From contig OZ024741.1 in the NCBI GenBank assembly GCA_964016885.1, forward strand, positions 299,212,001 through 299,276,000: a DNA stretch of 64,000 nucleotides. The letters run 5' to 3'. Position 1 is the first letter of the stretch, and each line of letters opens with the position of its first letter. Below the pieces are notes generated by a model. It saw nothing but the letters and a program-made list of their open reading frames with translations, had not been told where the DNA came from and made no database searches. This DNA is from Eledone cirrhosa (taxonomy: Eukaryota). The position numbers and the translations under genes were made by a program. Shown one piece after another: positions 1 to 64,000 of this stretch.

Positions 1-261
1 AGAAAATTTTCTGGCCTTGTTCTTAAATTAGAAATCATTAAAAATCTTTATAAAACTCGATTGAAAACGTAGAATCAAATCCTTAAAAGTATCGTTCTTG
101 TAACATTTCTTGACTCAGATAAGAAATAAAATAAAAAAAATCATAGACAGTTTGAATAAGATTGCGTAGAAACTTTATTAAAGCTGCTTATATGAATCCT
201 TATAATGCATTCATTATTCACAGACATATATATATGCATATATGTATATATATATATATAT

Positions 262-715
262 ATTTCGTTTCTGAATTTGTTTAGCAAGATTCTTTATCTG
301 AAAACGTGTGTTGAAACCGATATTGTTATACTTTGGGAGGGTCATGTTGCCAATAAGAAACACACGCACCAGCGCTTTCACTTCAATTTATTATAATAAA
401 TTTATAAATTTAGGAATTTATACACCCGGATGTAAGACATGCGCAAACTAAGCACACAACACACACACAAAAAACAAGATGGCGTAGGACAGAACAAAGG
501 AGAGGCACAAAAACAAAGAAAAGAATCCCCAGTCACTGAAGAGGTCACAGAATGTGTGACGAAAGAACTTTGACAATATATAAACAATCATCTGGTTGTG
601 GAACCAACCAACCGGAAATTTAGAAATTCCTAAATTTATAAATTTATTATAATAAATTGAAGTTGAACAACTGGTGCGTGAGTTTCTTATTGGCAACATG
701 ACCCTCCCAAAGTAT

Positions 716-722
<7 letters not shown>
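262..722 (+). mobile_element. Solo PLE pseudo-LTR (family A) with inverted terminal segment
   Basis: 421-721 matches 25290-25610; 320-419 is the reverse complement of about 623-722; 262-321 is the reverse complement of 25611-25670; (TA)n on both sides. Confidence 0.85.
531..574 (+). ncRNA. Minimal type I hammerhead ribozyme motif (PLE family A)
   Basis: aGTCA-CTGAAGA-G-GTCACA(gaatg)TGTGAC-GAA-AG(aa)CT-T-TGAC: core plus stems I, II and a 2-bp stem III. Confidence 0.75.
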
Positions 723-760
<38 letters not shown>

Positions 761-1669
761 TATGTATAAATATATATATATGCACATACATATGGTCTGT
801 GTATATGTGTGTGTGTCTGTGTTTGTTTATGCGCGTGTTTGTGTGTGAGCCATAGGTAGTGGGCGTGAGAGTCATCAATAACTAGATAAAGACTGGAAGA
901 GAATTAAAAACTTAATGATACTCTTCAGAGACGAAACTAAGAAAGATAATGTGAGATGAATATATGAAATCAACAGAAGATAGTAAGAGAGAGATTGATA
1001 TAGAGAAAGAGCATTTGGGAGGATGAGAGAGGGTGAGGAAGAAAGAGAAAAGGTAGAATGATAGAGAGAGAGTGGAAAACTAAACTGAGAAAACAATACA
1101 GAAAAATAACCTCATCAAACATGAAATAGCGAATGAAGATTAGCAGAGAAAATGATGGTGAAGAAAGGAAAATAGAATGGATTAAAACGGAAGATTTAGA
1201 TAGATAGAGAGTGATAGTAAGAAATAAGCAAGTCATATAAACTGAGTAAGGTGTTATCTAAATATATATTAGTAAAAAGTGTATGTATATATATAAACAC
1301 CCAGTCACCCCCCACAAACACACACAAACCCAAGAACACAGACACACACACAACACACACAATGTGACACTTGAATGCGAGCAACTAGTTTCATCTTCAG
1401 CTACGAAACTGTAAACTAAATGCTTGTATCCATTTCCTGCTTATGTTCGTATTCTATGAGCACATTCGCTGATATAGAGTCATGAGATCGATTTGCGGGT
1501 GATGCATGACACTTCATGATACGTTGCTCTATTCAACTTACAAATAGAAGTTTCGACCAATCTAGTGCCAAGATCTATCCATCTCAGACAAGATTTAGAG
1601 AGGGGAGGGTAGTTACTGACTGACTTGCCATACAACCTCATGCACAGGCTTCTCTATATATATGTGTTA

Positions 1670-1915
1670 GGCCATCATCGGTTCAGCCGACGAGTGTTCC
1701 AGATATACGAAACTGGGAACAGCTTGCTCGTGAAATTAAAGTGCAAATGAATCATTATGTCACAGGAACATGCACTTATAACGTAGATCTCAGGGTTATT
1801 CATTAGCACACTATGTGTGATAAGGCTGGTCTTTTGAATTACAGGTATAACTGCTTTTTATCAGCTAAAAAGATTGGGGCAACATGAAATAAAGAATCTT
1901 GCTCAAATTACGATT
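1670..1915 (-). mobile_element. Degenerate tRNA-SINE body
   Basis: ggggcaacatgaaataaagaatcttgctcaa resembles ggagcaacgtgaaataaagtgtcttgcccaa of the SINE at 28135-28255. Confidence 0.45.
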
Positions 1916-2034
1916 ATGAACGGAAGAACAACGCTGTTTCTTTTCAATGTGCTTCTAATATGTAAATATTTTAATTGCTATGGTATGAAGTTATCTCTTG
2001 TATGTATTACTCTTGAAACTTATAACAATATATA

Positions 2035-2123
2035 AATTCCTGAAGATATGAAGAGTGACGAACATATATCTCATATATATCGTGCCATGGCCCGCCGCTA
2101 TTCATTGAAATATATATAGAATT
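2035..2123 (+). ncRNA. Type I hammerhead ribozyme with long stem II, in a probable PLE pseudo-LTR remnant
   Basis: AATTC-CTGAAGA-tATGAAgAGTG...CGCTaTTCATt-GAA-ATATATAT-A-GAATT: intact core, 5-bp stem I, palindromic stem III. Confidence 0.8.
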
Positions 2124-2328
2124 AAAATTATGTTTTAAGTATAACTTGATTATTCTCTGTCCATATATCGTCTACATATCTGATGTGATTTTTGTTGTGT
2201 CAACACTGGTCTGGGGATCAGATAGACTTGGAGTCTGTTCTGGGGTGCTAACCCAAATCAGGAGCCGGCTGTTTGAGAAACATTTGTTAGCAAGATTGAG
2301 CAATACGTCTATTAACACCACTTTGTTC

Positions 2329-2359
<31 letters not shown>

Positions 2360-3905
2360 CGGCGGGTAAAATTCCCGAGATCCATGGACGAGTTCTCTCC
2401 AGCGGTCTCTTTCCCTCATCATCGCTGCCATGTCCTGCGTCTCCAGAGACTGGTGTCTGCTCTTAGGGCATCAACATATGTCAGCCTCGGTCTCCCTTTT
2501 CTTGTGTGTCTTGTGCTCCCATAGGAGCACTGAGTGCAGTGTCAACTCTGGATGTCAGTGAGCATGTCCAGCTAAAATCAATATCCTCTGTGCTACTCTC
2601 GAGCTGACGTTTGGGAGGCTCCTGTACAGCTTAGTGTATACTGATTAATGTTCAGAGCCATCCTCAGCATTCTCGTGTAGCACCCATCCAACATCTGAGT
2701 GAATTTCTTGGTCAGTGCCCAAGTCTTAGACCCGTACAACAGCACAGACACCACTGTAGCAACGAAAAGACGGATCGTCAGGTCTTTATGTAGGTCCGAC
2801 TTCCACACCGATCTCAAACTGTGGCACGCCGCCCAGGCTATCCCTTCCTCTCACCAACATCATCCTCTGTGTTTCCAATCTTTGCTCTCAATGTCATTCA
2901 TTCACACTCAATGACGCAGTCTCCACCTTCTGTATCAACTCTTCTGCTCTTTCACTGTGTTTGTCACCAGAACTATGTCGTCATCAAATTTACCATCTGA
3001 TATCTTTTTTTCCTTAACTCTCCCGCTCTGAGTCAGTGCTACAGTAAAGCACGAGTCCTGGTGTTTATCCAGTGCAAGGCGCATACAATATTCCACTGCA
3101 ATAATAAAAAGGTAAGGAGCCAACGTATCTCCCTGGAGCACTCCAGCCAGTATCTCAAAAAGCTCTGTCATCCCATCAGATGTGATGTCTTGGGCTTTGG
3201 TGTTGGGGAGGAGCATTGATATCAGGTCCACTATCTTCTTGGAGATTCCATAAACCTGTAAAATCAGCATCAGGCAGTGACGGTCCATAGAATCAAAGAT
3301 CTTCCTAAAGTCAATGAAAACTATGACAGCAGGAATGTTCTTTGCTCTAGCTCCCTCTAATATCCTCCTCAGCATCAGAATGTGACTGGTGGTTGATCTT
3401 CCCTCTCTGAACCCGTTCTGGTTGTCCCTGAGCTTCTCCATCTCGGGCTGGATCATCTCGGTTAAGAATCATCCTGTAGAGGGTCTTGCCACAAGTGAGG
3501 TCAGTGAGATCCCCCTATATTTGTTGGCACTGGGACGATATTATTGTGAATCGGGGCAGCTCCTTTCTCCACTGCCTGGTTACAGAACCCCAGGATAAAA
3601 ATCACACCTCTTCATTACCTCTGTTGCCACTCCATCTTCTCCTTGATCTTCTTGGCTCTCTGAAGTTCCTCTCTGGTGAAGGGTCCTGTCTCAATATCCA
3701 GTTCCTCAAACAACTGCCTGATCGCCCAGTGTTCTGGGTTGTGGATGGCGCTCTCCAAGTAGGGTCCTAAAATGGCCCACCCATTTCCTCTTCCTATCCT
3801 CGGGCCCTGTTCCCCCTGGATCTACTTGAGCCGCTTCTCTTCCTCTCTGTGATCTCGTTGATGATCAACCAGCTTTCCTTACACCCAGACCTGTCAACCG
3901 CTCTC
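2329..3905 (-). mobile_element. RTE-clade LINE, 5'-truncated and frameshifted
   Basis: ORFs 2935-3456 (QNGFREGRST, FIDFRKIFDS, GVLQGDTLAP, FDDD) and 2593-2817 (LLYGSKTWALT); (TAGA)n tail at 2329-2358. Confidence 0.9.
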
Positions 3906-3906
3906 T

Positions 3907-3972
<66 letters not shown>

Positions 3973-4385
3973 CACTCTCTAAAATTACGAAATCTGAAAT
4001 AGTTTCGAGGGTGATAAGTTTTATGAATTTGTAAATAATTTACTCTTATTTCTACGGTCTTGAAGTTTAATATACCGTTTTAATTTTTGTAAACTGGTGT
4101 TCACATGAACTTTTATTCCATAATTTGAATTTACCTAAATCACTCATATGAAGATAGTGAAATCTGGGTTTAGTCACATACTCTTAACTCTTCCGTTTCG
4201 TTAAAACTGTATTGGTTATGAAAATATTAACTTTATTTCTTTTAAAATATTTTAAAACGAACAATATTGTTATTCCTATCATTTATTTGCGGCGTTATGT
4301 CACTAATACATTAGTTTAGGTCATTTTTACAAATGTTTAAAATAGCAGAGAGGAGTAAAGAAATTGATCTTTACTATCTCTTCAG

Positions 4386-4475
4386 GGAAATATCACTGAA
4401 GTTTCTACTCGATCGAGCGATAATACATTCAAAGCCGTGGGCAACCAATATCAAAGTTTAGTTAATCAAGTGTGA
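4386..4475 (+). CDS. Candidate host terminal exon (GNITEVSTRSSDNTFKAVGNQYQSLVNQV*)
   Basis: Acceptor tttactatctcttcag followed by an open frame to TGA in non-repeat DNA; no homology recognised. Confidence 0.25.
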   Translation, partial: GNITEVSTRSSDNTFKAVGNQYQSLVNQV

Positions 4476-4744
4476 ATACGTTTAGTTAAACATCTTTCAC
4501 TATTTAATAACTAGCAATAGTATAAAAGTTTAAGACTTGTTCGACTATTTATTTAATTTGCTTTATTTTATAAATATTAAAATGCCATTTCAAAAAGGTG
4601 TGGCAAACAAATTCATCTCAGTTATTTCACTATATAGAAAACTTTAAAAAAAAAAAAATTCACCATAACACGTACGTCTAAAGAGCATAAAAAACGTATA
4701 TCTATTTTAGCAGGCTGTCAAGCAGTACTCACATTTTAATAAAA

Positions 4745-4860
4745 CTACATTCGGCGATTGCTATCAGTCCAATTTAATGCAGGAAGTCAGCTGTTCGGGA
4801 TCCGAGGACGCCTGATGTCTCGACGGTGACCGTTGCAAAGAGGAAGTGGCTGTTCATGTT
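4745..4860 (-). mobile_element. CRE-like LINE endonuclease remnant
   Basis: Minus strand translates HFLFATVTVETSGVLGSRTADFLH*IG, homologous to FLFSPATVETSGVLGHRTAEFFHKI at about 35970-36045. Confidence 0.6.
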
Positions 4861-7344
4861 AGTATTCGTCTGTATTCCTATCGTTTGCATTGCGGACCGT
4901 GGTACCGGGATTTGAGGCTGAGGTGACTAAGATGGAGGCGGAGAACGTGTCACACTATGTCGGGTCACTGATGAGGGATCTACCTCTTTCGAAAGAGAAG
5001 AGGGTACTTCCGTCAGGAAACTTTCCGTCTCCAGTGTCGAGGCTTGTTGGCTACAGTTGTGACGAGAGGTCGTCTGCCTCCAGCTTCAGTATGTCACTGA
5101 GAGCGACACGTGGTGGGAACGGACATACACTCTGGCGGCATGATAGTGGGTGGAGCCGAAATGTATATTTTAGTTTCATGTATGAATATAATTTTAAAGA
5201 GCATACGAATAAGTGAATTAAGAAATAGCGATATACATATGATTATGTGGTGCAGCCGAAACCTAAGGTATATGATTTTTAAAAACTTCAATGCGTGTAT
5301 CTGTTGGTCCTCCTTCCAGTAAGACGAGGAGTGTTCCAGTTATTTGATTAACGTAGCTTCCTGTTCGAGAAAATAATATGCAAATGGACGGACATTCCAC
5401 TGACGCGAGTACACTTAAGGTAGTTCACAGAACGATGAGAACGCTGGCAATTATAATTACAGGTGCAACTAATGTTTGCAGCTAAATGGACAGGAGCAAT
5501 GTGAACAAAAGTGCATTCGTCTAGGACACAACGCACCTTCATGAATCAAATTCACGATCGTAAGTTCGCGTGCCAAACAATGTATATTATAATCCACACA
5601 CTCACTTCTTGTCAGTATATCGTAAAATTACTTATAGTCTATTGACTATGATGGTAGAAACATATTGGAATGTTATATATTTTGTTGGGCAATTATATTA
5701 GGTAACTTTAAAATATATGGGTATAATATATGATTGAAATTACTGAAATATATCATATAGATTTCTAGTCTTCAATCTTTCGAGACGACAAATGTATACG
5801 TAATGAGTCACTCAACTAGCTTGAAATATAGGATAAATAATAGAAAATGCAGTCTTAGATAGGGGTGGTCGTATTTAGAATAATCCTTGGTTATTAGTCA
5901 GCTTGATTAGAGCTGAACTACAGTTAAACAACCAAATATCTTGAATCCATGAGGTAGGCTCTACATTATCATCTCGACTAGCTAGAAATAACAGCCACAT
6001 TTCGCTCATATCCCATCATACCGTTTTAAGAAATTTAACAAAAATAAAACATATTGGATAACATATGTCTAAATAAAAGGTCCGATTATCACGGCGTAGA
6101 TAATTTGTTCATAACTTTTCTCAATCAGATGCACCTTAGAACTAATAAACATAACATCAACTTCTCTCTATGTTCCGCAGTAATGTAATATGAATTTTCT
6201 ATATGAGGTAGACAATTTTGAGATTTTCATCAGAAGATAAAGTATGTGAAGAGGAAAACAAAGTAATTTATTCCTTTTTGCAGTTTAATCAAATACAGCT
6301 TAAATACGAAATGTAGCGGATTTTGAGGAATATTCCATACATATTACTTTTTTACTGTTATAATTTTACTGGTTTCAGTCACTTTATTGCGTTCACGATA
6401 GGATTTAGATTGAAAGGTATAGTCCCTCATATGAAAACTCAGTATATATTTTATCGTCATCGAAAACAACAGAAGGCAAAATAAAATGAGGTGAAATATG
6501 AATTTAGACACGAAAATGTGCGAATATTTTAGACACCTAAATGTATGGAATTTGGTGGAGTGGGTCTGCACACAATTTCATGTGTATATTTTATTTCTCC
6601 GGGGCTGTCTATCAACAACATATATTAAGATAGGGCAGAAAACAGTTATTTGCACAAAAGTGTGGATGTTGTTCTTTTGTTATTTTCGTGGTCGTTGTTG
6701 TGGTGTACGTCTATGTAGTGACGAAGAATATTTCAATTTTAGAGTTCTTGTTGTTGGTGTTTCTGACGCTATTGAGGCTTTTACCGTTGTTTGTATTCAT
6801 GATATTGTTATTAGTGTTGTTGCAGTTGCTTCTGTTGTCAGTTTTGTGGTTCTTATTAGTATTGCTGTTTTCATTGGTGCTTTTTAAAGATGTCTTAGTA
6901 CCTTGGTGGAAGCTATCAACGCATTTGCTTTCCTGGTTGATGCTGCTCACGTTGTAAGCATTAGTATTGTTGTTTTTGTTCATCTGTTGCTATTAATATA
7001 GTTGCTTCCGTGATATCATTTGTCGTAGTAGTGATTGCGGGGTACTGACGACGGTGGTATTGTTCTGACTGTTACTAAAAGAAAGTGTGTTGTCTTTTGT
7101 GCTCAAAGTGCAATTGTTGCCGTTCTCTTTGTCGCTGCTAGTGTAGCTGTTGTTGTTTCTAGAGTTACCTTTTATTGTCTTTGTTGGTAGTGTTAGCTTT
7201 TATTATTGTTGTCATGATGATGACAATGTTCTGCCTAGAACTTGCAGAGATATTTACTGTTTTATTTATGCCCTTATGGTATCATTTTTATGCGAATTTA
7301 TTGTTTAATGTGTGTTTTACCAAATTTTGTGGTGCATATTGGCA

Positions 7345-7484
7345 CATTATATTATCGACCCCCGTAAGGATGAACGGCAAAGCTATAAACTCGGCGGGAT
7401 TTGAACTCAGAACGTAAAAGGTGATAACTAAATATTGCAAAGTATTTTGTGCGACACTCTGCCGATTTTGCCAATCCACCGCCT
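7345..7484 (-). mobile_element. tRNA-derived SINE (diverged copy, 3' part lost)
   Basis: Shares the head (tgccaatccaccgc), B-box (gggatttgaactc) and tcgacccc..gtaaggatgaa body with 19011-19190. Confidence 0.75.
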
Positions 7485-7485
7485 T

Positions 7486-7531
7486 AATAATGATACTATT
7501 ACTACTACTGCTGCTGCTGCTGCTGCTACTG

Positions 7532-7573
<42 letters not shown>

Positions 7574-7600
7574 GTAATAATAATAATAATAATAATAAAT
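7486..7600. repeat. Compound (TAC)/(TGC)/(TAA) microsatellite
   Basis: Seen directly. Confidence 0.95.
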
Positions 7601-7604
7601 ATTG

Positions 7605-9020
7605 TCATAGACCAACAAACTACCATAAAGGAACATAACAATGAAGAGTTCTACAAATATTTTGGAGTTAATGAAGGAGAGGGAATCCATCATGCAAGTA
7701 AGAAAGAAATGATACAGAAGGAGAGTGAAACTGGTAACAAAAAGTGAGCTAATCTCCTGCAACAAGTTCAAAGCCCGTTAACAGTCTTGCAGTACCAGTT
7801 GTAACATATAGCATTAACACCATAAACTGGAACCTGCAAGAACTAAAAATGTTGGGCACTAAGACAAGGAAACTATTGACAATGGAAAAAATGTACCCGC
7901 CTAAAGCCTATGTACATAGGCTGTATATATCAAGAAGTAGGTTGAAGGGGTTTCGACAACTGGAAGCTGCATACAAAACAGAAACCATTGGATTGGATAG
8001 CTCTATCTCCAACAGTTTCAAGAAGAAATCTTTATACCTGTACTCAAGCATGAACGAATTACGAAACTATACTCACTAACAAAAGAGGCAAGACAATTTA
8101 GGCAAAAATTAAACATGGAACAAGACATACCCCTAGAAAATCAACAACAGCAACCATGATTGTGAAGATCAAAGCAAAGAAATTCCAAACAGAGGAACTA
8201 AACCATGAATGGAAGGCAAATCCTCTACATGGTATATTCCCAGAACGACTCTGACAATGATATCGATCAGCGTGGCTCACTATCCTGGCTCAGAAGTGCT
8301 GGTTTGAAATCGGATACACAAGATCAATCTCTAAACACTCAGGCCTATAGACACAGAATAGTGAAAGATTGGACTAGCCCTCTGTGCAGAATATGCTATA
8401 AACATGAAGAAACGGTAGATCATCTTATCTCCGGGTGTCCAGAGCTGGCAAACACTGACTATATTGAAAGAGATACCCGCATTGCCAAATATGTGCACTG
8501 GATGCTCTGCCGCTCTCGTATCATCCAAACTTCTAACAAATGGTATGAACAACCAAAAGCAGTCATGGAAAGGAGCAACATATCCATCTCATGGGATATG
8601 CCTTTGGTAACCGTCCAAGAAATTGTTGCCAACAGACCAGATATGATCATATAAAACAAAACAGATAGGACATGTAGCCTTATAGATATTTATGTACCAG
8701 CCGACAAGAATGCGTCTGTAAAAACAATGAAAAACCTGTCAAAATACAAAGACCTGGAAATAGAAATCAATCGCATGAGGAGGAAGACCACAAACACTAT
8801 CCCTGTGGTAATAGGAGCATTAGGACTAATAGTCAAGTCCTCAGACCTGTACCTTCGCGTCCTTCCCTCCAAGATCAGCAAATATGAGTTACAGGAAATT
8901 TGGCTACTAGGAACAGCACACATTCTCAGACGAGTTCTCTCTCTACAAATGCCTACAATGGCTAGGTTCAAGGCCTGGACCCGGTAATACACAAACAGAA
9001 CTGAGATAAACGAAATAAAA
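7605..9020 (+). mobile_element. R4/Dong-type LINE, family A, 5'-truncated and degenerate
   Basis: YKYFGV; CRICYKHEETVDHLISGC zinc knuckle; ANRPDMII; KYKDLEIEI; PVVIGALG; LLGTAHILRRVL. Confidence 0.9.
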
Positions 9021-9054
9021 CAACAGCAACAGCAACAACAACACCACCACCACC

Positions 9055-9108
<54 letters not shown>

Positions 9109-9122
9109 AATAATAATAATAA
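9021..9122. repeat. (CAA)/(CAC)/(TAA) microsatellite
   Basis: Seen directly. Confidence 0.95.
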
Positions 9123-12100
9123 ACGATCGAATGGATGAAAATGAAAGAAGCTGACATGGGGCAACGAGACACCTTCCCTAAGATCCAGAACTCCAAACAG
9201 AACCAAAAGATAATACACAAGACTAACATGATTCTCAAAAACATTATCATCACAAACAAACTAAACATTACTGATTTAAATCATCTCTATTATGCATCGG
9301 CTAAAGTCACCACTCACTTATGTGGAGTGAAGATGAAAAAACAAAGGAATTCCCACAAGAAATCTACTTGGCAAGAGAACATCAATCGCCAAATAAACCT
9401 TCTCCGATCTGACATAGAAATTTTAACAAACTATAAAGTAGGTGAACATGTTAAACAAACTAAACTTAGAAAATTGAGAAGAAAGTATAGTATAAAATCA
9501 ACAAGTGACATAGACATGCTGATAGAAATAATCAAGCAAAAAGTGTCGGCCAAAGCTGCTCGTATAAGGCGCTTTGAAAAACGATCTAGATTCTATAAGG
9601 ACAATAATATGTTCAAAAACAACCAAAGAAACTTCTACAGAAAAATTGGTAAGTCAACAATAACTGCTAAATCAATACCACCCAAGGAGGAAGTGCAAGA
9701 ATTCTCGGAAAAGATCTGGGGCGAAGAAAAAGTTCATAACATACATGCCCCATGGATAGACAGACAAAGGAAAGATACAGCTCACCTTGAAGAACAAATA
9801 TGGGAAAATATAACAGTTGAACAGTTGCGCTTGGCTCTAAGAAAAACCAGCAAATGGAAATCCCCAGGAAAAGACAAAATACAAAATTTTTGGATAAATG
9901 CCTTCACAGAGTCTCACGAGCTGTTGGCCCAACTTTACAATGAAATAGTTAAGGAGCCAGAAAAGATACCATCATGGCTAGTTAACGGCATTACATTCCT
10001 GCTTCCGAAGAATGATGAGACAAACAATCCCAAAAAATTACAGACCGATATGCTTGACCACAATGTATAAAATGTTAATATCAATCCTAACTGAATACAT
10101 ATATGACCACCTGATAACAAATGACCTATTTCCCATTGAGCAGAAAGGGTGTTAACGAGGCTCATAAGGCTGTAAGGATCAGCTTCTGGTTAACAAAATG
10201 ATACTGGAAGATTGTCATAATAGACACAAAAATCTATCAATTGCTTGGATAGATTATAAAAAAGCATTCGATAGTTTGCCACACAGTTGGATTGAAAAAT
10301 GTTTAGAGATTTTCAAAATATCCCCCGTTGTCAGGAGGTTTTTGTCATTCAGTATGAAGACATGGAAAACGACACTCCTTTTGAATAGTGAAACAAAATC
10401 ACTGGAAGCTGGAGAAGTTAATATTAATTGTGGAATTTTTCAGGGTGACTCTTTATCACCGCTTTTATTCTGCATCGCACTTATACCATTAAGTAAAATG
10501 CTCAATGAAACAAAACATGGATATAAAGTCTATGACAAAACCATTAATCACTTGTTCTACATGGATGACCTGAAACTATTTGCAAGAAATGAGGAACAAT
10601 TGCAAGGGCTATTATCCACTGTGGAGCAGTTCAGTGATGACATTAAAATGGAGTTTGGACTAGATAAATGCGCCAAAGCAATGTTCACCAGAGGAAAGCT
10701 GCTGAAGCGTTCAGACATTAATCTTGATCAGGGGAATGTGATAAGAGAACTTGATCAAGAAAAAACTTACAAATATCTAGGTGTTTGTGAAGGAGACGGA
10801 ATCAAGCACTCGACAATTAGGGAAAGGATAAGGAAGGAATGTTACCGCAGAGTAAGAGCAATCTTAAGAACGGAATTGAATGCAAGGAATAGGATCGATG
10901 CCATAAACACGCTTGCCATACCAGTAGTAACCTACAGTTACAATGTCATCAACTGGTCAAGCACAGAGATCCGTAGGCTCGATACAAAAATTCGAAAATT
11001 CTTAACCATGCACAGAATGCATCACCCTAAGGCAGATACAGATATAATATATCTCCCTAGGAAAGAAGGAGGACCTGGGTTAATCCAGTTAGACATTGCG
11101 TTGAAAACTGCAACAATTGGATTATCTACATATCTAAGGGAATCACATGATTGGATGATCAAACTCGTTTTGAAACACGAAAACATCAAAAGATCATACT
11201 CCATTACAAAAGATGCACAAAGATACAGTAATGGGCTACACATTCCAGAAGTCCCATTTACTGCTGAAATGGAAAACACAGAAAAAGCAAAGCAGCTAAA
11301 ATTAACTGCAGAGAAAGAACTGCTACAGAAACTGGCTAAGAAATGGCAAGAAAAGCCTCTGTATGGAAAATACCCAGAACGAGCTAACAATCCTGATGTT
11401 GACAAAACATTAACCCATCAGTGGTTGGCATCCTCTGGACTGAAATCGGAGACTGAAGGACTGATTATATCAGCACAAGATCAGTGTCTGGTAACAAAAA
11501 ATTACCAAGCCAACATAATAAAAAATGGATGCAGCCCATTATGCCGTGTATGCAAAAAACAACCAGAGACCATTGACCATATAATTTCAATGTGCAGTCC
11601 TATAGCTCCAACCGAATACCTAAACAGGCATGACAGAGCTGCACAATACATACATTCGATAATGTGTAAGCATTTTGACCTGCCCCATCAAAAGAATTGG
11701 TGGGAGCATCAACCACCTCCCATACATGAAAAAGATCACATCTCAATCTTGTGCAACTTTAGCATCCAAACAGACCGAAAAATAGATGCAAATAGACCTG
11801 ATATAATATTGAAGGACTTTAAAAAGAGGGTATGCCTTCTAATTGATATGTCCGTTCCAATAGACAAGAATGTATCTATAAAAATATTTGAAAAATTGAG
11901 CATGTATAAGGACCTGGAGATAGAAATTGGAAAAATGTGGAAATTGAGAACTAAAACAATACCAGTGGTTGTAGGTGCTCTGGGAATGATACCTAAGGGG
12001 TCTAATGATTACTTATCGCAAATCCCAGGAAACCCGCGTATAGGAGAAATACAAAAGATACTGCCCATATACTAAGGAAGATTCTGTCAATATAAGTACA

Positions 12101-12245
12101 TCACAAGTCTAAACATTAAAGATGCATGTGTGAGTATGTATGTTCTTTCTTGAACATGGCGGACCTTGTTCTCTCTTGAGGTCACTGGTTGTGACTTGGG
12201 GATAACTCGTATGAACATAAAGCAAGATAAATGCATCTGAAATAA
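9123..12245 (+). mobile_element. R4/Dong-type LINE, family B, about 3.1 kb
   Basis: ORFs 9135-10070 and 10198-12075: [63 protein letters not shown]; (TAA)n tail. Confidence 0.95.
9135..12095 (+). pseudogene. RT plus CCHC plus restriction-like endonuclease ORF, disrupted
   Basis: Frameshifts near 10030-10165; near 12060 the segment gtactaatgggaa present in sister copies (19951, 55130) is missing. Confidence 0.85.
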
Positions 12246-12261
12246 TAATAATAATAATAAT

Positions 12262-13081
12262 CAAAGCTTATTGACTCGTAATTACCAGACCAATGTGATG
12301 AGAAACGGAATGAACCCAAAGTGCCGATTCTGCAATGCTGAGGTTGAAACAGTGGATCACTTAGTCTCTGGATGTAAAGTTTTAGCACCAGTAGAATACA
12401 AATATAGACATGACATAGTTGGCCAATATTCTACACTGGGTAATATGTCGGCATTGCAAAATCAAAGCTGACGACAAGTGGTACAATAGTCACCCTGAGG
12501 CTGTAACTGAAGGAGAAAAAGTAACAATTCACTGGGACTTTCCTGTACATACTGACAGGACCATAAACGCAAATAGACCTGACATCATTGTAAAAGATCA
12601 ACATAACAAGGTCTGTTTGTTGATAGATATGAGCATCCCATGTGATCACAATATCGCGGCAAAAGAATTTGACAAGCTACGAAAATATAAAGATCTGCTA
12701 ATTGAAATTGAGAAAATGTGGCACCACAAGGCCGTTACAATACCAGTGATTGTGGGAAAACTTGGAATGATCAAGAAAGGAACAGAACAATATTTGCGAA
12801 TGATTCCTGGTTTACCCTCTCTGCACGAGGTGCAACAAATTGTTTTGACTGGTACTGCACACGTATTGAGAAGAGCACTATCTCTGTAAGATTGATATCC
12901 CTCCTTGTATTTACATATGTATGTGTGTATATATGTATACTATTGTTTTTATTTTTTTAAAATTATAAACAATGTGCTGTATTAACTGGCTTACCAATGC
13001 ACACTGTGAATTTATTTGCCCTAGGTGTCAGGAAGACACTCAGCATATATCTCAGAAACAACATTGAAAGAAAATAAAAAC

Positions 13082-13082
<1 letters not shown>
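12262..13082 (+). mobile_element. R4/Dong-type LINE, family C, 3' fragment
   Basis: CRFCNAEVETVDHLVSGC; ANRPDIIV; KYKDLLIEI; LTGTAHVLRRAL; (TAA)n on both sides. Confidence 0.9.
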
Positions 13083-13128
<46 letters not shown>

Positions 13129-13401
13129 TTTCATTTATTAGCCACAAGGGCCGACATGTAGGGGACAATACAAAGACAGGGACAGTGCGGGTTTACAATA
13201 AGGTCGAGAAAAGTGCACAATGGCAAGACTAATTTAACAATGAAAATATAAAATATAAAATAAACTATGCAAAATATAACAAAATAAATTCCCCGATAGG
13301 GGGTGGACGACCCTGGGGTGATTCGGGTACCCCACCAATCGTGAACCATCCTGCGCTTCTAGGGCACCCAGGAGAGCACCCCTCTCCTCAAGTTAGCCAG
13401 T

Positions 13402-16400
13402 CTATAGGCGCATGGTCAGAGTAGGCCCATTCACACGAGCCATTCTCGCCACATTCACCCACCTTTTAGCAAATGTACTGGGGGGCAGCACTTCTCTCTC
13501 CACCCTCACCCTCCTTTCCAGGTGAAACTTGAAGAAGTTGATGAGGGATTGGCCGAAGAGAAAAGTGTCTGTCTTTAGTCCTTTCAACCTGGTCCACCAT
13601 ATAATCTCTTTCGCAACTGCCACCAGACAGAGGAAAATGTCCTGCTCTTCCTGACCTAAGGAAGGTGGCGGCTCGATCTTCACTATGGACTCGGCCGATA
13701 ACTGGATTCGTTCCACACGCGACAGTAGCTGTTCGACATAACTCCACAAGTCAGTAATGCACGGACATAGGACAAGTGCGTGCAGAACGGTTTCGTCGTT
13801 CTGTGCGCATCTTGGGCAGGTCCGTCTGACAGCACTTCCGTGCCTGTAGAGTTTATCCCGAACCGGCAGTGCCCCCCGGTAGCACTGCCAAGCGTGGGAT
13901 TTCTGGAAATTGTCCATCGTCCCCGGCTCAAAAGTCCTCCAGTACAGACTGGTCAGTTCGACTTCGTCGAGGCCCAAAGCTTCTCCGAGTGCGTCATCGC
14001 ACTTGCCCACCACTAATCCTCTATAAAACTCGAGAGTGGAAGTTCCACTGATCGCATTGCCCGCTTGGTAGAGGGCAGTGAGTGCCTGGCAACATTCCAG
14101 GTGCCAGTCACCCAGTGTCGGTCTCTTCTTGACCCAGGACTGCAGCTCAGTCAAAGAAATGAGCTGCGGAAAGGCCCGTCTGATAAACGGCGACCACACC
14201 TGTTCACCATTGAGGCAGAATATCTGGAGATGTCGCAGCCTCAACGCATGTCTGCGCATCATTAGCCACGGCATGCCCAGCCCTCCGCGTAGAGGGTGCT
14301 GGCAGCAGATGGACCGCCTCACCAACGGAACTTGTCCCCTCCACAAGAATTTGAAGAGGAGCCGTTCCAACTTGACGAGGCGCGGACGGGGGCAAGGCAT
14401 GACGGTTAGGCGGTAATAGATGACGGACGCGATGTACGGATTCGCCACCTCCGCGCGACCTTTCAGTGATAGCTTCCTCCCAGCCCATTTTTGGGTTAGA
14501 CTGGCTACTCTGCTCGTTACCTCGTCTCAATTCTTTTCCACCTGGAGGTCTGGTCCGAACCAAACCCCGAGCAACTTTACTGGTCCGTCGCTGTTGGACG
14601 GCATGGGCCTGCCTCTCCAGGTTCCGAGCTGCAAGCCCACCGACTTTTCCGGGTTAAGTTTGGCTCCTGTCAACCTTTCATATTCTTTCAATAAGGTGCC
14701 GACCACCTCGATTTCTGAGGTGTTCGACACCATCACGGTGATGTCGTCCGCATAAGCTGACACCGCCTTTCCACGTCCCGGTTCGAGCGGGATGCCCTGC
14801 AACAGCTCCAGCTTCCGCAGGAAAGGCTCGAGAGTCAATACCTACAGAAGGGAAGAGAGAGGGCACCCTTGACGGACCGATCGGGAGAGCCGAAATGGTT
14901 CCGAGAGGTGGCCATTAACTTTGACCACCGAGCGTGTGCCGCTGTGCATCGCAACGATCCAGCTTCTAAAGACAGGGCCGAAGCCAGCTGCTTTGAGGAC
15001 AAACTCCAGATACCGATGGTCGACCCTATCGAATGCTTTCGATTGATCTAAATTGATCAGTGCCCCACCGAAGCCAGGTTTACACCCTACCCTCTCTATG
15101 ATGTATCGCATGAGGTGGAGATTGTCGTGTATGGACCTGGCTGGGATTGCGCAAGTTTGCGCCTCCCCAACCAAATCCTCGACGACAAGCGCCAATCTCT
15201 TTGCTAACACCTTGGCCAAAATCTTAAACTCTGTGTTGAGCAGAGTTATGGGCCTGAAGTTGTCTAATGTATCCCTCTTGTTCTCGTCTTTCCTTATCAG
15301 CGTCACCACTCCCCTGCTCACAGAACTGGGAATACTCCCATTCTGCTGCCAGTTACAGTAGAGTGCTTCGAGGAGTTCGGAGAACAAGTCTGGCATATTT
15401 ACGTAAAGCTCGTAGGGCAGGGCATCCAAACCGGGTGACTTGCACCTCATGCAGCCGACAAGGGCGTCCTGAATTTCGGCTGAAGTAATCGGCCTTTCGC
15501 AGCGCTCAGCGTCGACCGTCGAGATGCGCGGCAAGCCGTCAAGGTAGGGACTGAAATCCGCTACTCTCTCTGACCCGCCACTCTCCCCGAACAACCGAGC
15601 AAAGTGCTGGCGAAAGGCCTCACACATCCGCTTGGAATCGCTTATCTCGTGTCCGTCTCGGTCCGCCAAAGACCGAATTGTGGTTTTATTACCACGCTGC
15701 GCCTCCGCCACGCGGGCCCATCGAACAGCTTTAGTTCCCTCGTTTCTCAGCGCACGCGCCTTAGCTCTGACAATGCAACTTTCGTGTTTGGCATTGAAGA
15801 AATGGTCTAATGCCATTCTCGCCGCTAGCACGTCAGTTGCGATGCCACTACAAATAGCCTCGTCTAACTTATCTACCAGCTCCCCCTCCTTTCTATTTTT
15901 CTCTAACGCTAGTTCTTTTCTGAACTCTATCGAAGTTACTCTAATCTCTCTTTTGAGAGCCCCCCACCATCTGTTGTTGATGATCCCCCCTGTCAACTTT
16001 TGCTTAACTAACTTATTGACTCGGTCCCTGTAAGCCTTACGTGCCGGAAATGACATGTTCAGCTTCCAGTAACCCGGTCCTAACCTACGCGTTTTATTTA
16101 GGTCGACCGTACAGATCACAAATTTGTGATCTGAATAGGCGACCGTTTTAAAAAGTCGACAGCCCACACTATTTCTATCTATTTTCCTAATGAAGATTCT
16201 GTCTATATACGATCTAGATGACCCCATTCGGTTGGTCCATGTCCATACTGGCACATTGGGGAAATCTAGTCGATACCTGTCAGACAGTTGGAACTGGCTG
16301 AGTAGGTGCTTGAGGCTTTTGCACCCCCCGCTCCTATCGGCTACTCCCACACAATCCCAGCGTGCGTCTAAGATGCCATTCCAGTCCCCCGCTAACAGTA

Positions 16401-16806
16401 AAGGGCGAGACGTACCCAGAAAGGTCTCCAGGCGCCTAAAGAAGTCAGGTCGTCCGGCCCCTGTAGGGGCGTAGGCGGCCAGCAGTCTAAAGGCACCACC
16501 TTCGCTACTGCTCACATCCAAGACCACCAACTTACCGTCCGGGTCCCGGAAGATCGACCTTACCTCGAGATCCAGTCCTTTCCTAAACAGCACTGCCACC
16601 CCACCCCCCATTCCCGGCCTGCTAACAGATGCGAAGATCTGATAGTCGTCGAAAATGGGGGCTAGTGCACGCGTGTCGGAAATTCTGGTCTCGCTTACGG
16701 CAATCACATCCATTTCCAGCGACCGGAGGTCGTTGAGCAGGCGACCCTGCTTCCAGGGTGACCCCAGGCCGCGAACATTTAAACTTCCTACTCTTAATAT
16801 GGCCAT
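13402..16806 (-). pseudogene. Tx1 ORF2 (APE endonuclease, RT, C-terminal zinc motif) with a nonsense codon and a frameshift
   Basis: SLNVRGL, SETR, AGDWN, SYIDRIF, YSDH, GYWKLN, KSPGLDAL, DQSKAFDRVDH, VRQGCPLS, AYADDI, CPRC..ETVLHALVLC; TAG at 14842-14844; frameshift near 14530. Confidence 0.92.
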
Positions 16807-18798
16807 ATTGGTAAGCTAAGAGAGAGAGAGAGGGAAGGTTTACTTACCTCCCGGGTCTTGTGAAGGTCGGGTGGTTCGAGCTTCATGGTTGGTGGGGTTT
16901 CTTTTGGGAACCCCTTTAAAAGTCTTGATGTGGGTTTCACATTCGGGTTTCCCACGTCTTGAGGTAAGCTCTCTCGAATTTCTTTGAAAGAATTGAGTGA
17001 CATTCGGACCAGAAGCAAATCTTCTGGCACGCAAAATGTGCTCATTTCAAAAATCTCCCCCTCTGTTTGAATGTCCTCGCTTCGCGCTAAGAGGGCCATC
17101 AGTTCATCGTTGGCCCTTCTGAAAAGCACGAAGTTTTTAAAATTTTGTTGGTGTGGTTTTATTTGTTTTCGTTTTGGTGAAGGTGGTGGCGATGGTTTTG
17201 GTGGTGTTGTTTCGGGTATGTCTATGTTTGTTGTAGGTGTGGTGTCTGCAATTTCAGGTATTTGTGTGTTTATTTGTACTTGTGTTTGTTTAGGTTGTTT
17301 GCGTTTCGGGGATTGTGGAGGTGGTGTCGATGTTGCTGATGGTACTGATGTTATTGGGGAAGTGTCTGCGTTAGTGGTGTCTGTATTATTTGTTGTGTCT
17401 GTTTTTGTGTTTTGTAGGGGCTTTTTTTTGTGTGAGTTTTCTGTTTTTTTGCACTTTTGGGTTTTCCTTCATCTACGCTGCTGGAAGACAAAGGGTCTGT
17501 GTCTGTGAGTGACTCTGTGTCTGTGTGTGCGTTTATTTTTTTTTGTCTATGTATATAGTTGGGGGGGGGGTAGGGGGAGTGGGAGAGCTTTCCTCGTTTT
17601 CTCCTTGGATTGGTTTTGGTGTTGGTGGTGATCCGGCTGCTTTTGATGTTGGTGTCCGTGTTTTTGTTGATGTTGTTTTTGGTGGTGGTGGTGGTGCAGC
17701 TTTCCGTGCTGACACTGGCGTTGGCAACAAAGGAGGTTTGCGACCCCCTGCATGTTTGCGCTGAGGGCAGAAGGCTTGAAGATGCGTGGCTTCTCCGCAA
17801 ACGAAGCAGCGTGGCCTTCTTCCGTCAATCATTAGTTGGATTGTTGTCCCGTCCTGCAGGCGGGCAAAATCTGGGATGTTATTTATATCCTCCGGTTTCA
17901 TTTGGAGAAGAATCTCCAAATCCATTCCGGACCAGTCTTCTCTCTCTGTCCTTTTGATGTCCAGGAGGGTGGTGTCTGTCCCCTCCTCGATTACGCATCC
18001 CAGCAGCCACCATATGTTCATTCCTGGTGGGATGCTGGGAATGCGTACCTTCACTGTCCTTTTACCCATATAGGACGGATGCATGATAATGCGTTCCGTT
18101 CTGCAGGGGATCACCGAGTGCTTAATAGCGAGGGCCTCGGATTTGAACAGTACCGAGGTGGTACCGAACTGTTTGCCTCTTTCTTTGTACTCTATGCTAC
18201 TTCCGATGTACTCCAACGCAGCCTCTATCTCTGCTTGGCTCGCAAGTTCCACTTTTCGTGTCTGCACCGAAATACATCGAAAGAGCACCGTCCTCCTTTG
18301 CATGGCCGCTATTGCCTCGTCCGGGATGGTCAGGTTTGCCCAGGACTTCTCCTGTTTAATTAGCCTCCACGCTTTGGCTAACTGTTCGTCTTTATCGCTA
18401 ATATCAATATCGATATTCAATAAGCGCTTTGTTTTTGCTGCTGCTGCTGCAGCAAATGTGGTGTTTCTGATGCTCTTATTGTTGTTGTTGTCATTCTTGC
18501 TGTTGCCACCGCCATCCTTGTTTACATTGAAGCTGTCGGTGTTTTTGTCGTTATTGCTCTGAGTTGTTGTTGTTATGGTGGTGGTGGTGGTGGTGGCGGT
18601 GGTGGTGATGTCGTTTTCAGATGATACTGCTGCTATGCCAGAAGATTGTGATGGTAGCTTTTTAGTTTTGCCTCCACATTCAGTAGAGTGGATGACAGGC
18701 ATGACTGTAGCCGTCGTAGTCGTGGTGAAATCTGCAGTGGCTGCCTTTAAACTTTTGACCTGAACGTTGTTTACCGTTTCAAGGTCGAAAATTTCCAT
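16794..18798 (-). pseudogene. Tx1 ORF1 (gag-like, CCHC knuckle), frameshifted in its low-complexity C-terminus
   Basis: ORF 17533-18798 contains CFVCGEATHLQAFC; the frame appears to continue in ORFs 17351-17800 and 16794-17129. Confidence 0.8.
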
Positions 18799-19010
18799 AA
18801 TTTTCTTTTGGTGAGGAAGTGATTTTTTTCGAAGATTTTAAAAATAAATCTGAATATTGAGAGGTATCCCTCTCTTTAAATCAAGATGTGTACCTTAAGT
18901 TTCGTTAATGACAAGAAAATACAAAAAAAAGACACTTTAAAACAGCTTAAAGCTACGAACCGTTTCCCCCGCAGACTTGTCTGTCTTCACACATAATAAT
19001 AATAATAATA

Positions 19011-19190
19011 ATTGTTTCTACTTTAGGCACAAGGCCAGCAATTACCCAGTGCATTACTGGTACTTTATTTTATCGACCCCGTAAGGATGAAAGGCAAAGT
19101 CAACCTCGGCGGGATTTGAACTCAGATTGTAAAGGGACGTAACTATGCTGGAAAGCATGGCGTCCGACCCTCTACCGATACTGCCAATCC
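19011..19190 (-). mobile_element. tRNA-derived SINE
   Basis: A-box TGGCAGTATCGG, B-box GAGTTCAAATCC, 3' end CTTGTGCCTAAAGTAGAAACA(ATT)n. Confidence 0.9.
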
Positions 19191-19205
19191 ATAATAATAA
19201 TAATA

Positions 19206-19700
19206 GAAGTGGTATGAGCATAAGCCAGAGTCGGTGATTGAAAACGATCAGGTGAAGGTGCTGTGGGATTTTAGGATACAGACGGACAAGAAACTGGTAC
19301 ACAATAGGCCTGACCTGGTGGTTTTTGACAAGGAAAAAAGATCGTGCCTGATTGTAGATGTAGCCTGCCCATTTGACACGACAGTGCAAGAAAAGGAGAG
19401 GGAGAAAATTAACCGATACCAGGACTTAAAGTGGGAGTTAAAAAGGATTTGGAACTGCCATGAAATTAAGGTCGTCCCGATTGTCATAAGCGCACTAGGT
19501 ACTATCTCAAAGAGTTTCCAAGGATGGTTAAAGAATTAGTCCAGCCCCGCTTTTTGGAACACTTCAAAAGGCATGTTTGCTGGGAATAGAAAGAACCCTC
19601 CGGTACGTCCTGAATGTCTGAGGCTGCAGGTAGTGGCTTGATATTCATTTCAATAAACTTTCCAGTTAACTAACATCAATGACTGAAACTCAAAGAACAA
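19206..19700 (+). mobile_element. R4/Dong-type LINE, family D, 3' fragment
   Basis: VLWDFRIQTD, HNRPDLVV, RYQDLKWEL, PIVISALG; matches 55862-56350. Confidence 0.9.
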
Positions 19701-19732
19701 TACTACTACTACTACTACTACTAATAATAATA

Positions 19733-19917
19733 ATTGTTTCTACTTTAGGCACAAGGCCAGCAATTAACCAGTGCATTACTGGTACTTTATTTTATCGACC
19801 CCGTAAGGATGAAAGGCAAAGTCAACCTCAGCGGGATTTGAACTCAGATTGTAAAGGGACGTAACTATGCTGGAAAGCATGGCGTCCGACCCTCTACCGA
19901 TACTGCCAATCCACCGC
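19733..19917 (-). mobile_element. tRNA-derived SINE
   Basis: Near-identical to 19011-19190. Confidence 0.9.
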
Positions 19918-19925
19918 ATAATAAT

Positions 19926-20140
19926 GAAGAAATACACAATTACAAAAGATAGTACTAATGGGAACTGCCCAGTTACTAAGGAACATTCTGTCAATATAAG
20001 TACATCACACGTCTAAACACTTAAAGATACTTGTGTGTGTATGTGTGTTATTTTTTTAACATGGCGGACCTTGTTGTCTCTTGAGGTCACTGGTTGTGAC
20101 TTGGTGATAACTCGTATGAACATAAAGCAAGATAAATGAA
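19926..20140 (+). mobile_element. Dong family B 3' end
   Basis: Matches 12045-12235. Confidence 0.85.
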
Positions 20141-20154
20141 AAAGTAACAATAAA

Positions 20155-20660
20155 AATAGGATCATTCATTGGGAATTTAGCGTAAAAAGTACGATCCTCA
20201 AAAGGCAGGTAAATGCTATGAACAGAAACCAGATTCATTGTGGAGAATGATTGAGTCAAAATCCTGTGGGATTTCATGCACCGGTGTAATCATCAAGTAG
20301 AATATAGAAAACCACGTATAAACAATTACTGACACTGAATGGAGCCCACTCTTCAGACAACAGGTTTAATGGTATAGAGATACAGGAAAAGGAAAGATAC
20401 GAAAAACTAGCTCTGTAAATATGACACCTATAGTGGATGATGAAAGTAGAAGTGAATCTGGTTGTAAGTGCACTTGGCACAGTCAGTCAACAAATAGAAA
20501 ACTAAATAAGAAGAGCATGTGTTATCATTGGGGTGAATCATCTGCAGAACTGCTTGAATACTCAGAACAATGCTTGAATATTGAAGGTGTCATCTCAGTT
20601 CTCAGGTTGTGATTAGCTGACATCTGTATTCCATCACCAGTGTTATTGAGACAACACAAT
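20155..20660 (+). mobile_element. Degenerate R4/Dong-type 3' fragment (family E)
   Basis: gtggagaatgattgagtcaaaatcctgtgggatttc (VEND.VKILWDF) and gtaagtgcacttggcaca (VSALGT); (TAA)n tail. Confidence 0.7.
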
Positions 20661-20681
20661 AATAATAATAATAATAATAAT

Positions 20682-20870
20682 AATTGTTTCTACTTTAGGC
20701 ACAAGGCCAGCAATTCACCAGTGCATTACTGGTACTTTATTTTATCGACCCCGTAAGGATGAAAGGCAAAGTCAACCTCAGCGGGATTTGAACTCAGATC
20801 GTAAAGGGACGTAACTATGCTGGAAAGCATGGCGTCCGACTCTCTACCGATACAGCCAATTCACCGCCCT
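20682..20870 (-). mobile_element. tRNA-derived SINE
   Basis: Near-identical to 19733-19917. Confidence 0.9.
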
Positions 20871-20885
20871 AATAATAATAATAAT

Positions 20886-21034
20886 GTTTTCTTTATTAAC
20901 CACAAGGGTTTACACAAAGTGAGACATTAAGGACAGTACAAATATAGGACGGTACAAATGGGCATGTCTGCGTGTAAAAAAAACAAAAACAGATGTAACA
21001 AAAAAGAACAATGAAAAATTCCCCAATAGGGGGG
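20886..21034 (-). mobile_element. Tx1 3' UTR fragment between (AAT)n tracts
   Basis: ctttattaaccacaaggg and aaattccccaatagggggg match 13131-13150 and 13286-13303. Confidence 0.75.
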
Positions 21035-21989
21035 ATAATAATAATAATTATAATGGATGCTGATTTAGAAGAAGCAGAAGAAGAAGAAGAAGAAGTAGAA
21101 GAAGAAGTGATAAAAAGCCGTAAAAAGAAATAACAGCCGCAGAAACAGAATTTAAAGAAGAAGAAGAAGAAGAAGAAGGTGATAATGATGTTGGTGATGA
21201 TGATGATAATGACAACGAAATACATTACAATGCAATAAAATAAGAAATGTGTAGAAGAAACAAATACGAAGCCAAGACGAATAATTAAAAGAAAAACGAG
21301 ATAAAAAGAATAAGTAGAAAGAGTAGTAGTAGAAATTGTTTAAGCTTAGGAAAATAAAGAAACAATGCCAAAAAAAAACCCCAAACCATCTATGAAATGA
21401 ATGTCTATCATAGTTTTGCTAAGAGCGTAATGTATTTCACGGGTGTTCTGGGAAAAATTATTGAGAAAATACAAAAAAAAAAAGCTTTTTCTTTGGTCTT
21501 TCTTTTCTTTATATCTTCAATCTTTTGTACTTTATATTTCTTCATCTTTCCTTCGTTCCCAATTACCATTATTTAAATATCGAGAACCGGTATTCATGTG
21601 GAAATAATCATTCTGTAAAAGGAAAAGATTTCTTGACTTCACAAGATATTATGATTTCACCAAATATTTTCGTGCTGTACTACTGTAATACGATGTCTAA
21701 ATTACACGGGATTATGAAAAGACTATGAGCATATATATACATAAATATCTATATATACACATGCTAGCATACCACTTGGAAAAAATGGCTGGATTGATAG
21801 TAAAAATATTAAATTTAATAATTACTTGATTACAAAATTAGAAAAGTATATAGTTAGACATATAGCTATACAGATAGATAAAGGGATAGACGGACCAGAG
21901 ACTGATAGACAGATGAGCGGATATATCATGACAACACTCTTTCTAAGAGATAGAGAGGAATATATCAGATTGTCTCTTCTCACTGGTAT

Positions 21990-22520
21990 ATCTATCTATC
22001 TAGGGCGGGTAAAATTCCCGAGATCCATGGACGAGTTCTCTCCAGCGGTCTCTGTCCGTCATTATCGCTGCCATGTCCTGCGTCTCCAACAGACCAGTGT
22101 CTGCCCTTATGGCATCAACATACGTCAAGCTTGGTCTTCCTCTTCCAGTGTGTCCATCTAGGGGCTCCCACAAGAGCACTGAGTGCAATGTCAACTCTGG
22201 ATGTCGGTGAGCATGTCCAGCTAACCTCAGTCTCTGTGTCACTTTTGAGCTGACTTTTGGGATGCTCCCATACAGCTCTGAGTGTATACTGATTAATGTT
22301 CAGAGCCATCCTCAGCATTCTCATGTAGCACCCATCCACCATCTGAGTGAGTTTCTTGGTCAGTGTCCAAGTCTCAGACCCACACAGCAGCACAGACTCC
22401 CCTACACCAATGAAGAGGCGGATCTTCAGGTCTTTACCAAGGTTCGACTTCCACACCGATCTCAAGTTGTGGCACGCCGCCTAGGCTTTGCTCTTCCTCT
22501 CAACCACATCATCTTCCGTA
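21990..22520 (-). mobile_element. RTE LINE 3' fragment, same family as 2329-3905
   Basis: RLRLAGHAHRH, GRPSLTYVD; (TAGA)n tail. Confidence 0.9.
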
Positions 22521-23334
22521 TTCCCATATATATATATATTCACTGGTATATATATATATATAGTTAGAGAAGCAAAAAATTGCTTATTGTGATCCAGTTC
22601 TTGGTTAAGAAAGCCAGTTTCATGGATGGTTTCAACGTACGGTTAGGGGTAACTCCACAAGTTTGTAAGAATTCCGTTCAATCTTGGAGTATAAAGTATA
22701 ACAGAGAAAACACATGTAAGCATTAAGAGAAGGATTTTATGCAGGTATTTACGACCGTTTCATTGGTAAGTGCAACCTTATATTGCTATACTGCAAATAG
22801 CAGCCACTCAATTATAATTGTTGTTCACAGTCCAAATTTCCAAAATAGTAAGTTACTCTTGAAATAATTCTTAATATATAGAAAAAAACATTTATTTGGA
22901 ATTGTATTTACTAGTATAGAGAGAGAGGAATCAGAAGGTGAGGGGACAAACGGAATAGGAGAGAGAGGAAGGGGGAAGAGGTAGGAAGTAGAGTGACAAC
23001 TGAGATGGAGGGAGGGGTGGAGGTGGAAGGATTCCTTGGTCAGTTTTGATAGCAGACTTCATGAAGTGGAATGTAGTGAGTTAAAGAGAATTAAATTGAT
23101 CATAGTGGGAGGGATGGATAGAGAGGGAGAGAGAGAGGGGGGAGATATAAAGAGATAAATGTATATATATATTGTTATACTTTGGGAGGGTCATGTTGCC
23201 AATAAGAAACACATGCACCAGCTGCTTTCACTTCAATTTATTATATATTTATAAATTTATAAATTTACAAATTTACAAACTTATAAATTTCTGGTTGGTT
23301 GGTTGGTTCCACAACCAGATAGTTGTTTATATAT

Positions 23335-23379
23335 AGTCATAGTCCTTTCGTCACACACTCTGTGACCTCTTCAGTGACT
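23335..23379 (-). ncRNA. Minimal type I hammerhead (family A)
   Basis: Reverse complement of 25402-25446. Confidence 0.8.
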
Positions 23380-25401
23380 GGGGATTCCTTTCTTTGTTTC
23401 TGTGCCTTTCCTTTCTTCTATCCAACGCCATTTTGTTTCTGTGTGTGTGTTGTGTGCTCAGTTTGCGCATGCACCACATCCGGGTGTCTGTGTGTGTTTG
23501 TGTTCATTTATCTATTTGTTTATTTATTTATTTATTGTTGGTTGGTTGTTTGTTCTATGTGTGTGTGTGTTTTCATTTTGTCCTGTGTGTGTTTTCATTT
23601 TGTCCTTAATTGTAAGTTGTGATGTTGCTGTTCCACTCATATTTTCTATTAAATTTTAATTTTGGTTTTAATTCTTTTATGCTTACTGCCTCTGTAATTT
23701 GCCTAAACATTGCGTCTTTTCTGTGTGTGGATTCTATTTTTATTTCTATGTTCTCTAATCTATCCCTGTGTTCTATCTTAGCATGTTGGTAGAGCACAGA
23801 TGATTCTTTATTATCTTGGAGGTCTCGCCAGTGTTCATTTATTCGTTCCCCTATACTACGAGCTGTGTCACCTATGTACACTATATTTTTGTTTCTACAT
23901 TGTCCTTCAGTACATCTTATGCTATACACTACATTTCTAGTTTTACAGTTAATATGGGGGCTTATTTTACAGGATATACATTTCTTATCTATACATGAGG
24001 GTCTTTGGAACGGGTATGTCTTGCTAATAAGTGTTTTTACGGAGGTACCTGGTCTTTCTACTATTTTAATATTGAGATTATGTTTATTTAGGGCCCTTCT
24101 AAATTTGTAGGCTAGTTCGCCTCTAGGCGTTGTATTGATGAACATTACACTCTGGTATTTATTGCTATCATACCATGAGTATTCTATTGGCCTTGTTCCT
24201 AGTTCTTTCTATTCTATTCCAAAATTTGCTCCTATACAAGGGGCAGGTCCCATTTATGTCATTATTTACCATTTTTTCCCATTTGGTTCTGGCTCCTTTA
24301 TACACTCTGATTCTATCTCTCTGATTGTAGCCAGAGAACTGCATACGGTGGATGAAGTGTTGTATGTGTCTCTCTAGTTCTTCGGGGTTGCACATGCGGG
24401 ACACATTTCTCATCACCCGTACCAAATCCGCAATCAGTATGTTGATTTTGGTATGGTCCGAAATGGCCGAGTTTCGGTGGATCAGATGTTTGGAAGTCAT
24501 GGGTTTGGCATAATGGGAATGGAGGATTTGTTTTTGGTTGTTAATGGTATCTAACCAGAGCTCTGTGTCTAGTACAGGTAATCGATGGTTGGGGTGTCTA
24601 CTTGGGTAGTCTATAGTAACTCTAATGCTCTGGTGGATGGAGTTTGCTATTTGCTGGATGCTTTCCATTGTGTTTTTCTCTAGTTCCTGACTGTTCTTTA
24701 GTGGGGGTGTCTTAACTACCATATTAACTACCATATTAACTGTAAAACTAGAAATGTAGTGTATAGCATAAGATGTACTGAAGGACAATGTAGAAACAAA
24801 AATATAGTGTACATAGGTGAGACAGCTCGTAGTATAGGGGAACGAATAAATGAACACTGGCGAGACCTCCAAGATAATAAAGAATCATCTGTGCTCTACC
24901 AACATGCTAAGATAGAACACAGGGGTAGATTAGAGAACATAGAAATAAAAATAGAATCCACACACAGAAAAGACGCAATGTTTAGGCAAATTACAGAGGC
25001 AGTAAGCTTAAAAGAATTAAAACCAAAATTAAATAGAAAATATGAGTGGAACAGCAACATCACAACTTACAATTAAGGACAAAATGAAAACACACACAGG
25101 ACAAAATGAAAACACACACAGGACAAAATGAAAACACACACACACATAGAACAAACAACTTACAATTAAGGACAAAATGAAAATACACACAGGACAAAAT
25201 GAAAACACACACACACACATAGAACAAACAACCAACCAACAATAAATAAATAAATAAATAAACAAATAGATAAATGAACACAAACACACACAGGCACCCG
25301 GATGTGGCGCATGCGCAAACTGAGCACACAACACAGACACAGAAACAAAATGGCGTAGGATAGAAGAAAGGAAAGGCACAGAAACAAAGAAAGGAATCCC
25401 C

Positions 25402-25446
25402 AGTCACTGAAGAGGTCACAGAGTGTGTGACGAAAGGACTATGACT
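25402..25446 (+). ncRNA. Minimal type I hammerhead (family A)
   Basis: AGTCA-CTGAAGA-G-GTCACA(gagtg)TGTGAC-GAA-AG(ga)CT-A-TGACT. Confidence 0.8.
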
Positions 25447-25706
25447 ATATATAAACAACTATCTGGTTGTGGAACCAACCAACCAACCAGAAATTTATAA
25501 GTTTGTAAATTTGTAAATTTATAAATTTATAAATATATAATAAATTGAAGTGAAAGTTACTGGTGCGTGTGTTTCTTATTGGCAACATGACCCTCCCAAA
25601 GTATAACAATATCGGTTTCAACACACGATTTCAGATAAAGAATCTTGCTAAACAAATTCAGAAACGAAATATATATATATATATATAAAATAAAGATAAA
25701 GATAAT

Positions 25707-25896
25707 TGTTTCTACTTTTGGCACAAGGCCAGGCATCATTCCAGCGCATTACTGGTACTTTATTTTATCGACCCCGTAAGGATGAAAAGCCAAGTTAACC
25801 TCGGCGGGATTTGAACTCAAATCGTAAAGGCCCGTAACTCCATGCTGCAAACCATGGTGTCCGACCCTCTACCGATACTGCCAATCCACCGCAATT
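25707..25896 (-). mobile_element. tRNA-derived SINE with 18-bp target-site duplication
   Basis: AATAAAGATAAAGATAAT at 25689-25706 and 25897-25914; empty site in the opposite arm at about 26717-26740. Confidence 0.92.
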
Positions 25897-27214
25897 AATA
25901 AAGATAAAGATAATAATGACAAAAATAAAGGCAAAGAAGAAGGTGAGAAAGAAGAAAAGAAAAGATAGCCAAGCAGGGGAGGGAAGGAAGGAAGAAAACG
26001 AAGAAATAGAAGAGGAATGAGGGAGAAGAGGGGTATATATGTATTGGTTTTAAGGGTAATTAAAAGGGTTTAGATATAACAAAAGGGTATAAAGTCTAAG
26101 TATATGTAGTTTGTCAGTTGGTAGTAAGAGGTTAAGGGTTCGATTTGTAGTGCGAAAACTTCTCTTTGAGTCTATGGTTACAATAAATAGATCTTTCGAT
26201 TTTATTGTTGAGTAACTTATTCTTCGAACTTAAGATGTGGAACAGCTCAAGGTCGCATAATCGACAGCTTCTCATACCACTCGGATATGGGGGCGCGTTC
26301 GATAATTTGTTCCACTTCAGGCTGTATTGATGGTTACTTTCCCTCAGTTGCCAGGTCTTGTTCGCAAGGGTAGTTACATAACGGTGCTGGGAATGTTTCT
26401 TGCGTAACGGTGTGTATACCAACGGGCTTTAAATGTATTCCCAGTCGCTCCGATGTAACCATAGACTCAAAGAGAAGTTTTCGCACTACAAATCGAACCC
26501 TTAACCTCTTACTACCAACTGACAAACTGCATATACTTAGACTTTATACCCTCTTGTTGTTCCTAAACCCTTTTAATTACCCACAAAACCAATACATATA
26601 TCCATCCCTTCTCCCTCATTCCTCTTCTATTTCTTCGTTTTCTTCCTTCCTTCCCTCCCCTTCTTGGCTATCTTTTCTTTTCTTCTTCTCTCCCCTTCTT
26701 TGCTTTTATTTTTGTCATTATTATCTTTATCTTTATTTTTTATATATATTTATATTTATCTCTTTATATCTCCGCCCTATCTCTCTCCCTCTCTATCCCC
26801 CACCCCCGACTATGATCAATTTAATTCTCTTTAACTCACTACACTCCACGACATGAAGTCTGCTATCAAAACTGACCAAGGAATCCTTCCACCCCTACCC
26901 CTTCCGCCATCTCAGTTTGTCACTCTACTTCCTACCTCCTCCACATTCCTCTCTCTCTATACTATTCCGTTTGTCCCCTCACCTTCTGATTCCTCTCTCT
27001 CTATACTAGTAAATACAATTCCAAATAAATGTTTTTCTCTATATATTAAGAATTATTTCAAGAGTAACTTACTATTTTGAAAATTTGGACTGTGAACAAC
27101 AATTATAATTGAGTGGCTGCTATTTGCAGTATAGCAATATAAGGTTGCACTTACTAATGAAACGGTCGTAAATACCTGGATAAAATTCTTCTCTTAATGC
27201 TTACCTGTGTTTTC

Positions 27215-27253
<39 letters not shown>

Positions 27254-27289
27254 TGTGTGTGTGTGTGTAAAAGGTAAATAGAAATAACA

Positions 27290-27681
27290 ACAAAATCGGT
27301 AATGGCACTTACACTCGACTGCTTCAGCGCATTCAGAACATAATCTGGCGACATCTGCCTTTGAGAGACAGATATGCGTGGGAGGCCGGCATATATGTCT
27401 CTTGAGAGACATATATGCCGGCCTCCCACGCATATCTGTCGTTGTACGTAAGAGGAGAGTAAGATTTGCTGGCCACTGCCATCGTACGACCTACGAGACT
27501 GTGTCTCGATTAGCGTTTTGGAAGCAGTCACTAATAACAGGGGGTACAATCTCTCCTACTCTGATGTCATCTCCAGAGATTGTGGTATTGCAATCCAGGA
27601 CTTGGCAGCGGCAATGAATGTCAGACCCACGTGGAGATCAATTGGTGAGTCAATTTCGGCTGAGGCCGCCTGATGCTGATG

Positions 27682-27685
<4 letters not shown>
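27290..27685 (+). mobile_element. RTE LINE 3' fragment with an internal inverted duplication
   Basis: LRDIYAGLPRISVVVRKRRVRFAGHCHR. Confidence 0.8.
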
Positions 27686-27738
<53 letters not shown>

Positions 27739-27847
27739 ATTGGATTCAGTCTTGAAGGGATTTAGTTGATCAAATCGATCTCAGTACTTGTTTTTTAAAG
27801 CCTGACATTTATTTAATCGATATATTTCTTCTAAGTGCTAATTTACG

Positions 27848-27940
<93 letters not shown>

Positions 27941-27945
27941 AACAA

Positions 27946-27982
<37 letters not shown>

Positions 27983-27998
27983 CATATATATACATATA

Positions 27999-28039
<41 letters not shown>

Positions 28040-28134
28040 CAATCGATTGACTTTCGTCAAATCGGACCGGGGAAACAATGTTTAAATTGGTCTTTCCAAT
28101 TGTTAATACTATCTATCGGTCGCAACTCCAGGTA

Positions 28135-28255
28135 GTAGGAGCAACGTGAAATAAAGTGTCTTGCCCAAGGACATAACGCATCGCCCGGTTCAGGAATCGA
28201 GCTCACAACCTCATGATTGCGAGATCAATTCTCTTACCACTCAGCCACGCGCCTT
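28135..28255 (-). mobile_element. tRNA-derived SINE head with CORE/V-like domain
   Basis: Minus strand: TGGCTGAGTGG A-box, GAGCTCGATTCC B-box-like, GTCCTTGGGCAAGACACTT. Confidence 0.75.
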
Positions 28256-28649
28256 CACAATACACCCCCCCCCACACACACAATGGATTCTGTGTAGCTT
28301 CTGTCTACAATATCTAACTCAAAAGTCATCGTGCAAACGAGACTCAAGAAAATGCTATATATATGGTATAAGCTATTAATGCATTTAGTCGTATTCGTGC
28401 ACTTTCTGTCTTCGTCTTTGCTTCACCCTCGATGGAGGGATGAGTCAAGAAGAAGTATTCGTTTATAATTTTAGATGCGTTTACGTTCTGGTTTGAGTAA
28501 TTGATGGTCCTATCTTCAGAATAAGAATGGTACTATTAGTCAAGTATTTTTCATAGGCTTTGCGGAGCTGACAAAGGAGTCTGAGTGTGGTAATAACATT
28601 ATGAACGCCTGATTATAATATTTGATTTCATGTATGTTGTAACCAGGTG

Positions 28650-29150
28650 TTAATCTATTGGTGTATATTTTGATTACTCTCCTTGTCGTGCGAGGGATTC
28701 TAAATTATATTATAGCATCATGAATTAATGTCTTTCTATCTAATTTTGTTGGATGTGCTGTATAATAATGTGTTGCAATGTCTCCCTGTTGTAACAGGCA
28801 TAATCAGCCAGCCAGAAATTCCCGTGTGTATGTCAAATATAGATTGAGCCATGAAGTTTACAACTTACATGTTTACATTACAATTCGTGTATTGCATTGC
28901 GCAACTGAAGTGCATTCTGGGTGTTGCTAATTTGTAATTTCTTCTAAATGTGAAGGTATTTCATTTTGATGTTTTTGTAGTATATAATAAGTATCAGTTT
29001 CTGCTAAGGAGCAAATCACGTTGTATTTTATTGTATGCGCTTTTCAATGACGCATTCTTCTATGCTATAACTAGAGCCCATTTAATTATTTTGATATTCA
29101 AAATCTTTGGTTTGTGTATGTTTTCTGTGCTCTGCTTTTTACTGAATCGG
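28650..29150 (-). mobile_element. Possible old PLE GIY-YIG remnant
   Basis: Minus strand reads FSC...CKLHGSIYI*HT (YIG-like); very degenerate. Confidence 0.3.
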
Positions 29151-30117
29151 TGTGAATAAATTTTTTTCTATAGCATTATCTATTAGTGTTTAGGATACCC
29201 ATTATCTATCTAATGTTTTTTTACACGCGGATTTCATTATCTTAAGCATCTTTAGTGGACACAATTTTATCGAAGGATTTAACTATACATTTTTTTTTAT
29301 TCGTGGGGGCATTCATTTTATGCGTGCATATATAAGTCTTATGAGTTTTTAATACACATTATTTATCTATTGTTTATTTTACATACGGATCGCCTTATAT
29401 AAACCTTCTTTAGAAGAGAAAAACTTAACGACGTATATTTTGTATTTGTGGGGGCACCCATTTTCTTCGTGCAGATATAGATTTTTATGTGTTTCGAATA
29501 ATCATAAGTGTTATATTTATAAGTCCTATGTTTAACTTGATGTTAAACAAGGACAATATATTATGTATCAGATACCTGACAAACATTTGTTAACATAGTA
29601 TAATCCCATTTCACAACTATATACCTAAAAGTTGTTGGTGTTGCTATTATAGTTGATACTGCTGTCGCTGTTGTTCTTGCATAAATAGGAGTTCTCTGTT
29701 GCAATTCGAATTGACGTGTCAGAATGACTTCAACAGGTTATCACATGAGATTTGAAATTTCTAGGGAGCAATTTACTATGAAGTCTGCACCTCGTAGAAG
29801 TTTGGATGAGCAACATTTCACGGAGGAACATCCACTGTTGGAAACGCTGCTGAACTGGAATCAAATGCCTTGTTCTAATTTAGTGTCGTTTGGGGCTGTT
29901 TATGACAAAAGAATATACGGCAAACTGATCAGATAATCATGATTCTATTATCATTCTATTATCATTTCTATAACGCTCCTATTACTCTAGGGGAGAACCT
30001 TTGAATGTTGCATCAACTCGTTTCCTTTCCACTAAACATTATACGTAGTTGAAAGAAACCGCAATGGCATAATAGTGGGAGAATATCGTATGGCAGTTAG
30101 ATATCGGAAACTGATAG

Positions 30118-30213
30118 CTACTACTACTACTACTACTACCGACACCACCACCACCACCACCACCACCACCACCACCACCACAACGACCGCTACCGCCGCC
30201 GCCACTACTACTG

Positions 30214-30273
<60 letters not shown>

Positions 30274-30296
30274 ATAACAATAATAATGATAATAAT
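30118..30296. repeat. Compound (CTA)/(CCA)/(TAA) microsatellite
   Basis: Seen directly. Confidence 0.95.
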
Positions 30297-30503
30297 GATT
30301 TCTATTATAAGCACAAGGCCACGAATTTGGGGAAAGTCAATTAAATCAATCCCATTATGTGAATGTTGCTATATTTATGGATTACCAAAGGTTGAAAAGG
30401 AAATTTGACCTCGGTGGGATGTAAACTCAGAATTTAAAGAGCAAGAACAAAGGCCACAATGCATGTTATGTAACGCTCTAACGATTCTGCTAAACCACCA
30501 CCG
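30297..30503 (-). mobile_element. Older subfamily of the tRNA-derived SINE
   Basis: gatttctattataagcacaaggcc 3' end; acctcggtgggatgtaaactcaga B-box region; ctgctaaaccaccaccg head. Confidence 0.7.
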
Positions 30504-30519
30504 TATAATAATAGTTATT

Positions 30520-32300
30520 ATTACTATATTCTCCACAAGGGCTGAAACATGAACGATAATACAAAAATAGGAACAGTGTGATATTTCAAACATCGAGTAA
30601 CTAACGATAACATACATCAATAAACAATACGATTATAACAATAAAGATTACCAAGCTGGGGTGACAAAGGAAGCATACTAATCCTAAACCAACCTAATCT
30701 GCAAGAGTGCCAAAGGAGGACACCCCTCTCCTCTCCTAATTATCCATTCTACAGGAGCAGGGTTAGAGTAGGCCCATTCCCTAGGGCCATCCTCACAACC
30801 CACCTTTTAACACATGTACAGGGAGGCATTACTTCCCACTCCACACTCATGTTCCGTTTCAAATGTAACTTGAAAATGTTCATGAGGGCTTGGCAGAAGG
30901 GAAATTGTTGTCGTCATACCTCCCCCCCCACACACACAGCCTCTTTCACTACAGCCACCAGACAGAGGAACAATGCCTGCCTTGCCAGACAAAAAGAAGG
31001 CGGCGGACCGATCTTCCTGATGGACTCAGTCAATAGCAGGATCCATCCTACACGATGTAGTAGCTTTTCAACAAATGTTCACATACCCTATATAAGTGCC
31101 TGCAGAAAGGTGTCGTTGCTTTGCGCGTATCTCGGACAGGTCTATCAGGCAGCACTTAGAACCTGTAGAGTTTGTCTCGAACCGACAATGTCTCCGGCTA
31201 GCACTGCCAAGTGAGGGACTTCTGCAACTTGTCCGTAAATCCCGGCTCTAAATTTGTCCGGAACAGACTGATCAGTTCTTTTTCGTCAACGCCCAGAGCC
31301 TCTCCGAGAACGTTGTCTCAATGCATACCACTAACCTTCTATATAACTCAATAGTGGAATTTCCACTCATCGCATTGCCCGAATGGTAGAGTGTTGTGAG
31401 TGCTTAACATCTCTCCTTATACCAGAAACCGAGTCTCAGTCTTTTCTTGACCAACGACTCCAGCTCAGTCAAAGTGACGAGCTGTAGAAAGACATGTTTG
31501 ACGAATGGCGACCACAAATGTTCACCATTTGGAAATATCTGGATATGGCGTAGAAGTGACGCATATTTGCGCATCATCAACTACGGCATGTCCAGTCCAT
31601 ACAGGCTGCTATCAGCAGAGAGAATACCTCACCACAGAAATTGTTATATTCACCTCCATACAAACTTTCAGGATTAGCTTCCGCTCGGCTTATTTCTAGG
31701 TGAGTGGCCAGCCTAATTGGAGGTCTGACCCAAACCAGAGCCTGAGCAACTTCAACAATCCATCTGTACAGCGTCCGACGACGCTGTTGCACGGCATTAA
31801 TTTGCTTTTCCAGGTGCTAGGTTGCAAAACCACCGATGTTTTCGGGTTGATTTTTTGCTCTGCCTTCTATCTAGATCCCTTTCTACGCTTTCTATCTATA
31901 TGCATCAGGCACACCAGGAATTTGTGGTCTGAATAAGTGACTGTTTGGAATTGTGGACTATCTCTTCTATCCATATCTACTAACTTAATGGAAGGTCTAT
32001 ATATATACGATCTAGATGACCCTATGTGTTTGGTTCAGGTTCACACTGGTGTATTTGGGAAATCTAGTGGGTACCTGTCAGCCACGTCTAGCCTTCTAAC
32101 TAACTCATTCTCTAGTCTAATTCTCTCTATAACTCCTCATTTACTAAACCCATATTCTACAATTATCACCCTTTTCAGTCAAACAACCATTTGTTGTCGA
32201 CGATTGCCCCTGTCAACGCCCGCATAACTGTTTTCGTAATCCAGTGTATGTAGGCTTTGCGCGTCAGAAAGGACGCGTTTAGATTCCAGTATAGAGATCC
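30520..32300 (-). mobile_element. Degenerate, internally deleted Tx1 LINE
   Basis: Colinear with 13135-14660 (gccaccagacagaggaa, gagtaggcccattc, tggaggtctgacc) and with 16030-16290 (tacgatctagatgaccc, gggaaatctagt). Confidence 0.85.
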
Positions 32301-33032
32301 CTATCTATGGAATATATATGTGTTTTGTTTAGTCTATTACGTTGAATTATGAACAGCCTATGCTAGTCGTATCTACATCCCAACATACTATCCTAACTTA
32401 CATAGCTAATATAACTATGTGATATTCTCTGTGGAATAACCCTTTTCTTTCAAAGTATGTACGTTCAAACTTTTAGTTTGATGTAACAAAAAATCAACCA
32501 ACAAAACTCAATACAGTACCATTGCCCAATTACTTAATGCTTCGTTTTGGCACGAGTTTTATTTTATTTATCTCTCGACAGAGCAGATATAATTAGAATT
32601 TTGTGGCAGACTTGTCTAAGACTTATTCGTCTAAGACTTATTCGTCTCTTCTTTTTTAATCGAGAAAGTGGTCTTTTGTTTCCCGTATAACATTTATCAT
32701 AACTGCATATCACTTATTACTTGATTCACGTCGGCTTCTTTTATTTCGATTCTAAGCTGTGAGATTTATCAGAAGATTCTGAATTTCAGAAGGTGATATT
32801 ATTATATTTTATTTTGAATATTTATTTCAAAAAGGTAAACAGAAGAACAATTTATATATAAATCTCACATTTTCAGTGGGCTGTAAGATATGCTTTATAT
32901 TAAATGTAAATAATAATAAAAATAATACAATTTCAAGATTGATTTTTAATTTAGTATTAAGACAATAATATTACGGTTAACACGGATTTAAAAAACAACA
33001 TTACTTTCGTTGAAATGAATAACTCTGTAGTC

Positions 33033-33034
<2 letters not shown>

Positions 33035-33063
<29 letters not shown>

Positions 33064-33775
33064 CTTCTTCTTCGCCCACTTATTCCTTAGAATTCCATGG
33101 GGCAAAGTCCAGTAGCACTCCTTCTTGCGGGTCCTGTCAGAAACAACCGTACCCAACAGATACAGGTGGATCTCGAAGCGAGTCCAGCCAAGCTCGTGGA
33201 TGTTGTCCAACCATCTTGATCGGGTTTACCAATGGGTCTCCTGCCGGTTTCAAATCTGTCCATTGATTCTTTGCTGATACATTCTAACCACATGCCCATA
33301 ATATCGGATCTGTTATCTCTCGATTCGGAGAAGTAGCGGCTAAACCCGGGGTGACTCTGATCTCCAAACTACGCAATCTCTCGCGTAACGTTATTCGAAA
33401 GACCCTTCGGAAGAATCCCATTTCGGCAACTTGTATTCGCGATCGATTATGTCGGTCATTACCCAAGATCCATGATCATACGTAAAGGGATGGCACGAAT
33501 ACCGAATTAAATATGGCTTTTACACCTACTTCTGTTCTGATTACAGAATGGCGCATTACTGCACCAGCTCCTGCAATTCTTACACTTAAGTCAGCCCCCT
33601 CCTTCCCATCACTCGTGAATAGGCCCTGAGATACTTGAACCTTTTCACCAGCTGCAGTGAAACTCCATTAACATGTAGCGTGCACTGTGCAGCATTCCTT
33701 GAGGGGACTAATGTCTCCGTTTTCGCAGCATTGTTTTTCATTCCAGCCATACACCACTCTGCTTCAAACCTGTCA
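33035..33775 (-). mobile_element. RTE LINE 3' fragment with (GAA)n tail
   Basis: SRIQVAEMGFFRRV..TLRERLRS; RRPIGKP. Confidence 0.85.
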
Positions 33776-33897
33776 TCTCAATATCTAAAATAATATTTTT
33801 ACATAATTCTCTGTTTCGGGTTATTTTCTAGAGCTGTGAATCGTGACCATTTTAGATATTGCAAGTATCTTCCAAATAGTTTCTTTTATGTTTGCAG

Positions 33898-34005
33898 ATA
33901 TGTTTGAACATAGCAGCTACACTGTTAACTGTGCCAAAATCCGGACGACGCAAAGACTATGTTAATTTGCCTGGTAGCGGCAGACAAAACAGAGCTGTCA
34001 TGTAA
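33898..34005 (+). CDS. Candidate host terminal exon (ICLNIAATLLTVPKSGRRKDYVNLPGSGRQNRAVM*)
   Basis: Acceptor ttcttttatgtttgcag; hydrophobic then basic peptide ending in TAA; unique sequence downstream. Confidence 0.35.
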   Translation: MCLNIAATLLTVPKSGRRKDYVNLPGSGRQNRAVM

Positions 34006-35879
34006 TAGGTGGCCGCTGTCTATCTTCTCTTAATTGTAAAGTGATGCAGGAAAGGGCTATGCACTTTGTTATCCCCAGTATCTAGAAAGAACCGAAGTAT
34101 CCCCAAGCTGAATGCTTTTTCGGCCTGCTTGATGTAACAATATTCACAGAGGTTAAAGTGGGCAAATAATTTCAGCATGAAGTAAGGCATTCTTGTATAA
34201 TGCATACCCCATATTGCGAAATATTATCAATGCCATATTCACTGGAAAATGCTCTTATTATTACTTGTGAATATTTGTGCAATTATTATGGGTAAGAATA
34301 TCACAACGTATTTTATTTTGCAAAGTACCAATAACGTATGAGCCGAACGAATAAATACTACTAACTTTTGCTATAATTCTTGCTGACCTGAAAGAATTAT
34401 GCTGCTCCTCATGTGGTATGAAATTAGAATTTATAAAATAGTTTGTAAAATAGTTTTTAAAGAACCGATCCAAGTAATCAGCTATGCACTAGAAAAAACC
34501 TGAGAAGAAAAGATTAGCAGAGAACAAAGGGTAGCATGCTGTGCATGTCACGATAAATATATCATGGGTTTCTAAGTTTTTAAAACATCATAACTACAGA
34601 GAGCTCGTGGCAATTTTTATTGAAATTTCAAACGCTGTCGCATATCTTTAAAAATGCATTTCTTGCATTCGCATTTTAATACTTTTCCCGTCAAAACGTA
34701 GGTAATGTAAGCCAGAGGCACGGTAAAATGATTAATTAAAACAATGCAACAATTTAGATCAGGTAGGAAGACTGCAGTGATACAGCCATAACGGGAGCCT
34801 CTATGGCTAGATCCTATGAAAGTGTTACAGCAGAAAAGAACATTACTTGAAGTAGTTTTAATTGCTTAATTGTTCAATGTTTTCTGAGTTAGTCAATTAA
34901 TGTATTTGTTAAATATATTTATCGGGAGAATTTTGAGCGAATTAAACTTAAAATTCTGAGATTGTGGATTATTTTATTTGATAAATACATTTATTTGGTT
35001 AACTTTGATTATATTTTGCATACAATTGATTCATTGCCCTCGCGACATGAAACAAAACTTCGTCGTACGTCAAGCTTGCGCTATATAAAGACAATATAAA
35101 ACCAAAATTATTCCCGAAAATATCACTGAGAGGAGGAAAATAAGAATGGTTTTGTGTTCATCACGGAAAAGGCAATGAAATCAAAACAAACAAAAAAACA
35201 ATTATAAACAGTGTATATACTATCACTATTTTCATATAAACAAAACATGTTATCTTGTGTTCATGACAAGATGATTGAGATTTTATGCTTACTACATTCA
35301 CAAGTACAGTTGAGTGTTAAATGATCTGAATTCACTAGAAATAATGGTAACTTGTGAATGGACTCTCATTCTGAGACTTCTCGAGATACAAATAAAATAA
35401 AATAATTTGCTAAACGCCAATAGTTCTTGCGTGCCATCATGTCTGTGTGGTTAAATACTGAGTTCGATTCGCGACTGGTTTCAGGTTTAATTCATAGTCT
35501 ACTATTATAACATCGGTTTTGCCAACGATTTGTGAGTGAAGTCTTATAAACACAACGTATGTGAATACTCGCAAATGGATATTTCCGATTTAGGATGCCA
35601 TATCAAACATTCATCTGTTTGTTGTATTCACGTCAGGTCTCCGCTCTTTCCATATTTCCTCTCACTAGTCGCAAAATATTCTCAAACGATCATGGTTCCG
35701 ATCTTCTCTCGTTTCACTAAATTATAAAAGAAAAAAAGATGACGGGGATTGGGCTTATCTTCAGGTTGTGTTGCATTATGTATATGAAAGACATGTCTTT
35801 CGCCACATAAGACAATTTTAATCGAAGTTTTCTTGCAGATGAGATTAAATTCCTCTCTTCCAATGAAATACTCTTATGT

Positions 35880-36345
35880 TTTAACCTGTTGCCCCCTCGG
35901 TCCGGTCACCCTTCGACCAACGATGCAGAAGAAAGGAAGACAAGTGAATACCGGTTATGGTCCGGTCGCTTTCTCTTCTCACCGGCCACAGTTGAGACCT
36001 CAGGTGTCCTCGGACATCGTACTGCCGAGTTCTTCCACAAAATCAGAATGTCAACAGTCCAAAGGATCTCCGCGACCCGGGGTGGCTGTTGCAGCAGGTG
36101 TAGCTGCTCATTGTCCGCGGAAATGCCTTTCGCAATATTGTTTGCGGGGTGCAGCACCAACACCACCACGTGCTATGCCCAGAGTCCATATCCCGCCCCT
36201 TCCCCCTCCTTTTCTTCTGCAGCTTTAGAGTCCCTGCTTTTCCACTCCTTTTCCTCTCATGTATGCCTTTTATAGTCCTTTACTCTACATACTCACACAG
36301 CCAGATCTGCCCTTCATAACAATTGTACTTCATTTATGTTACTAA
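35880..36345 (+). mobile_element. CRE-like LINE 3' end (restriction-like endonuclease C-terminus)
   Basis: AEERKTSEY..FLFSPATVETSGVLG..AEFFHKI followed by a frameshifted VRGNAFAI-like motif. Confidence 0.65.
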
Positions 36346-37177
36346 TGTAATTCAGAATATCTTGAACGTTACCAGAATCAAATGTATATCATTATATATT
36401 TATATTCTTGTGTCTTGTCACGCTTAGCACACTTGAAAGTTTCGAATGCTGTTACAGGCATTCAGCAGTTTTAACCGAATAGTGTTAAATATAATTATAC
36501 TTTGGACTGGGGACATACATGTAATTATTAATCTTTATTACCAGCTTTCAATAAATGGACTTGTTACATAAAGTGAAAGTTAACACTACCGTTAAATTAT
36601 CGACTACCTTCTTATTCAAGAATGTACTTAACTAAACAATTGTGTACATAACACTACATAATATTCTACTCTAGTTATCTCTCTTTTTATTTCACTAAAG
36701 GAACACTTATTTTAAAATTATGATTCAGCTATGTAAACACTACCAAGAAAAAACTGTTCACTTAATTAAATATGGGTACATGAAAACTGAAATATTTCGG
36801 AAATATATGAGGAAAATACAGGAAAATACGAAGAAGTGTTGTCTAGCCAAATGATTTATGAGCATAATTTAATATATATAATCACAAACATTAAATAAAG
36901 TAAGTATCTCATATTTGTTTAAAGCACTGAAATTGTTTATATATATATTTCCAGTAATATAAATCGTTGATTCCATGTTAGATGCGTTATTATAGAATTA
37001 CAGTTTAATTACATCACCGTGTTCAAGTGTTACATCATAATATATATATATTGTATATTATATATATATATGTATATCCATATATATATATATATATTTC
37101 GAAGTGCAAGTCCCGTGAATTCATTGATCGAGTGGGAAAGTTCAACGTAGTGGCACAAACTCAGTTTGTCTGGTTTG

Positions 37178-37960
<783 letters not shown>

Positions 37961-38039
37961 CCCCTATTCTATTATACATATATATATATATGTGTGTGCG
38001 TGCGTTAGTGTGCGTTCGTGTGTGTGTGTACGTGTGTGT

Positions 38040-38142
<103 letters not shown>

Positions 38143-38396
38143 TGTGTATGTGTGTGTGTGTATTGAAGAAGGGCAAGAACTTTAAATAAATATTCGAATG
38201 AGAATTAAAGTCGCTGACTCTCTCCATTCGAAATTTGATTCACTATAAATCTAATTTGTTATTGCTCTTGATTGAAATTCAGAGGCTGTTTACTTCCGTT
38301 CTAAAACCCTTCTGTCAATATCGTATATATTTTGAGTTCTTTAAACAGAATCATGAAAAATATAATGATATAGTATTTCATTCTACCATGCAAATG

Positions 38397-38434
<38 letters not shown>

Positions 38435-38653
38435 TATATATATATATGTGTGTGTGTGTGTATGTGTCTGTGCGTATATGTGTGTGTGTGTATGTGTGTG
38501 TATATATATATGAGGAAATTCAGCAAGAGTATACAATATCGGAGAACAAAAGAATGAAATGCTGGTATATTAGTTTAACGCCTAATATAGTTGAAGCCAA
38601 CACCCCCACGCCCACGCTCTCTTTAGGCATATATATACATGTATATACATATA

Positions 38654-38720
<67 letters not shown>

Positions 38721-38764
38721 ATTTAAATACACACACACATATATATATAAATGTATATTTGTAT

Positions 38765-38796
<32 letters not shown>

Positions 38797-38826
38797 TATA
38801 TAAATATATACATACATCACACGCAG

Positions 38827-38925
<99 letters not shown>

Positions 38926-39034
38926 GTAATAATAATAAAATTGAAGACTAAAATCCAAAGAGGGCTTGATAAGGAAAATATATATCAAATATATAAGAAC
39001 CGTAGAGCAAATATTTATTCAAATAACAGATTAA

Positions 39035-39085
39035 AGTTTAAGCAAAGAATCGCTGCTTTCACCCTTAACGGGATCTTCTGAAACT
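39035..39085 (-). ncRNA. Hammerhead-like motif with CAGA core variant
   Basis: Reverse complement of 43057-43107. Confidence 0.65.
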
Positions 39086-40006
39086 AACAAAGTCAATCTG
39101 TAAACGCAGAACTGGATATTTCAAAAAACGTTGCAACCGGAGGAAGACAGGAAGACGATACTTTGGTTCGTGGTAACGTTCGCTGGCAAAGAACGGGAAA
39201 AAACGAATAATACGTCATTAATAGGAGCGGTGAAAAACAATTACGCGCAAAGACAAAACCACGTTTATGGTATAAAAGAGGTCGTAGACTAATGTTCTCT
39301 TAGGTGGTGCATAGAGACGTTCTCTGGCAATGAACGAAAAAAACGAAGATAATAAGTCATATGTGGAGCGTGGAGAACAATAGCACGCAAAGACAAAACC
39401 ACGTAAATGGTATAGCAGAAATCGTAGACTAAAATTCTAACTAGGAGACCAAATGAATCTCCGCTACAGAGTTAAGAACAAAGTAAATAAATACAATACA
39501 GAAGTAATAGGAACAAATAAATACATACACGCAAACAGATACGTACATACACAAGCATACGCAAAACCTTACCATGGGTATACAAAACCATGCACATATA
39601 AATATGTGTGTGTGTGTATGCTTGTGTACAAATAAATAAATAATTATATAAAAGTAAATAAATACGTATATAACAAGCGCACACGCATACCTACATATAA
39701 ATACACGAATGTTCGGAGACGTAAGTCAACTAAAACAAGAAGTACACATATACACACACCCACCATACGTACGAAGCTGCACACTCACGCGGACGCAAAA
39801 CTCCCGTATACACATAGCCAAACCCTAAATACCAGAATATGTAAAAATTATACGCTATAACAGTCAAATATACGTACGAGAAGGTATACATACCTTCACA
39901 AAACATACGGGTAATATATACTTACCTATGCAAATACGTAAAGGAATAAACAGAACATATACTTAGCTCCCACATCAAGACGTAAAATATCCACGTATAG
40001 ATCGTG

Positions 40007-42095
40007 CTATCCGTTAAGGTATAACGTGGGGCTGTAATACAGGAAAGTTTTGTGCAATTTATGTTTACAAGCCGAAATTGCCTCAGATTTTTTGTTTAAG
40101 ATGTGGTCTGTAGCGTAGAGTATTTCCAGGGCCTCAGCGGTGCGGAGGTCACATGGTTTTTTATTTCCGTTATACGATCTAGACCTAGCTAGGATCTCCT
40201 AGTGTAACTTATATTGGGTGTGGTTGTCTTTTGGACTCCAGATATAAGCTGAAAGTGACGTCATATTCCTTCTTAGAGGGTAACGAAAAGAATGGGTATG
40301 CATGTAAAGACGCTGCTTGAAACTATTGGCGGTTAACCCTATGTAGGCCCTACGGGACGTGGGTGTTACAACCTTACATTTGTAGACAATGTTACTAGAG
40401 AGGCATTTCCCGGATAGGGGGCAATCAGCCCGATTCCTACAATTACAGTTAGTACTACCTACAGGGTTACACGTGTTCCTACGGCTAGGTAGTTTAGCTA
40501 AATTTGAAGCTGTGATGTTATGTGCAAGGTTAGGAGTCGTAGAGTAAGAAATTTTAATAGTATTTCTATTAAAAATTTTACTATATTTATGTGTAGGGGG
40601 AAAATGCTTCGTAATAAGGGAAAGAAAGATCTTAGCTAATGGTGTGGCCACCTCCATATTATATGGTGGGTTAAACCATCAAATGCGACGGGATTTATAT
40701 CTTGTAGGTCTATTTTCGTACACTGTATATGCTACCTTATCGACAAATCCACTTCGAGCAAGAGCTTCATTGTAATAAGTGGAATGGTCGTTGAAAATGC
40801 GCTCGTTGGTGGAAAGACGGAAAAGCCTCAACGAAACGTTTCTTACCAGGTTCTTGGTTATGCTCGCAGGATGGTTGGAATGCTTACTTATGTAATTAAG
40901 CGTATCATTCGGCTTTCTATACGAGTAATACAACCCATTCAATAAATTGAGGGTAACGTCGAGGTAATTAACGACCGACAGATTGGCCTCAACCTGTATA
41001 GAGAGGTTGAAGCCTTTATAGAAGGCTGTGAGTTCTTTTCTGAACCTGTCGCAAGCACGAGGTCCGCACTTAGTCATGGTCAAAAGACGATCGTCACGGT
41101 ACAAACCACCGCCCGCGTTGGGGAATTCGTCCTTGATAGAGAAAAGAAGGAAAAGGCCAATAAGATCAGTAACCTCCGCAGAGTCACAGGCGCCCATACT
41201 CACGTCGAATGGGGTACTATTGGATTTTTTAATCCAAATAGAGTCGTCGAAATTAATCACCGACTTTCGGGCATTAAGGATGACATCAACTTCAAAATCC
41301 TTAACCCCTGTGAGTGTTTTAGCGAAATTGATAGCTCTAAGGAGAAGTGGTAAAGTGATGGAGGAGTAGTAATTGTTGATGTCGAATTGGATAAAACGGC
41401 AATGTTCCTTGTTACATATGCCGTTGAACCAATCAATCACCGCGAAAGAATTGTTCCACAGTGCGAGAGGGGCCAAACTTCTAATTTCAGGTATAATTCG
41501 TAGGGTTAATAAGCCGAATAGAGGGGTTGTTCGGAAAATTGGATTTGTGATCCTTCAGGGTAAAGTGGGGAGAGATAGGGTCCAGAGGTTCGGTCCGGTC
41601 CAGGATGTTGAGATCAGATGTGATTTTAAACCCAGCATCGTTGATTTCATTGATGACGCACCGATTAGTTTTACGGTAATCCTTAGTTACAGCATTATGT
41701 AGTAGTTGATGGTAAGTACTGCGCTCCACTTGATATAGGTTGCCAGTTTTGTCGGAATGGACGTGCACGGCGTTAGAATCCTTAATAGAACGAATTCTAT
41801 TCTTCAGGTCTTGCTGGAACGAATTGCTCCTATGCCGAAATTTGATATTCCGAATGAGTTCCAAGACATCATTTTCGAAGGGTAGCAATGCTGGGTTCCA
41901 CGGAGGGTTATTATACGTTTTAAATCCAAATTTATCCTGTTTGTTGTCTCCTTTTCGCGGATTATCGAAATAAAAGGCACGCCAACGCAACCTTTTAATG
42001 AACGCGTCTGTTTTCTGTATCAGGAGTTTTAGGTATGTTTTCCTGCTTGGTACGGGTATGTTCTTTGTAGAAATATTCAGATGTTGTTTCTGCAT
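40007..42095 (-). pseudogene. PLE RT plus GIY-YIG ORF, disrupted
   Basis: STKNIPVPS, SDKTGNLY, FDINNYYSSI, FDVSMG, LYRDD, NYLDVTLNL, WFNPPY, CNCRNRADCPLSGKC, NIVY..YIGLT..FKQR, LNKKSE..CKH; frameshift near 41480; stops at 40679 and 40199. Confidence 0.9.
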
Positions 42096-43056
42096 GATTA
42101 CAGCCCCACGTTATACCTTAACGGATAGCACGATCTATACGTGGATATTTTACGTCTTGATGTGGGAGCTAAGTATATGTTTTGTTTATTCCTTTACGTA
42201 TTTGCATAGGGAAGTATATATTACCCGTATGTTTTGTGAAGGTATGTATACCTTCTCGTACGTATATTTGACTGTTATAGCGTATAATTTTTACATATTC
42301 TGGTATTTAGGGTTTGGCTATGTGTATACGGGAGTTTTGCGTCCGCGTGAGTGTGCAGCTTCGTACGTATGGTGGGTGTGTGTATATGTGTACTTCTTGT
42401 TTTAGTTGACTTACGTCTCCGAACATTCGTGTATTTATATGTAGGTATGCGTGTGCGCTTGTTATATACGTATTTATTTACTTATATACGTTTATATAAT
42501 TATTTATTTATTTGTACACAAGCATACACACACACACATATTTATATGTGCGTGGTTTTGTATACCCATTGTAAGGTTTTGCGTATGCTTGTGTATGTAC
42601 GTAACTGTTTGCGTGTATGTATTTATTTGTTCCTATTACTTCTGTATTGTATTTATTTACTTTGTTCTTAACTCTGTAGCGGAGATTCATTTGGTCTCCT
42701 AGTTAGAATTTTAGTCTACGATTTCTGCTATACCATTTACGTGGTTTTGTCTTTGCGTGCTATTGTTCTCCACGCTCCACATATGACTTATTATCATCGT
42801 TTTTTCGTTCATTGCCAGAGAACGTCTCTATGCACCACCTAAGAGAACATTAATCTACGACCTCTTTTATACCATAAACGTGGTTTTGTCTTTGCGCGTA
42901 ATTGTTTTTCACCGCTCCTATTAATGACGTATTATTCGTTTTTTCCCGTTCTTTGCCAGCGAACGTTACCACGAACCAAAGTATCGTCTTCCTGTCTTCC
43001 TCTGGTTGCAACGTTTTTTGAAATATCCAGTTCTGCGTTTACAGATTGACTTTGTT

Positions 43057-43107
43057 AGTTTCAGAAGATCCCGTTAAGGGTGAAAGCAGCGATTCTTTGC
43101 TTAAACT
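43057..43107 (+). ncRNA. Hammerhead-like motif with CAGA core variant
   Basis: AGTTT-CAGAAGA-tCCC(gttaa)GGGt-GAA-AGCAG(cgattct)TTGCT-T-AAACT. Confidence 0.65.
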
Positions 43108-43127
43108 TTAATCTGTTATTTTAATGA

Positions 43128-43228
<101 letters not shown>

Positions 43229-43769
43229 CATATATACGCATGTATACTTATAAGTACGTATGTATCTTTATGTCTGTGCATGTGTCAGTTGGTGTGTGCG
43301 TTTATATGGACACATGCATATGCAATGTATGTGTACGCTCATATTTCGTTTTTTTTATTTTGATCTTCTATGCGTCTCTGTTTATAATCCCCCCCCCCCC
43401 CATTTTGATATATTGTTTGTTAACTTTTGTTTACTCTCTGGTGAGAGGTTGGCGAAACGAGAAACCTACTGTGTAAAAGTTGAAATACAATTTAATATTA
43501 TCTTTGCAAATGTTTCTATTACTGACATTGATAACTTGTGTTTAATGGTATATATGATCACACACACATACACACACACAAAATTTCGTTCCATTAACAT
43601 AGGGGTGGATTGTTCTTATATACTCCATTTAATGGAAAATCGTGTGCCGTTATTTTCGAGGTTCCACACACATTTCGTGAGAAGGGTGGCATGTTTTATG
43701 TCAGAATGTATGACAAAATTAGCAGGCTACTGTTGGTACAGTATCATTAAAGCCCACATCACCGGCAAA

Positions 43770-43960
43770 CGCAAAAGACTAAAACCTTACCGATGCTCAC
43801 GCAGAAGGCCAGAAGCATGCCCACTAAATAAAGTGTGCAACACTCGAGTGGAGATATGTGAAGCTGAAGTGATTTACATCAACCAGAACAACCAAACTGA
43901 AGCGTAGACTAATGTCGGAATATCAGCGACCCGGTTTAAATGCCGGTGCCTGAACCAAAA
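43770..43960 (+). mobile_element. PLE linker/GIY-YIG remnant
   Basis: CSRRRPEACPLNKVCNTRVEICEAEV...*TNVGISATRFKCR, homologous to ORF 40199-40657. Confidence 0.7.
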
Positions 43961-44096
43961 TACTGAAAATTAGGTTCAGTAGCCCTGATAACTGAAACAA
44001 TAGACAGGGGTGCCCTGCTTTTTCCTTCTGCAGATTATGTAAACTATTATTTATAGTGACCGAACATTATTATAGACAAATACGTTGGGACCAAAA

Positions 44097-44152
<56 letters not shown>

Positions 44153-44234
44153 CTGTATATATATATGTGTATACATATATATATGTTTTGGTCCCAACGT
44201 ATTTGTCTATAATAAGTGTTCGGTCACTATAAAT

Positions 44235-44435
44235 TCTACTATTTATTTTTGCGATGTGCTGGGCTATATACATAGTTGTAGAATAAGAAAGCTTAATTGT
44301 GTGTCTGTTAAATATGGAACGCTTTTTATGTTGAATGGGGAAGCATGTATCTGAAGCTTTAAAGAATAGATTTGCGAGTGGTGTTTTTATTGCTACAGAA
44401 GCTGGGGGGGGGGGGGCATATCACTGATTTAGTTC
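44235..44435 (-). mobile_element. PLE ORF fragment
   Basis: PPPPASVAIKTPLANLFF..FPIQHKKRSIFNRHTIKLSYSTT, homologous to ORF 59980-60216. Confidence 0.8.
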
Positions 44436-44730
44436 TGATTTTTTTCACCGATTTATTCACGGCATTGGTGTTTGTATTATAATTTTTAGAATCTCGTTCA
44501 TATATTCTACTCTTATATATATAAGTTCTAATTTTTGACGTTTCTTATCAACTGAGTGTGTAAAATGTTATAACAGATTATAAAACCTTTTAATAATTTT
44601 TATTCATTTACGATATGATTAATGTTAGATTAAGGGTTCTATATAAATATATAAACATATAAACTGTTAACATGATCTCTTGATGAATATGCATATCATT
44701 TTATTGTGTAAATGCATTTAATTTGATAGG

Positions 44731-45880
44731 GATTCTTGTATTTTAAAAATGATATAGCTTATATGGTTAACAGTTACAAGGAACCGTAAACCATTCATGT
44801 ATTTATGTATTTATTAATTTGGAGTATGTTGGTTTTAAGATTCAGGATGTTTGATTTATATATTTATATATATTTATGGTATATGTGTCGCACACGATCC
44901 TAGTCGACAAACTTTTTCCACTTAACTTGATGTAAAACTTCAATTATAACATTACTAACAATAATTGTATTTATTATTTTTTATTGTTTACTGTATATGG
45001 ATCACTAATATCGTCTTGAGTTCCGAACAGAATACTCTGTATGTATTTAAACAAATGTGTATATCTAGTTTAATAATATGCTTCTAGCTACATTTATAAG
45101 TGCCTTAGATACTTAAGGACATTCTAGTGTTATAATTGTTAAATATTTTCTAAATTATATAACAATTATTATTTTAATATAATTAAATATGGATTACCTT
45201 CGGGTCGATGAAAATCTTAAGTCTTCTCTTTCTCATGTTTGCAGACACTTTAAATATGATATTATACTACAATATAAATCCTTAAAAATGTTCTTGTATT
45301 TTAAAATTATATAGCTTAGATATTTGGCACTTATAGGATCGCAAACCATTTATTTATTTATTTTGAATCTGGTTCTTATCTTTTATGATTCATGAAGTTT
45401 GATTTGTATATTTATAGTATATATGTATTACATGATCCTAATATAATAATTGATCTAAAACCTTAATTTTAACAATATTAACAGTAACTTATTTATTATA
45501 TTATATTATGTATAACTGACTAATATCGTCTTGAACTTTAGACAATATACTCTTTGTATAAATTTAGACAAATGCGTATATCTAGTTTAATAATACCCTT
45601 TTTAAGTATAATTATAAGGCCTTTGGATACTTTCGGGCATTCTAATTGTTAATTTAAAAATGTTAAAGTTATAACTGTAATTACTTTCTAAATTATGTAA
45701 TGATTATTATTTTTAATATAAAATCTCTTTAATATAACAATTTTTTAAATATAATTTAATATGGATTACCTTCGAGATGATGAAAATATTAAATCTCTTC
45801 TTTCTCATGTTTGCAAATACTTTAAATATGATTTTATAAATTAAATATGATAGTAACTTTAATATAAATACTTATAAATT
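44731..45880. repeat. Diverged tandem duplication, unit about 560-590 bp
   Basis: Shared blocks ttcttgtattttaaaa, aatatcgtcttga, tatatctagtttaataata, atggattaccttcg, ctttctcatgtttgca in both units. Confidence 0.85.
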
Positions 45881-47031
45881 TGTATAGCCTGAAATATTAT
45901 ACCTTTAAATTAATTCATTATTCTGAACTAACATAAATGATTCGAAATTTAACGGTCATCCGGATACGTTTGGATATATATAATATATATAATTAATTAT
46001 TAGTATATTTTTAATTAACTTAAGGACTCGAAATTAAGCCCTCATATAATTACACCTACATATATTTAATATTTAGATTGATTGATTATTTCTAGATAAT
46101 TCAAAGATTCGAAGTTACTCTTTCACAAAGCTATTATATATTTATATATTTATATATATATTTTTGCATCATCTAATTATACGCTATTTATCCACGACAA
46201 TACAAATCTCCCCCCCTATGTTTTATACTATAAACATTATTCCTCCTTGTCTCTCTATACTTGATCAATTCTCTTTTGCTTTCTATACTTCTAGTAACTA
46301 TCTTTCTCCTCATCTGTTTCTCTATGTCTTTCTTTTTTCTTCAATAATTTAAATTATTTGAATCTCTAAAAGTTATGTGTGTGTATGTGCGTGCGTATAT
46401 ACGTGTACATGTGCGTATGTGTGTGTATGTGTATATTTTTATATATAAGTAATTATTTATATATATGTGTGTATGTGGTTGTATGTATTTTTCTCATGTA
46501 TATGTGTGTGTGAATGTATTTATACTTTTTGATATATGTATATACACCTACATTTGTGTATATGTACCTATACGTGTGGTTGAGAGTATATGCGTGCGAA
46601 TGTGTGTATGCATGTGTGTATGTATATGTTTGTGTGTATATAAATATATATATATGTGTGTGTGTGTATATATATATATGTGTGTGTATATATATATATA
46701 TATATATTTATTTATTTTATTTTGTGCATTTGCTTACCACGTGTGTTTGTTTATTTATTTTTATTCGTGTTTTTTCTTCTTTCGTATCGCTGTTAACTTG
46801 CTCATTTTTTCTATTTTTATTTTTATATTTGACTTTATTTTTTACTTTTATTTATTTATTAATTTGATTTCTTGTATATGGATTTATCTTGGCCAGTTGA
46901 TGTGACTGCTTATTTTCGTATATGCGCCTGGTCGAGTGTGTATATGTTTGTTTATTTATCTTTACTTATTTTTATAATTATGTGCGCGTGTGTGTGTGTA
47001 TATATGTATGTGTGTATATATATACACACAG

Positions 47032-47065
<34 letters not shown>

Positions 47066-47110
47066 GTTTGTGTAGTTATGTGTATGTGTATGTTTGTTTA
47101 TATATATATG

Positions 47111-47143
<33 letters not shown>

Positions 47144-47257
47144 CTGTGTTTGTCTGTTTATATACTTATATATTTATAATCTTTTTTTCTTCTTCCCTCA
47201 GTCTCACTTTCATATTTCTTACATTTTTGTTTTCAAATAAAAACACCAGGATTTTTT

Positions 47258-47305
47258 CATTCTGACAACTCAAAGCAGATTTGTTTGCTTCGAAATCACT
47301 AGATG
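47258..47305 (+). ncRNA. Decayed hammerhead motif
   Basis: CATT-CTGACAA-ctc-aAAGCAGAT(tt)GTTTGCTTc-GAAA(tcac)T-A-GATG; two G>A changes at presumed CpG sites. Confidence 0.5.
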
Positions 47306-47489
47306 TATCTGAGGAACCTGCGAATCCAGAGTCAGGTTCGATCCACAAACATATCGCACAAGTGTAATATGTAATAAATTGTGTTCCGATGCATCACTGA
47401 TTATTCGTTTTCCATATAATCATACTCTGCTCCGAAGGAGCATAGAGTGCTCAACCGCCATACCACTAATGGACGCATCCTAGCAACCA

Positions 47490-47551
<62 letters not shown>

Positions 47552-47914
47552 TAAAATATATATACTTTAATGAAGGGGTAGCTTCTCAATAAAGAAATGT
47601 AATGATATAGTAGGTAACCTGTCTTAACGTTTCGGACATTACTCCTCCATTAGTATATAGATATTTTTCTTTAATATATATATATACCTGATTGGTTTTC
47701 TCGTTGCTTTGGTTCATGTGGCTGGGTCACCGGTCGCAGTTTTCAATTTGTCAAGCTTTCTAACGCATGTTATTACTGTAAGGTGACACAACCTTATCGA
47801 GTGGTTTGCTGCACATTCCTGATTGTATATCGTTAGGTTAGCCACGGTCAAAAATTTGATTTTACTAAACTTCCATTTTTATATATATATATCGTAATTA
47901 TAATAAATTTGAAG

Positions 47915-48457
<543 letters not shown>

Positions 48458-48503
48458 TAAAAATTGCTTTTATGTGGTTTACAGATTTTTAATATTTACA
48501 TAG

Positions 48504-48586
48504 AATGGTCATCTCTGATCTTGACAGTGAGCAAGATACAGATTCTGAATAATTCTGCTAGTATGGAGTTATTGAAGATATTTTCA
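48504..48586 (+). other. Candidate host exon, possibly containing a start codon (MELLKIFS)
   Basis: tttacatag acceptor, open frame, GTAAGT donor, agtATGG context. Confidence 0.3.
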
Positions 48587-49249
48587 GTAAGTCTGGCTTG
48601 CTTACGGTTTTTGTTGCTAAATTATATTTTAGATTTTACTTCTCTATAAATGCCACTTTATTTATAATAGAATCGCATATAGTCAATTACGCATAAATGC
48701 TTAGATTAGCAAAACTCTAATATATTCTTACATTACTAAATCTATCATTATACTGCACACTTGCATACGCGTACTATATCTGAACGTACTAGATAAACAT
48801 ATATCTATATTTACATGGGTTAAATACATATCTATACATGCAAATGTACATATCTATACATGCAAATATGTATATTTCTATTTGAGAGAACCTAACAAGA
48901 CGCTTTTGCATCAAATGATATTTATCAATGATTGGACATATATGTACTTATTTATATTTCATATTCGCGTGAATATTCCGTTAAATAACATTGTGTAGAA
49001 CGACACGCATTATGAAATATTTCAACCTACTTATTTGCAATAGAGAATTTGAACAATCATTCAATGTGCATCTGCAAATGTATACGATACAATTTTCTAT
49101 CGATATATGGATCTATAACTCCCGATGAGATCGTAAAATCGCTGTATGGCATATTGAGTCTGTCGGACTCCATCCCTACCCACATCTGAACACACACGAT
49201 TTTGTCTAGAGACGGAGCGAAATCAATAGAGATGAAATGAATAGGAGAC

Positions 49250-49380
49250 ATCGATGAATAATCGAGCCCAATACTGCTCTGGTACTCGAAATTTTGAAAA
49301 AACAAAATTGAACTCCAAGGGATTTGAACTCCGCAAAACATTCTATCAGGCATTATAACGAATCTACTAATTTCACCTGC
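49250..49380 (-). mobile_element. Highly degenerate SINE
   Basis: ctggtact; gggatttgaactc; aacgaatctactaatttcacc head. Confidence 0.5.
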
Positions 49381-49713
49381 TAGGTAAATCTTTATGTATA
49401 TTGTAGTTAAATTAATACACAGTCTTCAACATAGGTAATATATTTCAAAGCAGCAGTTTAATTATCATTTTAAAGACCATATGCGTGCGGGTAAAGATAT
49501 AGCTGTTTTTATATTTGGATTATCGGAAAAAAAACAACAGCGCTGTTGTATTGATGAGAGATTCTTTACCTTACAATGACCAGTCCTGTTATCTATCTGG
49601 AAGAAAGGTAAATACCTGTCATAGAGCCGGTTTCAATACAGGCGAAGATTTGTTTCTCATCACCACTTATTCTATGAAAGCTGGAGATAGGCAAAATATA
49701 ATATAACTCATTG

Positions 49714-49822
49714 TTATATTATGCTGTAATCATTCCATCTTTCGGTTTTCTTCTTTAAATATTTGGTATCTAAAACTACATTGTCTAATGTGTCATTTTC
49801 TGGAAAAGTAATCCTAGCTGTC
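49714..49822 (-). CDS. Candidate host terminal exon (TARITFPENDTLDNVVLDTKYLKKKTERWNDYSII*)
   Basis: attcattttacag acceptor and open frame to TAA; no homology recognised. Confidence 0.2.
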
Positions 49823-50459
49823 CTGTAAAATGAATCAGCGTTTCGCTGAATTCTTATTGCGCTGAGTTTACAAAATTTGGCGAAAAGAGCTATTTATTAC
49901 GGTTACCTCTAGTAGGACGAATATCTGTGTAGAGGATTTTGTTGTTTATATTTGGTTGGGGAGAACGACGTATAATAGCAAGCTTAGTGGTTGAGTTTGA
50001 AATATTCCGTTATGAACATTTCTCTAAAATATTTACTTGAATTATAGTGATTAGTCTAAAAAGTTCACAGAGATCTATTTCTTATTTTCCATCCAAAAAT
50101 TGTTTTTTTTGCCAAGAAAGTAATATCATTATTCGTTAAAATTACGACTACCATACTCAGACTGAAAGTTGAATGAGCGTTTGCCAATAAATACAGCAGC
50201 CCAAATTAAATATCAACTTACTAAATATTTCACCAAAAAATCGCTACCATCATCAACAAAGCATTCTCTCGCCCGCGCGTCAGGGTTTTTACACAAAATC
50301 TCTTGTGATTATATTAGATTTAATTGGAGATCTGAAACATATGCGTATCTTTGTAGCTAGATCACACAAATCCTTTTCCCTACTATATCTTAATAGTACA
50401 TATATGCATGCATATATACATACATTCATACATACATACAGATTATTACATATAAATAT

Positions 50460-50650
50460 GGTGGTGGATTGGCAGTATCGGTAGTGGGTCGGACGCCATG
50501 CTTTCCAGCATAGTTACGTCCCTTTACGATCTGAGTTCAAATCCCGCCGAGGTTGACTTTGCCTTTCATCCTTACGGGGTCGATAAAATAAAGTACCAGT
50601 AATGCACTGGTGGATTGTTGGCCTTGTGCCTAAAGTAGAAACAATTATTA
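50460..50650 (+). mobile_element. tRNA-derived SINE
   Basis: Reverse complement of the 19733-19917 family. Confidence 0.9.
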
Positions 50651-50669
50651 CATATAAATATGATGACTA

Positions 50670-51665
50670 TACTGTCAATAATGAATTAGAATATCGCAGG
50701 GGTGTATTTCAAGGAGACAATCTTTCTGTGATGCTATTTATACTGTCAATAAACCAATTGTCCGTTATGCTGAAGAAATATGAAGGATATGTAATTGGTT
50801 CACATGTGGCGAGAAACAGAAACCTAACACATATCTTCTTTGCTGTTGAAATGCTATGCCAATAATATTAATGATATGAAGAAAAACATTGACTTTGATA
50901 CGACGTTCACGAACGATATAGGGATAACGTTTGTGTAGCAAAAATGTTCATATATGATTGCAAAGTGAAGAAATCTACGAGCCATTCTAGCAACATCTCT
51001 ATCAATGGTCTGACTCTTTCACCGGTATCTGATGTGGACTGATACAGATACCTAGGAATAGATGAAAATATATCCTCTGATGGAATTGCTAAAAAGTTAC
51101 GAGTAACCAGAGAACATAACATCCTAATAAGAAAAATATAGTTTTCCGAACTCTCTGCACAAAACAAATCAGTATCCAACGGTGTATTTGCTGTGCTTCT
51201 TGTGACTTCAACATTTGACTGGGCCATAGATGAGATCGGAGCCATTGATATTAAAACCCCTAAATGTCTAATCGGAACCGGAAAACTCCATATAAATCAC
51301 CTCAAACGGAAACGAGGCTTAACATCAGTTCAAACAGCATTTGATTATCGACATCCCTTTGCCAACGTTTACTAATGACCAAACATAAAAGCCCATTCAT
51401 AGTACAAGTCTGTCTACATGAGGCAGATAACGCCATGTGAGTTGGGAAGGAACGCCTTGTGAAATAGTCTCTGTGTGATGACCAACAACACGCGCAAGGA
51501 AATTGCACAGCAGAGCAGCAATGAATCAACGGATGAAAAGCTGCATGCTTATCAGCGGAAATCATGCATGGCTATGTTGCGAGAAATCTTCAAAATGAGA
51601 ATAATATAGATAGGCAAAGCAGTCTTCAACCAACAAACAATATATTGACTCTCACGTTGAAGAAT
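50670..51665 (+). mobile_element. Degenerate R4/Dong-type LINE (family F)
   Basis: YRRGVFQGDNLSVMLFILSINQLS..LTHIFF; YRYLGIDE; RGLTSV. Confidence 0.75.
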
Positions 51666-51689
51666 ATACTTCTTTGATTTTAAGGTTGC

Positions 51690-53053
51690 CAATATTCTTA
51701 GCCCTGGCTTCATTAGTAACTGTCATGCCTTTTTTGATGTTTGCATTTACCAATGTGTTTCTTGAAGGAGAATGCGTGTGCACTGAGATATTCTTTAATG
51801 TAGATTTGAAGAGGGTTAGTGGCACTATCAATGAATACGGTATATCACGTATCCCTCCCCGCTGCCGCAACTTTGTCACGAATGGAACATTATCCCGGCA
51901 TGCATTGGTTATTTATTTCTGGGTCGCGTTTTTATAGGTGTCCCCCGGGTGCAGGGCTCGTGGGGGTCTAAGTGTATATCTAGTCTCTCGTTGCAGATAG
52001 CTCTGAAGTGTGGTGATTTCAGGATGCAGGTTCTGGAGGAAATCCTATGTGTCCGACGATTCGGGTGTCTATGAAGACACAACGTAGGTGTTGGGTATTC
52101 TTTGTGCCTTGTAATTTTTGGGAAGCTGCTGTGTGTATGACCTGGTCCTCCGCATAGATGCATTTGTTCCGGAAACGTGTAAGTTCATTCCTTAGTACGA
52201 AAGAGGAGAACCGATTTGTAATCAACAAACAGGTTTGCAGGCGGGTTTCCTGTAGAAGTTAGTATGAATGTCACCTTCTTCCGTTACCCTCATTTAGAAG
52301 TCGAGTAACGATAGGGAACCAATGCTATTGGGTTGTTCTACGCAAATCCGTATGTTATCATCCTCGTTCGCGAAAGTAGTATAGATTCTATTGGCCTCGA
52401 CAGGGGAGGACGTGACAATCACTATGCCATCTATGTACCTGGTGAAAAGGCACATGGAATAGGAGGTGTTGAGCGCGTGACGTTACCGCTGTTTTATGTA
52501 TGTGATAGCCAGTAGACCTAAGAGACAGGGACCCATATGTTGACCTGTTGTTTCTTTGTAGGTGCAGTGATGGAATGTGAGGTAAGTATTATCCTCGATG
52601 ATGGTTACGATTTGGTGTATGTCGGATGCAGTGTGTCCAAAGCCGTATAAGTCAGAAGACAAGATGCAGTGAGTAAATAGTTTGACTGCTTGGTGGGCGA
52701 GTACTAATGTGGAGAGGAGACAACATCGAGGCTAAATGTATATCTATTACGTTTAAGTTGTTCTGGTTGTAGCTGCGGAAGCCTCTGTATGGCTTCAACA
52801 GAGCTGCTAACATGCCCGGGTAAGATGAAACGTATAAACTTGAGAATCTGGAAAAGGAACCAGGATGTTGTGAGGCGAGAGGATTCCATGACAGAGACAG
52901 TGAGCCTAATCTGCGCTTCAGTCGTTTCTGAGTATAATCAATCGTTGTTGCTGATGTGCAATTGCCAGGTTGTTGTATATTTTACAGAAGGAAATATAGT
53001 GAGTGTGTTCTATTATTATTTCTGGCAATATGACCCACCCCAAATATAACAAT
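51690..53053 (-). mobile_element. Degenerate Penelope/Poseidon-like PLE with inverted pseudo-LTR at about 52790-53053
   Basis: Minus strand: YTFSLDVVS, LTFHH..Y..GQHMGP, RYIDGI; the + strand ends ATGACCCACCCCAAATATAACAAT then (AT)n. Confidence 0.65.
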
Positions 53054-53610
53054 ATATACATATATACATATAAAAAAAGAAAAAAAAAACAGTATAAAAT
53101 GCTAACAGATTAACTTCAAAATATTTATTTACAAAATAGGAATTTCCACATTAATTGTATCGGTTTCAGCTTGAAGGCTTTTTCAAACGACGGATGTGTA
53201 TTATGCAATTAAATTGCATGTTAATAAGACCAATAACAATATGAGAAAAATTGTTTTTACATACATATATAAAGAGAAAAGTTAAGATTTTTGTCTGTAG
53301 TTTTCTTTCTTTCCCTCTCTTGACAGCTAAGGTCAACACTAAGGTCAACACAAACAAATTGAAAAACAAAGTATATATATATATATATAGTTAAAAGAAT
53401 AGAGGTGTAACACACAAGTTATTATATATTGGTAAACGGAATAGAAAATGCTGACAAATTGTTCACAGTTGAAAAATGGTTTAATTAGGAATAAAAGAGT
53501 ATTAGTGATTGTATGGGTTAGTATTCAGTTGTGGTTTTAAGTTTTTAAGTTTTTACCGGTTGCGCATTTCTAAATGCTTTTCAAAAATAATTTTGAGATA
53601 GAGTGTCCGT

Positions 53611-53802
53611 GCTGTGGATTGGCAGTATCGGTAGAGGGTTGGACGCCATGCTTTGCAGCAAAGAATTACGACCCTTTATGGTCTGAGTTCAAATCCCGCC
53701 GAGGTTAACTTTGCCTTTCATCCTTACGGGGTCGATAAAATAAAGTACCAGTGGTACACTGGAATAATTGCTGGCCTTGTGCCAAAAGTAGAAACAGTTA
53801 TT
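53611..53802 (+). mobile_element. tRNA-derived SINE
   Basis: Same family as 50460-50650. Confidence 0.9.
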
Positions 53803-53840
53803 TGAAATATCCACTTCTGCGTTCAAAGATTGACTTTGTT

Positions 53841-53890
53841 AGTTTCTGAAGATCCCGTTAAGGGTGAAAGCAGCGATTCTTCGCTTAAAC
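53841..53890 (+). ncRNA. Hammerhead with canonical CTGA core, in a pseudo-LTR fragment (53803-53915) of the 39-43 kb PLE family
   Basis: aGTTT-CTGAAGA-tCCC(gttaa)GGGt-GAA-AGC..GCT-T-AAAC. Confidence 0.72.
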
Positions 53891-53927
53891 GTTAATCTGT
53901 TATTTTAATAAATAAATATATATATAT

Positions 53928-53979
<52 letters not shown>

Positions 53980-54029
53980 ATTATTATTGTTATTATTATT
54001 ATTATTATTATTATTGTCATTGTTATTAA

Positions 54030-54930
54030 TCTTTGAGTCTCAGTCATTGATGTTAGTTAACTGGAAAGTTTGTTGAAATGAATATCAAGCCACTACCTGC
54101 AGCCTCAACTATTCAGGACGTATCGGTGGATTCTTGCTGTTCCCAGCAAGCATGCCTTTTGAAGCGTTCCAAAAAGCGTGAAGGGGCAAATTTTATTTAA
54201 CCATCCCTGGAAACTTTTTGAGATAGTACCTAGTGCGCCTATGACAATCGGGACTACTTTGACTTCATGGCAGTTCCAAATCCTTTTTACCTCCCACTTT
54301 AAGTACTGGTATCGGTTAATTTTCTCCCTCTCCTTCTCTTGCACTCTCGTGTCGAATGGGCAGGCCACATCCACAATCAGGCACGATCTTTGTTCTTTGT
54401 CCACAACCACCAGGTCAGGTCTATTGTGTTCCAGTTTCTTGTCCGTCTGTATCCTAAAATCCCACAGCACTTTCACCTTGGATGTCCAAGGAGTTAATAA
54501 CAACAAGGAGAAAGAGCAGCCTTCAGGAAAAATCCCTTCATAGTACCTTCTTTGAGAAAACTGAATTCAGAGATCCACAGCCATGGAACTGGTTGAAAAG
54601 AGGAGACCTTAAAAAGGTTACAGAAGAAATGTTAATGGCTGCGCAAGAGCAGGCCCTCAAAACGAAGTGGTTGAAACACCATATTTACAAGGATGAGGCT
54701 AGCCCACTGTGCAGGATCTGTGGAGAGAGTGAGGAGACTGTGGCTCACATTGTATCCGAGTGTAAAGACCTAGCCCAGACTCACTATAAGGGCTGGAGAC
54801 ATGATGTGATGGGCAGGGTGATCTACTGGCAGCTATGCAAAGTAAACAATTTACCACATTCTGAGAAATGGTATGAGTATAAGCCAGAGTCGGTGATAGA
54901 AAACGATCAGGTGAAGGTGCTGTGGGATTA
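54030..54930 (-). mobile_element. Dong family D insertion with inverted 5' segment
   Basis: 3' part 54030-54478 on the minus strand (ORF 54105-54506); upstream part 54484-54930 on the plus strand (CRICGESEETVAHIVSEC). Confidence 0.9.
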
Positions 54931-54951
54931 TTATTATTATTTTTATTATTA

Positions 54952-55822
54952 CAGCTGCATTTATCTTGCTTTATGTTCATACGAGTTATCACCAAGTCAC
55001 AACCAGTGACCTCAAGAGACAACAAGGTCCGCCATATTCAAGAAAGAACATACACACTCACACATGCATCTTTAGGTGTTTAGACTTGTGATGTACTTAT
55101 ATAGACATAATCTTCCTTAGTATATGGGCAGTTCCCATTAGTACTATCTTTTGTATTTCTCCTATACGCGGGTTTCCTGGGATTTGCGATAAGTAATCAT
55201 TAGACCCCTTAGGTATCATTCCTAGAGCGCCTACAACCACTGGTATTGTTTTAGTTCTCAATTTCCACATTTTTCCAATTTCTATCTCCAGGTCCTTATA
55301 CTTGCTCAATTTTTCAAATGTTTTTATAGATACATTCTTGTCTATTGGAACGGACATATCAATTAGCAGGCATACCCTCTTTTTAAAGTCCTTCAATATT
55401 ATATCAGGTCTATTTGCATCTATTTTTCGGTCTGTTTGGATGCTAAAGTTGCACAAGATTGAGATGTGATCTTTTTCAAGTATGGGAGGTGGTTGATGCT
55501 CCCACCAATTCTTTTGATGGGGCAGGTCAAAATGCTTACACATTATCCAATGTATGTATTGTGCAGCTCTGTCATGCCTGTTTAGGTATTCGGTTGGAGT
55601 TATAGGACTGCACATTGAAATTATATGGTCAATGGTTTCTGGTTGTTTTTTACATACACGGCATAATGGGCTGCATCCAGTTTTTATTATGTTGGCTTGG
55701 CAATTTTTTGTTGGCAGACACCGATCTTATGCTGATATAATCAGTCCTTCAGTTTCCGATTTAAGTCCAGAGGATGCCAACCACTGATGGGATAAAGTTT
55801 TGTCAACATCAGGATTGTTAGC
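54952..55822 (-). mobile_element. Dong family B 3' fragment
   Basis: Near-identical to 11383-12240. Confidence 0.92.
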
Positions 55823-55860
<38 letters not shown>

Positions 55861-55861
<1 letters not shown>

Positions 55862-58003
55862 GAGTCTCAGTCATTGATGTTAGTTAACTGGAAAGTTTGT
55901 TGAAATGAATATCAAGCCACTACATGCAGCCTCAGATATTCAGGACGTATCGGAGGGTTCTTGCTGTTCCCAGCAAGAATGCCTTTTGAAGCGTTCCAAA
56001 AAGTGTGAAGAGCCAATTTTCTTTAACCATCCCTGGAAACTTTTTGAGATATTCCCTAGTGCGCCTATGACAATCGGGATCACTTTGACTTCATGGCAGT
56101 TCCAAATCCTTTTTACCTCCCACTTTAAGTCCTGGTATCGGTTAATTTTCTCCCTCTCCTTCTCTTGCACTCTCGTGTCGAAAGGGCAGGCCACATCCAC
56201 AATCAGGCACGATCTTTTTTCTTTGTCCAAAACCACCAGGTCAGGTCTATTGTGTTCGAGTTTCTTGTCCGTCTGTATCCTAAAATCCCACAGCACCTTC
56301 ACCTGATCGTTTTCATCACCGCCTCTGGCTTATGCTCATACCACTTCTCAGAATGTGGTAAATTGTTTACTTTGCATACGTGCCAGTGGATCACCCTGCT
56401 CATCACATCATGTCTCCAGCCCTTATAGTGAGTCTGGGCTAAATGTTTACACTCGGATACAATGTGAGCCACAGTCTCCTCTCTCTCTCCACAGATCCTG
56501 CACAGTGGGCTAGCCTCCTCCTTGTAAATGTGGTGTTTCAACCACTTCGTTTTGAGGGCCTGCTCCTGCGCAGCCATTAACATTCCTTCTGTAGCCTTTT
56601 TAAGGTCTCCTCTTTTCAACCAGTTCCATGTCTGTGGATCTCTAAATTCAGTTTTCTCAAAGAAGGTACTATGAAGGGATTTTTCCTGAAGGCTGCTCTT
56701 TCTCCTTGATGTTATTTCCTACTTGGACTACCCCTGGCCTATTGTCCCCTCCTTCAGTACAGTTCTGAGCATTGGTTCCTTACTATCATTCACGTATTTG
56801 TGTAGGTTGTTTTTCTCCATCTGAACACAGTCCTCTATGCTGATAAGACCTCTTCCACCCTCAGATCTCCTTAAGTAGAGTCTATCGACATCACTCCTCT
56901 TGTGGAACATGTTGTAGATAGTCAATAACTTCCTAGTCTTCTTATCCATTTCTTTTTGTTCAGCAACATTCCATCTCAGAATTCCCACACTGTACCTAAT
57001 AAAAGACACAGCTCGGGAATTGACTGCACTTATGGCAATCCTACTGTTCAGATGTGACTTTAATACGCTCCTTACTCTCCGAAGGTATTCAGTTCTTATC
57101 AATTCCTTCATTTTTTTGTTCTTGATGTCATCAGCCTCCAGAACGCCCAAATACTTGTATCCTTCCTCAGAGTCAATTTCCTTTATCATCTCACCTGTTG
57201 GTATCTGGATTCCGTTACTTCTGCTCAACTTACCCCTATTCATCACAATGACTCCACACTTACTAATACCAAATTGCATACATATATCATTGCTGAAAAT
57301 ACGGACAGTGTCAACAAGCACATCCAACTCCTTCTCACTCTTCCCGAAGAGCTTAAGATCGTCCATGAAGAGGAGGTGATTGATGGTAAGCCCTCCCTTT
57401 CCCAACCTGTATCCTGCTCTCACTTTTCGCAGTACACTGGTCAGGGGCATCAGGGCAAGGACAAACAACAGAGAGGACAGACTATCTCCCTGGAAGATAC
57501 TTCTCTTGATCTTCACGCTTCCCAAGGATTCTCCAGTTGATGTTAACTCTGTTTCCCAGGACTTCATACTTTTGCCCAACATCTGTCTGATGTTACTGCC
57601 ACCTTGAAGATCTCCAGGATTTTGGTGATCCAAGAATGAGGCACCATGTCAAATGCCTTTTTGTAGTCTATCCATCCCATGGCAAGACCAGTGTGTCTCC
57701 TCTTGCAATTCCTCATTACCATCTTATCAATAAGTAACTGGTCCTTTGTACCACGTGACTTCTTTCGACATCCTTTCTGTTCGTCCGGTAACAAGTTGTT
57801 TGTGTCAACAGTTTCCACATTACGGACAGACATGTGATAGGTCTATAGTTGGTAACATCATTGCCCTTGATTCGGTCTTTCATTATCAGAACTGTGGTAT
57901 CTTTTGTCAACCACTCTGGTACCTCACCTGACATCAAGCAGTCATTGAACATGGTTGTCAGTTTCGGGTGGAGGGATGTTATATTTTTAATCCAATACCT
58001 CTG

Positions 58004-58005
<2 letters not shown>
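55861..58005 (-). mobile_element. Dong family D, 2.1 kb, frameshifted
   Basis: [43 protein letters not shown]; (ATT)n on both sides. Confidence 0.93.
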
Positions 58006-58095
<90 letters not shown>

Positions 58096-58099
<4 letters not shown>

Positions 58100-60470
58100 C
58101 GATATTAAACAAATGGAAACTATATTTATAAAACCATATTTATTTCATTATACATATTTCAGGGATACCATATTAAAAATATGGCATGCCTTCTTCAGAT
58201 AAAATACAATATATAAGCAATTTTATAAATAAATTTGACGTACCATGAAATATTGATCAACTTCCATTTAAAAAAGTTGGTTTGGTAGTGAAATGTTTGT
58301 AAATATTTACTGTTAAGCACAGTTAGAAAGAAAGACGTAGAGAAGGAATAAATGTATGTATAGAAAAACAGAGAGAGATAGAGAGAGATATGGGAGAGAG
58401 AAATAGTGAGGAGGTGAAAAATGAGAGGCAGCTGAGGTAACAGATGAATAATAATAATCATCATACTAAATTGAGAGATTTAGGAGGGAGGGAGTACTGT
58501 AATTATTTATTTATTTATTTATTTAGTTATAGTGTTAAGGAGACGGAGAAAAATAAAAATAAAAATAACTAAAGAGAAAACAGCGATACTTAGATTACAT
58601 CATGTATAGAGGGAGGAGAAGAAAGCTATATCTAGAGAGAAGGATGACAGATTTACAACTTTACGTTATGTCCTATCATTTTGAATTATCAATTCATATG
58701 AATTGGGTATTATACTGTAAATATCAATATTCATGAATGAGACATAGATATATAATGTGAAAAATAATGACCATATGTTTAGTTTAAAAATTCTTAGGTC
58801 TATATACCAAAACCTGAGATAAAACTTCAAAAATACATAAGTATATATGTACTTACCGGAAAAAGAAAGAAAGAGAAAAAGAGAAGGTCATCTCAAGTTC
58901 TAGTTGACACTATAGATATACACGTGAACATACGTGATCAACTCTGTAATTTCTTATTTCACATGAAAAATGTTTCCCTTGTGTTATAAAAGATTTTACT
59001 ATATATATGTATACATACATACACATACATAAAAATATAAATTAATATTAATATTCCTGCCCTCACATACATGATTATCGTTCATGCATAGAATAGACAA
59101 CAGATATCAATATATCAAAACGCTAAGAATACTTTCATCACTCCCTAGAGTGTCTAGGGCCTTAAAAGAACACAGTATGCCCCCCATATCAACCACAGAA
59201 ATCAGCCCTTCCAATTTATCTGACAATATATTGCCAAGTTCATTAGAAGCAATCAGAATCAAGAGCAAACAAAAAACCAAAACTATTCAACAAGACTTAT
59301 TTAGCAGAAATCATTTAAAAGATTTAGGAGACCCTGTTGTTCTACAGATGCTCTTATATTTAGTATAGAAGTTTATCTAGCGTAAAATTTATTCAATAGA
59401 TTGGGAGCATCCACATTTTAGGGTAGTTTCATTACCTCATTAGTATATATTTATGAGGAAGGTTTAAAAAAGAAAAAGTTGAAGGAATCGAAAGATTTAA
59501 CGTCAGGTTTCATAATTAATTAAATAAATATCTTAACTAAATATACTACATTTTAAATTTATATTTATATTTAAACGTTGAGTTCAATCTATGTCTGCAG
59601 CAACTGAATAAATTGGTCCTTAGATTAAGGGAATTTTTAGATTTTAATATAAAGAATATCTCCTCCACGCAGAGGCCACATGTCTCAGATGAGGAATTAA
59701 AAGGAATCCCTCTTGAGACTATATTCCAAAACAACGAATATCCAACGTTATCATGTTTAAGTTGCCAGAGTAAGCCTGATAGTGAAGTTGAAGATTTTTT
59801 GCCGGATCTGTGAAAGAATTCTTATGATTATTATAGCGAAATTTAAATTCTGTCGAGGTGGAACCAACATAGTTAAAAGAATTTAAGTCAGTTTTAACAT
59901 TACAATTGTATATTATATTTTTAACTAAGCAATTGTTATTTAACGGACATTTAGATTTATTTCTACAGTTACAGTTGTTTCATTGAATATTGTTTAGGCT
60001 ATTATCGGTATTTTGGCTAGGATTTAGATTCCTATTATTTATTCTGTTAATATTTTGTGCTAAGTTTTTGGTGGACGAGTAAGTTAATTTTATAGTATGT
60101 CTATTAAAAATTGAGTGATATTTATGTGTTCTAGGGAAGCGTTTGTCAAGAGCACTAAAAAATAGTTTAGCAATGTGGGTTTTAATATTTAGTGAGAAAG
60201 GGGGGGGGGGGGGCAAACCATATTATATTTCTAGTTCTATTTCTTTTCTGGCTTTTGGAATTATTGTAATGTTTTCTATTATAGTTGTTAAAGTTGTTAC
60301 CGTAATTAAAATTGTTGTTATATTGGTTAGTTTGCCTATTATTATCGATGTACATAATTTTATCACTATATCCTGCTCTAGCTAACGCTTCATTGTAAAA
60401 CTGCGCTTTTTCGTCGAAAATATTTTTATTAGATGAAATTCTTGAGATTCTTGTAACCCAACAATTTTAA
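58096..60470 (-). mobile_element. PLE (CxCx5C type): ORF C-terminus 59546-60470 and long pseudo-LTR
   Basis: WFAPPPPPFS..IFNRHTIKLTYS; NCNCRNKSKCPLNNNC..IIY..YVGST..FKFRYNNH; CGLCVEE..LN..CCRH. Confidence 0.8.
58146..58204 (-). ncRNA. Hammerhead-like motif with 14-bp stem II and imperfect stems I/III
   Basis: ttat-CTGAAGA-AGGcATGCCATATT(ttt)AATATGGTATcCCT-GAAA-tatgtataat. Confidence 0.55.
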
Positions 60471-60503
60471 ATAAAACTTTTGCATATATACATATATATA
60501 TAT

Positions 60504-61772
60504 ATAAAGAATGAATAATAACAGGTAGACATCATAGAAAGGTAATTTATTCTGTTTCCACGGTGGTTATACAGCCTAGTTATACTATGTGCAAATTTAT
60601 AACTATTTGCAAAACTCGATTATCAAATGCTGTGACCACTGTATCATCAGAGCAGAATGGTTAAAATGTAAAATGTAAATACCCTTAAGTGAGGTTATTG
60701 GGGAAGATAGAGTAGAAAAGGAAGAGAGAAAAGAAGGGGAGGGAGAGAGAGAGAGAGATATGCAGGGATTGGAGAAATGGGAGAGAGTGGTTTGTAGATA
60801 TTTTAATCAAAATGTTGTGGTATGGGTTTTATTATACTGGTTACTCTTAAAGCGACCACCTTAAGCGATGCGTTGATAGTCAAGGTTGGAATTATTTATT
60901 GCCACAGAGGGCAGGTTCGTAGATGTGGGGAGGGATGGATGTGGACCTAGGGCGAGAGAGAGATAGAGAGGGGACAGACGAAAGCTATGGGATGGGTGTA
61001 CATTGAGTTCATAGTAGTAGGCTACACATTTCACTAAGTTTCCATTTATAGTGATAAGCAGGGTATTGTCTTGTAGTATGGCGGAAGAGAAAGTGGTTAC
61101 CTAGAAAGCAATGTTATAGTTACGGGTTTGAATGTTAAGTTATTTTATAGTGAGAGAATTTAGCCTTCAGTTTGTGGTTGCAGTATAATGATCGTTCGAT
61201 TCTATCATTTAGTAATTTATTTTTGGATTTTAAGATGTAAAAGTGTTCAAGGTTACATAACCTACAGTACTTCAATCCACTCCGAGTAACCAGTATAATA
61301 AAACCCCTACCACAACATTTTGATTAATATATCTACAAACCACTCTCTCCCATTTCTCCAACCCCTGCATATATATATCTCCCTCTCTCCCTCTCCCCTT
61401 CTTTTCTTTCTCCCTGTTCTACTCTATCTTCCCCAATAACCTCACTTAAGGGTATTTACATTTTATATTTTAACCATTCTGCTCTGATGATACAGTGGTC
61501 ACAGCATTTGATAATTGAGTTTTGCAAATAGTTATAAATTTGCACATAGTATAACTAGGCTGTATAACCACCGTGGAAACAGAATAAATTACCTTTTTAT
61601 GATGCCTACCCGTTATTATTCATTCTTTATATACATTCCGGAATACAGAAGGATCAGGAACTGAGTTTCTGCAACTATTCTTCCATAACTCGTTGAGTAA
61701 CCTCTCACCGCACGTCAACTCTATCTAGTGTAGTAATTAACCATTACTGCATCCAGGATAATCCTATACCTA
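60504..61772 (-). mobile_element. PLE fold-back related to the 22.5-27.2 kb element
   Basis: 61135-61285 translates RSGLKYCRLCNLEHFYILKSKNKLLNDRIERSLYCNHKLKAKFSHYKIT*; arms 60504-60846 and 61284-61632; tail 61633-61772 resembles the reverse complement of 22562-22700. Confidence 0.85.
61476..61585 (+). ncRNA. Hammerhead-like motif lacking stem III and the cleavage site (second copy at 60549-60658, minus strand)
   Basis: ATTCTGct-CTGATGA-TACaGTGGTcACAGC...GCTGTataACCACcGTG-GAAA-CAGAAT. Confidence 0.55.
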
Positions 61773-63305
61773 ATATATATATATATATATATATATTTAT
61801 ACATTTTACAATTACATACACTGACACACAGACTCTCAAATGCAAGCACACACATACACATATATTTGAATCTTTGAAACTATAATTATCAGAGTGCATA
61901 TAATTGTTACTTTAGTGGATAATAATATATAATAGTTGAATAAATCCGGTAAAGTACTATTGGAGATATATACAGTGATATTTCTAATATGGAAAATATG
62001 GGAATATGCCAAAGTAAGATAAAATTATGAAAAAGTGAAATTAAGAATAAAATCAACCAATAAATGCAAAGAAACTGGCTGATAATATATAAAAAAATAA
62101 CGGCAACACCTCAAAATATGCGGACTCAATATTGCATCGAGATTTCATTTACTTTCGAAAAAAAGAATATACTAGAAAATACTAGAAAATCCCATGACAT
62201 GATCCAGTCTTATTTTGAATACACTCCCAAATTCCCTTTGCAATAGGTTATGAATGTGATATAATTTTAAACATAGAATGAACTACACAGAGCATATATC
62301 TGCGAAACCTATTGACATCAGGAAATTTAAAATGAAATAAATATACTTGAAAAAGTGCTACTACACTTCAAATATTCCAGGATAAAAATTTCAAATAACG
62401 TTTTTCATTTTAGATTTCTTACAACCTAAAATGTTTTTCCTATATTTAAAATTGTTCTTTTAACTTTTAATGTTTCAAGTTAATCAGGCATGTTTTTTTA
62501 GTTATAAACGTTATTCACTCATTTACTTGTGAATTCCCAAATGTTTTTTTTCTATTTATATGATTCTAGATTTGATACTTGTGGCATTTTCTTTTTATTA
62601 TTTATTCATCTTCTTGAAACTTGCTTTAGTATATAATATCCTTAACAATTTCTCCCAACAGATCTTAGCGTATTCCTTAACTTGAGTATGATGATATCAA
62701 AGAAACGATATATCATTTTTTTTACTTTGTTTGTGACTTAATATTTTTAGAAATACATTTCTGCTTTGCAAGGTGTTTACTAGAATGTGATAAATTCTAG
62801 TAAAGCACTTTCGTTCTATTTATGTAAAAAAGTAGAGATATAATTACAGAATAAAAAAATAAAAAGATATCTTTAACTATGAACTTAAGCTGAAAATTCA
62901 TGTATCGTATCTCAGAAGTTTTACGTTTCTGATTATCAAATTGACTAGAGCAAGTCTAGTTGTGTGTCATTATACGAATAAAAAGAAATCATATTCGCAA
63001 ATACATAGGAATATGATTTTAGAAAAAAAGGAGAAAAAAATAAGAACAAATTGCTCCTGCATAGTATTTCTTAATTTGAAATTAAATCAAGTTTCTCCTT
63101 GTAATATATTTCCCATCTCTACCGAACAGAACTCTGCAAGACAAAGCGACGAGTAAGGATAGGAAATACTTTACCACGACCATGGAAAAAGTGCATAAAA
63201 AAGTTCAAACACGTGCTGGAGAATTATATATCTATCAATCTATTTCTCTCTCTCTCGCTCCCCCCCCCTCTCTCTCTCTCTCACTCTCTCTCTTACTCTC
63301 TCTCT

Positions 63306-63424
<119 letters not shown>

Positions 63425-63552
63425 TTAAAATAATAGATTAAAGTTTAAGAAAAGAATCGCTGCTTTCACCCTTAACGGGATCTTCTGAAACTAATATATT
63501 ATCCTTATCGAGTCTTCTTCGGATTTTAGTCTTCACATTTATTATTATTACT
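63425..63552. mobile_element. Micro-insertion of the 39-43 kb PLE family: CAGA hammerhead (63442-63492, minus) fused to an inverted tail
   Basis: 63430-63494 matches 39022-39087; 63495-63552 matches the reverse complement of 38925-38985. Confidence 0.8.
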
Positions 63553-63593
63553 ATAAATATATATAAGTACGCACACACACACACACACACATA

Positions 63594-63658
<65 letters not shown>

Positions 63659-63666
<8 letters not shown>

Positions 63667-63760
63667 AGACTTCACTCCGACATAGCTGTATACATACGTA
63701 AACATTGAGTATATCATATTTGATATACATGATTCACACGCACACGCACACACGCACACG

Positions 63761-63798
<38 letters not shown>

Positions 63799-63885
63799 AA
63801 ATTAAAAACTTCACTCCGACATAGCTGTATGCATACGTAAACATAGAGTGTATCATATTTGATATACATAATCCACACACACAGA
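63659..63885. repeat. Two copies of an about 80-bp unit separated by (CA)/(TA) repeats
   Basis: aaattaaaracttcactccgacatagctgtat...tcatatttgatatacat at 63659 and 63798. Confidence 0.85.
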
Positions 63886-64000
63886 CACACAGACGCACAC
63901 GCACACACACACATATATATATATATATATACGATATTAATAAATGGAAACTATATTTATAAAACAACGGTCAATTTTGAAAGGGGTACGTCAATGTCTA

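What the first reader, a model, noticed from the sequence alone, without database searches (positions are those of the whole stretch)
19011..20870. tRNA-SINE probably mobilised by the Tx1 LINE
Seen: SINE 3' end CCTTGTGCCTAAAGTAGAAACA(ATT)n and older copy CCTTGTGCTTATAATAGAAATC(ATT) compared with Tx1 3' ends CCTTGTGGCTAATAAATGAAATC(ATT)n and CCTTGTGGTTAATAAAGAAAAC(ATT)n. The SINE has the same polarity as Tx1 and opposite to Dong, and one copy has an 18-bp TSD. Established: stringent SINEs share 3' ends with partner LINEs, mostly L2, CR1 or RTE; L1-clade partners usually rely on poly(A). Inference: a sequence-matched Tx1/SINE pair sharing a microsatellite target. The shared stretch is short (about 22 nt). 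The central CTTTCATCCTT.CGGGGTCGATAAAAT..GTACCAG resembles the MetaSINE domain from memory.
Basis: partly seen in the sequence, partly recalled or inferred. Interest (0 to 1): 0.75.

Follow-up and report, generated by a model that had tools for sequence, protein, structure and literature searches.

The report
SINE mimics Tx1-type LINE tail hairpin
A very abundant short jumping element in this octopus-like genome ends in the same ~25-base signal (a predicted small RNA hairpin) as a group of L1/Tx1-type retrotransposons and likely borrows their copying enzyme, but unlike them it lands at almost any ATTAT site rather than in long ATT repeats.

Summary
Three copies of a ~185-bp SINE with Pol III-type boxes (about 400,000 copies genome-wide) lie beside L1/Tx1-type LINEs. 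The shared end is more than a loose match. Twelve LINE 3' ends keep stem-[CTTGT]-stem, AATAAA, GAAA. The SINE keeps loop, spacing and GAAA, swaps one stem pair (C-G to G-C) and loses AATAAA. In 990 kb of unselected DNA, 103 of 104 motif hits were SINE or LINE ends (shuffles 0.2). Dong-like and RTE-like ends do not match. SINE target duplications are 10-20 bp and start at ATTAT (40 of 58 copies). It also peaked earlier than the adjacent LINE family, and MetaSINE membership is not shown. Best reading (0.72): an ATT-group L1/Tx1 LINE mobilises it by recognising the hairpin; no assay was possible. The 'Tx1' subgroup name is inferred, not tested by phylogeny. The scan found this pair before in three other windows of this genome. 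New variant of a known kind.

The parts
19013..19191 (-). SINE copy 1, young subfamily, first few bases missing; (ATT)n run 18996-19012 joins it to the LINE 5' end
19735..19917 (-). SINE copy 2, young subfamily
20685..20869 (-). SINE copy 3, full length, with A-box-like and B-box motifs and no internal T4 run
19013..19037 (-). SINE 3' signal: TGGC[CTTGT]GCCT predicted hairpin, 6-nt spacer, GAAA, CA
13127..18995 (-). Near full-length L1/Tx1-type LINE, family A1: ORF1 within 17533-18837; ORF2 broken into 14842-16815 (APE + RT start) and 13402-14526 (zf-RVT)
13127..13152 (-). LINE A1 3' signal: GGCC[CTTGT]GGCT predicted hairpin, AATAAA, GAAA, then (ATT)n
20886..21034 (-). 5'-truncated LINE of family A2 (3' UTR only), hairpin AACC[CTTGT]GGTT; its (ATT)n run leads into SINE copy 3
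19205..19700 (+). 3' fragment of an R4/Dong-like LINE (name inferred), opposite polarity
   Evidence: (about 90% to 55823-56348)
19938..20158 (+). 3' fragment of a second Dong-like family
   Evidence: (89-90% to 12060-12253 and 54938-55158)
30297..30503 (-). Older-subfamily SINE copy, directly downstream of an old L1/Tx1-type copy
30521..32084 (-). Old, decayed L1/Tx1-type fragment (72% to A1) with the same terminal loop
50442..50661 (+). SINE copy with the 18-bp target-site duplication (50442-50459 and 50644-50661)

Best explanation
This is a ~185-bp SINE whose last ~25 bases match the conserved end of this genome's (ATT)n-tailed L1/Tx1-type LINEs, and it is likely copied by their ORF2 protein, which would recognise a predicted small CUUGU-loop hairpin in the SINE RNA. 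Shown: the shared end, its restriction to these two element types in the DNA sampled, the swapped stem pair, and 10-20-bp duplications that begin with ATTAT directly after the conserved end. Inferred, by analogy with stringent L2 elements and L1 target-primed reverse transcription: Pol III transcribes the SINE from its internal boxes; ORF2 binds hairpin plus GAAA; the APE domain nicks the strand opposite ATTAT; the freed end pairs with the first AUU units of the RNA and primes; a second nick 10-20 bp away makes the duplication. The SINE would have lost AATAAA because a Pol III RNA needs no polyadenylation signal. The broader SINE target would follow if a short AUU tail needs only about 5 bases of pairing while LINE RNAs with longer AUU tracts favour long arrays, or if older, less selective families of the same lineage did most of the copying; both are untested.
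For: (1) Twelve LINE ends from at least 8 families keep the terminal motif although their 3' UTRs no longer align to A1 past the ORF2 stop. (2) The SINE has the same loop and spacing to GAAA as A2, A3 and B1: 13-17 of 22 positions identical. (3) Stem pair 2 is C-G in 12 of 12 LINE ends and G-C in the SINE (62 of 74 young copies chosen by their central part only); A2 has A-U at pairs 3 and 4. Pair test on 14 distinct rows: covariation 0.343, reached by 2 of 500 shuffles, slid versions 0.058 or less. The hairpin is in the minimum-energy and centroid folds of two young SINE ends, A1 and A2. (4) Census in 990 kb of unselected tiles: 104 motif hits = 95 SINE, 8 LINE, 1 unrelated after checking by eye; shuffles 0.2. 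(5) Local alignment of the SINE end: four Dong-like ends and one RTE-like end are matched by 731-997 of 1000 shuffles, five L1/Tx1-type ends by 0-43 of 1000. (6) Duplications of 10 nt or more in 40 of 58 full-length copies against 40 of 600 mismatched pairs; 38 of 40 start at offset 0; first five bases A40 T40 T39 A38 T37. Three LINE copies with readable duplications (L047, L097, L260) show 11-18 nt from offset 0, starting ATTA. (7) ORF2 is L1-like: best solved relative human L1 ORF2, E 2.4e-52, against R2 at 1.4e-21. (8) Ages overlap: young SINE 2.8-10.7% from its majority sequence; A2 0-7%, A3 2-18%.
Against: (1) Target breadth differs sharply: 4 or more ATT units follow 25 of 29 A1 and 14 of 15 A2 copies but 4 of 58 SINE copies; 14 of 16 full-length A1 copies have 4 or more units on the 5' side against 5 of 58 SINEs. 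(2) The SINE peak (median 5.8%; older subfamily 12.6%) is older than A1 (0-7%, mostly under 4%, in sets partly selected for young copies). (3) The match is short, and the SINE-versus-LINE pair swap is one evolutionary event. The 3-4-bp hairpin folds no better than shuffles (z -0.55 to +1.37), and the window's older SINE copy does not form it. (4) No sampled LINE family carries the SINE's G-C stem: a genome-wide pattern joining the SINE stem to AATAAA gave 4 hits, all SINE variants. (5) The sample is about 1.2 Mb of 3.0 Gb, so a LINE family of under a few thousand copies could be missed. (6) LINE duplications are mostly unreadable inside (ATT)n, so that comparison rests on 3 copies.
Confidence: 0.72

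Rival explanations
1. The tail came from this LINE lineage, but the hairpin is a relic: ORF2 now needs only the terminal AUU repeat (relaxed recognition, like poly(A) for mammalian L1).
For: The hairpin is marginal; the spacer has drifted and AATAAA is gone; mammalian L1 is relaxed (PMC3472496, PMC4176376, passages).
Against: Stem and loop are kept in both SINE subfamilies and across divergent LINE families with pair-preserving changes. Among recurring sequences that end at ATTATT, SINE and LINE ends are the largest clusters and no other family with a tail of this kind appeared.
Confidence: 0.12
2. A rare or extinct LINE that was not sampled, with a SINE-type G-C stem and a loose ATTAT target, is the true partner; the sampled families are only cousins, or belong to another clade.
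For: The target and age mismatches. Older relatives of A1 (69-85% identical) often have only 2-3 ATT units after the end, although array decay could also explain that.
Against: No such end among 104 hits in random tiles and 32 in LINE-rich tiles, nor in the genome-wide pattern. If the partner is an older L1/Tx1-type family, this rival merges with the best explanation.
Confidence: 0.11
3. The Dong-like or RTE-like LINEs mobilise the SINE, and the likeness to the L1/Tx1 end is coincidence or convergence.
For: Dong-like copies are abundant and share the same AT-rich nests.
Against: Opposite repeat polarity for Dong-like ends, (GAT)n ends for RTE-like ones, no tail similarity; chance level about 1e-6 per window.
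Confidence: 0.05

Closest known systems
Stringent L1-clade pairs: maize LINE1-1_ZM with ZmSINE2/3, Chlamydomonas L1-1_CR with SINEX-3_CR (PMC3472496, part 1 of 3 read; PMC3747384, passages)
   Same: An L1-superfamily LINE and a SINE share a 3' end; the maize pair has a hairpin with compensatory changes; the paper found only 3 SINEs with L1 tails among 58 pairs.
   Different: Those are plant and algal, share about 50-80 nt, and the algal pair ends in poly(A). Here the host is an animal, the match is about 25 nt, the loop is CUUGU and the terminal repeat is (ATT)n.
Crocodilian SINEU with Tx1-Mar (PMC4494074, passages and section 16)
   Same: A SINE thought to be moved by Tx1-group LINEs.
   Different: SINEU has snRNA heads and poly(A) tails; the link rests on shared targets, ages and heads, and no LINE sharing the 3' end was found. 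Here the link is the tail, and the targets only partly agree.
Stringent L2 pairs (eel UnaL2, zebrafish ZfL2-1/2; PMC4176376, abstract and passages)
   Same: ORF2 binds a small 3' stem-loop, which is the mechanism proposed here.
   Different: L2 clade and experimentally shown; here L1 superfamily and only inferred.
Microsatellite-targeting Tx1 families Kibi (TC)n and Koshi (TTC)n (as described in PMC4494074, passages)
   Same: L1-superfamily LINEs that sit in microsatellites.
   Different: Targets here are (ATT)n and, for sister families, (TATC)n-like repeats; relationship not tested by tree.
Octopus OK, OR1, OR2 SINEs (Ohshima and Okada 1994; seen only as a citation) and mollusc MetaSINEs (PMC4824008, parts 1-3 of 6 and part of the supplement)
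   Same: tRNA-type SINEs of cephalopods and other molluscs; this family may already be one of the named octopus SINEs.
   Different: Could not compare with OK/OR sequences. Bivalve SINE partners reported so far are CR1, CR1-Zenon, L2 and Nimb (PMC11481361, passages; no Tx1 mention).

Membership tests
tRNA-derived SINE (SINE2) | Short, dispersed, non-coding repeat with target-site duplications | tested here: met
   107 subfamily copies (125 central-part hits) in 800 kb; duplications in 40 of 58
tRNA-derived SINE (SINE2) | [quoted passage not shown] | tested here: met
   By eye: TGGCAGTATCGG (10 of 12 to the recalled A-box consensus) and GTTCAAATC, about 57 nt apart; no internal T4 run
tRNA-derived SINE (SINE2) | Head alignable to a tRNA | tested here: inconclusive
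   ARAGORN found no tRNA in the window, Rfam none at E up to 5; no tRNA library was at hand
Stringent SINE/LINE pair | Shared 3' terminal sequence | tested here: met
   13-17 of 22 positions, same register; profile score reached by 3 of 2.39 M shuffled windows
Stringent SINE/LINE pair | Conserved stem-loop with compensatory changes | tested here: met
   (2 of 500 shuffles; related rows, so not a probability); folding energy itself not better than shuffles
Stringent SINE/LINE pair | Same insertion signature | tested here: inconclusive
   Same ATTAT start, polarity and length range, but a strong difference in array preference
Stringent SINE/LINE pair | Tail-dependent trans-mobilisation | not testable with these tools
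   Needs a cell assay
L1 superfamily LINE (partner) | ORF1 plus ORF2 with APE, RT and C-terminal zinc knuckle; RT closest to L1 | tested here: met
   Pfam Exo_endo_phos, RVT_1, zf-RVT; human L1 ORF2 best in PDB
Tx1 group (partner) | RT clusters with reference Tx1 elements | not testable with these tools
   No named Tx1 protein among 120 listed homologues; Atlas unavailable
Tx1 group (partner) | Target preference | tested here: met
   14 of 16 full-length A1 copies have 4 or more ATT units on the 5' side
MetaSINE | 66-bp Meta domain directly after the tRNA head, 61-86% to consensus | tested here: inconclusive
   By eye against bivalve Meta sequences in the supplement: 19 of 23 nt match one copy's domain start, but about 30 nt further from the head, and the rest of the domain has no counterpart. 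The consensus and the cuttlefish member are in a figure that is not held.
CORE-SINE / DeuSINE | CORE or Deu/Nin central domain | tested here: inconclusive
   By eye against the bivalve sequences only: at most a few shared bases with the CORE end, none with Deu; vertebrate and octopus references not held

The most novel reading that the evidence does not exclude
An animal L1/Tx1 lineage still uses stringent, hairpin-based RNA recognition, and has carried one of the largest SINE expansions of an octopod genome (about 400,000 copies). The same enzyme would send its own RNA to long microsatellites but the SINE RNA to almost any ATTAT, so that the length of the RNA's terminal repeat, and not the endonuclease alone, sets the apparent target specificity.
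Probability: 0.4. Interest if true: 0.72.

Novelty: new variant of a known kind. Interest (0 to 1): 0.52.

Why it matters
Whether L1-type elements were stringent in the ancestral state and later relaxed is an open question raised by PMC3472496, whose only L1-clade examples are from plants and algae. A tail-sharing animal pair with a minimal 25-base signal and natural compensatory variants would make this directly testable. It would also name the likely driver of a major SINE expansion in octopods; 893 of 900 recently active SINE families were unclassified in a 2026 Octopus vulgaris annotation (PMC13282606). The split between LINE and SINE targets offers a natural test of how far the RNA tail shapes target choice.

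Tried and rejected
DNA search of the genome with the whole SINE returned nothing because very common words are skipped, so counts came from patterns and sampled tiles. A recalled octopus SINE with a longer LINE-like tail prompted a pattern search: 1 hit, a nested copy, so no such subfamily was seen here. ARAGORN and Rfam gave no tRNA call. Protein Atlas could not read the query or a stored homologue. Sequencing runs: no RNA holder listed, which is no evidence on expression. The SINE divergences were inflated by truncated copies and were replaced. The 5'-flank counts (32 of 89) were not used, because many alignments break inside the element. Automatic class labels mislabelled 6 LINE ends as SINE; corrected. 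One artefact row (zero-length body) was dropped from the 59 rows, leaving 58. The 'TX1' hits in PMC4176376 are names of L2 protein mutants. SINEBase supplements and Albertin 2015 could not be read.

Full report
Setting. The window lies in a 3.0-Gb animal genome. The closest named relative of the LINE protein is from Argonauta (73%), and sampled tiles hold cadherin and C2H2 frames, so an octopod host is likely. This is inference; the record was not traced.

The locus. On the minus strand the order is: a 150-bp end of LINE family A2 (20886-21034), SINE 3, Dong-like fragments on the other strand, SINE 2, another Dong-like fragment, SINE 1, and a 5.87-kb LINE of family A1 (13127-18995). The pieces are joined by (ATT)n runs. 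A1 has an ORF1 and an ORF2 broken into two frames with APE, RT and zf-RVT domains. An open 1204-aa frame of family A2 (L120) has human L1 ORF2 as its best solved relative (E 2.4e-52; R2 1.4e-21). The partner is therefore L1 superfamily. 'Tx1' is inferred from its microsatellite preference and non-poly(A) end; no reference Tx1 protein was available. 'Dong' and 'RTE' are likewise names inferred from recalled domain motifs and terminal repeats.

The SINE. There were 125 central-part hits in 800 kb of unselected tiles: 76 young subfamily (about 187 bp), 31 older (about 216 bp, with an extra 30-nt block) and 18 with other or missing 3' parts. This gives roughly 400,000 copies. An exact 28-nt young tail occurs 132,470 times. 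LINE ends: 992 for the pattern,892 for the A2/A3 pattern. A- and B-box-like motifs are present, but no tRNA was called.

The shared end. Searching with the ORF2 C-terminus gave at least 8 related families, ending in (ATT)n (A group) or (TATC)n-like repeats (B group). Their 3' UTRs stop aligning to A1 at the ORF2 stop, yet all end in stem-[CTTGT]-stem, AATAAA, GAAA with small variations. Read without a gap, the SINE end is TGGC[CTTGT]GCC(T/A), six bases, GAAA, two bases, ATT: the register of A2, A3 and B1. The pair test gave 82% of cells paired and covariation 0.343 (2 of 500 shuffles; slid controls 0.058 or less). The rows are related and the SINE swap is a single event, so this is support, not proof. 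The hairpin appears in the predicted folds of 4 of 5 ends tested but is no more stable than shuffles.

Specificity. The exact motif occurred 83 times in 800 kb (77 SINE, 6 LINE, shuffles 0). A looser form occurred 104 times in 990 kb (95 SINE, 8 LINE, 1 unrelated; shuffles 0.2) and 32 times in 200 kb of LINE-rich tiles (9 SINE, 23 LINE). Four Dong-like ends and one RTE-like end scored at shuffle level; a second RTE-like family ends in (GAT)n and was compared by eye only. Families of under a few thousand copies could be absent from this sample.

Insertion signature. Of 58 full-length SINEs (35 from random tiles, 17 from loci picked by the young tail, 6 from the window), 40 have duplications of 10-20 nt, most 12-19. 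Mismatched pairs gave 40 of 600. In 38 of 40 the duplication begins right after the conserved end, nearly always with ATTAT, so the SINE adds almost no tail of its own. Three LINE copies with interrupted arrays show the same pattern.

What does not fit. The LINEs sit in long arrays: 25 of 29 A1 copies (picked by BLAST without the tail) and 14 of 15 A2 copies (picked by a pattern without the tail) are followed by 4 or more ATT units, and 14 of the 16 full-length A1 copies with a detected 5' end (of 20 fetched) have such a run on the 5' side. For the SINE the figure is 4 of 58, close to the 188 of 4021 expected for any ATTAT site; at 3 or more units it is 13 of 58 against 330 of 4021, a mild enrichment. 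Genome-wide, 10,413 SINE ends carry five ATT units under a looser anchor than the one giving 132,470, so at most about 8%. The window is a nest and misleads on this point. Ages: young SINE median 5.8% (n=70; 3 at 2% or less), older 12.6% (n=33). A1 lies at 0-7%, A2 at 0-7% and A3 at 2-18%, in small and partly biased sets. Older relatives of A1 often have only 2-3 ATT units, which may reflect looser targeting or decay.

Central domain. Against the bivalve sequences printed in the MetaSINE supplement, 19 of 23 bases match the start of one Meta domain, but the position and the remaining 40 bases do not. Membership is open. The main consensus figure and the SINEBase files could not be seen, and they bear on this point.

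Literature. Searches found no paper describing a tail-sharing SINE/Tx1 pair or this pair in cephalopods. Repbase, Dfam, SINEBase and subscription journals, including the 1994 octopus SINE paper, were not searchable. What I saw: PMC4824008 parts 1-3 of 6 plus supplement part 1 and passages; PMC4494074 passages and section 16; PMC3472496 part 1 of 3 and a supplement search (file 1 not searched); PMC13282606 parts 1-2 of 3; passages of PMC3747384, PMC8967140, PMC11481361, PMC4758252, PMC4176376, PMC5786205 and PMC3531059.

Earlier scan notes. A look-up by sequence showed nothing. A look-up by place, made after my analysis, showed three notes on other windows of this genome that reach the same pairing. 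They are not independent evidence. One says the SINE makes the same duplications at the same ATTAT sites, which I confirm; I add that array preference and peak age differ. One labels the SINE Deu/Nin-type, which I could not see against the bivalve Deu sequences.

Verdict. Real, and a good candidate for a stringent L1/Tx1-SINE partnership in an animal (0.72). New variant of a known kind; interest 0.52.

Noticed in passing
L085, L102, L110, L120:641-657, L126, L132, L137: Sister L1/Tx1-type families end in the same hairpin but are followed by (TATC)n-like repeats, so the terminal repeat changed while the recognition signal stayed.
   Followed up: partly
window 13284-13297 and 21021-21034, minus strand; many loci: A second short inverted repeat, CCCCTAT(C/T)GGGG, recurs in the otherwise unalignable 3' UTRs of nearly all these LINE families; the SINE lacks it.
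   Followed up: no
L065, L092, L115 (older) against window 19013-19191 (young): The young, more abundant SINE subfamily has lost a ~30-nt block with an inverted repeat and a C-run just upstream of the terminal hairpin.
   Followed up: partly
L077:7077, L093:557, L107:1051 and 3016, L112:4666: A related SINE-like family shares the central part but continues into a different 3' region, suggesting tail exchange.
   Followed up: no
L135:4267-7071, L125:4469-6535, L093, L107, L117, L078, L091: An abundant RTE-like LINE carries a PHD finger directly after the RT domain and ends in (GAT)n.
   Followed up: no
L033:864-1214: A tandem array of 45-bp units made from the SINE 5' end, a SINE-derived minisatellite.
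   Followed up: no
L065, L091, L101, L119, L184: SINE copies form head-to-tail chains in which a new copy re-uses the duplicated target of the previous one.
   Followed up: no
window 22697-27223 and 38834-43308: Large nested inverted repeats around Penelope-like frames (weak GIY-YIG hit at 23609-24208).
   Followed up: no
G000:C1 near 26.5-28 Mb, 37.1 Mb and 66.4 Mb: ATT-group LINE ends cluster in hot spots, some spaced about 6 kb apart like head-to-tail stacks.
   Followed up: partly
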